Assembly: GCF_030684315.1 (NCBI RefSeq)
Contig: NC_081367.1
Location: 31,850,792 to 31,914,791 of the forward strand
Source of the DNA: Stegostoma tigrinum
Lineage: Eukaryota
Reading direction: 5' to 3'
DNA: 64,000 bases
Shown: in pieces, positions 1 to 64,000 of the stretch
How positions within the stretch are numbered: position 1 is the first letter of the stretch
Layout of the letters: every line of letters starts with the position of its first letter
Translations under genes and position numbers: made by a program
The notes under the pieces: generated by a model
What the model was told of the DNA's origin: nothing
Databases searched by the model: none
Seen by the model: the letters and a program-made list of their open reading frames with translations, nothing else

Positions 1-341
1 TTATTTCAAATCTATTTCAGATGCATTTGATATCAAATAATCTTAAGTAGTTATAAAAATGATCCATTTTCTCTTTGATATGCAAGTTGTTTCAAGAATC
101 AAGCACCAGGATTTTTAAATTTTGGAGTTGTGGTGTAGATATTTTCTAATCATCTGTTCAGAGATGGTATTGCATGCCTTTGGAGCAGGTGGAACATGAC
201 CAGCTGACCAAAACTAACAATAAAAAGTGATATCAAAATTGGAACCAAGAAGCAGAACTTTATTTTGCTCAAATTTGGTTAAAGATTTACAATTGACTCC
301 ATTCTCAGGTGTATCACTTAATACTGCTGTTCTTTTGTTCT

Positions 342-374
342 CCCCCCCCCCCCACCACCACCACCACCACCACA
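342..374. repeat. poly-C plus (CCA)n microsatellite
   Basis: Read directly from the sequence. Confidence 0.9.
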
Positions 375-2529
375 AAAAAAGTAAGGTCTCCAATATTCAA
401 CATAATTGTTCCTGCAAAACAAAATGACTTGTTTCAGGTAGTGAACAAGGCCCTTGATGGATGCTCAGATTTAGAAAACCAGTCGGATTATTTAAAAAAT
501 AATCCATGGCCATTTAATTTTAAATTAGTTTTTCATATGTGAATTGAATAACCAAAAATATAAGTAGGGGATATTCAAATTCTCTAAATCAATACTATTT
601 CATTTACTGGGTGTTTCATTGTAATCTCCTAACTTCTTTGACTCAGATACTCTTCGCCTATAATCTGCTCTCCAACATTCAAACTAAAGCTTTTGCAGAT
701 TATATTATACCTCAACATTGTTACATATTTGTCTTTTAGGTGTTCTTTGTTTCTTACCTTGCCGTATCGTTCACGTTCACTGTGATATACATGTGGACTC
801 TTTAATTTACTTTTAGCAGCTTAACTCCTGAATAATTCCTTTAAAAAGAGAGGGGATTATATTTGATAAACATTGCTTCAAGAACAATATTTTTAAACAA
901 ATTCCCCATAACTTTTTTAATGTTTCAGTGAAATTTGTGAAATTGTAAGCTTGTGAAATTTTTGCAAATTGGATATCCTCAAAAATTCCTTTAATAATAA
1001 ATTAAATATAACATTCCTATAATTTTATTTATAAAATAATTAATACCATCTAAAAATAATCATACGCAACTATTGTGCATCACCCGTTGATTTAACTTGC
1101 ATTAGTTCCATCTGCACACCATTTCAACAGACTGTCCTTTACTATTTTATTCAATTAAGATTACTAGGAGTTACTTGCTTTATCCTTATAAACATCACAT
1201 GCATGAAGCTATTTAAATTTAAAGAGTGGTATTATACTCAACAATGCATTAAGGGTTGAAATATTGTTATCAGAATAAAGTGGTATAACAATTCAAATGT
1301 GCTCATTAGTTTAATATAGAAAAATGTTCCCTTGAATCCAATATTATTACAATGATGAACACCAATTTATCAATATCTGCCTCTGTTTGAATCTCTGAAA
1401 ATTATAGAGTTTTCCATTGCTACAACTTGACATTCTGAGCTTAATCATCATTGCATTTCTGACTAATGACACGGCAATAAAGTTCCAAATTATTCCAATT
1501 TTACTTAAGCTATTTATTTTTCTAACCTTGCCACAATTAAAAACCAATATCTGAATTATAATATGTCAATATGTTGCTATTTTCTTCCCAAGAATTGCTT
1601 ACTGTCAAATTAACTTGAAAATAATATTCTGGCTTAGGAACCACATTTTAAGTCATATGTCTAAATCTTGAACATTATCTTAAAATGTTTATAGAACTTT
1701 TAACAAGAATTTCGCAAGCTTTAATAAACAACTTCCTCAGAACTATCAAACTTAGAATTTTTCTTTCTTCTGAAGAGCTCATGCTTATCAATTTGAAGAA
1801 GATTGTCTTAGTGCGTACTAGCAGATTGAATATCCTTACCTTAGATTCTCTTCTTGATCATGCGTGTATAAAATCTTCCAGTGCAGTGTGTTATTGACTA
1901 CAGAAACAACCTTAAAGGAGTGACTTTATCTGGCTAATTGTTTTGGAAATACACAGGTCAACTTCTTGACATGTTTTCATTGTATTTTGGAAGACAATTT
2001 TATTATTTCAGTAACCAACAATAAACAGAAGGAATGATCTCCAGCAGGAATGCTTGAATAGATTTCTAATTATTCAGTTTACTTCCAATGAACATCTTGA
2101 TCAAAAACATATCATGATTCAGAGGAAATGTGATAGAATTTGGTGACTTTCAAAATTAGGTCAGCAACCAAATGCTATGTCTCTTTAAAAACAGATTTTA
2201 AATAAAGTATTTGCATAATGTTGTGTTACTAAATTGTACAAAATCCTCACATGGAACAATATCACCATTCCTCATTGTCACTGGTCTAGATTCAGGATCT
2301 CACTCACTAACAGTGCAATGGGTGGGCCTGCACCAGTTTGCTTGCAACAATTCAATAAGATGACTTGGCACCATCTTCACTAGGGCAACTAGAGATGGGT
2401 AGCAAATAATAATCTTGCCAACGATGCCCATGTCACATGAAAAGATAGAAATAATTGAATGAGAAAACTCTTTCTCATTGATAATTTTATTCAGCTAGAT
2501 TTCTTTTTAAAATATGCATTAGTTGGTAA

Positions 2530-3110
2530 AATTATGTTGGTATTAAGATGGGTTTAACTGCCAAATAGAGACATAGAGTACAAAAGCAAGGAAGGTATGA
2601 TAAATCTTCATGAAACATTAGTTTGAATTCATTTGGTACATTGTGCCCATTTCTGAGCAAATCATTGGACAAATGAAGATGTTGGAGACAGTACTGAAAA
2701 TGTTCATATTCCAGAAATTTCCATTACATGGATTGACAGGAAAAGCTCAGGATTTTCTCACTGGAGAAGAAAAGATTAAGAGGCGTTTTGATAGAGACAT
2801 TTGACAGAATAGATAGAGAGAGGCTTTTCTTGCTGGTTGAAGATCAAGAAGCAGAGGACACCAACTAAGATGATTAACTAAAGGAACAGTAACAATATGA
2901 CAAAAATATTATTATGTAGTGATTTGTTTGGACTTGGAATGCATTGCTTGAATATGTGAAGGCAGATTGAATTGTGTCTTTCATCAGAAAATTGAAGGAA
3001 AAAAAGAGGTGTTATAGGTAAATGCAGAGGAGTGTGCTAAGAGGGCTAGCATTGATGCAACATGCCATATGGCCTCCTTCTGCGCTATAACTATTCAATG
3101 ATTCTATAAT
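2530..3110 (+). mobile_element. Decayed CR1 3' region
   Basis: Remnants of IEYKSKE, LFSLEKKRLRG.LIE and WNAL motifs plus the 3' UTR GGCCTCCTTCTGCGCT. Confidence 0.7.
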
Positions 3111-3198
3111 TTCTGATGTACAGCATCTGGTTTATCAAATTCTAACTGAAGAACATTTGAAAATATTAGAATGTTTATTAAAGTTAATCCAAGAAATG

Positions 3199-3452
3199 GA
3201 TAACAAAGTGTGGAGCTGGATGAACACAGCAGGCCAAGCAGCATTGCAGGAGCATAAAAGCTGAAGTTTCGGGCCCAGACCCTTCATCAGAAAAGGGGGA
3301 TGGGGTGAGGATTTCTGAAATAAATACCGAGAGGGGGGAGGCGGACCGAGGATGGATAGAGGAGAAGATAGGTTGCAACAAGAGAGTTGTAGTGGGAGAG
3401 AGATCCCCTGAGGTTGGTCCGGAGGGAGGAGGGTAACTTCTTCAGGTTAGGC
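3199..3452 (-). mobile_element. Penelope-like pLTR fragment with hammerhead motif (3263-3290)
   Basis: Reverse complement reads CTGATGAAGGGTCTGGGCCCGAAACTTC followed by the family 3' end TGCTTGGCCTGCTGTGTTCATCCAGC. Confidence 0.85.
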
Positions 3453-3627
3453 CTTTAAAATAGTTATGGAAAAGGATAAGCCTTCCATAAAATTTAAAGT
3501 TCTTAATTGAAGTAAGACAAATTTTAATGGTATGAGACAAGAATTGTCAAAAGTTGATTGGATTAGACTACTTGCACGTAAAGGGATGACTGAAAAGTGG
3601 GAGGCTTTCAAAAGTGTGATAACAAGA

Positions 3628-3897
3628 ACATGGAACATAGAACATAGGACATTACAGCACAGTACAGGCCCTTCGGCCCTCGATGTTGTGCCAACCTGTC
3701 ATACCGATCTGAAGCCCATCTAACCTACACTATTCCATGTACGTCCATATGCTTATCCAATGACGACTTAAATGTACCTAAAGTTGGCGAATCTACTACC
3801 GTTGCAGGCAAAGCGTTCCATTCCCTTACTACTCTCTGAGTTAAGAAACCACCTCTGACATCTGTCCTATATCTTTCACCCCTCAATTTAAAGCTAT
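3628..3897 (-). mobile_element. CR1 3'-end fragment, same subfamily as 27193-29474, inserted into an older + strand CR1 remnant (about 3455-4020)
   Basis: Nearly identical to 27193-27450; ORF 3725..3967 ...[14 protein letters not shown]...LDKHMD. Confidence 0.9.
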
Positions 3898-4793
3898 AAA
3901 GTTGAGAGTTCAGAGACATTATGTTCCTGTTAATGTGAAGGGTAAGACTGGTAACAACTGGGAACAATGGATGACTAAAGATATTGAGCTTCCAATTAAG
4001 AATAAGGAAGAATCACCTTCATTAAATTTGGCCTCTTAGTTTTCAACTGTCCTCTGAAATCAATCCAAGTGGGCCACTCAATTCTATCAAGCCATTAGAG
4101 TTAAACTGGAAAGGAATAGAATTGGATGGCCCTTCCAGCACCGACCTAGGACCACACCTGACAAAGGCACACCCAGCTCAGATAACCCTGAAAAGTACAT
4201 GTCAATAATTCCGTAAGTTCTGGGTGATCTGGTCAAGCAACAGCCTGACATAGTCCCATTCACAGAGTAATTCCAAACTCCTCCTGTACTATCCTTGGGT
4301 ATGTCAGAAGAACAACTCCTCAAAAATGTTAGCACGGTAATATTTCTACACATTAGTGAGGGAATGGCCCAAGGGAATTATCAAGATCCTTGATCAAGCA
4401 TCAGGTCAAACATTGTCAGGAAAAACCTACTGCTGATTACCAGCTACTGCCCTCTCTCAGCTGATTATCAGGAGTCTTCTCTGTTGAACACAACTTGGAA
4501 GAAGCATTGAGGTTAATAAAGACACAAAATGTAGACTGGATGTGGAGGAAATCAATGTCCATTATCAAGGCTGATTTGGTAGTCCCATTATTGACTGAAT
4601 CATGAAAGACATCTCTGCTGGACTAGACCTGCCGGTGGTGAGAGAGTCAAAGGAGGGAGAGATCCGGTTGACCTCATCTTCACCAAATATTTTGATATAG
4701 ATACTTCTGGATGTGATTTGATGGTAGGCATGATCACAGTAAAATCTTTGCAGAGATGAAGTCTTGTCTTCAAATGAAGTCACTGTTTTATAA

Positions 4794-5600
4794 CAGTGGT
4801 TCCCAAACTTTTCAGTATCAAGGCACATTTCAATGAAGCAAAAAAAAATCCATGACACACACTTTTTTTCAGTTGAATTGATTGCTCATAGATGATACAT
4901 TTACTTGCATTTATAATGGCTACAGCCTTGCTAAAGAGGTTTGTGACACAGTGCTAAAGCAAGATCAAAAGGATTACTGGCAAAAATACACTATCCTATC
5001 AACAAACGGAACACTGCCCTTATATTTGTGGACTTGTCAATCAGCAAATGTAACTTCTCACTAGTAGCCAACTTCACTCGCAACACTTCCTTGATATTAG
5101 TTCTCAGGGTTTTCTCATATCATGCTGTCGTTTGCTATTTGACTGTATTATCAAAGAGTGGAATTTTATTGGTGACTTTGCACCTTCAGCTCCTGCCGAC
5201 ACACCTCCGATTTTTTTTCACATGTAAGTACATTAAAGCTTCGGCAATAGTATGAGGCTTCTTTGATTTGCTACAAACTCAGCCATCAAGTCACTGGACT
5301 CTTGAGCTTTATTTGATACCTGTGCACATTCCATCAGATTTTGGTTCGACTTTGTTTTGCTCTCTCAAGATCTTGAAATACTGAATGTGTTTGTTCACAC
5401 AGCCAGACGTTTCATCTTTAAAGGGTGTCTTAACTTACCTGGTACCATCTAAGTGTTGGCCAACATCTCTCTGCAGATGTGACGTTCAGAAAAAGGGCAA
5501 GCAACACCTCCTGTTCAAGAAAATCCCAAAGCCAGGTAACTATCATCTGAGAGTCTCTCAGCAGTTCTTGCTTTTTATTCTTTGGGTACAGATGTTTCAT
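4794..5600 (-). mobile_element. hAT-Charlie/Buster-type DNA transposon fossil
   Basis: Minus strand DDSYLALGFS*TGGVACP...ICREMLANT*MVPGKLRH (BED-finger region), KSKKPHTIAEA, IPLFDNTVK, IDKSTNI; Charlie-type TIR CAGTGGTTCCCAAACT at 4794; the other end was not found. Confidence 0.75.
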
Positions 5601-6397
5601 CAACTGAACTGACAGAGGAAGTGCATCCTTCATCAAGAAATATATTCATCTTAAAATCTAAGATTTAGATGAGGGGAATAACTAAAAAAAAAATCCAAAA
5701 AATATTCACTTTAAGTCCATGCTAACTTGGAAACACGTCAAGGCTGGCGAGTTCAACAGTCATTTGAATTGAACTCCTTTTTATTGTGCTTAAGCAGTTT
5801 CTTCTCATGAAGAATGCTTGGCCCCACGCATGTGTTAAGGTAAACCGAATGAGAACCTTTGTTGTCTGATGCTACCTCCGTACCACAGATTTGGTAGCTC
5901 AAACCTGTCATCCATGAAAAGCTGTAGGCCATCAACAGAAGCTACTGAACTCAATTTAGCCCTGTATTTGAACCCAATCTGTAGCCTCATGGAATAGTGT
6001 TTCCCTCAAGCTGGCGTTAGCATCAAGTCATGGGGCTAACCCCACTTCAATGAGGAGAGTTGGGGGCTGCCAGGAACATCAACAGACATTCAAAAAATGC
6101 AATGAAACTCAGTGAATGTACAACACAGGACTATATGAATGCTAAGCATTGGAAGTGGGTTTTTGTAGAAAGTTTAAGTGATCACACAATAATAGATCAG
6201 ATCACAACTATACAATCCTGCCACATCCTGTCATAACTAGCAGTGGACTATTGAATAACTAACTAGAGGAAGAGCACACCAGCAAATATAACTTCTGAAG
6301 CATTTGCAACTCTCTTCGTTGAAATGTACTGAGTGGGTGATACATCTTGGTTTCATTTTGGCTGGGGTCACAAGTCAATGTTAAGGATTCCGACAGC

Positions 6398-6640
6398 AAC
6401 TCCACACAGACAGTCACCCAAGGGTATGGAGTTTACACTTTCTCCAGTGTCTGAGTGGGTTTTCTCTGGGTGCTCTAGTTTACTCCCACACTCCAAAGAT
6501 GTGCAGGTTAGATGGGTTTTCCATGCTAAATTGCAGAGATATGCACACTAGGTGGGTTAGCCATTGGAAATACAGGGTTACAGGGGCAGAGTAGGAGGTG
6601 GGTCTGGTCTGGCTATTCTTCGGAGGGTCAGTTTGTTGGG
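6398..6640. mobile_element. Rearranged partial HE1-like SINE
   Basis: SINE core on + from about 6425, preceded by a short inverted piece of the same SINE (CAACTCCACACAGACAGTCACCCAAG). Confidence 0.7.
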
Positions 6641-8261
6641 AAAGAAAATATAACTTTGTTTGTTGTTTATGGGTGGCGGCTAACTAAAATTTGCACCTAA
6701 CCACAGTTTCAACAAAATCTCCAAAGGAAGAGCAGTTGGTCTTTATTAAGAAGTGCCTGAAACTGGATGCTCATTAATTGAGCCAGGAGACCTTTTGTTT
6801 GAGGAGCATTCAAGTGAACAGTCTCACAAAGTGCACTGTTCATATATTAAAATTCAAGGTAATCAAACAAAAAGCGATTTGCCAAGAACTTCAGGTAGCT
6901 ATAGTCAATCTATGGGCACGCCTCAAGGCTATGGTTTACCATCTTCAGTAATGAGACTGATCTACCCTGTTCTTTCCTTCCACAGCACCAACAGTATGTG
7001 CGTGCTGCTATGTTGAAAAGAAAGGAGAAAGTGGTACACGATCATGATCGATGAGTGTACAGACAGTCATCCCAACTTCAACCAGAACAAAACATTAAGG
7101 TCTGAACACATGGGATTGTGAAAAGATACTACAGGTGAAATTTTCACAACTTTTGAACAGCATGGGTGATGGTGATAAATTTTGGAAAATGCAGTGAGAG
7201 TAGAACAAATCTGATTCTCAACATCCGGGAGAGAAAACTTCATTTTTCTCATTAGGGTTTAAATGGCTAGAGATATATGATGCTCCAGTACAAGGATCCT
7301 TGCTTTTGGTCATTCCCTGATCAGGGCAATGGAGTCAGTGTTGCATGTTTAATCAGTTAGTTATTTATGTCGTGTAATAGTCAGTAAGTACAAAATCCTG
7401 ACTACTTTGTAAGTCTGAAGTATCATTTCACTCTAAGTCGTTAGTTTAATAAACTTAATGGCATCTGTCTCAACAAAAACTCAGCATTTGTGGAATATGT
7501 TAGATGAGCTAACATTTATGGAAGCACCCAGGCCACCTCCTTATTGGCAGTGATGTTTGGCCCAAGAAATTACTTAACTCTTCACAGTAGTTTTTGCCTG
7601 ATGGCAAGGCACTCACAGAGAGGGTCAACACAAGTAGTGTCAGAGGAATGCTGGGGTGCAGCACTTACACAGGGTTTGGCACATACAGGAATAAGACGAG
7701 GCAGTGAAATAAGTAGGAGACTTAATTTACTCAATAGAATACCTTTTCTCAACAGCAACAGTCCTGAGGGCTAGTCATGATGAATACTAGGAGAGATGGC
7801 ATTATATGTGAAAGTGCGAAGGTAGATGAGTGTTTGACATGGTTTAGCATGAGTTGGCACTAGGTTTTCAAAGGGCTATAAATGGTTGGAAGAGAGTAAA
7901 GGAGCATAGAGGGTGTGGGATATATAGGTCATGCACATGGCTTCGGTTGGCATGGAGGTTGATTACAACCATGGGGTTAAGCGCACAGGAATAGCTTTGC
8001 ATGGAGACTCTAAGGAAGATGATGGGTGGATACTGGGAATAGATTGGCAGATATGAGGGGAGTTAAAAGGCATTGGGTGGCAGATGTTGAAATGGTTAGG
8101 GATGGAGAATGTGAGGTGTTGAAGAGGGTGATGGAGGATGAACGCTGGAGGATGTTTTATGTGATCATTTTTACTTCTAATCTTAAAACACGATCATAAA
8201 TCCCGGAGAAGCAAGCTTTCTAGTCCTCCTACCTCTGCACCTGACATCTTAAACATATTTT

Positions 8262-9229
8262 CGCATCATCCTCCAACACGTCCGCCATCTGCAATCCGAC
8301 CCCACCACCAAAGACATTTTTCCCTCCCCACCCTTGTCTGCTTTCCGGAGGGACCACTCTCTCCATGACTCCCTTGTCTGCTCCACACTCCCCTCCAGCC
8401 CCACCTCACCCGGCACCTTTCCCAGCAACCACAGGAACTGCTACACCTCCCCCCATACCTATTCCCTCATCCCCATCCCAGGCCCAAAGAAGACTTTCCA
8501 CATCAAGCAGATGTTCACCTGCACATCTGCTAATGTGGTGTACAGTATCCGCTGTTCCTGTTGTGGCCTCCTCTACATTGGGGAAACCAAGCGGAGGCTT
8601 GGGGACCACTTTGCAGAACACCTACGCTCAGTACGCAATAAACAACTGCACTTCCCAGTTGCAAACCATTTCAACTGCCCCTCCCATTCCTCAGATGACA
8701 TGTCCATCCTGAGTCTCCTGCAGTGCCACAATGATGCCACCCGAAGGTCACAACTCATATTCTGCTTGCGAACTCTGCAGCCCAATGGTATCAATGTGGA
8801 TTTCATAATCTCCCCTCCCCCTACCACATCCTAAAACCAGCCCAGCTCACCCCCACCTCCCTAACCTGTTCTTCCTCTCACTTATCCCTTCCTCCCACCT
8901 CAAGCCACAGCCCCATTTCCTGCCCACTAACCTCGTCCCGCCTCCTTGACCTATCCATCCCACCTGGGCTGACCTATTTCCTCCCTACCTCCCCACCTAC
9001 ACTCACCTTTACTGGCTCCATCCCTGCCTCTCTGGCTTGTCTGTCTCCTGTCCACCTATCTTCTCCTCTATCCATCTTCGATCCAACTCCCCTTCTCTCC
9101 CTATTTATTTCTAAACCCCATTGCCCTCCCTCACATCAGATGAAGGCCCTAGGCCCAAAACATCAACTTTCCTGCTCCTAAGATGCTGCTTGGCTGTTGT
9201 GTTCATCCAGCTCTACACCTTGTTATCTG
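8262..9229 (+). mobile_element. Penelope-like element, older 5'-truncated copy (GIY-YIG plus pLTR)
   Basis: ORF 8334..8834 NVVYSIRCSCCGLLYIGETKRRLGDHFAEH; collinear with the 47.7-kb copy; hammerhead degenerate (CAGATGA...CAAAACATC at about 9137-9164). Confidence 0.9.
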
Positions 9230-9710
9230 GTATTCTCATCCCTGTACCAAATTTATTTTTAATGGTCAGTTTCATTGACCAGAGATTGTTCATAGCTGGA
9301 CTAGTCACATAAATACTGTACTGCGTCTACAGGAGCCTGTCCGTATTTTGTGGTGAGTAATTCACCTCCTGACTGCCTATAGGCTATCCACCATTTACAA
9401 GGGAGAGGAGTGTGATGGAATACCATTTACCTGCTTAAATGATACAGCTCCAACAATTCTCAAGCATCCAAGACAATGCAGCCATTTTGATTGGTTGCCA
9501 GTTTCCCTCCACCATTGACTGACAGTAGCAAGAAAGTCACCATCTGCAGATGCACTGCAGTAGCTTGCCAAACCTCCTTCAATGGCATCTTTCAGACACG
9601 TGACTCCTGCCACCTAGAACAACAAATTCAGCAGGCACATGGGCATTCAACCATTACCAAGTTTAGCCCCAAGTCACATCTCATTCTGATCTGGAACCAT
9701 ATGGCCATTC

Positions 9711-9799
9711 ATCCTGAGACGCTGCTTGGCCTGCTGTGTTCATCCAGCTCCACACTTTGTCATCTCAGATTTTCCAGCATCTGCCATTCCCATTATCTC
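9711..9799 (+). mobile_element. 89-bp Penelope-like 3'-terminal fragment
   Basis: Matches the last about 90 nt of the 47.7-kb copy; TGGCCATTC repeated at 9702-9710 and 9800-9808. Confidence 0.88.
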
Positions 9800-11788
9800 T
9801 GGCCATTCCTCCCTCTTCACTGGGTCAAAATTCTGATAATCCCCAATCACCATCACGATGTGAACAAAATAGGCTGCAACAGTTCAAGAAGGCAGTCCAC
9901 TGTTGCTTTCTGCAGGGCCATTTCAGGTAGGCAATAAATGTTAACCTTGTCAATGAAGTCCATATCTCACCAGCGAAACAAAATGATGGAACAACATTTG
10001 TAAATTGTCCCAAAATTGAACTGAAAGTTTAAAATGCAGCTTTGAATCATCAACATTATAGCTTAAAATTTCTTGGAATTACATTTGGAAAACTTAAGAA
10101 AATTGATATTTTTAATCAAATACAATCACAATCAATATATAAGATGTTGATTTGTCTGTAACAGCAACTTTTAAAAGGCATTTTCTACTATAGTTGTTCA
10201 AATTTATAATGGTTCTTGTGCATGATACACAATCACCTATGCCGCCCTACTCTGAATGTGAATTTATCATTCTGGGGAACATAAATCCTTCAGACTTGGC
10301 ATCGATATCCATTAATTGAACTATAGGAACACTTATTTATCTCGAATATCATGCACATGAGTTTTTTTACAACACTGAAAGCTTGCATACATTTAAACTG
10401 ACGCTCTCCTTTGCTGTCTATTGTTATAAATATTGGTTTTCTTCATTAGCAGTTTTTTTTTAATCCCACCTTCATCTGACATGCAACCTAATTCGCATCC
10501 TGATCCTTATCTCATGTGTCTGTCACTTTAGCTTTGGGATGTTACCAGGTAACAGACCAGTTTGGCCAGTTCTCGAGTCCTTTGTCTTTCTCATGGATTC
10601 AGATCAATTTAAAGACTTTACTCAATGCACTGAAGCTCATGCTGCCAACAAGCAGACTGTAAGATAGACACAACATGTCAGAAAGGTAAGACCTATAAAA
10701 TAGTCTGTTTAACAGACAACTTGCAGCCAGACCACATTGGGTTAGACAAAAATATCTTTTACATAAAGCTGTCAAAAGTAAAAATTAACATTGTGCTTAA
10801 TTTGTTAGTTGAAATAATTGTAAGTTGTAAGTTTGTGGAAATACCAACTTGTATACAGCTTGTAAGATATGTATATAATAGTATTATGTTACACAAATGT
10901 GATCCTGTTTCTCATTAAAGAAGTATGTCTACTTCATGGCTCAATTACATCTGCTCATGTATCCGGTTACTAAGGCTGCCTTAAGAGCAAAATTGGGGAT
11001 TAGTTGTAACCTTATCTTAAAAAAAAACTTCTAACCTACAGTGCACAAACCACTGCCTTGGGGGTATCAGGAATATCATTTTAGATTATGTGCATAGACC
11101 AAACCTACAATTTTCCCATTACTGCGTTAATTTTGTTCTCAATGATGCACAGTTGTATGATGGCCATTTTTTGAAATCATCTTGTTTCAGGCTAAGCCAG
11201 TGACTAGCGAGTGGAATCAGTGGTGATGGAATGAGATTTGTGGACGGAGTGTTCAATCAAAGACAATCAGTCTTTTCAATTGGAGGAATTTGAGTCTCCC
11301 CAGGAAGAGAGAGCAGAGACAATGGAGGGGTTAATATAGGTTAAAAAGAAAAGCAGTAGAGCAGGATGGAGAGAGATCAAGGTGGACAAGAAAAAAAAGT
11401 GTAGTGTATCATCATGACTAGACTAAAATATGGTATTACTTATGACTCTACTTAGGGCTTATTTCAGTGCTGTGGAAACCTGTTTTCAGCGTGACATTTG
11501 GAGACCAACATGTTGATGAAGTTTTGCGGAAAAAAAAGGAGGTTGAAAATGGGGTGGTACTTCGCAACCAGACAGAGAGGCATCGAGCATGGTTTTAATT
11601 CAGGAGGGAAACAATGGCAGAAATTTGAAAATAATAGTGCCAGTTGAAAATGAAATGTGTACAATGTTGGTTACCAAGCATACTATGATGGGATAATGGG
11701 AACTGCAGATGCTGGAGAATCCAAGATAATAAAATGTGAGGCTGGATGAACACAGCAGGCCAAGCAGCATCTCAGGAGCACAAAAGCT

Positions 11789-11816
11789 GACGTTTCGGGC
11801 CTAGACCCTTCATCAG
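11789..11816 (-). ncRNA. Minimal hammerhead ribozyme motif (intact core), left arm of the palindrome
   Basis: Reverse complement reads CTGATGAAGGGTCTAGGCCCGAAACGTC. Confidence 0.78.
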
Positions 11817-12549
11817 AGAGGGGGATGGGGTGAGGGTTCTGGAATAAATAGGGAGAGAGGGGGAGGCGGACCGAAGATGGAGAGAAAAGAAGATAGGTGG
11901 AGAGAGTATAGGTGGGAGGTAGGGAGGGGATAGGTCAGTCCAGGGAAGACGGACAGGTCAAGGGGGTGGGATGAGGTTAGTAGGTAGATGGGGGTGTGGC
12001 TTGGGGTGGGAGGAAGGGATGGGTGAGAGGAAGAACAGGTTAGGGAGGCAGAGACAGGTTGGACTGGTTTTGGGATGCAGTGGGTGGAGGGGAAGAATTG
12101 GGCTGGTTGTGTGGTGCAGTGGGGGGAGGGGACGAACTGGGCTGGTTTAGGGATGCGGTGGGGGAAGGGGAGATTTTGAAACTGTTTCAAAATCTCCCCT
12201 TCCCCCACCGCATCCCTAAACCAGCCCAGTTCGTCCCCTCCCCCAACTGCACCACACAACCAGCCCAATTCTTCCCCTCCACCCACTGCATCCCAAAACC
12301 AGTCCAACCTGTCTCTGCCTCCCTAACCTGTTCTTCCTCTCACCCATCCCTTCCTCCCACCCCAAGCCACACCCCCATCTACCTACTAACCTCATCCCAC
12401 CCCCTTGACCTGTCTGTCTTCCCTGGACTCACCTATCCCCTCCCTACCTCCCACCTATACTCTCTCCACCTATCTTCTTTTCTCTCCATCTTCGGTCCGC
12501 CTCCCCCTCTCTCCCTATTTATTCCAGAACCCTCACCCCATCCCCCTCT

Positions 12550-12577
12550 CTGATGAAGGGTCTAGGCCCGAAACATC
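12550..12577 (+). ncRNA. Minimal hammerhead ribozyme motif, right arm of the palindrome (GAAACATC variant)
   Basis: CTGATGAAGGGTCTAGGCCCGAAACATC; a CpG-type transition breaks the ACGT palindrome. Confidence 0.65.
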
Positions 12578-13592
12578 AGCTTTTGTGCTCCTGAGATGCT
12601 GCTTGGCCTGCTGTGTTCATCCAGCCTCACATTTTATTATACTATGATGGGAGTTGACAGGGAATTAAAATGAGTGAGCATAGAATGCGTCTTCTGGACA
12701 ACATAAGCTGAGAACAGATGAGGGAAGAGAAATTTAAAAAAGAGCTTGGGCAGGGAAAATCCACAGGAAAGGTTTAGCCTAGCGAACAAGGGAAATGGGT
12801 GGGATACAGCAGGACTAGTTGAATGATAATGAAATCCATGAGCTCTTCACATAGACCAGAGATGGGAATGGAGAGGCTGGGAAAGAGAAGTTGAAGAAGA
12901 TGCATGATAATTGAGCAAAGCAGACACAATACTTCTTTTGCATTCCAGGAGGACTCAGAAATACAGAGCAATTTTAACAGAGATCATTCGTGCTTGAATT
13001 ACAAAACAGCATCACTTCAATTGGGTCTTATGGTGCAGAGTTGCACAGTCCTGAACAGAGGTGACCAATGAAATCCAGGAAGTTAGATTTAGTACAGTTC
13101 ATGCTAAATTGTCAACCTTTTGTTGTGTGGGTTTACAAAATATGGCATTTCACAATTCAAAGACCCTTTGGATACTTTTGTCAAGATTATAGTGCCATGA
13201 CTTCTCTTAACATTGATCGGAATGGGTGAGACAGCTTAATGTTTCATCATTCAAAATCCATCCATTTACACAGGGTTAAAATCACACCTATTATAGCCTG
13301 ATTATCTTTAGAATACAGTTCTTCGCAAGGTGAATTAAATAATTCTGAATTTTGTCAGGTACGTAAGTAGAATCAAATACGTTGAAAGTAATTATCAACT
13401 ATAAGCCTTTAACAAACTGTTATTGTATTTCAAGTTCTTCAGGTGTCAATATAAGCTCTGGCAGCTTACCTAAAACGCAATCTTCACCGTGGTTAATCGT
13501 GACCGAACCATGCATTTCACTGCCAGTCACCTGCCGAAGCAAAGAAAGTTCAAAACAAAACCATGATTCAGGAATATTGTCTCCTGTGAGTA

Positions 13593-13793
13593 TCAGAAAT
13601 AATGGGAACTGCAGATGCTGGAGAACCCAAGATAACAAAGTGTGAAGCTGGATGAACACAGCAGGCCAAGCAGCATCTCAGGAGCACAAAAGCTAATGTT
13701 TCTGATGAAGGGTCTAGGCCCGAAATGTCAGCTTTTGTGCTCCTGAGATGCTGCTTGGCCTGCTGTGTTCATCCAGCCTCACATTTTGTTATC
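13593..13793. mobile_element. Miniature palindromic Penelope-like insertion with a hammerhead core in the loop
   Basis: About 74-bp inverted arms (13629-13702 / 13722-13795); TTGTCTCCTGTGAGTA repeated at 13577-13592 and 13794-13809. Confidence 0.92.
13702..13729 (+). ncRNA. Hammerhead ribozyme motif (GAAATGTC variant)
   Basis: CTGATGAAGGGTCTAGGCCCGAAATGTC. Confidence 0.62.
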
Positions 13794-13954
13794 TTGTCTC
13801 CTGTGAGTAGTTGCCTTCTCATGTAGATATACTGTTCCTTCTTCCTGTTTATTTGATCAACAACGGAAAGGCCAAGAGTAAAAAGTAAGATTTGTTGAGT
13901 GGTTTTGCAGTGAGAATTAGGAGAAAAAATACATCAACCCATGTGGTCCACAAG

Positions 13955-14280
13955 GAGGAGTGGTGACTCAGTGGTTAGCACTGCTGCCTCACAGTACCAG
14001 GGACCTGACTTCGATTCCACCCTCAGGTGGTTGTCTATGTGGAATTTGCACATTCTGCACGCTTCCTCATGGGTTTCCTCTAGGTGCTCTAGTTTCATCC
14101 CACAGTTCAAAGATGTGCAGGCTAGGTGGATTGGCCATGCTAAATTGCCCATAATGTTCAGGGATGTGTAGATTAGGTGGGTTATGTGAGATTGGGCTGG
14201 GGGGGATACTCTGAGGGTCAGTGCAGACTTGTTGGGCCAAATGGCCTTCCCCTACACTGTAGGCATTATATGATCTATGA
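13955..14280 (+). mobile_element. HE1-like tRNA-derived SINE
   Basis: A box GTGACTCAGTGGTTAGC, B box CTTCGATTCC, core TTTGCACATTCT...GATTGGCCATGCTAAATTGCCC, CR1-like tail. Confidence 0.88.
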
Positions 14281-15776
14281 AGAAGGCCTTGTTCCAGGAC
14301 AAGCAAAGGTCAACATGGTCTGATATGAAACTCTGAGCCTCATGAGGTGTTGTTACGTAAGCTAAGGGAATGATGTCATGGTTTCAGAAATATAGTCATT
14401 TATGCAATGTGAAGAGGATGAGCATTAAGCATAGGTTGTCCTTTGTTGGCCTGCTCTTTAGGGATAAAGGCTATATCTAAAGCCTCATTATTGTGACAGA
14501 AAATAAGTGGCTACTTTCTGTAAAGTGTCCTTTGCTCAAGCAGAGTTCAAAGATTTCTAGGATTCCAAATTAGGCAATCAAATTCTGGTACGCAGTGCAC
14601 AGTCTGCATAAAAATTGTCTGACTTTGCTGATAAGGAGAGCTTGATTCTATGGCAAAATGTATCAGTACTACAAGTACTTGTTTCATGGTACTCTGAGAG
14701 CACTAGAGGCGTGCATGATGGGTTAAACACACGGTGAACACTAAATTCATAATGAGCTGAGCCAGTGACTTACATGCAGGTTTCCAATCCTTTTTTCCAC
14801 ACTGGTCTACAACTGTGAGCATCTTAAGCACACTGAAGGACTAGATTCTGTTCTCAATCTTCTGAGGAAACACCCCGAACTGCACTGAGGCAAGCTGTGC
14901 ATCTACTCTCATATTGGTGGCATCCATGTATGTATTTGTACGTTCACACATAAATGCTCATATGCAAATGCCTTCCTTTAAGCAACCAACAAAAAGCAGT
15001 TCAAATCTATCGTTCATAATGCCTCTCAGACTCAAAAACCAAAAGAAAACTTTGATTGAAATTTCTTTTAGCATGCATTTAAAACGCATAAATGTATTTT
15101 ACTATTAAAGAGCTTATATACATGTACTAGTCCTCTCTCTCAAAACATTAGTTCCCATTTTCACCGACTTGAAATTACAGTTTCATATTCTTCATTTCAG
15201 TTTTTTAAATTGGATTCCACATTTACTTCTTGCTTGTAATGGACCATCATAAGTCAGATCTCAATCCAGTAGGTTCGGTTTTAGTACTAACAGCCAGTGA
15301 AACACATCTTATAGAGTCATATATTCATACAGCATGGAAACACCCCCTTCAGTCAAACTAGTTCATTGACAACCATAACCCCAAACTAAACTAGTCCCAC
15401 CTGCCTGCATTTGGCCCATATCCCTCCAAACAGTTTTATTCATACTCTTATCTAAATGTCTTTTAAACATTGTAGCTGTACTTGCTTCCATTCTACTGCA
15501 GCTTTTCTTTTCAAAGTTCCTATAAATTCTGAATTTTTGAGTATCTCTGCCTATTTTATGCCAATTTTTTTCAAATCTAATTTTGTCATCTTCCATTTCA
15601 CCCTTTTGGCTTTTATACAGAATAATAATGCTGACCTAGGAGCTATTCTTTAGGCAAGATTAGTAATGTTTTGCAAGGTTTACTTGTAATGTAAGAACTT
15701 TGTTGTTTGAAGTAGAAGAAATTTGCATTTTTATCCAATTAGCATTGCTAAATTGTAAACATAAAAGGAACTTGTT

Positions 15777-16815
15777 AGATAACAAGGTGTAGAGCTGGAT
15801 GAACACAGCAGGCCAAGCAGCATCAGAGGAGCAGGAAAGCTGGTGTTTTGGGACTCTTCTTCAGAAATGGAGGAGGGGAAGGGAATTCTGAAATAAATAG
15901 AGATAGAAGGGGAGGTGAATGTAAGATGGATAAAGGAACAGATAATGTCAAGAGGAGACAGACTGGTCAAAGAGGCGGGCATGGACCCAGTAAAGGTGAG
16001 TGTAGGTGAGGAGTTAGGGTGGGGTTGATCAGTCCAGGGAAGATGGACAGGTCAAGGGGGCAGGGATGAGGCTGGTAGGTAGGATGTTGGGGGGTAGTGG
16101 GGGTGGTAGGAGTGGATAGGTGGGAGAAAATCAGGCAGGTTAGGCTGGCGGAGACAAACTGGGCTGGCTTTGGGATGTGATCAGAGATAATGGGAACTGC
16201 AGATGCTGGAGAATCCAAGAAAACAAAGTGTGGGGCTGGATGAACACAGCAGGCCAAGCAGCATCTTAGGGGCACAAAAGCTGACGCTTCGGGCCTAGAC
16301 CTTTCATCAGAGAGGGGGATGAGGAGAGGATTCTGAAATAAATAGGGAGAAAGGCGGGGGGGCGGACCGAAGATGGATAGAGGAGAAGATAGGTGGAGAG
16401 GAGAGTATGGGTGGGGAGGTAGGGAGGGGATAGATCAGTCCCGGGAGTACAGACAGGTCAAGGGGGGGGGGGGGGGGGGGGCGGGATGAAGTTGGTAGGT
16501 AGGAAATGGAGGTGCAGCTTGAGGTGGGAGGAGGGGGTAGGTGAGAGGAAGAACAGGTTAGGCAGACGGGGATGAGCTGGGCTGGTTTTGGGATGCAGTG
16601 GGGGAAGGGGAGATTTTGAAGCTGGTGAAATCCACATTGATACCACTGGGCTGCAGGGTTCCCACGCGGAATATGAGTAGCTGTTCCTGTAACCTACGGG
16701 TGGCATCATTATGGCACTGCAGGAGGCCCAGGGTGGAGATGTTGTCTAAGGAATGGGAGGGGGAGTTGAAATGGTTTTGGGATGTGGTTTGGGGAGGGGA
16801 GATTTTGAGTCTTGA
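15777..16815 (-). mobile_element. Older Penelope-like pLTR fragment interrupted by a younger Penelope-like copy (16180-16775)
   Basis: Two pLTR 3' ends (about 15777 and 16181); TTTGGGATGTG repeated at 16169-16179 and 16776-16786; hammerhead variants at about 15843-15864 and 16283-16310. Confidence 0.88.
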
Positions 16816-18054
16816 AGTTGTTAGATTTGTTTGAATGTCTTGACCTAGTGATTTTAGCAGTTTGTAACTAGTGCTGCGGTTGTTGCAGTTTCTGTTGAAA
16901 AATCAAATGAGCACAAATGTTCCAACGTATGATGCCAGCATTGAAACAATTAGCTGAAGGCAAAGCTTAATGAACCTTCCTTAACTAAGTGTTAAAATAA
17001 TTGAGAATAATTAAGAATGATTGATCCATCACAAGCTGTTCTCATCATTTTTCTGCTAACAGTTTGCACTGCTAATTTTGTTGAACATTTACACTTTGAA
17101 TTTCAAGAGAAAAAAAAGCTAATTTGAGATTAATATCTGTCATTCTGCTATATTGAAATGAAAGCACAGGGGAGCATTGCTCAGTTCAGATAGTTAATGT
17201 CTTGTTGGTCATATTGTATGGTTTTAATGCCTCTGTTAATATTAAGAGAAACAGGTAATGGACATTAGTTGTCATTGGGGCACATAAATAGAGGGAGCAG
17301 CCATGACACTGGTGACGGGATGAAAAGATTAAGACTGAGCAAACCAATAAACTCTCTCCACAAAGGATATGCATGTGCCTTGTTTCTATGTTACCAACTG
17401 GCTTGGAATCTACCGACACAAATAAAAGTTATGAATTAATTTACAAATTTTCAAAATTTCTGAAACAAAAAATTTCCTCATGTCAGCTAAGGCAGCATAT
17501 ACTAGGTGATTCAATCCAGCGAGAGTTTTTACTAACATTGTTTTGCTTTTTAAGGCAAAGCTAACAACAAACAGATGAGGTGCATCCTATGCCCATCCTA
17601 AATTATATAACTACCGAGTAATGCCTTTGCTACAGGGCTTGTTGTATTTGAACCCAAAGCAGAACTGCTTAATATTCCATATGACAATTTTGTTAGGCAA
17701 GAAGTAACTAAGTGTAAATGCACAGTTGACTCTTTGAATTTGGGAAGGCCAAACTAAAGCATTACAGATCATAGAACTATCAATTCATCAAAATGTAAGT
17801 ACTGTTGTTCAGAAATTAACTTCAAGCAGCCCAGTGTTGTTACTTTGTACAGCCTCTTCATTTCAGGCAACAGCACATGATCGAGGATAAATACTGTATT
17901 GCTTTGTAAACACTTCAGCGATATCATTGTATATTGATGTAAGAACACTGGCTTTTAGTGTCCTGACAAATATATGACAAGGAAACAGGTGAAAAAGCTA
18001 TAGGAAAGATGTTAATATGCTGGAGAGGGTTCAAGAGCAAAAAACAAAAAAAAA

Positions 18055-18960
18055 GAAAATTACAGCACAGAAACAGGCCCTTCGGCCCTCGAAACCTGCG
18101 CTCATCCAGATCCTCTATCTAAACCTGTCGCCTATTTTCCAAGGATCTGTATCCCTCTGCTCCCTGCCCATGCATGTATCTGTCTAGATACATCTTAAAT
18201 GATGCTATCATGCCTGCCTCTACCACCTCCACTGGCAATGAGTCCCAGGCACCCTCCACCCTCTATGTAAAGAACTTTCCACGCATATCTCCCTTAAACT
18301 TTTCCCGTCTCACCTTGAAATCATGACCCCTAGTAATTGAGTCCCCCACTCTGGGGAAAAGCTTCTTATTATCCACCCAGTCTATACCCCTCATGATTTT
18401 GTAGACCTCTATCATGTTCTGCCTCAACCTCTGTCTTTCTAATGTAAATAATCCTAATCTATTCAGCCCCTCTTCAAAAAGAAGATCTTCAGAAGAGATG
18501 AGTCAGGATGTTGCCGAGTATGTAAGGTTTGAATGATACAGAAAGGTTGGATAGGCTGGAACTTTTTCCATTGGAGTGTAGGAGATGGAAAGGTGACCTT
18601 ATGAAAGTTTTTAAAATAATGGGGGGTACAGATAAAATTAATGGCAGGTGTCTTCTCTAGGCTGGGAGGTATCAACACTAATGGGCATGCTTTTAAAGTA
18701 AGAGGGGAGAGATTTAAAAAAGACACGGGGGCAAATGTTTTATACAGAGGGTGGTTCACATGTGGAATGAACGTCCTGAGGTTGTGATGGATATGGGCAC
18801 AGTTACAACGTTTAAAAGACGCTTAGCTAAGTATATGAATAGGAAAGGTTTGGAGAGATATGAGCCAGCAGCAGGCAGGTGAGAAAAGTTTAGTTTAGGA
18901 TTACGCTCAGTATGGTCTGTGAGACCAAAGGATCTGTTTCTGTGCCATATGACTCTATAA
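18055..18960. mobile_element. Two adjacent CR1 3' fragments in opposite orientation (about 18055-18465 minus, about 18490-18960 plus)
   Basis: CR1 3' UTR motif CACAGAAACAGGCCCTTCGGCCC; the plus piece has decayed RLELFPLECRR and FIQRVVH.WN. Confidence 0.8.
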
Positions 18961-19227
18961 TTCTTGATTTTACTAGTCACCAAGGAACTATTTAGTGTTT
19001 ACCAAACATCTTAAGCCTTGGGGTGAATGGGCTATACAATACAGGTCAGCAAAATGTTTACCTGCAAGAAAGACTACATTAATTAACAGCTTTGGTGTTC
19101 AGACAATTGGAATGACTTGGAACCCCTTTATAAATGTCAAGCAAGGCCAAAAGTCTGAGATTCCTGATCCCATTCCTGGAAATTCTGATTTGTAGGATTT
19201 CCTTTTTAAGGATGCAAGATGATTTGG

Positions 19228-19473
19228 GTCTAGCCCAAAGAACATTTGTTTTTGATTTGATTTGTTATTGTCACATGTATCTAAGTACAGTGTAAAGTTT
19301 GTTTTTGCTTGCAGTATGGGCAGATCATACCATATAAAGTGCAGTAGAGTAATGGAACACAGTGAAGAATATAATGTTCTGAAACAATTTATAGAAATAA
19401 AATATACCTCATTGACTCTTAGCATTTCTTGTGCATCATTGCTTCTTTTCAAAGTATGTTTTTAAGCTATACT
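19228..19473 (+). repeat. 246-bp direct repeat, second copy at 21296-21541
   Basis: Both run GTCTrGCCCAAAGAACATT...TTTAAGCTATACT; ORFs 19262 and 21336 give near-identical translations. Confidence 0.9.
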
Positions 19474-19914
19474 ACGCCTGGTAGTGCTATCCTGACCAGC
19501 TCAATTGCAGGAAGAGGCGTGCACTAGCCCTCTGTGATTTTCATAACGTTATACTGTTCATTTTAGAAAATATAATGGTTCACAGAATCTCAGAGGTGTC
19601 AGAAACCATAATCTAGATGACGAAACCCTTTGCAATGCAAGTTCAAAAGGTCTTCCTTAAGTCCCAGTTTGTCGATATATGACTCACCCCCTCCCCTCAT
19701 AACTCAATGCCAGGTTATAGTTTTGCCAAACAATCCTTATGGCTTCTCATATCCCACATATCAAGTTGTGCCCTATACCCAACCTATATGGCCTCTCATC
19801 CCCATCCCATAGTATGAACCTTGCAATTCCCCTATATTCTTATAACCTCCATGTCGAGCTATGCACTCCCATGTTCATTGACCCACTATAAACTGTATAG
19901 AAGCAATGAACACT

Positions 19915-20966
19915 GTATAAACATATGAACCAAGAGCCTCAAACCTATTTCATCATTCAATAAGATCAGGGCTGACTTGATTGTAACCTCACATTCACAT
20001 TCTGCCTATGCTTGATAACCTTTCACCCCTTAATAAGAAGCTATGCACTTCTGCCTTGGAAAATATGAAAAGATTGAAAAGTCTGAAAAGACTGTGCTTC
20101 CACCACCTTTTCAGAGAGAGTCTCAAAGATTTTGACCACTACTAAAAAACAATTATTCTCATCTTTTTTTTAACTGGGCAACTTCTGAATGTTAAACAGT
20201 GATCTAAGTACTAGATTATCTTAGAAGAGGAGACATTGTCTGTCAAGACCCCTCAGGGCCTTGTATGTTGCAAACAAGTCTCCTCTTAATCTTTTAAACT
20301 CCAGCAGGTATAAGCCTAACCTGTCTAATCTTTCCTTGTGAGATAGCTTGTACATTCCAAGTATTACTTTGGTAAACACTCTCTGGTCTGATTCCAATGC
20401 AGCTACATCCTTCCTCAAATAAGATGGTCAGCACAGTTTCCCAGGTATAGTCTCACCAGTAGTCTGTATAATGGAAACCCTGTAAGCTTCCTACCTTCTT
20501 ATTCATAGTGATAACATTCTAGTAGATTTGCTTTTACATGCTGTACCTACATTCTAGTTTTCTGTGATTCACGCATGAGGACACCTGGATCCCTCTGCAC
20601 CTTGGAGATCTACAATCAATCAACATTTAGATAATGCGCTTCTTCTTTATTCTTGCTGCCAAAATAGAAAGCTTTACACTTTCCCACATTATAGTTCATT
20701 TGGAAGATCTTTGTGCATTCACATAACCTATCAATATATGTTTGTAACTTCTTTATGTCCTTTTCACAATTATCATTCTTACCCACCTTTGTGTCATCAG
20801 CTAATTTAGCCACCATATCTTCTGTCTCTTCATCCAAGTAAGTTTTATATGAATTGTAAACAGGTAAGGATTGATCCCTGTGGCACACCACTTGTTACAT
20901 CCTACCAGGCAGAAAAAGACCCATTTATGACCACTTCTTGTTTCCTGTTTACCAGCCAATCTTCCA
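19915..20966 (-). mobile_element. Decayed CR1 RT/3' region
   Basis: ORFs 20616..20891 (AKLADDTKVG) and 20221..20418 (RLGLYLLEFKRLRGDL). Confidence 0.85.
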
Positions 20967-22079
20967 CAGTGCAAGTAAAGCATGAAAAAAAAGCTTACAA
21001 AGAAAGATTATTCATTGGTAATATTCTACCTTCTTTTTTTTAAGAAAAACTGACATTTACTGCAGCCCAATTAAAGGTGAAAGCCAATAATCTTGTGGAT
21101 ATAAACAGAGTGAAATTGATTACAGCAATAAGAGAATGGAGGTACTAATCAGTTTGAGGTTGTGGTTGTCTCAACAGTGTATTGGAGGTCTGGGCTCTCA
21201 GCCAAGCCATGATCTATATGTATGAATGATTTTTGAACATAAATGTGATCATACAAAAAATACATTTAACTTAAGTTGCGAGATTGAATTTTGCAGTCTG
21301 GCCCAAAGAACATTCATTTTTGATTTGATTTATTATTGTCACATGTACCTAAGTCCAGTGTCAAGTTTGGTTTTGCTTGTAGTATGAGCAGATCATACCA
21401 TACAAGGTGCAGTAGAGTAATGAAACAGAGTGAAGAATACAATGTTCTGAAGCAATTTATAGAAACAAAATGTACCACATTGACTCTTAGCATTTCTTGT
21501 GCATCATTGTTTCTTTTTATGATATGTTTTTAAGCTATACTTTTTTTAACCAAAGAATGGATTAATGATGTTTCTGGACCTGGGCCAATGTCACATGGAA
21601 GCTGACTATTCAAGATGGGAAAGATAACAGTTTCTCCAAACTTACCTTTCTCCTTGAGCAAAATGCCTCATTTCCATTCAGTAACAGCCACATACATAGT
21701 TGGGATATACGGAATGGTGTTTCCAACATGAAGGATTGGTTCTAACTGGTCAAACTGCAAATACGCTTTGTGTACTATTCTGGTTTCTAAGCTGATGCTC
21801 CCCAAATTATGACAAAGAAATTCCCTAAACCTACTTAGGTAGTATAGGCTTCTAAGGAAAGGAAACATGCAGTTTTTATTAGGATAACAGACATTCAACA
21901 GACCTTTTTGTTCCAAAGTAGCTTGGTTCACAGACATGATTGTTCAACATGATTTAAAAAGTACAATTGACACTGCATGTGTTAAGAAATGCTGTTTTCG
22001 AAAACTACGTTGCAAATAATACGTTCTAAATTTGACTTTTCTAATAGCTGTATTTCGTTCACCGGATATCTTAACTTAT

Positions 22080-24520
22080 TTTATTTATTCAAGTAATGTG
22101 GGCATTCTAAGTGACCTTGAGGAGGCAATGGTAAGCTGCCAAAAGATTGAAGCCCTTGACAAGATACGATGAAACAATCACACTGTTGTTAGGAAGGAAT
22201 TTGCAGGAGTTTGGCCAAGCAACAAATAAGGAACAGTGTTAAAGTTCCAACTCAGGGTAGTATGTTTCCTGGAAGGGAACTTGTAAATGGTGTGCTCCCC
22301 TGTATTTGCTTCCCTTTACCTTCACGGAGGTAGAAGATGTGAATTTGGAAGTTGTTGTTGAAGGAATCTTGGTGCGTTGTTGCAATGCACCTTGTAAATG
22401 GTACACATTGCTACCAGTAAGCATCGCTGGTGGAGTGAGTGAATGTTGAAGGTGATGGATGGGGTGTTTTTTTCCTAGATGGTGTCAAACTTCCTGAGTG
22501 CTGTTGGAGCTGCATTCAGGCAAGTGTTGCACCTTCCATCTTGATTTGTGCCTTGTAGACGGTGAACTCGCTTTGAAGAATCTGGAGATGAATTAGATTA
22601 GATTCCCTAAAGAGTGGAAATAGGCCCTTTGGCCCAACAAGTCCACACTACCCCTTGGAGCATCCCACCCAGACCATCCCCCTATAACCCACAAACCCCT
22701 GAACACTACGGGCAATTTAGCATGGCCGACCCACCTAGCCTGCACACCTTAGAAATGTGGGAGGAAACTGGAGCACCTGAAGGAAACCCACGCAGACTCG
22801 GGGAGAATGTGCAACTTCACACAGACAGTTACCCAAGGCTGGAATCGAACCCGGGTCCCTGGTGCTGTGAGGCTGCAGTGCTAACCACTGAGCCACCGTG
22901 CCGCCCTAAAATTATCTGCCACAGAGTTCCCAGACCCTGATCTGTCCTTGTATCCACAATATTTACATGCTGGCCCAGCTTGGTTTCTGGTCAATGGTAG
23001 CTACCAGCATGTGAATAGTTGGAGAATCAAGTAACAATGATTGGAACCTCTCCTGCTAGAGATGTCTTTGTCTAGCATCTGTGTAGTATAATGTTACTTG
23101 CTACTTATCAGCCCAAGCCTAAATGTTGCCCAGGTCTTGCTGCATTGAACATTGTCTGTTTCAGTGTGGGAAGTCTGGAATAATGCTGAACATTGTGCAA
23201 TCATCATTGAACATCCCCACTTCTGACCTTATGATGGAGGGAAGGTCAATGAATCAGCTGAAGACAGTTGGGCTTAGGACACTACCTTGAGGAACTACTG
23301 ACGTGTAGTACTTAGATCGAGATGTTTGATGCAATTACAATAACCACTTTCCTTTTGCTAGGTATAATTCCAAACAGTGGAGGTTTTCCTTCTTCATTCT
23401 CATTGATTTCAATTTTCCCAGGGCCCCTTCTCACCCAGTCAATACTGCATTGATGTTAAGGACAGTCAACCTTCCTGCCCCTCTCGAGTCAATTCTTTTT
23501 TGTCCATATTTGAAACAAGACTGTATTGCCGTCACAAGCAGAGCAAACATAGAGAAATCCAAATAGAGCTTCAATGCGTAGATTGTTGTTAAGTAAGTGC
23601 TGCTTCATAGCACTGTCAATGACATCTTATGTTACTTTGCTAGTGACTGAGGTTAGGGTGATGGGGTGGTAATTGGTTGGTTTGCTTTTGGCATACTTTT
23701 GAGGACAGGACATACTTGGGCTTTTTCCCTCATTGCTACATAGATCCTAGTGTTGTAACCACATCAGAACAGGTTGGCTTAGGTATGCCAATCCTGGACC
23801 ATTATTCTTCTGCACTATTGCTGTAATGGTGATAGGGCCCACAGCCTTTTCAGTATCCAGTGTCTTCAGCCATTCTTGGTATCAAGTGGAGTGTATCAAA
23901 TTGGTTGAGGAATGGCATCTGTGATGATGGAGAACCCCAGAGGAGTTTGAGATGGATCATCCACACAGCAAATCTGGCGAAGTTACCTGAAAATGTTTTT
24001 ACCTCATCAATTGCAACGAAATGCTATGCAACCCTTTCACTGAGGATGAAATATTTGTGAAGTCTCCTCTACCAGTGAATTATTTTAATTGACTTCATTG
24101 GCAGTTTGTTAGGACTGCAAAGCTTCAATCTGAAATGTTAGGTGTGGAATTGCTTAGCTCTGTCAATGACTTGCTGCTTATGATTCTTGGAATGCAATTA
24201 ATCCTGCATTGTAGCTTCATCAGGTTGATATCTAAGTTTTAGATTGATGCTTAATGCTGCTGCTGGCATGACCTCCTGCCTTTGTGACTAGGTTAGAGTT
24301 GATTCTCTAGTTTAGTGCTATTGCTAGAGTCAGATTAAAGATTGCCATTGAGTAAAATTCTGCTGTTGATGGCACAGCATCTAATCTGGAGTTGTGACAT
24401 TGGTTCAAAATTTTTCCCATTCAGCATATCAGTAATGCCACACAAATTGATGGAGAGATCCTCAATACGAAGGTGGGACTTCATCTCCACAACATTCTGA
24501 CCAACACTTCCAATGACAAA
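22080..24520 (-). mobile_element. Long decayed non-LTR retrotransposon remnant (clade not resolved)
   Basis: Pieces of related sequence recur on the + strand at about 2250-2430, 4100-4790, 5885-6330, 9340-9970 and 51480-52250; no intact ORF. Confidence 0.5.
22591..22906 (-). mobile_element. HE1-like SINE (well preserved)
   Basis: Reverse complement GGCGGCACGGTGGCTCAGTGGTTAGC...GGGTTCGATTCC; (TCTAA)n tail; AATTA on both sides. Confidence 0.92.
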
Positions 24521-25159
24521 TTTCACTGTGAAAAACCTATGGAAATTTAACATTTGTGAAACCTGATTTTGTGTTACCCTCTCAGCTGAAGTTTATATCT
24601 TGATTCTGAATTTCATTTGGATCTTTAAGACATTCCAGCTGTATTTTCTGGTTATTAATTTTATCACTAAAGTACAGTTGTGATTATAATATTGCATATG
24701 AAAGTCAGACCAAACTTTCCGGCATTTTCCGTTAAAGACTTGGACTTTATTTTGGAAACAGGCTACCTACTGAAATTATAAAATCTGCTTTCGGAAATAA
24801 GGTTGTATTTGATAATAAAACTTGCAGGTGAAACTAGCAACACATTAAAAAAGGAATTGTATTATAAGGTCACATTGAATATTGCTTCAAACAATGGACA
24901 GCAAAAAGAAGAGCTATGCTTGTAATGAGAATGATGAGGGTAGGATTTCAGCGAGAGCCCCATTTATAGCTCATCATGAATTACAATGCACAGGGCCTGG
25001 AGCCAGTAAGAACCCACTTATGATGATGATGTGAGACAGGCAATTCTAATTCTCAGGCCTCATTTACGATGCTGTCAGAAAGACTTTTCTGAAACCCAAA
25101 TGGAATCATTGTACATTATCATGGTGCAACTTCCATAAATCCAAGGGAACAGCACTGCT

Positions 25160-25488
25160 ACTTGGGGCAGCACAGTGGCCCAGTGGTTAACACTGCTGTC
25201 TCATAGCACCAAGGACAAAGGTTCAATTCCACCCTTGGGCGACTGTCTGTGTGGAGTGTGTACATTCCCCCCAAGTCTGCGTGGGTTTCGTCTGGGTGCT
25301 CCAGTTTCCTCCACGGTCCAAAGAAGTGCAGGCCAGGTAGATTGGCCATGCTAAATTCCCCACAGTGTTTAGGGATGCATAGATTAGGTGGGTTATAGGC
25401 GGATGGGTCTGGGTGAGATGATAGAGAGTCAGTGTGGACTTATTGGGCCAAAGGGCCTGTTTTCACACTATAGAGAATTCTATGATCT
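25160..25488 (+). mobile_element. HE1-like SINE
   Basis: GTGGCCCAGTGGTTAAC / GGTTCAATTCC boxes and the conserved core. Confidence 0.88.
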
Positions 25489-25942
25489 GTTAAGTTGAGT
25501 GGTTAAGGAAGGGAATCCTGCTAGGTATTAAATAAAGACAAAGGCTTACTTATAGGAGCACTCTTGTTCCTCTTGACCCAAAAGACAGACTTCAAACACA
25601 TTTAATATCAGCTTATCTTGGTTTCTTCTGGCCAAGGGGGAGGTTCCAGAAGACCGAAGGGTAGCTAATTTGGTGCCATTATTTAAGAAAGGTGGTAAGG
25701 AAAAACCAGGGAACTATAGACTAGCGAGCCTGACATCAGTAGTGGCCAAGTTGTTGGAGGAGAGTCTGAAGGACAGGATTTACATGCATTTAGAAAGGCA
25801 AGGATTAAGGATGGTCAACATGGCTTTGTGCATGGGAAATCTAGTCTCGCTGACTTGATTGGCTTTTTTGAAGATTTAACAAAGAGGATTGATGAAGGCA
25901 GAGTGGTGGACATTGTCTATATGGGCTTCAGTAAGGCATTTA

Positions 25943-26934
25943 TGTTGCGAAGTTGCAAAGTATTTATAGATTGGAAGGCAGGAAGTTATAATTTGTTGGT
26001 AAAAATGACAGTAGGGAAAAGCAGTGTTGGGGTCCCTTCAACTGATTTGTGTTTTGTCTGTGCATAGAAATTTTTAAAATGTAGGCATATGAGTAACTGG
26101 AGGGTGCAATAACAGAAAGTACTTCAAATAAAAACATTTGTAGCAAAAGGGCCTTGCGGGTGAAAGGCAAAGCCTCAGAATTGTTTGACATTTTGATGAC
26201 AAGTTCAAATTGAGTCAATCAACAAAGCCCTTAGAAACTAAAAATCTATCAAATTTAAACCTGATTGCATTGACAGCCTGAACCCAATAACATTGTGAGA
26301 ATTTGTTGCATCATCGGTGATATTTAAGAAAGTGTTTTTGAAAATTTGCAGAGAGAGTCAACTTTCATAAGACAATACCCTTTAGTTTCAGAGAAAGCCC
26401 ATCTGATTATAGTGTACCATGGTAGTTTAGCTAAAGGCCCTCACAGAAGCAATCATAGAAAGTCATCTGTAAAGGAAGGTCATCCTGAGAAAGGCTGGAA
26501 AAAGCAGGAGGTGCCAAACGACAGTCTCTGTGATTTTGGAGTGATTAAATTTTAATTTATTTTGTTCTTATCAATTGGATTTATTAAGCGTAACTTGTTC
26601 ATTTGAACAGTATTCCAGCAGAATTTGGTTTAATTAGGGAGTAGTTAGTATAAGGCGGGGGGGGGGGGGGGCGCAATTATTCAGTTTGTTAGTATGTCTT
26701 TTAATTTGTTCACTGTTAAGTTTAAATACATAAATTGTTACACATAATTTAAAAAATGGATCAGGGATTTCCTTTCCTTTAACCATTAATTTAACATATT
26801 ACAAGGGGAAAGGCGAGCTTCTTTGAATGTTTTGAGGGTACCTGTTAGAAGGGAACCTCCACTCCTGTAATAACAGATTGGGGTTTGTGTAGGTTTAAAT
26901 ATCAGAGGAGTTCGGGCATTCCCCCTCCTTAACA
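25943..26934. mobile_element. Putative solo LTR (about 990 bp)
   Basis: TGTT...AACA termini; flanked by TTTA/TTTG (4-bp TSD with 1 mismatch); cleanly interrupts the CR1 SKAF|DxVP motif; non-coding. Confidence 0.72.
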
Positions 26935-27192
26935 TTTGACAATGTTCCAATGCAACGAGAACTAGCCAGTTGGACACAAAATTGGCTCGAAGGTAGGAGA
27001 CAGAGGGTGGTAGTGAAGGGATGCTTTTCAGACCAGAAGCCTGTGACCAGTGGAGTGCCGCTGAGATCAATGCTGGGGCCATTGCTTTTTGTCATCTATA
27101 TAAATGATTTGGATGTGAATACAGGAGGTGTGGTTAGTAAATTTGCAGATGACACTAAAATTGATGGTGTCCTGGACAGTGAAGAAGGTTAC

Positions 27193-29474
27193 ATAGAACA
27201 TAGAACATTACAGCACAGTACAGGCCCTTCGGCCCGCGATGTTGTGCCGACCTGTCATACCAATCTGAAGCCCATCTAACCTACACTATTCCATGTACGT
27301 CCATATGCTTGTCCAATGACGACTTAAATATACTTAAAGTTGGCGAATCTACTATCGTTGCTGGCAAAGCGTTCCATTCCCTGACTACTCCCTGAGTAAA
27401 GAAACTACCTCTGACATCTGTCCGATACCTCTCAGCCCTCAATTTAAAGCTATGCCCCCTCGTGCTCGCCGTCACCATCCTAGGAAAAAGGCTCTCCCTA
27501 TCCACCCTATCTAACCCTCTGATTATTTTATATGTCTCAATTAAGTCACCTCTCAACCTTCTTCTCTCTAACGAAAACAGCCTCAAGCCCCTCAGCCTTT
27601 CCTCGTAAGACCTTCCCTCCATACCAGGCAACATCCTAGTAAATCTCCTCTGCACCCTTTCCAAAGCTTCCACATCCTTCTTATAATGCGGTGACCAGAA
27701 CTGTACGCAGTACTCCAAGTGCAGCCGCACCAGAGTTTTGTACAGCTGCAGCATAACCTCTTGGTTCCGGAACTCGATCCCTCTATTAATAAAAGCTAAA
27801 ACACTGTATGCCTTCTTAACAGCCCTGTCAACCAGGGTGGTAACTTGCAAGGATCTGTGTACATGGACACCGAGATCTCTCTGCTCATCTACACTACCAA
27901 GAATCTTTCCATTAGCCCAGTACTTTGCCTTCCGGTTACTCCTACCAAAGTGTATCACCTCACACTGGTCCGCATTAAACTCCATTTGCCACCTCTCAGC
28001 CCAGCTCTGCCGCTTTTCTATGTCTCTCTGTAACCTACAGCATCCTTCATCACTATCCACAACTCCACCAACCTTAGTGTCGTCTGCAAATTTATTAACC
28101 CATCCTTCTACGCCCTCATCCAGGTCATTTATAAAAATGACAAACAGCAGTGGACCCAACACCGAACCTTGCAGTACACCACTAGTAACTGGTCTCCAGG
28201 ATGAACATTTCCCATCAACTACCACCCTCTGTCTTCTTTCAGCAAGCCAATTTCTGATCCAAACTGCTATATCTCCCACAATCCCATTCCTCCGCATTTT
28301 GTACAATAGTCTACTGTGGGGAACCTTATCGAACGCCTTGCTGAAATCCATATACACCACATCAACCGGTTTACTCTAATCTACCTGTTTGCTCACCTTC
28401 TCAAAGAACTCAATGAGGTTTGTGAGGCACGACCTACCCTTCACAAAACCATGCTGACTATCCCTAATCAAATTATTCTTTTCTAGATGATTATAAATCC
28501 TATCTCTTATGAGCCTTTTCCAGCACTTTACCAACAATTGAGGTAAGACTCACTGGTCTGTAATTACCAGGGTAGTCTCTACTCCCCATCTTGGACAGGG
28601 GAACCACATTTGCTATCCTCCAGTCGTCTGGCCCTATTCCTGTAGACAATGACGAGTTAAAGATCAATGCCAAAGGCTCGGCAATCTCCTCCCTGGCTTC
28701 CCAGAGGATCCTAGGATAAATCCCATCCGTCCCAGGGGACTTAGCTATCTTCACACTCTGTAGGATTTCTAATACCTCTTCCTTGTGAACCTCAATCCCA
28801 CCCAGTCTAGTAGCCTGTATCTCAGTATTCTCCTTGACAACATTGTCGTTTTCTAGAGTGAATACTGTCGAAAAATATTCATTTAGTGCTTCCCCTATCT
28901 CCTCTGACTCCGCACACAGTTTCCCACTACTATCCTTGATTGGCCCTAATCTTACTCTCATCATTCTTTTATTCCTTAAATACCTATAGAAAACCTTAGT
29001 GTTTACCCTGATCCTATCCACCAACAAATTCACGTGTCTCCTCCTGGCTCTTCTGAGCTCTCTCTTTAGGTCTTTACTGGCTACCTTGTAACCCTCCAGT
29101 GCCCTAGCCGAGCCTTCACATCTCATCCTAACATAAGCCTTCTTTTTCCTCTTGACCAGAGGTTTCACTTCTTTCATAAGCCATGGCTCCCGCACTCTAC
29201 AGCTTCCTCCCTGCCTGACAGGTACATACTTATCTAGGACACATAGGAGCTTTTCCTTGAATAAGCTCCACATTTCTAATGTGCCCATCCCCTGCAGTTT
29301 CCTTCCCCATCCTATGCTCCATAAATCTTGTCTAATCTCATCGTAATTGCCTTTTCCCCAGCTATAACTCTTGCCCAGTGGTATACACTTATCACTTTCC
29401 ATCACTAAAGTAAACATAACAGAATTGTGATCACAATCACCAAAATAACAGAATTGTGATCGCTATCACCAAAA
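27193..29474 (-). mobile_element. Young 5'-truncated CR1/HER1-like LINE (reverse transcriptase)
   Basis: ORFs 28500..29417 (KSPGTDGIYPRIL, NYRPVSLTS) and 27281..28360 (YMDFSKAFDKV, QGSVLGPLLF, KFADDTK); one frameshift and one stop lie between them; (TTCTATG)n 3' tail at about 27193-27208. Confidence 0.96.
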
Positions 29475-29991
29475 TTACCTCAGAATACAACCTTTATCAG
29501 ATCACCCGTTCGGCTGAGGAGTGACAGATGGAGTTTAATCTAGATAAATGTGAAGTGCTGCATTTTGGTAAGGCAAATCAGGGCCCGGTTCATTACTAAA
29601 TGGTAAAATCCTGGGGAGTGTTGCTGAACAAATAGACCTTGGAGTGCAAGTTCATAGTTCCTGGAAAGTGAAGTCCCAAGTAGGCGTTACAGTGAGGAAG
29701 GTGTTTGATACACTTGCCTTTATTGGTCAGTGCATTGAGTATAGGAATTGGGATCTCATGGTGTGGCTGTACAGGACATTGGTTAGGCCAGGACTGGAAT
29801 AATGTGTGCAATTCTGTTCTCCTGGTAGTGAAGCTCGAAGGGGTTCAGAAAAGATTGACGAGGATATTACCAGGGTCGGAGGGTTTGAGCAATAGGAAGA
29901 GGCTGAATAGGCTTGGGCTATTTTCTCTGGTGTGTTGGAGGCTGAGGGATGGCCTTATAGAGGTTTATAAAATCTTGAGGGGCATGGATAG

Positions 29992-30120
29992 GGTGAATAG
30001 CCAAGGTTTTTTCGCCAGGTAAGAGACTCCAAAACTAGAGGGCACAGGTTTAAGGTGAATAGCCAAGGTTTTTTCACCAGGTAAGAGACTCCAAAACTAG
30101 AGGGCACAGGTTTAAGGTGA
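29992..30120 (+). repeat. 62-bp tandem duplication inside CR1
   Basis: Two units with 1 mismatch, bounded by GGTGA microhomology. Confidence 0.9.
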
Positions 30121-30844
30121 GAGGGTAAAGATTTAAAATTTTGCTACAATACACATTGTCTCTTCATCCAAGTTATCAATATGGAACTAAGTAGTTGTGG
30201 CTCTAGCACTGATCTCAATGATGACCTATCAGATACAGATTGTTGACCATGTACCCATGCACCTCCAGAAATAATCTAGAAGCATGATTTATCTTTGTGT
30301 GTTATATGTATATACAATGGAAATAACAAGATTATTGAGACAGTTAGTATCCTCCCTGTCACAGGAAGGATTAAATCAGAGCTGGGAAAGGTGCAATAAT
30401 TTCAATTTCAACAAAGTGAGTGTACAGCAAGTAGAAGACCGTGTAAAATAATCAGTTAGGATCATCAAAATAGGGGACAGAAGAATTTGCAATGAAAGGA
30501 AGATAGGAGATATAAGGTAAACAAAATATTTTCCAGCTTGTGGCATGTATCAGAGTGCCACTTTCATAACCAAGTGATAAACGAGTAAAGCAGGTTGCTG
30601 TATTGCTGTAAAACCTTCCTGCTTTTTATGTGTACTGAAATCACTGGAAATCAAAATGGGTATGTTCTGCAATGACTAAATGGCATTTAGCTCAAGTTTT
30701 AAAGGAAAAAATTAATACTTGTTCTGCCAGCATCTGAAACATTTTTCATAATTTGTTTCACCACATCAGATGACTTTTCAGAAAGTGCAGTGTTGTGCTC
30801 AAACATAAGAAAAAGACAGAAAGAATTCTGTCCTGTTTAGGTAT

Positions 30845-31060
30845 ATTTAGGCAGGTTCTTTACGCAGAGAGTTGCGAGAGCATGGAATGCGTTGCCAGCA
30901 GCAGTAGTGGAAGCAAGGTCATTGGGGTCATTTAAGAGACTGCTGGACATGTATATGGTCACAGAAATTTGAGGGTGCATACATGAGGATCAATGGTCGG
31001 CACAACATTGTGGGCTGAAGGGCCTGTTCTGTGCTGTACTGTTCTATGTTCTATGTTCTA
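30845..31060 (+). mobile_element. CR1 3'-end fragment with (TTCTATG)n tail
   Basis: FFTQRVARAWNALP; tail TGTTCTATGTTCTATGTTCTA. Confidence 0.85.
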
Positions 31061-33852
31061 AATACCATGGTTCCAAATACTTCCCACCTACTAGCATCTT
31101 CCTCCTGGAAGAAACTAGAAATTGATTTAAAAGCTCATGGGCAACTAGGAAAAGTTCAATTTTGCAGTGTGACTTCATTCTACAGGACAGAAATAACACC
31201 CCAGAAATAATTGTGAAGCAGAATGTAAAAGGAACTTAAGGAGAATAGAACAATTACAAACACCAGAGAAAGAGTACTGAGGAAAATTTAGAAGTAAAAT
31301 CCAACAATCCCCTTGGTCTTAATGGACTTTATCTTTGGAAGCTAAAAACAAAATAGCTGTTGAGATATTGGTTTTATTTTTCCAAATTTCTATAGATTCT
31401 GTAAAGGCCCCATCAAGCTGAAAAATAGAGATGGCTATTTCTCTATTTGATATAAGAAGGAGACGGAGATCAAGAAGCTGCAACCCAATTAGCATAATAT
31501 CTGGCGTAGAGAAAATGCTTGAATATTTTAAGGAGATTATTTCATGACAGTGAAAAAGTCTTAAGGCAATCAGGCAGAGTCAACTTGATTTTGTGAAAAG
31601 GAAACCATGATTCACTAATTTACAAGAGTTGTTTGAAGAAGTGTCAAGCAACGGTTTAATCCTTGAGATTCTAATCTCAGTGTAATGCAGATATTTTGAA
31701 GTATATCATCATTACCATTTCAGTTACAATCTTAAGACAATTTTCTCTCCGAAAAATTATACCTATGAGAAACTTTGAGTTAAAGCACTACGCCATTTTA
31801 ATTTAATTGTGAATATTTTTTTTTGAAATCTTTTAATTCTTTAGATTTTCATACCAAATTACAAAGGTTCCATGACTAGTTGATTAATGTTCAAATGCAA
31901 TACAATGTAAATCTCTAAATTTGTTTGCCATTCTTTTCTAAGCTACCATCTAATAAATTCAAGTTCAGAACTTGGCATGAGTTGGAAGGAAATAACATCA
32001 AAGGTGCTCAACTTCATTGTCCAAGAATCAGAACAGGTAATACCATTGTAAAAAATCAAGTCCTAAAGATAATAAAAAGAACAAATTGTATTACATTAGT
32101 CAGGTTTCAAGAGGCACAAGAGTTTCTGCGGGTTTGGCCATATAAAATCCATAAATTACTTTAATAAAATACATAGATTGACAATGGGCTTGCATTGGGC
32201 TATGTAGCAGCCATTTTTATGGCACTATGCAGCTTCCTAACAGCCCAAATGGTGACTAGGAAGTGTGAGCACAAACTGGAAGTGATTTGCTCACCACGTC
32301 TGAATCAGGCATTTACTCCAATGTTCGTTTGGCTCAGGAAAAAAACTAGTCCTAAGCTGATCTTTAATAAAATGTAAAAACTTATTACAACTGACTTCAC
32401 AATCACCACTGAATCCTTCTCAGAATCCTTCCAGCTTGGGCCAACGATCTAGGCCCCCTAGTCCTCTCTGACACGTCAAACAGAAATTACATGCACTGAT
32501 CCAAATCCAATTCCTTGTTTATTCCTTTCAGGCTCTGATCTGTCCTATTGGACACCAGTGTCAATGATAACTTTCTATTTCCCACGCCCCCCCCCCTCCC
32601 CACTCTAGCAGCAACCCAAATTGGAACATCTCCTTCCGGCTTAACATCACCTATAATATGATGAAGTTCTAAGTCCGACATCTTCAAATCTCACCATTTC
32701 TGTCTGCAGAAAAAAAACAATGTGCCTGAGATATGTTCAAATATGCATGCTCCAAATTGAACCCCCAACAACTTTAGTTAATTACATGATTATCAAATTA
32801 CAATAGGTTGAGCACATCCTGAAAAGTTTTTGCACATTTTTGGTCACTGTATAAGATCATGGCATATTTTAGATCTGATGACGATACTTTGCTTGACTGG
32901 AAATAATAACTCCTGCATTAAAATATGCAATGTGAGAATCTGATGTTCAGTGGTGACACAAAATAGGTGATAGGGGAGTGACAGCCTGGTTTACAATTCA
33001 TCAGATTTCCTTTCAATTAAAGTGAATATGTGGAAAAGATAATCAATGAGATATGAAATGGACCACAAAATGATTGTTCATTTTGCATGGATAACAAAGA
33101 CCAATTTCACTTCTAAACATTCTTCATGATTCATTGTTCAGGAAATTTAAGCACACGTGCAAAAACGTAGATCATAACCAGAGTGTGACAAGAAGGCTCA
33201 GAGCATACAAATGTGAGAGAACTCCAGCAGATGAGATCAGAGGAGGAACAACAGTAAAAAGAGAAGAATTAAAAGCTCTTTATGAATATTGCATTATTTC
33301 AAATAACAAGATGGGAGAATTAATAGTGCAAATATAAATAAATGTGTATGATATAATGGCTGTTACAGAGATGTGGTTAATGGTTGGAATCTGAATATTT
33401 AAGGATATTTGATATTTCAGAGGAGCATGAAATAAAGGAAGGAAGATCAATATTGTTGAGATAGAATGTTAGTTAAGAAAAGTTTTGAGTGAGATATGAA
33501 GAGAATACACAAAGATAAGTGGATTAATAGAGGAGGAAAAAAATTGTCAAATTGGGTATAATGTCTAAAAATGTGAGGTTGGTTATTCTGCTATGAAGAA
33601 TACAAAAGGAGAATATTATTCAACTGGTGATGACTGGGATCTTTTGAGGATCCCAAGTCATTGTACTTATCCTAAGATATGTCAGTCCACAATTCCCCTA
33701 TAAATTACTGAAATGAATAATTTTGGAAAATACAACAAAACTTTACCAATTATAAAGAAAAATATAGTGAATAAACATAGGACAATTTAAAGGCTAGCCT
33801 ATAAAAATAATTAACAAAACATGTCAATTCAATGAAATTTGTGTGTTGAAAG

Positions 33853-33968
33853 GCCCTCCACAACAGCATCTGTCTTTGCAAGACAGAAGAACTTCACCTG
33901 AGAGGAAGGAAAGCCAAAGCCAAGACACACAGGATCAAAGATTGCTGGAAAACTGGGAGAACTGCCTA
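33853..33968 (+). CDS. Uncharacterised LRR protein, candidate upstream exon (PPQQHLSLQDRRTSPERKESQSQDTQDQRLLENWENCL)
   Basis: Open frame ending CTA|gtaaga in phase 0, joining in frame to the exon at 36120; the acceptor (gttgaaag) is weak; start-codon exon not identified. Confidence 0.55.
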
Positions 33969-35734
33969 GTAAGACCAAGATTTTTTTTGTTTATGGAAAA
34001 GCATCAGAAACTTTGGAGGGTCCCAATTAACTTAAGTAAAACAAGTACTAAAGAAAAGACAGACCAAAAAAAAATGTTCTAACTGCTGAATAACTGTTCA
34101 ACAGGTTCCATATTTACCTCACACAATTCCAATTGCATCTAGCTCCCAGACCACCTGCCTCCCCCAGAACCTGACCTGACATCACAGCACCCAACCCCCT
34201 TTGTATCTTTGTTGGGCCAGACCGGTCTTAACCAGATCACCCCTGCCACCAGTCCTGGCTCATCCTGACCTGATTTTCTGCTGCCAGATATGACCTGATT
34301 CTCCCCGCTCTGCTAATTCCTGGCCTGACCCCCAGATGACCCAACCTGAATGCCCTTTCTCCCTAGTCCAAACATACTCTCAACATCATTACAGGTAAAA
34401 CAAGAGCTTTACCATTATTACACAATGGTTATGAAACTGAATTAGAATGTGAGAGATAGTAACTTTCAAAACACCAGCACAGGGATAGTGGTCCAAATGG
34501 TCTTCCATGTTGTATAATTATTTGAGATACAAGAGTTTCTGCTTATATATTGTTTGATTCTGGTTAGTTCCAAACAAAAGCCAAACTGGTACCTACAAAT
34601 TTTGAAAATACAATAGCAATAGTACAACACTTTCAGTCACTTTCATTCACTTTCTGAGATAATTGCTATGGCCCAGATTTTTGCCATGTCAGAGTGAACA
34701 ATTTAGATTAGGTAACAGCAGGTCAGAACCTTGTGGATTTATTGGATAGTGCTGGTACCATGGCGGAGAGGTATTAAAACCCTTTGATCTGGTGTAAGAC
34801 AGTCAAATAGCTGTCAATGCTATGTAAGAATAGTCAACCTGTCAAATGGACCTGTCAACACTGCCACATTGAAAACAAAGCCGACTGAGTTTTTAAAAAA
34901 ATACTTTCTAGTTCAATCTGTCTGTTGGCTTTGGTTTGAGGATTTTCACTATTGGATTACTGCAGTATGACTGATTTCACAAGGACCCATTGTTGTAGTG
35001 AGGTACCTTCCATTTTAGTTTCAGTTTCAAACTTATTGACAGCTACAAATAATTTTGGAATCTTTGATGTGGCGCTTTGAATTACAATGTTTATTACACT
35101 TGAATGAAATGTATGCTGCGTACGGCTTATTCAGATGAAAGGACGTTAAGTGCCATATATGTGTTTTAAGAATGAGAATGTGTTTTTAATTTAGCGAAAT
35201 CAAAAATGCATTGGGAACGTTATTCAATAGAAATTTATGCCATTACATCTTTGTATGGGTCCTGAGGTCTCTCCTGGTGGATACTAGGCGAATGTACATC
35301 CTAGGTAAAGGGCAAAGGGTGGTTGGTGGTGAAAATGAATTAGCACTAAGTTGGCATAGGAATTATAAAGGGTCATGGGTAAAGAATAAAGGCTGCCATG
35401 ATGGGTAGTAGGCTTATGGGGTAAGGGAAAACGGTAAATGTTGGCTTGAAGGGTGTGAGGGCGTACAGAGTCTGGATAGTGAGTATGGGTTTATATAAGT
35501 TGACATGGGGAAATTTGGCATATATGTTGGGGGAAGGAGGTTGTTAATGGTGTGACCAAAGGGCTATCTTTGGTTTTATTCCTTTACATTAATACTTCAT
35601 ACAGTTCCAATGTACAGAGACAGACAGACACATCCATTCCTGGCAGCTTTTTACTCCCTTCTGGGGTCATCTGACCCAACTCCCTGGGAATCCTGCTACC
35701 TTGGAATGCGAATCCCAAAGTTCCAGGCCTCTAT

Positions 35735-35845
35735 TTCTCCGGTTCTGAGGGAGCGTCAGCAGACCCGAAACGTTAACTCTGTTTTCTCCTCCAAAGGTGC
35801 TGCCAAAATTGCTGAGCTTTTCCAGCAATTTTGTTTTTGTTCCTC
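35735..35845 (+). mobile_element. Fragment of a second Penelope-like family with a degenerate hammerhead
   Basis: GGTT-CTGAGGGAGCGTCAGCAGACCC-GAAACGTT-AACT followed by a GCTGCC...TGCTGAG...TCCAGCA 3' segment. Confidence 0.6.
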
Positions 35846-36119
35846 TTTTTTCTCTGGGCTAGACTTTTGGAGCTGGGAAATTACCTGTCTAACCATTCCT
35901 TATCTAGGAGACGAAAATCCAGGCCTGTGTTTTGCTGTACTGAATGTTAATAATTCTAGGGCCCTATCTCATGTGAGCTTATTCCATATTGACCAGGATC
36001 ACTTTATAACCTTATGAATTATAAGTAAAAATTAAGAGTGTTCCAAGTTCTTTTAGCTTGTGATAAACATGTGCACCTTTTGCCAAAAATGTACAAGAAT
36101 GTTCATTTTCAATGTGCAG

Positions 36120-36262
36120 GAAGTAAACCTATCATACCAAGGTCTTGGTGATTCCTATCAGTTGAAAAATTTTTATAAGATTCTTCACAGATTGATTCGA
36201 GTGGAAAAGCTGCAGCTGATGGACAATTTTCTGATAGACCTTAGTTCTGTCAGGTTGCCAAG
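36120..36262 (+). CDS. Uncharacterised LRR protein exon, [47 protein letters not shown]
   Basis: gtgcag / gtaggg splice sites; phase 0-2; LxxLxLxxNxL-type repeat ([11 protein letters not shown]). Confidence 0.85.
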
Positions 36263-37257
36263 GTAGGGAATACTTTATTTAATTACTAACCCATAGCTGG
36301 TCCATTTATTCAGGTTTAAACATCTCCTCTTTCATAGCTCCAGTACTTATGTGGAAATATCTGAGGATTTTTGTTACCTGTTCTACGTGTTGCTATTATA
36401 TGAATTTTTTTTTCTGTTTCTGGCTCCCTTTTTATTTTGCCCTGCTGTTAACCTTTAGTCATTTTATGTATGGGGCAGAAAGGTCAAAGAAGTCCTGAGG
36501 GTGTCTGCTTCTTGACTTGATGAAATCCACCATCTCCGTTTCCAAATGCATGGAATCACATGCTAGATATCTCCAATTGCACACTATTGATGCAATACTT
36601 AGTGCTTCCCTGGGTGAACATGCAGCACGATTGTGTTCTGTCCACTGACAATTCCATGATTGTTTGGAACTGCCTAGTTAGCAGTGATAACCAAAATGCA
36701 ATTTTACATAACATACTTACACTTTTAGATATTTATCAGTGGTGATTTACTTCTGGTGAGGGATGGTTACATTTATCCTGGGCTTGGCCTGGATAAATTT
36801 GTACAGGCCTCTGATTTAAATTACTTCAATCACTAGCTTTGCCTTTAAGACATTTTGAATATTACTGGCATCTCAACAGTCATCCTCAATCCTGTAGAAA
36901 TTGCATGCATTGTTAACCACAGGAGCTTCTATCAGAATTATTTCAAATATCTTCCAATTGCTTTGTCTACGTTCGGGATAAACCTTCTTCACAAACCTCT
37001 TTGTTTCACTTCTGTGTCATGTGCTAATGTTCTTTACTGAAAAGCTATCCATTCTGGTTTCAGTTAAAAAAGAGCAAACGATTTAATTGCCCTAACCTTA
37101 GTGCCTTGAACTTACAATTTTTCTATTTCTGCATTTACCTCAATCTTTTGTCATTGAGAAATTTAAGCTACTATTGCCTTGATTACTCAAATTTACAGAC
37201 AGTTTGGCAGTCTTTCAGATTCAAACTGAAAATGATATGTTTATTCTGTTTCTGCAG

Positions 37258-37455
37258 ATGTAAAGAACTTAATCTCAATAAGAATCATTTAACGTCTTTT
37301 GAACAACTGCCGAAAATTCCCCAAATTCAACATTTATCAGTAACTGAAAACAACATAGTGACATTAAGAGGACTCAGCAAACTAAGAGAAACACCAATAG
37401 AATCACTAACTTTGAAAAGGAACCCTTGTCAATTTCAGGATAAGTACAGACCCAA
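37258..37455 (+). CDS. Uncharacterised LRR protein exon with three LRRs, [65 protein letters not shown]
   Basis: tttctgcag acceptor, gtacat donor; phase 2-2; SDS22-like LRRs followed by NPC...YR, the start of an LRRcap. Confidence 0.88.
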
Positions 37456-38696
37456 GTACATGCAATTTAATTTTTCTTCAAAAATCTTAATTCTAAATAT
37501 TCAATCACTCTTTGTTTAAATGTGAGGGTCATTTTTAAATTATGATTGTGCAGAAACCTCTAACACAATAATTGTCAAAGTTTGGGGAAATATTACAAAT
37601 TATTGCCAATAATTGTCTTCCAAATCTACACATCACATGAAGCAAGTTAAAAAGAAAGCAGAAAACGTGTTGAATTTGAAGTGTTCAGAAACACCATGTA
37701 GAATTTTGGTTCATGATTATAATGCAGTTTCTTTTGTTTTAGAAGCTATTTAAGACAACATGCGCTCTCAGATCATGCTGTTCAACTGCATCTCCATGTA
37801 TCAATATGTCATCCATATGACGTATGGCACCATAAAGATCTTTAAAAAATATTTTACAAAGTCTATTGATAAATCTCTGAAATAAGACAATCTTGAATGG
37901 TAATCTGTTCAACTAAGTTTCCCAAATGGAGTTAAGAATACAGTAAGCAATCTCGATTGCTCATCCAGTGGCATCTGTGGAATCCACGATTTGCATGTCG
38001 TTTTGTGAAAATTCAGGGTTTGGATAGTTTAAGTAAATTGTTTTCAACCATATACATAGGATGGATTCTCTCATCATCATCTTGTTGAGCTGTGTAAAGT
38101 CAACAAAAATTCCAATAGCGCAATTAATCTTAGAAACAGTAATAATGCTCAGCTACCGTTAGTTTGGATTTGTGACTAGGGAAATGATGCCTATCCTTGT
38201 TATTTCTGGAAGTTGTTTCTGAACTTGCTTTGTTAAGACAGGTAGAATCTTCCTGGGTATGCTGTTATATAAGGATTTAGAGCCTTTCTTCAGAGTAGTG
38301 CTGCGTTCAGTATGCAGGTTTCATTACATTTTAAATAAACTCTTAAACAACTTTTACTGTTTGACCTCTTCCACAATTTGATTAAGATTGAAGTTAAGGC
38401 ATGTATTCCGACTCCGGAATGAGAATTCTTGATTGAGAACTAAGTGTAGGTTTTCTACAATTTAGTATCCCCTATATGAGAAAGTTTTTTGTAGCATACC
38501 ATTCACCTTGAGAGTTATACCTTCTAGACCACATGGTTGCAATGCTATTAGCTGTACAATGTTTCTTTAACCTAAATGATAATATTGTGACATTTGACCC
38601 ATTGTCTAACATAAAAATTATGTGATGACCATTGACATGAATGTCAGCTTACCTAAACGTGAAGTCTGGAACACCTATTTTTCCCAGGAACATTTT

Positions 38697-39048
38697 GTGG
38701 GGTGGCACAATTGTTCAGTGATTAGCACCGCTGCCTCACAGCAGCGGGGTTCGATTCCACACTTGGGCGACTGTCTGTGTGGAATTTGCACATTCTCTCT
38801 GTGTCTGCATTGGTTCCCTTTAGGTGCTCTAGTTTCCTCCAACAGTCCGTAGATGTACAGGCTAAGTGGATAGGCCATGTTAATTTCTCCATTGTGTTCA
38901 GGGATGTGCAGGCCAGATGGATTACCCATGGGAATGCAGGGTTACAGGGTTGGGAGTGGTTGGGGAATCTGAGTGGGATGGTCTTTGGAGTGCTGATGTG
39001 GACTTAATGGGTCAAATGGCATACTTCCATAATGTAGAGATTCTATGG
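38697..39048 (+). mobile_element. HE1-like SINE in the LRR-gene intron
   Basis: A/B boxes (GGGGTTCGATTCC) and the conserved core. Confidence 0.85.
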
Positions 39049-42000
39049 TTTTAGCCTTTTATTCTTCTGACGACTGTTCTTCTACATTATAACCTCTTTT
39101 TAAGTTTGATTTCTTGGTTTATTTTTCCTGAAACTGTGTCCTAAGCTTGCACTGTTTTCTTTAACTGTGACTTTATTATGTGGCAGCTAAAGCATTCAGT
39201 TTTAATAGCTGGACAATATCTATGCCTGTGAGGTTCCACAACGTTGAAAAGGACGTTTGCTGTCTAGTGCCTGTCCTACTCGCTTTATTGATTTTTCATA
39301 TGCATCATTTGTGGTTTTGTGCCTTAGGAATTGAATAGACTCTGCTGATCACCTATGCCAAGGTTGATCTTCTCTTCTTAGAATTGATCTGTGTTCCTTT
39401 AGGACCCGAGTTTAACTCAGCATTTAAATGGCTTACTCTATATAATCAAATCTCTTTTGGACTGTAATAAAACTCTGAATGACATCAGCAACTCTACAGC
39501 AATTCTTACTCACATGAATTCAGACTTGAAGTCAATATAGTCACATTTTTCCACTAACCTGTAGCTATCGCTAATAAAATCTTCTATGGATTCATCTACA
39601 TGCTGAACTCTGATTAAATCTTGCTCTTTCAAAGATTCTATTAGGTCTGCGGTTGACATAATTGCCAAAGGCTTTCAGTACTTTTAAGACAGTCTGATGC
39701 TTCTTCCACCCTTTGGCAGGCTACAACATCAGCTGGGTCCAATAATGTATCCACTTTTACAGTTTATGATTTAGGTCCAATTTGAAACCTATTCTGTACC
39801 TCAGAGCCTCTCTTTCTCCAAGATATCTATTTCTATGTTGGCTGCCTTTGAAGGTACATCTTCCTGGTATTTGTCCGGTGCAATGTCTTCCTAATGCAGT
39901 TGTGTGTTTTGCTTGTTCAAAAGACTTTTGTTTCAGAGTAATTACAATTCTGCTGCTATACTGAAGGGGTTCCTGTATTTTGCATGTAAAATAGACGTTG
40001 TCATTTTCTCTTGTCTAAACTAGAACATACCTGCCTTTTATGACTAAAATGAATTACTTCCACCCTTGATTGGTTAAAATGCATTTCAGGGGTAGAGGAC
40101 TCCTTCCTGCCTTTTCTTGTGACTATACTGTATTAAAACTACTGTTCACAACTATAATAAGTAACATCTATTCTAATAATGGTTTTATTGAATGATTCCT
40201 AACCCCCATAGTTTAGCCAAATGGCTCTTACCTTTACTGTGGATCTTCCGAAGGATCTCCCAACTATTCCAAGACCTGAATAAAGTCTTCCAACCTTTCC
40301 TTTCCTGTTTAAGCCAATTCTGCTTTGGTTTTAATCTACCCTATGTTATCACTTAATTATTGGCATTGCAGTATCCCTGGATTTGCAACCTTCAGTTAAT
40401 ATCATTTCTGTTGCCTTTTCCTGAGATGAAGACTTCATATTTAATAAATTTTTGGAATTGAGTGTGAAGTATTGTGGATAATTTTTTTATTAAGTGGTAA
40501 ATGAAAGGACATTGCATTACTTGGTAATCACCTGCCTTGTGATAATTGCTTACTTACTGAATGCTCTTTCAGGATTTATTACTGTCAGATGGAAGTGCCT
40601 ACTTTGGATATTGTTTGAGTAGTTGGTAACGACCAGCTTTGAAGAAAAGAAGCTTTGTATTTTAACTGTTTTGTTTCCAGCAAAATCCTCGTGGATTCAG
40701 TGTGCTATCTGGAGCTCAGGTCCACCTACTCCCATATGAGAAGCCGGTGAATGTGTTCATTGTTATTTCCTGATTGACTGCAACTGCAAAGGTCCCCAGC
40801 CTAACAAAACATGACCTTTGTTGGCAGATAATTGACTGGTAGCAATATAAAAGCCTGAAACCTCATATTTCTGGCTCTTGAAGGCAAAATATTTTGTGTT
40901 TATGAATTGAATCTCTCCACAGAAAGTGAAAAATCTGTTTCTCACCACCAACCACTCCAAAACAACCCCACCTCAACCTAACCTGATGTGTTATTTGTAT
41001 GTTTGTTTTGGGTTATTTAGAAGTGTAAGCATGTCTGCTTTCATATTGCAACCCATGTATGTTAACTAATTCAATAAGGGAACCTGGGTATTGGATCATT
41101 TTATTTTAAGTCTACTACAGGGAAAACATACGATTGGCTGTACTAAGAACTGGTTAAATCAATTAAATGTATGTTGTGACCAATGGAGTAATGGGATTAG
41201 AGAATGATTGACCACCCACTCCTCTGCCTTGTTCATACCAAAGTGCCTTGTGATGTGTGCTTGCTATGACAGCCATGCTCATTCATGTAATTGTTTTTAC
41301 TTCTCGCTTTGTAGTCTGGATTGCTGCATTTTCTTTAAAGCCTACCCTGACCAGCAGGGATTTTAAACTTTACTGATGGAATCTCTACTGTCTGTTGCCT
41401 CACTGTTGATTCCAATGCAGGACTGCTGTCACCACAGGACCCTCTTCAGATTTATTAATTCTCCTTCTCCGAAAAGTTGTTAATCCTCCTATAGCAGCAC
41501 ATCTTTTACCAGCTGTGAAATACTTTTGCCATTCCCTGGAGTATTCTTCCTTGTTGAGAATTGCTATGAGGATTACTTCTGTAACTTTTGTTGCTGCGGT
41601 CTATGAGCAGGTGACCTTATTTGAGATGAAGATCTCACAGCACTGCCAACTATGTGTTGCATGAACAGTTAAATCAAATCCGAAATACTGCATAGTATGT
41701 TGCATGATGTGGCAGATCACTGCACTGAATGAGCTGCTGCTCATGGTGAATGTTGCTGCTACCATCCTCTTTAGGTGTAAGGAAAGCAGAGGAGATACTG
41801 AGTCATGTGTGGTAGAGAAGAACCACTTCCTGGTCTAGAAGAGTCTTTTGTTTTGACAAATTATGGTTAATTATATGTTAGAGAGACATAGAAGAAGACC
41901 GGATGTTGTGCCTCAATTCTTCGAGATCCAAAGTCATTCTTCCTGTAAGTTCATATGAAATTATCACAATGGGTAGCGTTATTGGTAGTCCTCAGTATTA

Positions 42001-43722
42001 ACCATTACTGTATAAACCAGATATCACTTTATGGTCAATACCTTTAGAGAACAATGGTCAGATTGCAAACGCAAGTTACACAACCATCTGCACTGCCCAT
42101 TTTCTCACCATTAGGGATTTCTGCATCTTTGTAAGAAAACTCAAAGCTTGCTTGCATTTTGATATTGATATCTACACACCACCAATATATAATGCATTCT
42201 CGTGTAAGATTGGAATGTCCGTGGAATTGTTCCTCCTCAACCATGGTTGTTTTTTGAGAAAGTGTGGGAGAAATCTCCTTTTCAAACAGAGGTGGATTTT
42301 CTGTAGCACTTCCAGAAAACATTGTTGTGGCATTCTGGGAACAGCTTTGGAGAACTATGAGACCTAAGTTTTCCGAATTTCAGTTTGAACATATTCATCT
42401 TATGGTTTGCACGCATCAGGTGTGAAGTCCCTAATGGAAATGATTTCTTGTTATTTTGTTTCCGGTGCTTTGGCAATCAGATAATTGAACTGTTATCTGA
42501 GTCATAACACCACTTTCTGGATAATCTTTCTACAAGAATTTTGTCTTGATGCAGTAGTAGTGTCTTTGATAAGCCACTAGGAGGAGCTGAGAGGATGTTT
42601 AGAGGAAGTTCTGCAATTTGAATGCAATTTTGACAATTTTCACAAATTAAAATGACTTTTTTCTTGTGTCAAGCAATCATTTTTCATGGTTTCACTCTGA
42701 TCAGAATAATATGAATTCTCTTCATTAATGATTCATTACAAAGTAGCATGTCAACCTTCACTGATAATTCATAGTGTCATATTTAATGGTACCTGATAAT
42801 GAACGTTCGGGAAAAGAAAGCGACATATGGTAACAATTTAAGAACAAGTGTTTGCCTTTTAACATGAGCAGCGCATGGTGTAATTCATTGAGAAAAAGTT
42901 CTGGGAATGCATTGATCATCCAAAGACAGCATGGGTCATTGGGATGTACTATGTTAATACAGTCTATGCATCATTTATTATATCAAAATATCCGAACACA
43001 TTGTGCACAAGTATTTCATGCATCATAAGCATCGTTAGCAAATGGATAAGTATGATTGAATACCAGTAATGTTCTCCTTTAGTATAACATGGAAAACATA
43101 GCTATCATCAATTGCAGAAAATCAAGCAGTGCAGAATCACAGATACTCTATCAGTCCTCCTTCCACATCATTCGTGGCCCCTGGCACTCAGGACCTACGC
43201 ATAATTTCCAGACACACTTCCACATAAATGCAGCTTTTCAACTGTGGGAGGCAATGCAGAGAAAGATTGCAAACCAAACACAGACACTGTGCAATTTCAC
43301 TTCAAGGTCAAGGTCATCCTAAACTACCAGAAGCAGTATACTGGAGGACATAGAGAGCTGCATCTCCTGAGTTTTATGGGAGGGTTTTCCAAATCTAAGC
43401 TTTGGCTGTAACATGCCATTTGATATCACTGATCATGTTGCCAATGATGATAATGTTCCTGCCATACTCTCTGTCAAATCCAGCAACTCAACACAGTACC
43501 CGCAAGTACAATCTATGAAATGCAAGAAATGGTTATTCAAAATAATCTTACCAGCAGTTATGTCTGTTGTTTATAAGTCACCTTGGTGATGGACCTACCT
43601 TGCAGGTAATGCTTAGTCTTTCGTGAGTGACAAAAGGGTACATTGAGTGGGCCTGCATTGTCCAAGTTTGTAAATTGTGCATCAAATTAGATGGTATGGC
43701 ATTTTGATGTCAAAATTATTCC

Positions 43723-43969
43723 AAGATTCCAAGTCATTTGACACTACTGTAGAATTATCTAGGTGATCAAATTTGCACACAGGACCTGAGGTGCAATCTA
43801 CCCAGAACATTCAATCCATTCATGACTTCTTCTGACTAGTTTTGTTGCCTTAAGGGTGTGCAGTTCACACAATTTACTGGCTAATTTAATTGCATTCTGC
43901 ATTGATTAAGCATGTGGCTTCATTAAACAGAGAATAGTAATGGATATGTTATTGGAATAGTCATCCAGA
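43723..43969 (+). repeat. 247-bp copy of 46055-46301 flanked by a 24-bp direct repeat
   Basis: 7 mismatches counted by eye; ATGGCATTTTGATGTCAAAATTAT at 43696-43719 and 43969-43992. Confidence 0.93.
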
Positions 43970-45550
43970 TGGCATTTTGATGTCAAAATTATATCAATTT
44001 GGATATTTTCAGGCATGCATGGAATGCTCAAATAAGACCTCCTTCCTCACATGGGGGTGGGTCACATGAACCAACCCAAAAGCAGCCAAAGACACCAGAA
44101 CTTTGGTTTCTATAGCACTATCTAATTTTGCAGTTCATGTGTTATATCAAGCAGAATCACTGTGAAACTGCATTATCATCTTTGGGGATGGTGGTCTGGG
44201 ATCCCCAGTTTGGGGAGGTGGCCTGGGGTCTGACCGTACAGTGATGGCATTGCAGGACATGTCATTTTTTGAAGTAAGTTTTAGTGGCTGAGATCATTGA
44301 GTGTGAATTCCAGGACCTGAGGAACAGTGGAGAGAGAGATTCTGCAACAATGGGTAAAGTCCTTGATTCTTAGCTAAATGTTACATGCTTCATCAGAAAT
44401 TGCAATCAGAAATGACTTCTTATGCAGTCTTGTGAGCTCATTGTTTGCTTAATATTTTCCAAATTAAACACCTACTTTGGGTCACAGACAACTTTGCTGC
44501 TTTCAGATTTTGCACTGTTTTGTGGTAAATTTCTTCCCCCAGGAGCCTCATCATTACTAGAAGCAGTTGAGTCAGCTACAAACTGAATTTAGGAATTTAT
44601 TAAGCATCTGAGAAAGCAGGGTTAATTGCCCACTTATCAAATTATTGCGTGTTAGTGTGTTAATAATTCAGAAAAGCCAGTTTGATTGGCCAGGGGCTGC
44701 AATCCTCTAAGCCAGGAGTAAGGGTGAAAAGGCAGGCTGTTGGAAATCTCTATATCAAATTAGTGGTGTACTTTGTACAAAGGAAGAGCCAAGAGGACTG
44801 AGATCAAGCCCTACCTACTCCAGAGGTGGATAATAACAGAACAGTTTTATTAGAAAATACCTCTACCTGAGTTAGCACCTTGAAGTGGCTTCCCCATTTT
44901 AAATTCCGCAGTGGCCTGCTAGTCCCTGCCCTCATATAATGAGGTTCCCCAGCTGCTCATGATAAAATACTAGGGGCCAGCCTATATTGAGTTGACTGGG
45001 AACTGCATCAAGCATTTTAATTTTGATATTGACACAAATTGTGCCATAATATTATTCCAGTTCAGGTTTCAGCAGAACAGAAACACAACTAACTCATTTG
45101 GAACTTGGTTAGATATTATTTTAGGGCCCAAGATATGTTAATGATTTATCTTTTTTTTCAGAGATTGCACATGATCAAATATTTGAGAAGTATGATGGTT
45201 GTCATTTTCTTAATGCTCTGTTTAATGAGAGTGAGGTCATTTGTACACACAACTAGAAAGCTTAACACCCATTTGGAGACCTATTTTGTAATAGACTTGC
45301 AACTGAGTGAGCACTTGCATGCTAGAGTCAGTTTCTCAGGCCTGAACTGAAATTAAACTAATCATTTTATACTCCCTCTTTTTCCATTTCATCAATGACA
45401 ACCAATTAACTCTTACAAGATCCCACGTAATATTTACAAAATCAAATGGTGTTTTCCAACTGACAGATTAAAATGATGAAGTTATGCATTGAGGGGAAAA
45501 AAATTAAGTTTATTTGAAATGCTTAAGAATGAATATTTCATTATTTCCAG

Positions 45551-45662
45551 AGTGTTCTGTTTATTGCCAAACCTGAAGATATTAGATGGAATTCCTAAGT
45601 TGCCAGCTGACTGTGCACCAGTGGACTGTCCTGTAAACTCGAGATCATGCACAATTTCATAA
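45551..45662 (+). CDS. Uncharacterised LRR protein, last exon [36 protein letters not shown]
   Basis: tttccag acceptor in phase 2 completes the LRRcap YRxxVxxxLPxLxxLD across an 8.1-kb intron; TAA at 45660-45662; too short for the ORF track. Confidence 0.88.
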
Positions 45663-45889
45663 CAATTAACGAAGATCTGCCTTTACTAGACATCTAAATT
45701 CTTTATTAATTATGACTAAATAACTGAGAAATAATGAGTGTGAATATTTTTGGATGAAACTTACTTATTAAATATGTCACTTTTTCATTTAACGATTCTA
45801 AAAATGTTTTAACTTGTTTAAAAAATGCTGATGCATTACATTGCTGGTATATAAATATGTTCACAGAATAATACTTTACAGTTATGTGT

Positions 45890-45899
45890 AATAAATAAA
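45890..45899 (+). promoter_or_regulatory. Candidate polyadenylation signal of the LRR gene
   Basis: Overlapping AATAAATAAA about 230 nt after the stop, followed by GT/T-rich sequence. Confidence 0.5.
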
Positions 45900-47702
45900 T
45901 CCAATTTAATTTCAAATATGACTTTGTCCAAAGTTTGTGTTTGAAGAAATAACTGTCACAGATTACAAAATCGTTGCAACCGTTCCAAGCTTCTTAATTC
46001 ATCACACAGAAAGAATCTAAAGTCCCTCCAATTCAGTGTCAAATTGTTTCTCAAAAGATTCCGAGTCATTTGACACTACTGTGGAATTATCTAGGTGATC
46101 AAATTTGCACACAGGACCTGAGGTGCAATCTACCCAGAACATTCAATCCAATCATGACTTCTTCTGACTAGTTTTGTTGCCTTAAGGGTGTGCAGTTCAC
46201 ACGATTTACTGGCTAATTTAATTGCATTCTGCATTGATTAAGCATGTGGGTTTATTAAACAGAGGATAGTAATGGATATGTTATTGGAATAGTCATCCAG
46301 AGGTCTCGACTAACAATGTAATGTCATTTCAAATTCATTTAAGATTTTCAAATTGGGTTGAAATAAATGAAAATTCCAACATTACATTCTTTGGCGAACT
46401 ATGGGTGGGAATAATATAGCACCAGCCTTGACAGCAATTCAAAGTGAATTGTGAAGCCCACTTAACCTTATGGATGTCTTTCAACCTGATTCCAAGCATT
46501 TTTAGAAACATTTATTGGCAGGATGTCTTTATTTTTCATGTAATCATACCAGTATTGCATTAATACACAATTAAATCAGCCCATTTTCTGCCCACATAAA
46601 TTGCCCACATTATTGTGAGTTTTGAACTTCCTCCTCTGATTAATTATTATAAAAGCAATAGAAATTGAGTAATGCTACTTTGCTATTGCATTTAAGACCA
46701 ATACATATTGTTATGATCCCAGCTGATGGTGGCACTTGTCAAGCAGATACAAACATATGAACTAGGAGCTGAAGTGTACCATTTGACCCCTTGAACTGGC
46801 TTCGCCATGCAATAAGATAATGGCCGATCTATTTGTGCTCTGAATTCTGTACTCTTGTTTACCCCAATAATCTTCTCTTGCGTAAAAAGGATCAATCCAT
46901 CCCTGACTCAAGAACATTCAGTGACCCTGCTTTCACTGCATTCTGAGGAAGAAAGTTCCAAAGTTGCACAACTCTGAGAGAAACAAAAATTATCTTCATC
47001 TCTGTCCTAAAAGATCAAATCCTAATTTTAAAAATGTCATCTAGTTCTGGGCTCACCTAGAAAAGGACAGATCCTTTCCACATCACCTTGTCAAGACCAT
47101 GCAAAATTTTATATTATTCAACTAAGTGTATCGCTTTGCTACATTCCAATGGAAACATTAGTTTGCCAAACCTATTGTCATTAGAAAACCTGCTCATTCT
47201 GGGTAGTAATCTCTTCTGAACAGTCTCCAACACATTTATCTCCTTCCTTAAATAAGATGACCTAACTGCACACTGTTTTTGAGTTGTGATCTCACTAATA
47301 CCATGTACAAGTAAAGTATAAAATCCTTATTGTTATGTTCAATTTTCATAATAAAGAATAGCATCCCATTAGTCTTTCTGATAACATGTAATGTCTATGA
47401 ACTAACTTTTTGTGACTCATGCTTCAAAACACCTCGGTCATTCTGCATCACAGATTTCTGCAGTTGTCCTCCATTTATGTAATACAATGTTTTTTCATTC
47501 TTTGTACCAAAGTGAATGCTCCATCTGCCAAGGTTTTGACTACTCATTCAACCTATCTATCTACAAACTCTTCTTAACAAACTTTCCTACCTATTTTTGT
47601 GACTTCTGTATTGTGTGTTGATGAATATTGTAAAATTTGAGGTCCCAGCAGAGATTCCTGCAGAACTCCGCTTGCCACATTCTGACAAATCAGACTAATG
47701 CC

Positions 47703-48688
47703 CCCACCCCTGTCTGCTTTCCGGAGAGACCACTCTCTCCGTGACTCCCTTGTTCGCTCCACACTGCCCTCCAACCCCACCACACCCGGCACCTTCCCCT
47801 GCAACCGCAGGAAATGCTACACTTGTCCCCACACCTCCTCCCTCACCCCCATCCCAGGCCCCAAGATGACATTCCACATTAAGCAGAGGTTCACCTGCAC
47901 ATCTGCCAATGTGGTATACTGCATCCACTGTACCCGGTGCGGCTTTCTCTACACTGGGGAAACCAAGCGGAGGCTTGGGGACCGCTTTGCAGAACACCTC
48001 CGCTCAGTTCGCAACAAACAACTGCACCTCCCAGTCGCAAACCATTTCCACTCCCCCTCCCATTCTCTTGATGACATGTCCATCATGGGCCTCCTGCACT
48101 GCCACAATGATGCCACCCGAAGGTTGCAGGAACAGCAACTCATATTCCGCCTGGGAACCCTGCAGCCATATGGTATCAATGTGGACTTCACCAGTTTCAA
48201 AATCTCCCCTTCCCCCACTGCATCCCTCAACCAGCCCAGTTCATCCCCTCCCCCCACTGCACCACACAACCAGCCCAGCTCTTCCCCCCCACCCACTGCA
48301 TCCCAAAACCAGTCCAACCTGTCTCTGCCTCCCTAACCGGTTCTTCCTCTCACCCATCCCTTCCTCCCACCCCAAGCCGCACCCCCAGCTACCTACTAAC
48401 CTCATCCCACCTCCTTGACCTGTCCGTCTTCCCTGGACTGACCTATCCCCTCCCTACCTCCCCACCTACACCCTCTCCACCTATCTTCTTTACTCTCCAT
48501 CTTCGGTCCGCCTCCCCCTCTCTCCCTATTTATTCCAGTTCCCTCCCCCCATCCCCCTCTCTGATGAAGGGTCTAGGCCCGAAACGTCAGCTTTTGTGCT
48601 CCTGAGATGCTGCTTGGCCTGCTGTGTTCATCCAGCCTCACATTTTATTATCTTGGAATCTCCAGCATCTGCAGTTCCCATTATCTCT
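47703..48688 (+). mobile_element. Penelope-like element (Neptune-type), 5'-truncated: GIY-YIG endonuclease plus 3' pLTR
   Basis: ORF 47698..48336 has the Cys-rich linker CNRRKCYTCPH and NVVYCIHC..CGFLYTGETKRRLGDRFAEH; CTAATGCC repeated at 47695-47702 and 48687-48694 (TSD); inserted into an older minus-strand CR1. Confidence 0.93.
48561..48588 (+). ncRNA. Minimal hammerhead ribozyme motif in the Penelope pLTR (intact core)
   Basis: CTGATGA-A-GGGT(CTAG)GCCC-GAAACGTC: both core boxes, stem II, palindromic ACGT stem III and a GUC cleavage triplet; stem I is short. Confidence 0.8.
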
Positions 48689-50762
48689 AATGCCTTTTCT
48701 CTGTTTCCTGTCAGCCAGCCAATCTTCTATCCATGTTAATATATTACCTGCTACACCATGAACTATTATTTTCTTCAATAACTTCTGATGAACTATCTTA
48801 TCAAATGCCTTTTGGAAATCAAATTCCAGTTAGTCTACTTGATTTCCTTTAGCCACAGCATTTGTTACTCATTCAAAAAAGTCTAATAAATTGGTTAAAC
48901 ACAAATTGCCCTTCACAGAACCATTCTTCCTGATTACCTCGGGTTCTTCTAAATTGTCTTTTAAGGTCCTAGATTGAAATTTGCCTTGATAGATTATAAG
49001 TTGAATTTTTCTTCTTTGTTTACTATGGAGATCTGATACTGAATATAAGTCACAAGAATATGGTAATGCACTTTCAATGAAAGAATATAAGTTTGTTACC
49101 AATAAAAACAATGTTACATGATACAAGAACTATTGGAATAATCTCACAACAAATATCAGAGAAGACATAAATATCCTTGTGTGTACTTAAATGTCAATGA
49201 AGAGCCATTCCAATCTCCACATTAAAGACTGTTTTGTTGGCACAGTTGTAATTGGCCTCCTTTCAGCAAATTCTATGTTTTCACTCGACACTATTTTCTT
49301 CAGTTAATGTCTCACCCAAACAGCCTTAAAACTAGCTGCTGACTTTGTTTATTACTGATTATTGTGGGTTCCTTAAACACATCTTCATCAGCTATAAAGG
49401 ATTTTTTTTAAATTTTCTATCTCACACCTCCACAACCTAATGGTTCTGGACCCTTCCTTTCACAGACTCCTAATCAACTCAAGACTTGTTAGCTTTGACT
49501 GATTAGTGGGTGCAACTAACAGCATCTCTACTATTATTGACCTTTTCTATTTCTGTGAAATTAATTCTGTCCCCACAAGCTCTTTCTAGTTATAAAACAC
49601 ATGCAAGCAAATATCTAGCAGTTAACTCTCCAGATGGCTCGCTAATTATTTATCTTAAATTAAACCATTTCTTCATAATGCTTTTTGAACTCACTGTCCA
49701 AAGTGACTTTATGACCTTTCAAACAACTTCATACAATGGGAGGCTAAATCCATCTTTATCCACAATAACAATAATGTATTATGACTCCTCATCACAATAT
49801 GCCAATAAATTCATGGTGAAACCAATTTTCATTAATATTCCATGACAAATGGCTTTTATCACTGCACAATGAAAAGTGTTAAACATCAAGTATGGATCCA
49901 ATTGTTAACCTTTCATTCCTCCATATTTTTAGTAACATAAGTTGACTTTAAGTCATTTTTCCACTAACCGTATAGAATTTGACCTGTATTGGATTATGTC
50001 TAACATGTTTCTTTGTGGAAAAGACAGTGGTTGAATGCAGAGAGGATTCTGAAACTGCCTATGGCATGCAAAGGAAACTGAATTGAAGTTGACCAAAATT
50101 ATGCAACCCAGAACAACTGTAAATATAATGGGCATTTCTAGAGTTAAGAAAGGTAACATTTAACTTTCATCATTGTACAGAAATATCATTCTGGTGGGTT
50201 AGTCAGCATTATACATCCTGCTGACTTTCCTCTCTATTGAAATCCATGTAAAATGGGCAGTTTATACATTACCGATATCTTACAACCAACCAAAATTTAA
50301 TTTCATCATCTTAGACTCCAATACAATTGGACGGAAATCCAATTGAAGGAATTCAAATATAAAGTGAGCTCAGAGACGGACGTTGAAGGAATTTGGCCAG
50401 GACAGAAAGGTTAGTCATGGGATAGGACTGAGGAGCTGAAGGTGCAAGGACAGGAGGGGAAACATGAAAACATCAGTGAAAAAGATGTAATGACAGTTTG
50501 TCTGTAATTTGTTTTTAAAAATTGAACAAAAGTACTGAACTAGTTAATGCAATTATATTTATAATCAAGATGGGAATATAAATGTATTATGTTGATTAAA
50601 ATTTTCATTCTTACTTTTTTTAATTTACTTGGCCTTCACAGTCTCCGTATTAATTTATAGATTTGAGTGTGATTCTATTGACTATATATACTATATGAAG
50701 CTTGAAGTTAGTTATCAACCAGTGTCCTGAAGCAAAAATATAAGTAACACACTGAGTTTACT

Positions 50763-50789
<27 letters not shown>
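50763..50789. repeat. (CA)n microsatellite
   Basis: Read directly from the sequence. Confidence 0.95.
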
Positions 50790-50794
<5 letters not shown>

Positions 50795-53593
50795 GAGAGT
50801 GTTCATTCTGATGTTTAAAAAGTGAAAAATATACTTCTGGTACCGCAAACTACAATTGGTTGCATCACACTGATGTGAAGATGCTGGCCAAGGTTGTAAC
50901 CAAGATTGCAATTCAAAAAATTCCACTCGCAAAGAATTGAAGTCAATACCACTTTGTGAGAGGAGTCAGAAGTCAGTACCTATTCACAACACCCCAGTGC
51001 AAATTCAGAGACAAAGAATTGATGGTAAATCAGAGAGATGGGGACCAGGAACTTTCATTGAATTTCATATATATTTGATCAGACATGCCTAGTCAGATTA
51101 AACAGTATCAGGAATCCATATAGTCGAAGAAAGCAGATTATAAGCAAGCAAAAAGAGATCAACTGAAAATTTATTTCATTTCTGTTTTTTATTTTGATCC
51201 TTAATGCTCTATAAATAGTCCATGACTTGACACAGCAAACCTAAACATATCTTGCTGACAACAGATGCTCTGAAATTTGCTACAGTACAAGAGAATAAAT
51301 GATGTGTCACGCATTATACTATGTCCATATTTTGATCAATAATAATTAAAATCATTCATATTAAAAACATTTCCACCCTAAAATTATATTTATCTAACAT
51401 TTTGTTTGTTGATTGTAATAGTAATGAAAAGGGCACAATTTTTTTTGGAAAAGAAAAGGATGATACTTGGTATTCATAATAACATTGCTCTGCTACACAG
51501 GTATGAACGGATAACAGCTGCTTTTTTGCCAATTGATCTAAGCAACATTCAGGCTTCATATGATGAGTGACAAGTAATATCAACACCATACAAGTGCTAA
51601 GCAATGAATTTAACCATCTCACATAACAATCAATGGCATTGCTATCTCTGAATACCTATTATGAAACTTTTGGGGCTTAACTTTACCAGCCTTGTAAATA
51701 GTATGGTGACAAGAGCAGGTTAAAGTCTAGAAATTTTTCAATAACATACTCATAAAGCCTATTATCTATAAAGAGTGTGACGAAATAGACTCCATTGTCC
51801 TGAATGTACGCAGCTCCAAATGTACTCAAAATGCTTGACACTATCTAGGCCAAAGCAGCCAATTTGATGGGCACCCCATACTTCATCTTAACTATTCATG
51901 TCCTCTGCCTCTAGTGACTGTGCCATGTATGAAGTATCCTTCAGCAATTCACCCAAGGCTCTCCCAAAAACACCTTCAAAACCTGAGACCTCTACTGCCT
52001 GGAAGAATAAGCATAGCAGATATATCGGAACATTATCACTTGCATGTTCCCCTCCAACCTGTACACCATTGCAACACGTGAGCAAATCACTGTCCTCCAC
52101 AGTAGCTGGTGAAGATCCCAGAATTGCTTTCCTAACAGCACCATGGATGTACCTACATCAGATGGACCATAGTGATTTGCAAGTTTGGTTCACTAGCAGC
52201 TTCTCAAGGGCAATAAATGGCCTTGTCAGCAATATCTGCATCCTATGAATGAATAAAATATTTGAATATTTCAGAAAAGATGGGCATGCTAAAGCTTTTG
52301 AATCTTGCATTCGTCAGGAGAAATACAGGACTGCATGGTAAGATTTAGCTGAGAGTTCAGACATCTTTTATTAACTTTGCAAAACAACACTACATAGAAA
52401 AAAATCATTGCTTGATTGGTAGATTTCTCTCATAGTTTTTTTTTATTCAATTGTTCAATGTTTATTTATGTGAGACAACATGTGTCAAGTGTTTGCAGTT
52501 TCCACAATGCATACTTTGAAATTCTGAGTGATTGGCATCTTTACAGGTAGTGGTAGAAACAGTATTTCCAGAAAGCAATGAATTAGTAACTGATATTTTT
52601 AGGGTTTTTTTTCACACATGACCTTGTTACTACAGGTTTAATTGGTTTTACACACAATGTACACTGTTGATTGGGGTCTTGGTCACTGCTTGGTCTAGAA
52701 GTTATGCAGGGTTATGAGCATGTGAATAAGGGCTTATAGGTAGACAGGGATCTACATACGGACATACATTGGTAGAGGGATTGGGGGTGTCATGAGTGAG
52801 ACCATTTGAACTTACCTTGCAAAAAGTTACAATATCCACAATGTGGTTCACAACATCTTGAAGGTTCAATGATTCAGAACTCCTTGAAAATACGCCTGAC
52901 TCCACAAAAACTGTGGAGGACTAGGACTCTAAGTGGAGCCAACCAGGATGGGAGTTCAGTGTGTCAATTTGCAATCTGCAACAACCCACCACTTTATACA
53001 ATTTGGACAAAAATGGAGGGCATTGGGAATAGGGGTTGACATACTGAAATTGGATCCTGTCTGTCTTTGAAGAGCAGAGAGATTCCACAGAAATCCAGCT
53101 TGAAATCAGTTTCCTCATTTAAATTATCTCCTTTGCTCATTTTGGCCTAGATTTCTCAAGAGACTGTTTAATATTATAATAAGAGCTTTCTCTACAGCTA
53201 TCTGATCATTTCTGTGGAGATTCCAGATACTAATGTCTATTTTGTTCAGATGTTCAGAACACTTCCTATGTAAAATGGCAAAACAAAGTAAATTGTCACT
53301 TATAGCTTTTAGGTACAACTGCATCGTCTTCTGGACCAATGGTTCCAACAGATAGTTTGCTAAAAGTTTAATGTTCTCAGGAAAACGGGCCTTACCATTT
53401 GGATTATAAAATGTGAAAAATAACTCCACTAAGATCATTCATAGTTGAGAAGCTATATAATATTTTTAGGGGAAATAACTGGCTTTAATGTTTTTACCCT
53501 GTGTATGGGAAATAACTTACATCAAAGGTTTAGCAATTATGATCAAACATTGTTCATTTGAGAAACAGATCATTAATTCACTATTGTTGTTTC

Positions 53594-53738
53594 CTATAAA
53601 ATGGTAGATTCAGAAGAATCTTTCATGTTTATTATTTTTCCAAGATTTCTTCTAACCACGTCCCATCTTATGTTTTGTGAATATCTCTGTGTGCTTATTC
53701 CAGCTCCTCCTTCTGTCTCAGGAAGAATTTCTTCAACC
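53594..53738 (-). CDS. TRPV6: TRPV5/6-like last coding exon, VEEILPETEGGAGISTQRYSQNIRWDVVRRNLGKIINMKDSSESTIL*
   Basis: tatatag acceptor, phase 2 matches the preceding exon; xVE start as in TRPV6 RVED; TAG stop at 53594-53596. Confidence 0.85.
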
Positions 53739-53828
53739 CTATATAAAAACACACTGTTTAGATAAAGGAAACACATTTATGACTTAGGTATGAATATGAA
53801 AAATCTTGAAATGTAATTTTCTAACTAC

Positions 53829-53938
53829 CCAATATACCACTTGTCATCATCAAAACCCAAAGATCTTCCTGGAACTCCTGAGCGAATCTTCAGAAATGCT
53901 GGCATTCGTTGCTCTAGAAGCAGTATGGTGGCTGCAAT
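53829..53938 (-). CDS. TRPV6: TRPV5/6-like exon, IAATILLLEQRMPAFLKIRSGVPGRSLGFDDDKWYI
   Basis: ttcccag / gtagtt splice sites; 110 nt, phase 0-2; resembles [21 protein letters not shown]...DRWFL. Confidence 0.92.
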
Positions 53939-54338
53939 CTGGGAAGGAAAACTGATAAGTAATAACTAAGAAAAAGCATCGCACTGCAAGTTAATCCAAA
54001 CGCTTTGTAGAGATTTTTAGAGGTATACTAGCACAGCGATTGGGGACAAAATACTCCTGATTAACCATGCAGAAAATATGAGCTAGCGTTTCTCCTACTG
54101 TTTAAATAATTCTGATTTTGTGTGCCAAGTTACTGCAGTCTTGAAGAGATGTGTTTCATCATATCACCTATACAGCCAAAAAATGATAGCATTTACTGCA
54201 AAGGTAGTATATTCCAGAAGCAGGTAGAACCATGTCTCAGTATGAATTGTATTATCTCCATTCTCATCACATTATCTGCTTGTCCTTCATTTAAATTGTT
54301 GTGGCGAACAAACTACGTTAAAAGAAAGCAGAGTTTAC

Positions 54339-54607
54339 CTGTATTTTCCATAATTCCTCTGTCTCTGGTGCAATTCTCCAGTATGTATCATCCATCATTG
54401 CAATCAACAGATTTAGCAGCAGGAGATATACAAACAGCATAAACATGACATAGGCAATATAGATGTTGTTGGGAGTGGGCTTGTTATAAGGAAGAGGAAT
54501 ATCCATCAATCCCATCATCAGCTCAAATATGGTGCGCAATGTCATTGAAAAATCCCTAAAATATGGATAATCTGCCAAATTCAGAGTCTGAAACATCAGG
54601 TAAAATG
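54339..54607 (-). CDS. TRPV6: TRPV5/6-like exon (pore helix, selectivity filter, S6, TRP box)
   Basis: ttctag / gtaaac splice sites; 269 nt, phase 1-0; AFYLMFQT...TIFELMMGLMDIP...LLNLLIAMMDDTYWRIA...EELWKIQ (ORF 54318..54680). Confidence 0.96.
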
Positions 54608-55214
54608 CTAGAAGAAAGAAATGAAACCCAAAGTCATTTGAAAAAGTATGGAGCGTATCAATTAAAACTTCCACAAGCATTGCAGTATCCTAAAAGTTAT
54701 TTTATTTATTCTTTTAGAACTGTGTATTGATTGCAGTAAGATATACCGAGGATCAACATTAATTAAAACTAGACTCAGATTACTTTGTCATGTACGTACC
54801 TAAAGTCAAAGTACTGATGATAGTAACTAACATCACATCATGTATATTTTAACATTTCAAGCAAAGATTCAAGAAAAAAATTAGTGGGAACATAAAAATA
54901 CACAATGGAAAATAGTTTATTATCAAAATTGGTTCAGGAGAGCAAGTGCTCCTCCCATCTCCACAATGTGGCTATGAGAGCATTATAATGAGCAAGCATT
55001 GGAGATGTGCATCTAAATCTGCAACTAAAATGACTATTCTTTTTAAATACAGAAGGTTGATGTACAGAGGAGCATTCATTCTCCTATTCTAAACTACTTC
55101 TTCACCAGCAGCAAAACTTTAACTTATAAAGCTAGACCAAAACATTTTCTCGCTGATATACTATTTTTATTAGAAAAAGTTACAAATGGATATTTATTCA
55201 GATGAAACACATAC

Positions 55215-55281
55215 CAAAGGTAAATCCAATAATACAGATAAACACCAGACAGCACCAATGCATAAAATCTCCAAATATTAG
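55215..55281 (-). CDS. TRPV6: TRPV5/6-like exon (S5), LIFGDFMHWCCLVFICIIGFTF
   Basis: ttacag / gtatgt splice sites; 67 nt, phase 0-1; resembles [22 protein letters not shown]; not the frame shown in the ORF track. Confidence 0.92.
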
Positions 55282-57249
55282 CTGTAAGGAAATGAAGGTA
55301 CACAAATATGTTACTTGGGTAAAATTGCTGTGTTTCTCTCAGCATCGAAGATGGCTGAGTGCATTTAAATAATTAAGAATGCAAGAATAAATGATACATA
55401 TGTAAACTGATACTCTAAATGCATTCTCTTCATCGCCAAAGAAGAGCATACTTACCTATTCTCACCAGTAATGAAAGTATTAGGTAAACAAATTTACAAA
55501 AATTGAAGTGCACCAACACAATGCCTTGAATGGAACTCTTAGGTCTCACTACATATTCTTAGAAATATATTGTTTCAACAATAAGTTTGTTAAGTGCAGT
55601 TTGTCAATACTTTTCTAGCAGATAAAAATAAAATTTGATCTTTGCTTGAATTTGCAACAATTCACAACGTTTATGGAATTAATTTTACTACTGGTGATAA
55701 AGGGAACATTGCTCACCACCAGTGAGCATTGATTCAAATTGGCGGACATGTTTCTATCTCCGTGTTTCTGATTCACACCATTCCTCCTCTTGCCCCAAAG
55801 AAACGGTGGTCAAGCATGATTTTGAGGGCTTAGAAAATTGATCAAATGAAAATTTCCTTTGAAGGTACTTCCCTGTTTCCTTCTTTAGAGACTGCCATAT
55901 ATTTATTTCAGTACCATGATCACTTTAGGGTTCCTATCACATCATGCAAAGTGCCTCTGTCCTTAGCTTTTTAGCAGAAGAAAAACTTCAGTTGAGTTTT
56001 TATTGATTTTTATTGGCTTTTATTGCCATTGGATAAAATCAAATCAATGAATTTCAAGAATTGATTCCTACCTCCTGCTTGGTTGAGCATCATGTTTCTA
56101 ACATGTGGCCCATGCCAGATGAGAAAAGTTCCCAGAATGGTAAACAAAATAAAACAAAATAAATAAAATGATTGCTTCAGTCAACCTTGTGGTTCTTTTT
56201 TAGAGAAGGGATTTCACAATAAATTAAAGGAAAATATTATTTTCCAGGAATAACATAGGGTGCTAAATAACTGCTGTCGGCTTGCTTCCATTCGTACAAG
56301 TTATCTTTCAAGAACAACACAGTTGGGGGCTCAAGCCAAACTACAGCATTTGCTAATAAGGGCATGTGACATTCTCTAATATGCTAACCTTTGGATCAAC
56401 TCAAGGATCTCCACAGTTGGATATATTTTTATTAAACTGTCTTTAAACTCCCGTAACCCTATTTCAAAGTAGGGCAAAACAGCTTTCTGCACTGTCCTAG
56501 CCAATATTAGTCCCTCAATGATTAAAAAGCAGATTATCTGGTTCCTACCACATTGTTGCTTGTAGGAACCATGTACAAACTGGCTGCCATGATTCTTATA
56601 TTACAATAGTGGCCACACTTCAGAAATATTTAGATACACTGAAATTGTGAAAACTGTTACATAAACACAAGTTGTTTATAGACAGCTGTATGCATCTTTA
56701 AGTATTAGACAGTGTCGAGTTTGAACCAGTAAGAATAACTTAGAACAGTGAATTCAATATCAAAAGAAGTAAGGATCAAAGCAATGAAAGAGAAAGAGTG
56801 AATGGATTAAGCAAGCATGAGAAAAAATGCAAATATAAATTTCTGTCATTAAAATATGGTGAATGGGAGTCACTTTTAATAATTAATTTACAACACTAGA
56901 CAGGTTGTTCAGCTATAATTAAGACTTATTACAACAATAGAAGACTTGTTTAAACTAAAATGGACAAATCCTAACTTTCAGGCAAATTTAATTCATAGCT
57001 ATCACTGAATTGCAGGAATGTCACACTGTTTGAGGGGCTGTTTTTGAGAATCTAAAACAAAATGATATATCTCAGACAAAGTTTAAGCTTTTTAAGAATT
57101 TCCCTTCTCTTGTCTGAAGTTGTTGTATACTTTGAATATGCTTATTGGTGAGGGCTGTTAACATTACCATAACTTTGACCATAAACTCTGACCCATTAGG
57201 TTATAGCTCCTAACAGACTTTATTAAATGGCTTCAGCCTGTTTTCTTAC

Positions 57250-57415
57250 CTTTTGTATAATAATAGAAAATTTCCCGAACGTTTTAAAACCTCTGGCAAA
57301 ATAGATGGTGTTGCACCACCCAATGATCAAAGCAAAGGAGATTGGAACTGCTTCTCCAGCATCAGCATGGATTCTCATGATAACAGCCACAGCAATTAAC
57401 AGGGAGTAACAAACC
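57250..57415 (-). CDS. TRPV6: TRPV5/6-like exon (S3-S4, S4-S5 linker), VCYSLLIAVAVIMRIHADAGEAVPISFALIIGWCNTIYFARGFKTFGKFSIIIQK
   Basis: ccag / gtaaga splice sites; 166 nt, phase 2-0; FAL..GWCN..YFARGF signature (ORF 57223..57450). Confidence 0.95.
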
Positions 57416-59131
57416 CTGGAGCAATGGGAAGATGCATCATGATCAATCACAAAGTCAAACTTGGGTGGGTAATTTAATCATTTTATATAGATATAATTTT
57501 ACAAAAATTAGCAGTAGTCTTCCCACCTATCTTTTCAAAATTTATAATGCTTGAGCATGGAAACAATAAAAGATATAAATCATGGAAAAGCATGAAACAT
57601 CATATATATCTGTTCAATATGGAATCATTATAGGTATTCTGCCTTGGCTCATTAGCATTACTTCACTGAGTATGTGTTGTGGATTCAACATCACTGTAAT
57701 GCAGCAGAAGGAAGCCCTGCACTGTGAAAGATATTGTCTTTTCAGTGAGACATTCAAATAATATTGTTACTGCTCTTTCAATTGGACAAAGGGGAGGAGG
57801 TGCTTTCTAAAGTCCTGGCCAACACTTACCCATCAATCAACAACAATAAAATTGCTTCACTAATTACCAAACATTTTTTTCACTCTACTCTTTATGGTGC
57901 TTCCATGTAAATTGGTTGTTGTTTTCCTGCATTGTAACACAGACTATGGGACAAAGTTAACATAATTGACATGGTTTAAACACACTGGTTAGTGAATAGT
58001 GGGAAACCTGCATTGCTTCTGACCAGATTAAGTGTTTATCCAGAGATAATGGGATAAGTGTTTATCCAGCCAAGTCTTCCCCAACTAGTCAGGATCCTGA
58101 GTGAATAGTGGCTACTGCAGATACTGCACACAGTGAGAGACCAAGAATCACTGAGGGGCACAGACTAGAAGGTGGAAAAGGACAGGGTGACAGGGTTCCA
58201 GGGGAGCATGTAGGGAACTCAGAGGTAAGGTCGGGGCAAGGCTTTCAGCACCCACATGCTCCCCCAGGTACCCCAACCGGGCGCTAGCTGAGTCATGTAA
58301 GATGGACCTCTCCTCTTCTGGACATTGAGGAAAGTTGTGGCACTGTCATATAAATCATGAGTCACCACCACATTTTGGTGCGCTCGGGGATAATGGCTTA
58401 ATAATGAGCCAAAATGTCAACTCGCCATGCGCTTAATCATGCTGAGAGGCTGATGAGTGGCCTCTTTCACAATTAAGTGGATCAACTGCCAATGACATGC
58501 CACTTTAAACTCAACTCTACACCTCTAAAATAATTAACCAACTGTGACATTCTTTGAGATTTGTTGTAGCTATGAAAGCTGCTATATAAATGCAAGTTCT
58601 TCTTGCTATTCAAATTTATATAACGTCCAATTGCCGACTACCTACATGGGATTCAAATAAAACTTGATCAGTCATGCAGTAGTCTGCAAAATTATTTTAC
58701 TCTGTTAACAATTCAACTTTCACTATTTTATGATTGATTAAATCTACATGTAAGGTCAGACTTGAGCGGTATACTAGGTTAACAAGATGTTTAGCTGTTT
58801 CTGGGTTTCAAGCCATTTATGACATTTGAATTACAGGAAATCTCAAATTAGTTGTAATTTGAAATGTGTACATTCCATAAAATTACAAATAATTGATACC
58901 TGCCTGTATTTCATTGGTTTTGAATTGCTTTGAGTAAGCCTAAGCTTGTGAGCCAGCAATCAAAATTTACCATTTTTTTTCCTCGATCATATTGGAAATA
59001 TATGTCAAATCAGTGGAGTTACTGTCTAAAGTATAAAAACACACTACTGGGACAAATTGTGATGCACTTGCAAAGTTAGAATCAAAGGATTTGTTAGGAC
59101 AGAGTAATGGGAACATGGCTGCTTACTTACC

Positions 59132-59443
59132 GAATAGAATAGAATCTCTACAGTGTGGAAACAGGCCTCTTGGCCCAACAAGTCCACACCAACCCTCAGA
59201 GGTTCTCACCCAGACCCATTCCCCCATAGCCCACCTAATCTGCACAACCCTGAACACTATGGGTGATTTAGCATGGCCAATCCACCTAGCCTGTACATCT
59301 TTGGACTGTGGGAGGAAACCAGAGCACCTGGAGGAAACCCATACAGACATAGGGAGAATGTGCAAACTCCAAAAAGGCAGTCACCCAAGGGTCCCTGGTG
59401 CTGTGAGGCAGCAATGCAAACCACTGAGCCACCGTGCACTATC
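59132..59443 (-). mobile_element. HE1-like SINE in a TRPV intron
   Basis: Reverse complement GCACGGTGGCTCAGTGG...; (ATTCT)n tail; B-box region partly deleted. Confidence 0.87.
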
Positions 59444-59688
59444 TTGGCGCCAAAGATATCCAAATTTCCAGGGCTGTCATCCACCACTTTTACAGAGGGC
59501 TCAAGCAATATATACACAAAAAAAGCTAAACACAAATACACGCTACATGTTTAAATTGCATGAAGATAATGAAAGTAAAGAACGAGAAAAAGTCATTTGG
59601 CCCAAAAATGCACTTGTACTTGATATTTTCAGCCTTTGAATTCTAAAGTCCAAGTTAGTTTCCCACAATTTCTTTAGGTATATTAAGC

Positions 59689-61516
59689 TTCTTTAGGTAT
59701 ATAAAGGGCACAAGAGAAGCAAAAGTGGATATTAGACCACTGGAAAATGACAGTGGAGAGATGGTAGTGAGGAACAAGGAAATGGCTGAGGAACTGAATA
59801 ATTACTTTGTGTCAGTCTTCACGGTGAAAGACATGAGTGGAATCCTGAAAAATTGAGAGAGTCTGGGAGCAGAGCTGAGTATAGAGGCTATCACAAGAGA
59901 AAAAGTGCCAGTAAAACTGATTGGCCTGAAGGTGGTGGAATCACCTGGGCTAGATGGACTACACCCCAGAGTTCTAAACGAGATAGCTGAAGAGATAATG
60001 GAAGCGTTAGTGGTGATCTTTCAGGAATAAGCTACAGTCACGGAGGGTCACAGACAACTGGAATATCGCTAATGTGACACTCCTGTTTAAAAAGGGAGTA
60101 AGACAAAAGGTAGAAAATTAAAGGCCAATTAGCCTAACTTCAGTCATGGGTAAGATCTGAGTCCATTGTAAAGACGAGATTTCTGAATATTTGGAAATGT
60201 ATAGTAAAATAGGGCAAAATCAGCATCGTTTCATCGAGGGGAGGTCATGCCTGACAAATCTGTTAGAATTCTTTGAGGAAGTAATGAGCAGGGTGGACTA
60301 AGAACAGCCAATGGATGTTATCTACCTGGACTTCAAGAAGGCCTTTGATAAGGTGCCGCACATGAGGCTGCTGAGTAAGATAAGGGCCCATGGTGTTAGA
60401 GGCAAGGTGCTAGCATGGATAGATGATTGGCTGTCTGGCAGAAAGCAGAGAATGAGGATAAAGGGGTCTTTCTCAGGATGGCAGCCAGTGACAAGTGGTG
60501 TTCTGCAAGGTTCAATGTTGGGACCACAAATTTTCACTTTGTACATTAATGATCTAGATGAAGGAACTGTGGGCATTCTGGCTAAGTTTGCAGATGATAC
60601 AAAGATAGGTGGAGGGTCAGGTAGTATTGAGGAGGTGGTGAGGCTGCAGAAGGATTTGGACAGGTTAGGAGAGTGGGCAAAGAAGTGGCAGATGGAGTAC
60701 AACATGGCAAAGTGTGAGGACTTCACTTTGGTAAGAAGAATAAAAATGTGGACTATTTTCTAAATGGGGAGAAAATTCAGAAGTCTGAAGTGCAAAGAAG
60801 CTTAGGAGTTCTAGTCCAGGATTCTCTGAAGGTAAACTTACAGGTTGAGTCAGTAGTCAGGAAGGCAAGTGAAATGTTGGCATTCATTTTAAAATGACTT
60901 GAATATAAAAGCAGGGAGGTACTACTGAGGCTTTATGAGGCTGTGGTCAGGCCACATTTAGAGTATTGTATGCAGTTTTGGGCCCCATATCTCAGGAAGG
61001 GTGTACTAGCTATGGAGTGGGTTCGGACGAGATTCACAAGAATGGTCCCAGGAATAGAAAGCTTAATATATGAGGCACGTTTGAGGACTCTGGATCTATA
61101 CTCATTGGAGGTTAGAAGGATGAGGAGAGATCTAATTGAAACTTTTAGAATCATGAATGGTCTGAACAAAATGGATGTTGGAACTTGCCTCCATTGGTAG
61201 GAGAGTCTACGACCCGAGGACACAGCCTTAGAGTAAAGGGAAGACCTTTTAGAACTGAGATAAGCAGAAACTTCTACAGCCAGAGAGTAGTGAATTTATT
61301 GAATTTACTGACACAGAAGGCTGTGGAGGCCAGGTCAGTGAGTATATTTAAGATTGAGATAGATAAGTTCTTGATTATCAAGGGGATCCAGGGTTACGGG
61401 GACACAGCAGGAGAATGGGGCTGAGGAACTTATCAGCCATGATTGAATGGTGGAGCAGACTCGATGGGCCAAACCGCCTAATTTTTTCTCCTATGTGTTA
61501 TGGTCTTACGGTCTTA
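59689..61516 (+). mobile_element. 5'-truncated CR1 LINE in a TRPV intron (antisense to the gene)
   Basis: ORFs 60311, 60943 and 61185 (YLDFKKAFDKV, KFADDTK, VRPHLEYC) with frameshifts; TATGGTCT-like tail. Confidence 0.94.
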
Positions 61517-62115
61517 ATGTTACCTAATGCACTATGCCGAACATTTACTATCTTTTAAATGAAGACATTCGCTCTAATATCTTAGAATGATTTCCTTTTC
61601 GCTAGTTTGTCCTCAGGTCCGCTGATATTATCCTACCTTATTGCAAAGTAGGATTGAATTTACTAAAGGCCATCTATTATTTATGTTGTTGTTCACGTAA
61701 CTCTGTCAGTATCCATTAAGCAATTTTAAGTTGTGGTAATTTTTTATGCCTTCTTCATAGCTCAAGCTACCACAGTTGGAAATATTTTTGTCGTTTTCTC
61801 TGCAATACCTCAAAGCATTTATCAGCGTGCTGTACTAAGTAGTTATTAGGTTCCAGTCAGAAATAAAGAACATGTGAACACATTTTTTTTATTGTAAGTC
61901 ATCAGAGAGATTTAATTCCATATGCACTATGTAAAAGTCTAGATTTTACCAATTTCCTAAATGGTCTCCAAACATAAGCATAAAGCTCATAATTTGTATG
62001 CTCAGTATGTCTCACACTTGTGTTCATCCGTGCAGTCAGCAATTATTATTTTTTGACATACATTGTAATAGATTGTTACAAAGAAGAGGGTGAAAATGAA
62101 TGGTTACATGCTTAC

Positions 62116-62192
62116 AGTAATAGTGGAAAAGGTCCTCCAATTGATGTATTCCCAAAGTAATTTTTTGGACCTATCTTATATAAATACAGGAT
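62116..62192 (-). CDS. TRPV6: TRPV5/6-like exon, ILYLYKIGPKNYFGNTSIGGPFPLL
   Basis: tttcag / gtaagc splice sites; 77 nt, phase 0-2; carries the GGPF motif of the TRPV5/6 S2-S3 linker. Confidence 0.92.
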
Positions 62193-62299
62193 CTGAAACA
62201 AAAATAAAAGTTACATTATACAGTATGTACGTTTTTCAACAAATGGACGAGTTCTTACTTTAGGTTTGTAACTGAGTTACATAATGCTTCTCAACTTAC

Positions 62300-62386
62300 C
62301 TCACTGATGAGTATTACCAATGCTCCTACGATAGTTATTAGCTCACCCAGGAGTCTCAAGTAGTCTTCCTTTGTTTGGTAAGATTC
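62300..62386 (-). CDS. TRPV6: TRPV5/6-like calcium channel, coding exon (S2 region), ESYQTKEDYLRLLGELITIVGALVILISE
   Basis: ttttag acceptor and gtaagt donor; 87 nt, phase 0-0; resembles TRPV6 [29 protein letters not shown]. Exact paralog identity uncertain; upstream exons lie beyond the window. Confidence 0.92.
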
Positions 62387-64000
62387 CTAAAAATGTTTAT
62401 TTTGTTAAATAAATTATTGCAGTTTATGTAAATAATTATTTTTAATAGTATGATATACAAAATCAATGAACAACTACTGGACATGACAAACAGGATCTAT
62501 AAAAACACTGAGTGAACATATCCATTACAAATAACAACATACTTGTGCATACAAATTCCCACTTACTGACCAATCGTTCATTGGTAAATCAGCAATGGAG
62601 CTACAGTGCTGTGGCTTTATGTAAAAGTATTGTATAAGAATGCTATTTAGAAATACAATCAAGGTAGTGAACTCAATATTTAACTACTTAGCTCTTGCAC
62701 CTTTATGTGACACTGTTAAGACTTCTCTCGAGAAAACTGAGCTAATCTGGAGGTAATCAGACTTTTCTTGCTCTCACAACATTAGGCACATCCCCTCCCA
62801 TTTTCTTACTTCGGTCTCATGACTCTTTCAGAAATAACTGAACTATTTAAAGCAAAAATTGATTTGGCATCAATCACTACCTGCGAGAATACAGTCCTAT
62901 TTGTTTGAATCTTTGCTTGTATCAGGGCTTTCATCCTGTTAAACCTGCATTTCCCTTTTCCCAGAGTTATTATGTCCTACTTAAAAGACATTGGATTGCA
63001 TTTACCATTTGGAAATTGGGACATCCAGAGTTTCATTGCAAAATGTACAACTCAAAACTAATTTTCTTCAGAGTTTTAATCTGCTTATTCAAATTTAAAG
63101 ACTTATATATTTACATGCTGGATACATTTGTTTCCAAAACTGCATTGAAAAATTTCATGCATATTTCAGTTCTGCTTTAAATTGTGTCTGCATCTTGTCA
63201 GTTAACTCAATCTATTCATGTCTGTATCTTCTTTGCTTCATTCCAGCAGCTTTAATTACTCTCAGTTTAGTATTAACAGTAGATAATAATCTTAATCTCT
63301 TTGCATTTGGTTAGCACCATCTACATATTGTTTAATATTTTGTAGTTGTACTGTTCCTTACAATGAAAAGAGAATGATCGAACTGCCAAGATAAAAAGAG
63401 TCTTTTTAACCAAAGAGAAAGAATTGACATTTAGCCAATAGAGAAGAAAATTAGTTTAATATTTGTCGCATTGTTTACAAATAACTTTGATGCACACATA
63501 AGCTTTTACATTCAATTTTGTTTTTATTTTATCTTACCTGGATGACCATTGGTTTGAATTTGGGTCATATTTGTTTATTAGCACCAACATCCTATCATTA
63601 ATTCATAATGCAACACTTTTAATAACTCTGACTGTCACTATCTTATAAAACTATGTGAATGCATCACAGGATAATTGAACATCGTATTCCACCAATCTAC
63701 TTTTTCAGTTGACTACTTCTACCTACAACTCTTAGTGTCTATTAACGAATTCAAATAATTTGCTTGGAGTTAAATTCATTATGTGATAATTCCCCTTATC
63801 TGATCTTAAAGTCCATTAGGAATTGTATAAAACATGAATATGTCCAGCTGAAAATGGAGTGTCTCATTCAGACGTTTTCAAACTAGATATGGACATTTCC
63901 ACAATTTGTAGTTAATACAGTAACTATTCAAGTCTTCTACATAGAATAAAAGTGATTCATTATAGTATTTGATACATAAACGTTGAAATACTTTCTTCAC

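What the first reader, a model, noticed from the sequence alone, without database searches (positions are those of the whole stretch)
11680..12652. 915-bp near-perfect palindrome with a 1-nt spacer made by a single Penelope-like insertion
Seen: 457-bp arms (11726-12182 / 12184-12640) mirror about T12183 with about 4 mismatches by eye. Both arms are 5'-truncated at the same point (..GTTTCAAAATC), each has a hammerhead, and a 14-bp TSD brackets the whole. Established: inverted pLTR arrangements occur in Penelope-like elements, and spacerless long palindromes are cruciform-prone and unstable. Inference: fold-back of the cDNA during integration; any read-through transcript would form about 450 bp of dsRNA (an siRNA or ADAR substrate) and mask the ribozyme.
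Basis: partly seen in the sequence, partly recalled or inferred. Interest (0 to 1): 0.72.

Follow-up and report, generated by a model that had tools for sequence, protein, structure and literature searches.

The report
Mirror-image Penelope retrotransposon insertion
This 945-base mirror-image insertion of a Penelope-like retrotransposon is real, is absent from a related species and is one of many in this genome; it likely formed when both cut DNA ends copied the element's RNA and the two copies joined, an arrangement already described for this class.

Summary
In detail: 457-bp arms, 4 mismatches, 1-nt spacer, 14-bp target-site duplication (TSD). A related species has the empty site, and two samples of this species hold both outer junctions, so it is one real insertion.

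It is not rare. The family has 92,204 exact hits, 150 head-to-head insertions share this total length, and 19 of 44 clean ones examined have both 5' ends within 20 nt. The architecture (inverted 5'-truncated copy, one tail, TSD) is published for Penelope-like elements, and this scan noted it before in two other genomes.

Fold-back of one cDNA is not the best reading. In 89 of 100 insertions one arm is tailed and the other is not; the extra central bases sit on either arm (9:9); some loci join arms with different subfamily alleles. Priming from both target ends at two RNA start sites, then joining of the two cDNAs, fits better (inferred). The dsRNA, editing and instability claims are untested. 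The locus is ordinary; the genome-wide end rules are a useful handle on Penelope integration.

The parts
11680..11693 (+). Left copy of the 14-bp target-site duplication
   Evidence: single copy in the empty site of organism B
11694..11725 (-). 32-nt 'tail' extension, present on the left arm only
   Evidence: compare the 31-bp tail in PMC3846280 and the tail between two RT start sites in PMC11167929
11726..12182 (-). Left arm: 5'-truncated 3' end of the Penelope-like element on the minus strand (last ORF codons, 39-nt repeats, pLTR with hammerhead motif); the element match runs on to 12184
   Evidence: 96% to the copy at 48192-48682
11788..11816 (-). Minimal hammerhead-like motif of the left arm, unmutated
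   Evidence: compared by eye with the features described in PMC4209133; no Rfam hit at gathering score; activity untested
12183..12184 (.). Head-to-head junction: 1-nt spacer (12183) and 1-nt overlap of the two copies (12184)
   Evidence: identical junction at two other loci and a near-identical one at a third (L160)
12184..12640 (+). Right arm: same element segment on the plus strand, without tail; carries the derived base at all 4 arm differences
12550..12578 (+). Hammerhead-like motif of the right arm, with G-to-A at 12575
12639..12652 (+). Right copy of the 14-bp TSD; its first 2 bases overlap the end of the arm
13577..13809 (.). Second, independent small head-to-head insertion of the same family with a 16-bp TSD (13577-13592, 13794-13809), also absent from organism B
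   Evidence: (I14)

Best explanation
This is a single recent insertion of a Penelope-like retrotransposon, likely made by twin priming: both 3' ends of a staggered 14-nt cut would prime reverse transcription on the element's RNA, one at the tail end and one about 32 nt further in, and the two copies would then join head to head. Shown: one insertion, the TSD, the empty site, one tailed and one tail-less arm, both arms from the same source sequence, 5' ends within 2 nt. Inferred: the cut by the element's GIY-YIG nuclease, the use of two RNA start sites, a paired (probably dimeric) complex usually working on one RNA, and the join by an end-to-end template jump or end joining with 0-5 nt of overlap. 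The palindrome would be a by-product with no function.
For: Empty site and TSD. One tailed plus one tail-less arm in 47 of 50 insertions of about 945 bp and 42 of 50 of about 1.7 kb, found with internal symmetric motifs that did not select for tails. Non-inverted copies end at either site. In vitro, an anole Penelope-like protein cuts and extends both target strands, starts at two RNA sites that bound the tail, and is modelled as a dimer (PMC11167929). Extra central bases are on the tailed arm in 9 and on the tail-less arm in 9 of 19 near-symmetric cases, 1 unclassified. Zero-spacer junctions exist (L010, L016), which a direct hairpin cannot give. The 5' ends are coupled: 19 of 44 within 20 nt against about 5% for a flat spread (p 2e-13), and 6 of 40 at 1.7 kb (p 0.017), with no truncation hot spot at this position in unselected copies (1 of 86 at risk). 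The two arms here are sisters (100/96) and share variants seen in 1 of 85 and 1 of 102 other arms.
Against: For this locus alone fold-back is not excluded: the extra bases are on the tailed arm, as in all 4 loci with this junction, and one untemplated T would allow a 3-nt loop. PMC11167929 saw no difference in start site between the two strands, which does not by itself predict the strict one-tailed rule. The one-RNA version does not explain near-symmetric loci whose arms carry different subfamily alleles (L144, L159). The symmetric excess varies with length (5 of 20, 19 of 44, 6 of 40), so local sequence or later loss matters. The 5% null assumes a flat spread of offsets. Arm similarity could partly come from later gene conversion.
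Confidence: 0.55

Rival explanations
1. Twin priming plus fold-back: both target ends prime on RNA, one cDNA folds back and makes a sense strand, and the other cDNA anneals to that strand and is trimmed.
For: Explains the coupled 5' ends, extra bases on either arm, the one-tail rule, and near-symmetric loci with mixed alleles. A junction with a 3-nt inverted overlap and a 5-nt loop recurs at 4 of 16 loci.
Against: Spacers of 0-2 nt (this locus, L010, L016, L141) are too tight for a direct hairpin without added or trimmed bases. Most asymmetric insertions have offsets of hundreds of bases.
Confidence: 0.22
2. One reading: one tailed cDNA folds back, copies itself to 32 nt short of its start, and jumps to the other target end.
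For: At this locus the extra bases are on the tailed arm, the arms share near-private variants, and there is a 2-nt overlap with the TSD at the right end.
Against: Cannot make the 9 of 18 cases with extra bases on the tail-less arm, nor the 20 of 23 asymmetric cases in which the tail-less arm is the longer. Gives no reason for a fixed stop at the tail boundary, which non-inverted copies also use.
Confidence: 0.1
3. Self-priming on an antisense transcript makes a hairpin DNA intermediate that the nuclease cuts with a 30-40 nt stagger and inserts (proposed in PMC3846280; tail as a resolution product in PMC8557442).
For: Published hypothesis for head-to-head junction palindromes. It would give the one-tail rule directly.
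Against: A fixed stagger predicts extra bases on one arm class, not 9:9. In vitro RT start sites match both end types.
Confidence: 0.08
4. A pre-formed palindromic unit is copied as a whole, like a MITE.
For: The same junction occurs at 4 loci. One other pair (L091/L132) is 99% identical over 961 bp with different TSDs.
Against: The 4 same-junction loci differ by 10-19 bases while their own arms differ by 3-7, and they are scattered in the tree. L182/L183 share a junction but have the tail on opposite arms and are less alike than their own arms.
Confidence: 0.03
5. Assembly or fold-back read artefact, or two separate insertions side by side.
For: The centre is not bridged by a locus-specific contig. 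Long-read fold-back artefacts exist (recalled).
Against: Both outer junctions, in opposite orientation, are in short-read contigs of two samples; one TSD brackets the whole; the empty site exists; the arms differ at 4 bases and by the tail. 14 of 15 similar loci have their own TSD.
Confidence: 0.02

Closest known systems
Penelope-like element insertions with inverted pLTR, tail and TSD (Pen2a_Av of Adineta vaga, PMC3846280; general scheme in PMC8557442 Fig. 2)
   Same: Head-to-head inverted 5'-truncated copy, 31-32 nt tail on one end only, one TSD around the whole, palindrome at the inverted junction.
   Different: Here the two arms are co-extensive (457 bp, 1-nt spacer) with no ORF between them, the TSD is 14 bp against 8-10, and the family has tens of thousands of copies.
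PAc (Poseidon of Anolis carolinensis) in vitro system, PMC11167929
   Same: Two end types about one tail apart; extension of both target strands; hammerhead motif upstream of the tail; the tail continues into the ORF in tandem copies (L167).
   Different: This family has a CX4CXXC linker before the nuclease, the mark of Neptune/Nematis in PMC8557442, not of Poseidon. The in vitro work did not address joining of the two cDNAs.
LINE-1 twin priming (as described in bioRxiv 10.1101/2024.08.27.596794)
   Same: Both nicks prime on the RNA and the two cDNA ends are joined through short complementarity, inside one TSD.
   Different: In L1 the second primer anneals far upstream, so the inverted part is a different segment. 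Here both start at the same end about 32 nt apart, so the arms duplicate each other. There is no poly(A).
Minimal hammerhead motifs of metazoan PLEs, PMC4209133
   Same: Core boxes, one unpaired base before helix II, G-C closing pair, palindromic 15.2-16.2 pair; pairs of motifs 100-700 bp apart on opposite strands were already noted in Schistosoma.
   Different: Helix I is only about 2 bp here, and the right-arm copy has lost the 15.2-16.2 pair. Activity is untested; such motifs need dimers and cleave poorly in vitro.

Membership tests
Endonuclease-bearing Penelope-like element | Reverse transcriptase followed by a C-terminal GIY-YIG nuclease in one ORF | tested here: met
   On a relative, not on the truncated arms: L167 (97.9% to the reference copy) reads a YIDD motif and then GIY-YIG (Pfam PF01541, E 7.5e-4, 20.2 bits, below the 22.6 cut-off). 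Pfam RVT_1 did not hit; calling YIDD the RT motif is recalled. That copy is split over two frames.
Endonuclease-bearing Penelope-like element | Partial tandem (pLTR-ORF-pLTR) with an adjacent inverted 5'-truncated copy | tested here: met
   L167 shows pLTR, ORF, pLTR and an inverted copy upstream. 25 of 44 truncated copies have an inverted copy at their 5' end.
Endonuclease-bearing Penelope-like element | [quoted passage not shown] | tested here: met
   32 nt on the left arm only; 89 of 100 sister insertions have one tailed and one tail-less arm.
Endonuclease-bearing Penelope-like element | Target-site duplication | tested here: met
   14 bp, single in the empty site.
Endonuclease-bearing Penelope-like element | Minimal hammerhead motif in the pLTR | tested here: met
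   Sequence motif present, intact in the left arm and mutated in the right. Rfam gave no hammerhead hit.
Endonuclease-bearing Penelope-like element | Self-cleavage of the hammerhead | not testable with these tools
   Needs an RNA assay.
Neptune/Nematis clades | CX2-5CXXC motif between RT and nuclease | tested here: met
   CX4CXXC just before the GIY-YIG domain in P0001; definition from PMC8557442.
Neptune/Nematis clades | Placement in the RT phylogeny | not tested
   No reference RT set was fetched, so Neptune versus Nematis is open.
LINE-1-type twin-priming 5' inversion | Inverted part derives from a different, upstream segment; poly(A) end | tested here: not met
   The arms cover the same segment and there is no poly(A). 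It works like twin priming but is not that product.
MITE or other palindromic unit moved whole | Copies of the whole unit are closer to each other than the two arms are | tested here: not met
   Same-junction loci differ by 10-19 bases, own arms by 3-7.

The most novel reading that the evidence does not exclude
The thousands of inverted insertions in this genome record the unsolved second half of Penelope integration. A paired RT-nuclease complex primes both target strands at two fixed RNA sites about 32 nt apart, one site per strand, and joins the two cDNA ends, often at the same position, so that a retrotransposon routinely writes spacerless palindromes of 0.2 to over 1.7 kb into a vertebrate genome. 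The one-tail rule, the coupling of 5' ends and the 9:9 split were not found in my paper searches.
Probability: 0.45. Interest if true: 0.55.

Novelty: new member of a known kind. Interest (0 to 1): 0.24.

Why it matters
The locus itself matters little: it is one of many, and its architecture is in print. The family statistics matter more. How Penelope-like elements finish integration and why they leave inverted copies and tails is still open (PMC11167929, PMC8557442), and this genome offers thousands of end products that separate the models. It also shows a vertebrate genome carrying probably a thousand or more long, nearly spacerless palindromes (an extrapolation), which would allow a direct test of how fast such palindromes are lost and whether they feed dsRNA pathways.

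Tried and rejected
Rfam: no hit at gathering score in the window. The E-value scan gave 86 rows, almost all microRNA-precursor models below their gathering scores that respond to any long hairpin, and no hammerhead family; rejected as evidence for a microRNA. Central junction in reads: inconclusive. No empty-site contig appeared among the rows shown for X1 and X2, but 3019 joints were not shown, so fixation is not established. The 440-bp sample was noisy: 70 loci fetched, 7 dropped as reverse-strand duplicates, 1 not scored, and only 20 of 62 were simple two-arm junctions; the tail-to-tail control gave 70 matches against 183. A shared truncation hot spot as the cause of symmetric junctions was rejected. 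Whole-unit copying was rejected for this locus. The four-row clade of L085, L141, L144 and L154 in the tree is an alignment artefact of a 39-nt repeat unit missing from one arm. One search crashed and was rerun. The tail classes of the 1.7-kb set were wrong and were recounted from its printed values. The bacterial promoter scan is irrelevant here. No solved structure matched P0001. No earlier notes by place or by sequence. Paper searches for a shark-specific or twin-priming account found none; subscription papers and Repbase/Dfam entries were not searchable, and no supplements were read.

Full report
1. Observation. The inverted repeat is as described: arms 11726-12182 and 12184-12640, 457 nt, one base apart, with 4 mismatches. 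The longest sequence shared by the two flanks is a 14-mer at 11680-11693 and 12639-12652, found only there in the window. Between the two TSD copies lie 945 bp. The left arm has 32 nt more at its outer end (11694-11725). The left copy also runs 2 nt further at the centre, so the 5' ends are within 2 nt rather than identical. Both element ends overlap the TSD by 2 bases.

2. It is one real insertion. In two runs of a related species (organism B, X5 and X10) a single 3430-nt contig covers 10700-11679 and continues directly with 12639-13576, so the 959 bp of insertion plus one TSD copy are absent (table 8). In two samples of this species (X1, X2) contigs hold the left flank running into the tail and the right arm end running into the right flank, so the two ends are in opposite orientation independently of this assembly. 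The centre is not proven for this locus: a 54-nt contig matches 51 bases across it in X1 and X2, but its last 3 letters do not fit and other loci share the junction. The flanks differ from organism B at 54 and 65 letters over about 980 and 940 bases, while the arms differ at 4 of 457, so the insertion is much younger than the species split, assuming no conversion between arms.

3. What the element is. The arms are the last 490 nt of a repeat that also lies at 48192-48682 (96%) and elsewhere in the window. A near-complete relative (L167) has pLTR, ORF, pLTR and an adjacent inverted copy. Its ORF reads a YIDD motif, a CX4CXXC linker and a GIY-YIG domain (weak Pfam hit, below cut-off). That linker marks the Neptune and Nematis clades (PMC8557442, passages). 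Each arm has a minimal hammerhead-like motif; the right one has lost the C-G pair beside the cleavage triplet. Rfam does not model it.

4. It is common. A 25-mer at the tail boundary has 92,204 exact hits. Among the first 100 listed, 21 adjacent pairs within 4 kb are head to head, 1 tail to tail and 4 on the same strand. Sixteen loci have a junction in the same 12-nt window as this one, 3 of them identical to it, this locus included; 14 of the 15 examined have their own TSD. Head-to-head insertions of this total length number 150, and 57 fall in an equally narrow window near 1.7 kb. A motif about 430 nt from the tail has 48,703 hits; by my count from the listing, 17 head-to-head pairs within 2 kb and 1 tail-to-tail pair lie among the first 100. 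Extrapolated from that one chromosome end, there are about 8,000 inverted insertions with arms over 400 bp, and a thousand or more nearly spacerless. Of 90 unselected copies, 44 ended within 600 nt upstream of the motif, and 25 of these have an inverted copy at the 5' end.

5. End rules. I sampled insertions by fixed total length, with symmetric internal motifs, so that tails and junction position were not selected. At about 945 bp (first 50 of 150; this locus not among them): 47 have one tailed and one tail-less arm, 1 has two tails, 2 are unclassified; 39 have a TSD of 11 nt or more; 44 have a clean junction, and 19 of these have both 5' ends within 20 nt, 9 within 5 nt, against about 5% for a flat spread. 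At about 1.7 kb (50 of 57): 42 one-tailed, 2 tail-less on both sides, 6 unclassified; 6 of 40 clean ones near-symmetric. At about 440 bp: 5 of 20 clean ones, of 62 scored. Unselected copies show no truncation hot spot here (1 of 86 at risk), so the two 5' ends are coupled. In the near-symmetric 945-bp cases the extra central bases lie on the tailed arm in 9 and on the tail-less arm in 9. Arms of one locus differ at no more than 1 of 9 diagnostic columns in 18 of 19 near-symmetric and 18 of 25 asymmetric loci, against 17% of 4,902 cross-locus pairs. A minority (L089, L134, L144, L153, L159, among the 8 loci inspected) carry different subfamily alleles on the two arms. At this locus the arms are sisters and share near-private variants. 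The four loci with this junction are not copies of one another.

6. Mechanism. Read from each TSD inwards, both arms are antisense to the element, as two first-strand cDNAs primed from the two 3' ends of a staggered cut would be. One starts at the tail end and one 32 nt inside. An anole element cuts and extends both strands in vitro and starts at two sites that bound the tail (PMC11167929, main text and start of methods). I therefore favour twin priming by a paired complex, usually on one RNA, with the two cDNA ends then joined (0.55). A version in which one cDNA folds back and the other anneals to the new strand explains the same counts and handles mixed-allele symmetric loci better, but handles 0-2 nt spacers worse (0.22). 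Self-priming with nuclease resolution (0.08), whole-unit copying (0.03) and artefact (0.02) follow. All mechanistic steps are inferred from end products.

7. Consequences. The insertion folds into one long hairpin if transcribed (462 pairs), but no transcript was shown. A transcript of either strand carries one hammerhead motif in sense, and such motifs need dimers and cleave poorly in vitro (PMC4209133, results and discussion), so 'masking the ribozyme' has little to act on. Instability is untested: the locus has lasted long enough to gain 4 differences and is in two samples. The lower symmetric share at 1.7 kb than at 945 bp (p 0.008) could reflect loss, but the 440-bp share is also lower.

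8. What is known. PMC3846280 (parts 1-4 of 5 read) describes an inverted pLTR, a 31-bp tail on one end, a TSD and palindromes at head-to-head junctions, and proposes self-priming. PMC8557442 (passages) gives this as the general arrangement. PMC4209133 noted paired motifs on opposite strands 100-700 bp apart. L1 twin priming (bioRxiv 10.1101/2024.08.27.596794, passages) is the nearest mechanism; fold-back at L1 breaks (bioRxiv 10.1101/2024.12.14.628481, passages) concerns host DNA ends. Two earlier notes of this scan report the same pattern in other genomes; they agree with a reading I had already formed and are not independent support. My searches found no count of the one-tail rule or of end coupling, but they do not cover subscription papers, repeat databases or supplements.

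9. Verdict. A real, ordinary member of a known kind: interest 0.24. The most novel reading, that these insertions show twin priming at two fixed sites as the routine Penelope integration route, has probability 0.45 and would merit 0.55.

Noticed in passing
window 13577-13809: A second small head-to-head insertion of the same family, 16-bp TSD, absent from organism B. Its tail-less arm is the longer at the 5' end, the opposite of the main locus.
   Followed up: partly
L091 and L132 (G000:C2, about 59.339 and 59.347 Mb): Two inverted insertions 8.4 kb apart, in opposite orientation, 99% identical over 961 bp, with the same junction and the same 39-nt gap in the same arm but different TSDs. Possibly a palindromic unit copied whole once.
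   Followed up: partly
L182 and L183 (G000:C3, about 79.09 and 79.44 Mb): Same junction with a 3-nt overlap, but the tail is on opposite arms and the two loci are less alike than their own arms. The same junction can form twice independently.
   Followed up: yes
50 loci: Among asymmetric 945-bp insertions the tail-less arm is the longer in 20 of 23 (p 0.0005). The bias is weak at 1.7 kb (18 of 30) and reversed in the 440-bp set (6 of 15). Unexplained.
   Followed up: partly
L085, L141, L144, L154: One arm lacks one 39-nt tandem unit that the other has: slippage, or two templates.
   Followed up: partly
G000:C1 first 3 Mb: 8 of 21 head-to-head pairs have motif distances of 139-166 nt, so junctions cluster at the hammerhead region and give short palindromes.
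   Followed up: no
440-bp sample: Many insertions have about 50-300 nt between the arms; by eye several of these look like other parts of the element, pointing to extra template switches.
   Followed up: no
window 12184-12640: All 4 arm differences are derived in the right arm, two of them at CpG. Not significant (p about 0.125).
   Followed up: yes
window 54321-54689 (-): Exon of a TRPV5/6-like channel gene (best structure hits TRPV6, E 1e-19).
   Followed up: partly
window 37028-37516 (+): Exon of a leucine-rich-repeat gene, family not resolved. Whether either gene spans the palindrome was not determined.
   Followed up: partly
window 26899-28375 and 60302-60760: Reverse transcriptase fragments of another retrotransposon family (Pfam RVT_1), with an inverted pair at 26957-27188 / 28044-28275.
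   Followed up: no

Follow-up and report, generated by a model that had tools for sequence, protein, structure and literature searches.

The hairpin of about 200 bp at 13577..13809 of the window (the whole 64-kb stretch of DNA that was analysed) raises the question of whether such a structure is a small mobile unit that copies itself or a product of a larger retroelement, and of how its two arms came to be joined at a hammerhead motif. The initial annotation had favored template switching at the structured ribozyme and a possible recurrent non-autonomous unit. Our analysis suggests that the hairpin is a recurring outcome and not a member of a discrete family. A breakpoint hotspot is real, but it is not located at the junction of this hairpin.

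Architecture of the Hairpin

Element positions are numbered from the C of CTGATGA (+1, window position 13702), and −1 is the preceding base. Two inverted arms of 75 nt each (13628-13702 and 13722-13796) are complementary at 70 of 75 positions (93%) and enclose a loop of 19 nt (13703-13721). A target-site duplication of 16 bp (13577..13592 and 13794..13809) is exact, and no extension of it is possible. These results confirmed the inverted arms of about 74 bp, the 16-bp duplication and the 19-nt loop that had been noticed before. The hairpin fold has a z-score of −17.9, and an equally stable fold was found in 0 of 200 shuffled sequences.

The left arm (minus strand, element +21 to about +95) ends at the complement of GAAA. 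It is continued by a further 35 nt, the tail of the element (13593..13627, minus strand, about +93 to +128), which this arm alone carries; full-length copies run past the tail into the open reading frame (ORF). The right arm (13722..13793, plus strand, +21 to +92) has no tail. Its final 3 nt double as the initial 3 nt of the duplication, and the insert proper is 13593-13793 (201 bp). At the inversion junction (13701..13702) the arms overlap by 2 nt.

A predicted minimal type I hammerhead motif, consisting of core, stem II, GAAA and GUC, occupies 13702..13729 on the plus strand (motif according to PMC4209133, excerpts). The cut is predicted after 13729, and the motif carries one CpG-type change at 13726. 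The loop had been described as the hammerhead core. This holds for the 5' half of the core, the bulged A and stem II, which form the loop (plus strand) as part of the tail-less arm, but GAAA and the GUC site sit in the right arm. Because of this position, a transcript of the hairpin would, according to the fold, lock both of them in the stem.

DNA contigs from two runs of one sample pass from the left flank into the tail (13300-13618) and from the right arm into the flank (13771-13988) with zero differences; among the contigs listed for these two DNA runs of one sample, none crosses the entire hairpin. No Rfam match was obtained at gathering thresholds in the whole 64-kb window. Immediately to the right of the hairpin lies a tRNA-derived SINE-like repeat (13958-14200) that is very abundant in the contigs compared, and older inverted pairs of other repeats, 72-79% alike, are located at 22602-25478 and 26979-28253.

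Parent Element and Classification

The same terminus was found in ten pieces within the window. A second head-to-head insertion of the same family lies 1 kb away (11680..12652). It is about 950 bp long, its arms are 99% alike and its duplication is 14 bp; it is young and loop-less, with a tail on one arm only. A 5'-truncated parent copy, which was used as the reference, lies at 47697..48690 on the plus strand and carries a Cys linker (C-x4-C-x2-C), a frame with a weak GIY-YIG match, a TATA-like box, the hammerhead and the tail. A DKG motif was seen in the parent. Another copy elsewhere in the genome has a frame of 696 aa with RVT_1 (E 5e-05) followed by GIY-YIG (E 0.0026), both below the Pfam curated cut-offs. 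The proposal that the hairpin is retro-derived is supported, since its parent encodes a reverse transcriptase (RT) and a GIY-YIG domain.

We also inspected loci at which the ORF starts. Partial tandems that form a pseudo-LTR (pLTR) ahead of the ORF were found at 27 of 30 loci, reading from the hammerhead/tail region past +128 into the ORF. The family has two apparent 3' ends, +92 and +128, and both must be internal because these 27 loci read through +128. The combination of an inverted 5'-truncated copy, a tail of 30-40 bp at one end and a duplication was found in this hairpin and in 54 of 54 duplication-bounded hairpins. The linker between RT and endonuclease agrees with the Cx2-5CxxC form of the Neptune clade, which is common to Nematis (definition in PMC8557442, excerpts). 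Judged by its sequence, the hairpin belongs to a Neptune-type Penelope-like retroelement that inserted head to head with the tail on one arm; the linker of the parent fits Neptune or Nematis. Its architecture is of a kind already described for endonuclease-bearing Penelope-like elements, and the family may well be catalogued already.

At L069:2617-4707, no stop codon interrupts the parent ORF as it crosses the C-rich 3' region and the hammerhead; it terminates around +45 and reads the ATG of CTGATGA in frame.

Recurrence and Abundance

The genome comprises 3.2 Gb, its repeats resemble those of sharks, and all genome-wide counts refer to exact-match sequence types only. Hairpins were collected in an unselected sample of 1.464 Mb (seven 200-kb blocks plus the window), with arm pairs at most 6 kb apart. 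From 113 candidate pairs, we kept 69 hairpins that were 300 bp or shorter or had a duplication. Among them, 56 are 280 bp or shorter (41 of these with a duplication), and extrapolation gives 90,000-120,000 mini-hairpin loci in the genome. A duplication, mostly of 14-16 bp, bounds 54 of the 69, and all 54 have one long and one short 3' end. At one locus (L088, G000:C2:80072127-80075229), three copies of one arm with an identical flank follow each other at a spacing of 843 bp; the target site is part of this local tandem duplication.

The 21-mer proposed earlier for tracing the junction has 505 exact matches in the genome, but it overcounts the junction: 30 of these matches were read, and they comprised 8 same-junction hairpins, 10 other hairpins, 7 apparently solo truncations and 5 intact copies of another subfamily. 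With a pattern that covers both arms, the identical junction was found at 127 loci, which is about 0.1% of the estimated mini-hairpins. In nine same-junction copies, this hairpin included, all flanks differ. The expectation that the junction recurs genome-wide was thus borne out.

An identical junction at 127 loci with different flanks could point to a discrete, self-copying but non-autonomous unit that resembles a MITE or a retrozyme. However, 4 of the nine copies have a left-hand tail and the other 5 a right-hand one, and the same-junction copies carry several subfamily haplotypes. Neighboring junctions, taken from one small window of junction space, have 2,009 matches, and this junction accounts for 5 of 100 among the matches listed; it is outnumbered 8-fold by the junction at −4/−4 and 5-fold by that at +29/+29. 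Moreover, the inverted repeats are not terminal and the duplication is variable in length. We found neither the terminal inverted repeats, fixed short duplication and uniform copies from one master of a MITE, nor the head-to-tail tandem units with a complete hammerhead each of a non-LTR retrozyme; the hairpin is a single head-to-head unit with one core. The self-copying unit entertained in the initial annotation is therefore not supported, and we regard it as very improbable.

Breakpoint Positions and the RNA Start

In the analysis of arm ends, 289 of 296 arms were aligned and 161 were kept as young. The end rate of these 161 arms was 0.032 per nt at −7..+1, compared with 0.0014 per nt in the 44 nt upstream (−51..−8), 0.009 at +2..+20 and 0.003 at +33..+60. 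The ends of copies form a wall that lies 2-5 nt on the upstream side of the hammerhead core and peaks at −4, and solo copies end at the same wall from −5 to −2. The lengths of the 54 duplication-bounded hairpins are sharply split: 40 do not exceed 250 bp, 13 are longer than 700 bp and a single one lies in between (251-700 bp). This split supports an uneven distribution of breakpoints, on which the earlier idea of a hotspot depended. Long copies with a short inverted arm that also ends at −4 were seen at L205, L206, L207 and L218; these four loci resemble duplicates of one event.

Counts of 5' ends in the genome refer to copies of the main sequence type in which the base at −12 is not the native one, and shares are hand counts of the first 100 among the matches listed, all from the first contigs. 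About 8,700 ends lie at −4 genome-wide (62 of 100 among the matches listed, total 14,018); 24 of 100 lie at −5 and about 7 of 100 at −6 (among the matches listed, total 14,018). A further 3,186 ends lie at −3 and 6,734 at −2 genome-wide.

The base before −4 was G in 46, T in 12 and A in 4 of the 62 non-native cases among the matches listed (P about 2 × 10−15 versus 0.26 expected). After a context of A and T only, it was G in 76 of 100 among the matches listed. When AAAG rows, some of which are arm-derived (from the other arm), were removed, G still preceded −4 in 42 of 66 among the matches listed. The control position gave a low value, with G before +29 in 16 of 100 among the matches listed.

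We then considered the promoter region. Of 120 intact copies, 98 have a TATTTAT box that begins at −34 or −35; this TATA-like box is conserved, and −4 lies 30 nt after it, the usual spacing between such a box and the start. In an older subfamily there is an initiator-like CCATTTC, whose A is at −4. Because an extra G is the signature of a capped RNA start, and because it occurs 30 nt after the TATA-like box, −4 is likely to be the capped start of the element RNA. In L1 insertions of full length, the cap is marked by an extra G (PMC11702581, excerpts); no passage on it was found in PMC11371274. In D. virilis, the transcript also starts inside the upstream pLTR, but from a TATA-less internal promoter (PMC2377424, excerpts).

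Read-through copies begin between −6 and +8 in 4 of 27 cases and more than 100 nt upstream in 12 of 27, so longer templates are also in use. We rejected −4 as a splice acceptor because the native sequence has no AG there. In the literature, searched mostly outside subscription papers and supplements, we found neither cap or cut-site footprints in Penelope junctions nor such shark hairpins.

The Second Peak at +29 and the Hammerhead

In a survey of 120 copies, the motif shows the boxes of a minimal type I hammerhead, namely the core, a stem II with a G-C closing pair, a palindromic 15.2-16.2 and an NUH triplet; the core boxes were part of the search pattern of this conservation survey. By inspection, helix I can form only 2 bp, short of the 4-5 bp of the type. 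The lowest-energy fold pairs +1..+6 with +25..+30 and is a non-hammerhead hairpin with its 3' foot at +30. A minimal hammerhead would cut after +28.

Perfect palindromes at +29/+29, which correspond to the predicted cut, were found at 709 loci, and those at −4/−4 at 1,035 loci. Control palindromes gave 53 (five bases upstream of the cut), 144 (stem II) and 23 (+55). The clean 5' ends numbered 175 at +27, 475 at +28, 3,201 at +29, 417 at +30 and 499 at +31. Of 100 ends at +29 among the matches listed, 65 were palindrome-type, 10 arm-derived and 25 other; once palindromic and arm-derived rows are removed, +29 retains roughly 800-1,100 ends versus 417-499 at +28, +30 and +31, an excess of about twofold.

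The low share of G before +29 (16 of 100) fits an uncapped end. There are about even odds, on present sequence data, that hammerhead cutting at GUC would be the source of this peak. Another explanation could be a polymerase pause at the competing RNA hairpin predicted by folding, which ends at +30. Blunt joins at +29 are rare (6 loci), so joins use overlaps, and for this reason +29 and +30 are inseparable from the palindrome alone. In the anole element, the ribozyme cut was unneeded in vitro, and the excerpts of PMC11167929 report no RNA-seq reads ending there.

Formation of the Hairpin

The best explanation overall, and in our judgement a probable one given the pattern of junctions, is a Penelope-like head-to-head insertion by twin priming on the same RNA with short-overlap joining. 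Both nicked target strands would prime reverse transcription on one element RNA, and both cDNAs would run toward the 5' end of the RNA and then join via a short overlap. If −4 is the RNA start, a cDNA primed at the initiation-site copy nearest the RNA 5' end would be no more than about 100-130 nt long. Some of the RNA molecules may be cut at the hammerhead GUC, and both arms would be copied from one RNA. A cap-templated C on both ends may create the 2-nt overlap at −4/−4. In this copy, the tail-less arm would extend into the RNA start region (−1), and the tail arm would end at +21 because of a stop or of trimming. The copy itself is likely to have been dead on arrival. In vitro, the Poseidon protein cuts and extends both strands and starts at two tail-bounding sites, and it is a predicted dimer (PMC11167929, excerpts).

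The main competitor is that RT stalls in the structured ribozyme region, where a single cDNA folds back or switches template. A related self-priming model was put forward by Arkhipova et al. (2013), in which palindromes at inverted junctions are read as self-priming (PMC3846280, excerpts). Several results agree with such a route: junctions are dense over the whole ribozyme span (the 2,009 matches in one small window of junction space), the end rate at +2..+20 exceeds that at +33..+60 (0.009 versus 0.003 per nt), the predicted 30-nt hairpin spans +1..+30, and the arms share subfamily markers. However, one cDNA primed at +128 and folding back needs its loop on the tail arm, which must then reach furthest. 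Among the 56 short hairpins, the tail-less arm extends further 5' in 30 and the tail arm in 16, with 10 ties; fold-back of a sense-templated cDNA cannot give the pattern of the 30, and in this hairpin too the tail-less arm reaches furthest. Furthermore, the commonest junctions (−4/−4 and +29/+29) have no loop, and the main wall lies upstream of the structure with a site-specific extra G. A stall with fold-back is thus unlikely. Self-priming on an antisense template (PMC3846280, excerpts) may still apply, but it would leave the extra G unexplained. Template switching at the ribozyme structure, as proposed at the outset, is at most weakly supported, because this junction is a minor one and most breakpoints cluster just upstream of the core, behind an extra G that points to the capped 5' end of the RNA; the part that may stand is a structure-caused pause for the +29/+30 peak.

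The 200-bp hairpins might also be longer head-to-head insertions that shrank after insertion by trimming or loop flipping. Long perfect hairpins are unstable in genomes, the long form is present next door (11680..12652), and loop flipping would blur the argument from the tail side. Against this, trimming by deletion would not halt at a single position that bears an added G, solo copies and the short arms on long insertions share the same wall, and an intermediate length occurs in only 1 of 54 hairpins. Shrinkage is accordingly a rather remote explanation, less probable than a stall.

Twin priming on one RNA is also consistent with the markers of the arms. In 98 hairpins, discordance between the arms of one insertion was 0.087, compared with 0.457 for random pairs, and mixed −4/+29 junctions numbered 98. 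Shared arm markers and few mixed joins agree with a single RNA, or at least a single source, as the template of both primings. Later conversion between arms could explain the shared markers, and loop flipping could weaken the tail-side argument. An origin of the arms from different source elements, considered in view of two marker differences in this copy, was rejected as not general among the 98 hairpins. At several loci (e.g., L039-L043 and L045), the two arms are separated at the junction by a short additional stretch from the end of the other arm, which suggests repeated template jumps at the RNA end.

A joint reading would combine three elements: a capped RNA that begins 4 nt upstream of the hammerhead, in vivo cutting at GUC with the cut product serving as a template, and head-to-head units formed by twin priming on a single RNA instead of self-priming. 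We hold this combination tentatively, at slightly below an even chance.

Meaning of the Junction Census

The single hairpin is ordinary; what is new here is the DNA-based census of junctions in the hairpin population. The origin of Penelope-like inverted units and hammerhead cutting in cells are stated as open in excerpts of PMC3846280, PMC8557442, PMC4209133 and PMC11167929. If the joint reading is true, the junctions would be a base-resolution fossil record of Penelope transposition in the vertebrate germ line. About a hundred thousand natural products in one genome yield exact, testable predictions, namely that the RNA begins at −4, that it is cut after +28 and that both target strands are primed. 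For annotators, such hairpins are prone to being miscalled as MITEs or microRNA precursors.

Comparison with Known Systems

The hairpin resembles a MITE in being short and non-coding and in having inverted repeats. It resembles a non-LTR retrozyme (bioRxiv 10.64898/2026.07.22.740005, excerpts) in bearing a hammerhead and being derived from a pLTR. It differs from both in that its repeats are not terminal, its duplication length varies, head-to-tail tandems are absent and there is no sign of unit copying.

LINE-1 5' inversions by twin priming share with the route proposed for the shark family the priming by both target strands, the short-overlap joining and the flanking duplication. The arms of L1 twin priming cover different parts of the RNA, whereas the shark arms copy the same stretch, hence the hairpin. 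The extra G at a complete 5' end is common to LINE-1 (PMC11702581, excerpts) and the shark family.

The minimal type I hammerheads of metazoan Penelope-like elements (PMC4209133, excerpts) agree with the shark motif in the core boxes, in a bulged base ahead of stem II, in the G-C first pair and in palindromic positions before GUC. In contrast, helix I of the shark motif is limited to 2 bp, a length also seen in the D. virilis variant, and this hairpin retains a single core. In Schistosoma, pairs of hammerhead motifs were reported on opposite strands, 100-700 bp apart (PMC4209133, excerpts).

In the Anolis Poseidon element PAc (PMC11167929, excerpts), two internal initiation sites downstream of the hammerhead bound the tail, as in the shark family. 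The PAc protein extends both target strands in vitro, an activity to which the DNA junctions point in the shark family. Inverted units are not addressed in the excerpts of PMC11167929, which report no RNA-seq ends at the ribozyme cut; in the shark family, by contrast, junctions peak where the cut is predicted, and the Cys linker is of the Neptune type.

The closest likeness in architecture is to the insertion units of endonuclease-bearing Penelope-like elements, which consist of a pLTR, an adjacent inverted 5'-truncated copy, a 30-40 bp tail at one end and a target duplication (PMC3846280 and PMC8557442, excerpts). These units and the shark family share the head-to-head arrangement, the tail on exactly one arm, the duplication around the whole unit, the partial tandems before the ORF, and the TATA-like box and initiator-like site in the pLTR. 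The shark family differs in that both arms are often truncated to about 100 nt, and since this applies to an estimated 90,000-120,000 loci, its junction positions can be counted to the base.

Follow-up and report, generated by a model that had tools for sequence, protein, structure and literature searches.

A minimal hammerhead motif and copy ends in a young Penelope-like retroelement family of Stegostoma tigrinum

Does a hammerhead ribozyme motif that recurs in the DNA of S. tigrinum cut the RNA from which its retroelement is copied? Minimal hammerheads (min-HHRs) in the pseudo-LTRs (pLTRs) of metazoan Penelope-like elements (PLEs) were described by Cervera and De la Pena in 2014 (PMC4209133). 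Our analysis bears on cutting by PLE hammerheads in vivo and on pLTR regeneration (PMC4209133, PMC11167929, PMC2377424). With more than 200,000 recent copy ends and many intact elements, the genomic sequence by itself lets template ends be placed at single-base resolution. The starting point was a sequence-only reading of 64,000 nt of contig NC_081367.1 (hereafter the window), which proposed a recently active, self-cleaving family.

The motif, its fold and its covariation

The motif CTGATGA-A-GGGT(CTAG)GCCC-GAAACGTC sits at 48561-48588 (+) and an identical copy at 11789-11816 (-); both read as first described, and only these two are intact. All eight sites behind the original count of at least eight copies are real, as judged by a 30-nt pattern search, BLAST and alignment. 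With up to three mismatches, the 30-nt pattern has six matches in the 64-kb window and none in 100 shuffles; BLAST and alignment recovered two decayed copies besides, one at 9137 and one near 15850, and two more arms lack a complete hammerhead motif (9712-9801, and 13589-13702 on the minus strand). In the alignment, the helix III palindrome is broken in the variants at 12550 and 3263 and retained through wobble pairs at 13702; the variant at 16283 has lost G10.1 and A15.1, and those at 9137 and 15850 are damaged in the core or helix II. Features are collected in Table 1; relative positions are counted from the predicted cut, with 0 at 48589.

Table 1. Features of the hammerhead-bearing family in the window
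Feature	Position	Strand	Basis or remark
5'-truncated young-subfamily copy, 3' 990 nt of unit	47702-48691	+	99.6% identical to locus L085
8-bp target-site duplication CTAATGCC	47695-47702 and 48687-48694	+	Flanks of the 47702-48691 copy
ORF end: CX4CxxC finger and GIY-YIG with CCHH, stop 48334-48336	47704-48336	+	ORF list, motifs
TATA-like box TATTTATT, 62 nt before predicted cut	48527-48534	+	Sequence; putative promoter role
Putative RNA start (-33/-32), edge where short copies end	48556-48557	+	5'-end pile-up
Predicted minimal type I hammerhead	48559-48590	+	Sequence; descriptor features from available parts of PMC4209133
Helix I	48559-60 paired with 48589-90	+	Sequence and natural-motif alignment
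CUGAUGA box; bulged A	48561-67; 48568	+	Sequence
Helix II	48569-72 paired with 48577-80	+	Sequence
GAA; palindromic ACGU; C17	48581-83; 48584-87; 48588	+	Sequence
Predicted cut	48588/48589	+	Hammerhead descriptor
Two 3'-end sites (+62..+67, about +100) with tail of about 35 nt between	48651-48689	+	3'-end histogram, junctions
Head-to-head pair: 11692-12184 (-), 12184-12640 (+)	11692-12640		14-bp target-site duplication
Hammerheads of that pair	11789-11816 (intact), 12550-12577		Alignment
Mini head-to-head insertion, plus arm from -29, minus arm from -8	13589-13796		16-bp target-site duplication
Older short copy, hammerhead 3263-3290	3199-3373	-	Pattern search
Old copy, endonuclease remnant, decayed hammerhead 9137	8262-9237	+	ORF list, alignment
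Short copy from +11, without hammerhead	9712-9801	+	Alignment
Old copy, decayed hammerhead near 15850	15777-16177	-	Alignment
Copy of intermediate age; hammerhead 16283-16310 altered at two core positions	16180-16777	-	Alignment

In common with the min-HHRs of PMC4209133, the motif has CUGANGA and GAAA boxes, an unpaired base between 9 and 10.1, G10.1-C11.1, a palindromic 15.2-16.2, no loop 3 and a short helix I. Helix II measures 4 bp here versus 7-8 bp in the Schistosoma min-HHR, and helix I measures 2 bp here and in D. virilis versus the usual 4-5 bp (PMC4209133). The extra A and the 2-bp helix I, which had been singled out as notable, are both present; together with a loopless palindromic helix III they are already described in the available text of that paper, and this kind of system is already known. 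It was also correct that the ACGU of helix III can close only between two copies. The suggested comparison with the hammerhead models of Rfam went the other way, with no match at the gathering score or at E <=10 on 48400-48750; matches to RMST_8 (E 1.6) and Ysr141 (E 2.4) are at chance level and were discarded.

The first alternative to weigh is that the hammerhead likeness is a coincidence, with the motif riding along in a young repeat. The missing Rfam match fits this, as do folding z-scores near zero and the conservation within the family of the flanks 0..+14, which equals that of the core (203 of 208 spanning copies usable). Subfamily changes within the family touch N7, loop II and one U.G pair that becomes U-A. 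On the other side, every min-HHR hallmark is present, the motif lies in the pLTR as in other PLEs, and the helices covary between families. A relaxed hammerhead pattern has 4,403 matches in the genome, those among the 100 listed being mostly point mutants; from these 100 and a descriptor scan of fetched loci we recognized at least three other repeat families with minimal hammerheads. We aligned 17 natural motifs, seven from this family and ten from the others. The selection of rows partly fixed the core and helix II, so that G10.1-C11.1 in 16 of 17 (G.U in one) and A15.1-U16.1 in 17 of 17 are to be read with this in mind; helix I played no part in it. One helix I pair is kept in 17 of 17 motifs and the other in 16 of 17, through swaps between C-G, U-A and U.G and between U-A and A-U, while pairs 3 and 4 are present in just 8 and 7 of the 17. 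Covariation is 0.443, compared with 0.221 after shuffling and no more than 0.117 when the partners are slid, and compensatory changes across the four families occur in both helices I and II, the two stems that the sequence-only reading had proposed to test for covariation. Judged on these alignments the hammerhead fold appears to be under selection, and the chance reading, largely refuted by the four-family covariation, is highly improbable.

The minimum-energy fold of the motif is a different structure, a CUGAUG/CGUCAG hairpin at -11.4 kcal/mol. We rejected it as a conserved structure: it has no compensatory change and breaks in the sister families, where two positions are unpaired in 7 and 9 of the 17 motifs. 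In silico, with the tertiary contacts of the core not counted, the active double hammerhead reaches -5.5 kcal/mol versus -39.8 for the inactive dimer, so that unaided cutting should be poor. The epithet 'self-cleaving' goes further than these results: the in silico energies strongly favour inactive folds over the active dimer, and most copies appear to come from RNA uncut at this place. A palindromic loop II as a dedicated dimerization signal was dropped, as the loops of older copies are not palindromic.

The element, its protein and its age

The unit is 3.6-3.7 kb long and has a single ORF of about 1,090 aa with reverse transcriptase (RT) and GIY-YIG domains. In full elements a hammerhead lies 166 nt upstream of the ATG and another 224 nt downstream of the stop; since the hammerhead sits in the pLTR, each full element has one on each side of its ORF. 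The sequence runs unbroken from 3' end through tail and 5' UTR to the ATG at +138. Forty loci, chosen for long frames among genomic matches to the N-terminal part of the protein, contained 31 full-length units; upstream of 23 of these stands a 3' end of the element itself that extends past -27. One locus (L085) is a tandem of two full units, and pLTRs arising from partial tandems are thus present. In loci L022, L024 and L025 an in-frame repeat of variable length, (T/V)ADGTPP, lies before the RT and is the source of much of the variation in unit length.

A frame of 1,091 aa has YIDD at 695, a linker finger CNRRKCYTC at 914, YCIHCTRCGFLYIG at 953, a DKG motif, CxxC between the GIY and YIG boxes and a CCHH motif. 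Pfam matches of the full frame (RVT_1, E 6.6e-5; GIY-YIG, E 0.004) are below the curated cut-offs, and so is that of the ORF end in the window (GIY-YIG, E 0.00097). The pattern of DKG, CX2-5CxxC linker and CCHH belongs to the Neptune and Nematis clades, and a CX2-5CxxC finger between RT and endonuclease is absent in Penelope/Poseidon, according to the available parts of PMC8557442. By its motifs the element would be a Neptune-type, endonuclease-positive PLE; Nematis has the linker finger too, and of the clades with this finger we prefer Neptune as the one reported from vertebrates. Its closest database proteins are gene models of carpet sharks, 92-93% identical over the endonuclease and 80% over the RT. 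Hallmarks, protein and architecture together bear out the proposal of a minimal type I hammerhead in a Penelope-like family: as far as sequence can tell, this is a genuine minimal type I hammerhead motif in the pLTR of a PLE.

Amplification of the family is very recent and has produced at least 10^5 ends. The exact 31-mer of the hammerhead occurs 89,060 times in the 3.2-Gb genome (control, 0) and an exact downstream 28-mer 229,059 times. A protein query with the endonuclease end gave 253,887 first-look candidates in the genome, and all 150 scored were 99-100% identical; an N-terminal query gave 3,575 candidates, with about 90 of 150 scored lying in open frames of at least 1,000 aa (hand count). 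Divergence between full-length units has a median of 1.29% and a minimum of 0.19% (45 pairs, 10 units). The claim of recent activity is therefore well founded on exact-copy counts, open frames and this median. In the window the family occupies 4,462 of 64,000 nt (7%). The hammerhead had been placed about 100 nt before the 3' end of the element; this is true of copies with the tail but not of the remaining ones, which end at about +65. At 3378-3452 (-), directly 5' of the 3199-3373 copy and in matching orientation, lie 75 nt from the beginning of the ORF (+140..+214, 96%), likely the product of a template jump. An expansion of Penelope-like elements is mentioned in the available part of a preprint on the whale shark (10.1101/443036).

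Copy ends and the state of the template

For the 5' ends we sampled the first 100 plus-strand matches of the downstream motif, all within the first 2.5 Mb of one contig; an earlier end histogram was not used for counting, 30 of its loci having been chosen for an intact hammerhead. The 3'-end histogram has clusters at +62..+67 and +97..+107. A head-to-head partner lies at most 140 nt away in 43 of the 100 copies, and in 36 of 38 head-to-head pairs exactly one arm is tailed and the other is not. We propose that the arms differ by the tail because initiation falls at +65 on one strand and at +100 on the other.

Most sampled copies are short: in 69 of 100 the 5' end lies 3' of -40, and an inverted partner accompanies 42 of these 69. 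The 5' ends pile up at an edge, with 25 of 57 copies at risk ending in -35..-27 (0.049 per nt) versus 2 of 32 in -60..-36 (0.0025 per nt); when partner and neighbouring arms are included, 52 of 92 end in -35..-26. The edge is present in tailed (17/73) and untailed (35/88) arms, and being common to both it is set by position and not by length; a fixed-length stall from the initiation site was rejected, as the edge is unmoved by the presence of a tail. It lies about 4 nt before the core and 30 nt behind the TATA-like box, and 27 non-inverted ends also fall there. Full-length units differ in this respect, since on the second pass none of 23 ends in -35..-27 (versus the 25 of 57 above, Fisher p 3e-5; two pairs of these units share one insertion), so their template would be endless at the edge.

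The edge may lie in a promoter. A TATTTAT box begins at -62/-63 in four of six natural copies, from three subfamilies, and has one substitution in the other two. The A at position -32 belongs to CCATTTC in older copies and to TCAGTTC in the sister families, and we take both to fit the initiator consensus. Four bases starting at -32 can pair as a 4-bp helix I in one of the sister families, with two or three of these pairs present in L114, L156 and L158. TATA and initiator motifs have been described in a rotifer pLTR (PMC3846280); a point against the promoter reading is the internal, TATA-less promoter of D. virilis Penelope (PMC2377424), both according to the available parts of these papers.

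The edge and the second-pass contrast suggest a capped RNA that starts at the ribozyme, plus an endless template, circular or tandem. The account we favour, and hold to be moderately probable, combines a start just before the ribozyme, run-off, an endless template for long copies and occasional protein-aided cutting, all four steps being read from end distributions and motifs. Directed by the TATA-like box at -62, Pol II would begin transcription at about -32; with only four bases ahead of CUGAUGA in the RNA, helix I would be limited to 2-4 bp. The element's protein would nick both DNA strands, and reverse transcription would start inside the RNA, at +65 and +100, in the manner demonstrated in vitro with the anole element (PMC11167929). 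On a linear RNA the enzyme would run off the 5' end after 100-130 nt, giving the roughly 70% of short copies, which, solo or palindromic, would end at -32 or just 3' of it. For long and tandem copies the template would lack an end there, being either circular or a tandem RNA made by read-through. The hammerhead would normally be folded off, CUGAUG pairing with CGUCAG, and would cut rarely, as a protein-assisted dimer.

Run-off competes with stalling as the source of the edge. Both the edge and the ends at the cut could be places where an RT that is not yet processive pauses, at the hairpin foot (+2), after the top strand (-29) or in a C-rich tract, with arms then joined by microhomology at AGCT, TCAGA/TCTGA or GAGAG/CTCTC; the hammerhead would then serve as a conserved fold for protein binding, with cutting in vivo rare or absent. 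Such pausing is in keeping with the hairpin as the minimum-energy fold, with the use of short palindromes at many junctions and with the lack of an excess of cap-derived G before non-inverted ends at -26..-37 (7/27). In the anole element, moreover, catalytic mutants left insertion unchanged and no RNA reads ended at the cut (PMC11167929, available parts). Against stalling speak the hairpin's lack of compensatory change and its disruption in sister families, several copies of which, by eye, also seem to begin a few bases before the core; the non-inverted ends at the same edge; the full-length copies, which read through it; and the retention of the catalytic core and helix I across families. On balance we regard stalling as rather unlikely.

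Short copies might instead be a SINE-like non-autonomous derivative, in which solo pLTRs that keep their TATA box serve as masters for RNAs from -32 mobilized in trans, the full element having nothing special at -32. The share of copies ending 3' of -40 and the full-length units without an edge would follow, and rotifer solo pLTRs are mobilized in trans (PMC3846280, in the part available). Short copies, though, match one autonomous subfamily after another in their diagnostic bases, and solo 3' copies, which end at +65/+100, lack the downstream RNA that the anole protein requires (PMC11167929, available text), which leaves this derivation quite unlikely.

The favoured account, a start before the ribozyme with occasional cutting, also leaves room for a trace of cleavage at position 0. 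Ten of 161 arms (8 junctions) end exactly there, compared with 0, 1 and 0 at -1, -2 and -3 and 1, 2 and 2 at +1, +2 and +3 (Poisson p 2e-5 to 2e-3 for the 8 junctions). Genome-wide, 791 fold-backs are centred on AGCT just after the cut versus 50 on ACGT 5 nt upstream, a control that sits inside a stem and contains a mutable CpG; the 100-locus sample has three fold-backs where fewer than one is predicted from 791 of 229,059. Three of the 8 junctions at 0 are AGCT fold-backs and one uses AGCT microhomology, and two arms stalled at the hairpin foot (+2) would produce an identical join at 0. Among 204 incidental copies, many of them long elements, 2 of 189 ends fall at 0..+3, and none of 24 full-length units ends there. 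As a trace of cleavage the peak is suggestive only; the few copies that end at the cut may derive from cleaved RNAs.

A bolder reading, which we consider unlikely, takes the genome to record three states of the template: capped 4 nt before the hammerhead, cut after C17, and cut and ligated into a circle. The capped leader would be the 5' strand of helix I, so that cutting would decap the mRNA, and the circle, a model proposed in the available text of PMC4209133, would yield the long and tandem copies. If true, it would provide in vivo evidence for cutting and circularization of the template by minimal PLE hammerheads and account for the regeneration of pLTRs. The family as a whole lends itself to sharp predictions: a capped start at -32, a cut at 0 and no end on the second pass.

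Known systems and other repeats

The comparisons below are with the available parts of each paper. The shark family shares with other PLEs one motif per pLTR and mostly scattered single copies from truncated elements (PMC4209133). Its at least 89,060 identical motifs stand against heterogeneous sets of about 4,000 in coelacanth and about 9,000 in Xenopus (PMC4209133), and may be the largest vertebrate set of identical hammerhead motifs among the figures compared (4,000-14,255); sharks are not named in the main text of that paper as available. As in Neptune (summarized by Craig et al. 2021, PMC8557442), the RT is followed by a C-terminal GIY-YIG with CCHH, a CX2-5CxxC linker finger and DKG, and there are partial tandems, an inverted 5'-truncated arm and a 30-40-bp tail at one end. 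PAc of Anolis carolinensis (Frangieh et al. 2024, PMC11167929) likewise has a hammerhead within the pLTR, and its tail is delimited by two neighbouring internal initiation sites, with both strands extended. In PAc, a Poseidon-type element, ribozyme and start codon overlap, whereas the cut here is 138 nt before the ATG and initiation, unlike in PAc, falls in the 5' UTR (PMC11167929). With this element, the one PLE purified, cleavage needed protein and insertion did not need cleavage (PMC11167929), a further reason for reserve about the epithet 'self-cleaving'.

Non-LTR retrozymes are similar in being short, pLTR-derived copies that bear hammerheads, and are reported in one chondrichthyan (Li et al. 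bioRxiv 10.64898/2026.07.22.740005). They form head-to-tail arrays, whereas the copies here are solo or head-to-head with target-site duplications, alongside an intact coding element (10.64898/2026.07.22.740005). None of the nine tandem rows in the window contains the hammerhead motif, and a three-unit 367-nt tandem was found in one of 40 long loci. In this one (L096:5376-6140), three units of pLTR and ORF start follow one another head to tail inside an insertion; every unit has its hammerhead, and the array is retrozyme-like. Two hammerheads 59 nt apart occur at G000:C1:2722793.

In the open-access literature covered, including the available text of the retrozyme preprint, the ribozyme of this family and copy ends marking a start before a PLE hammerhead are unreported; the available text of PMC12602865 has nothing on hammerheads or pLTRs. 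The present analysis adds the contrast between short copies and full-length units on the second pass, the covariation of helix I and the counts of fold-backs.

The hammerheads of the other families have a helix II of 5-6 bp, a different N7 and bulge base, and a GUU or GUC triplet. They lie at L108:5861-5900, L114:1254-1293, L156:1155-1194, L158:460-499, L052:2118-2161, L060:250-293 and L073:6401-6444, and in L211-L213, where no ORF remnant was found beside the three motifs. From 3' similarity only, these three would be linked to PLEs.

The window holds further repeats. Broken LINE reverse-transcriptase frames, presumably CR1-like, lie at 26899-29462 (-) and 60302-61295 (RVT_1 E 3.6e-18). Another dispersed repeat of about 300 nt, which we take to resemble a shark SINE, has copies 72-82% alike at 6424-6585, 13962-14282, 22594-22909, 25163-25494, 38698-38949 and 59134-59437. 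Direct-repeat pairs of about 246 nt at 19228-19473/21296-21541 (90%, about 2.1 kb apart) and 43723-43969/46055-46301 (97%, about 2.3 kb) are either LTR-like pairs or local duplications. An ion-channel pore segment, presumably TRPV-like, at 54318-54689 (-) (Ion_trans E 1.4e-6) and, on the opposite strand, a leucine-rich repeat at 37028-37519 (+) are probable host exons.
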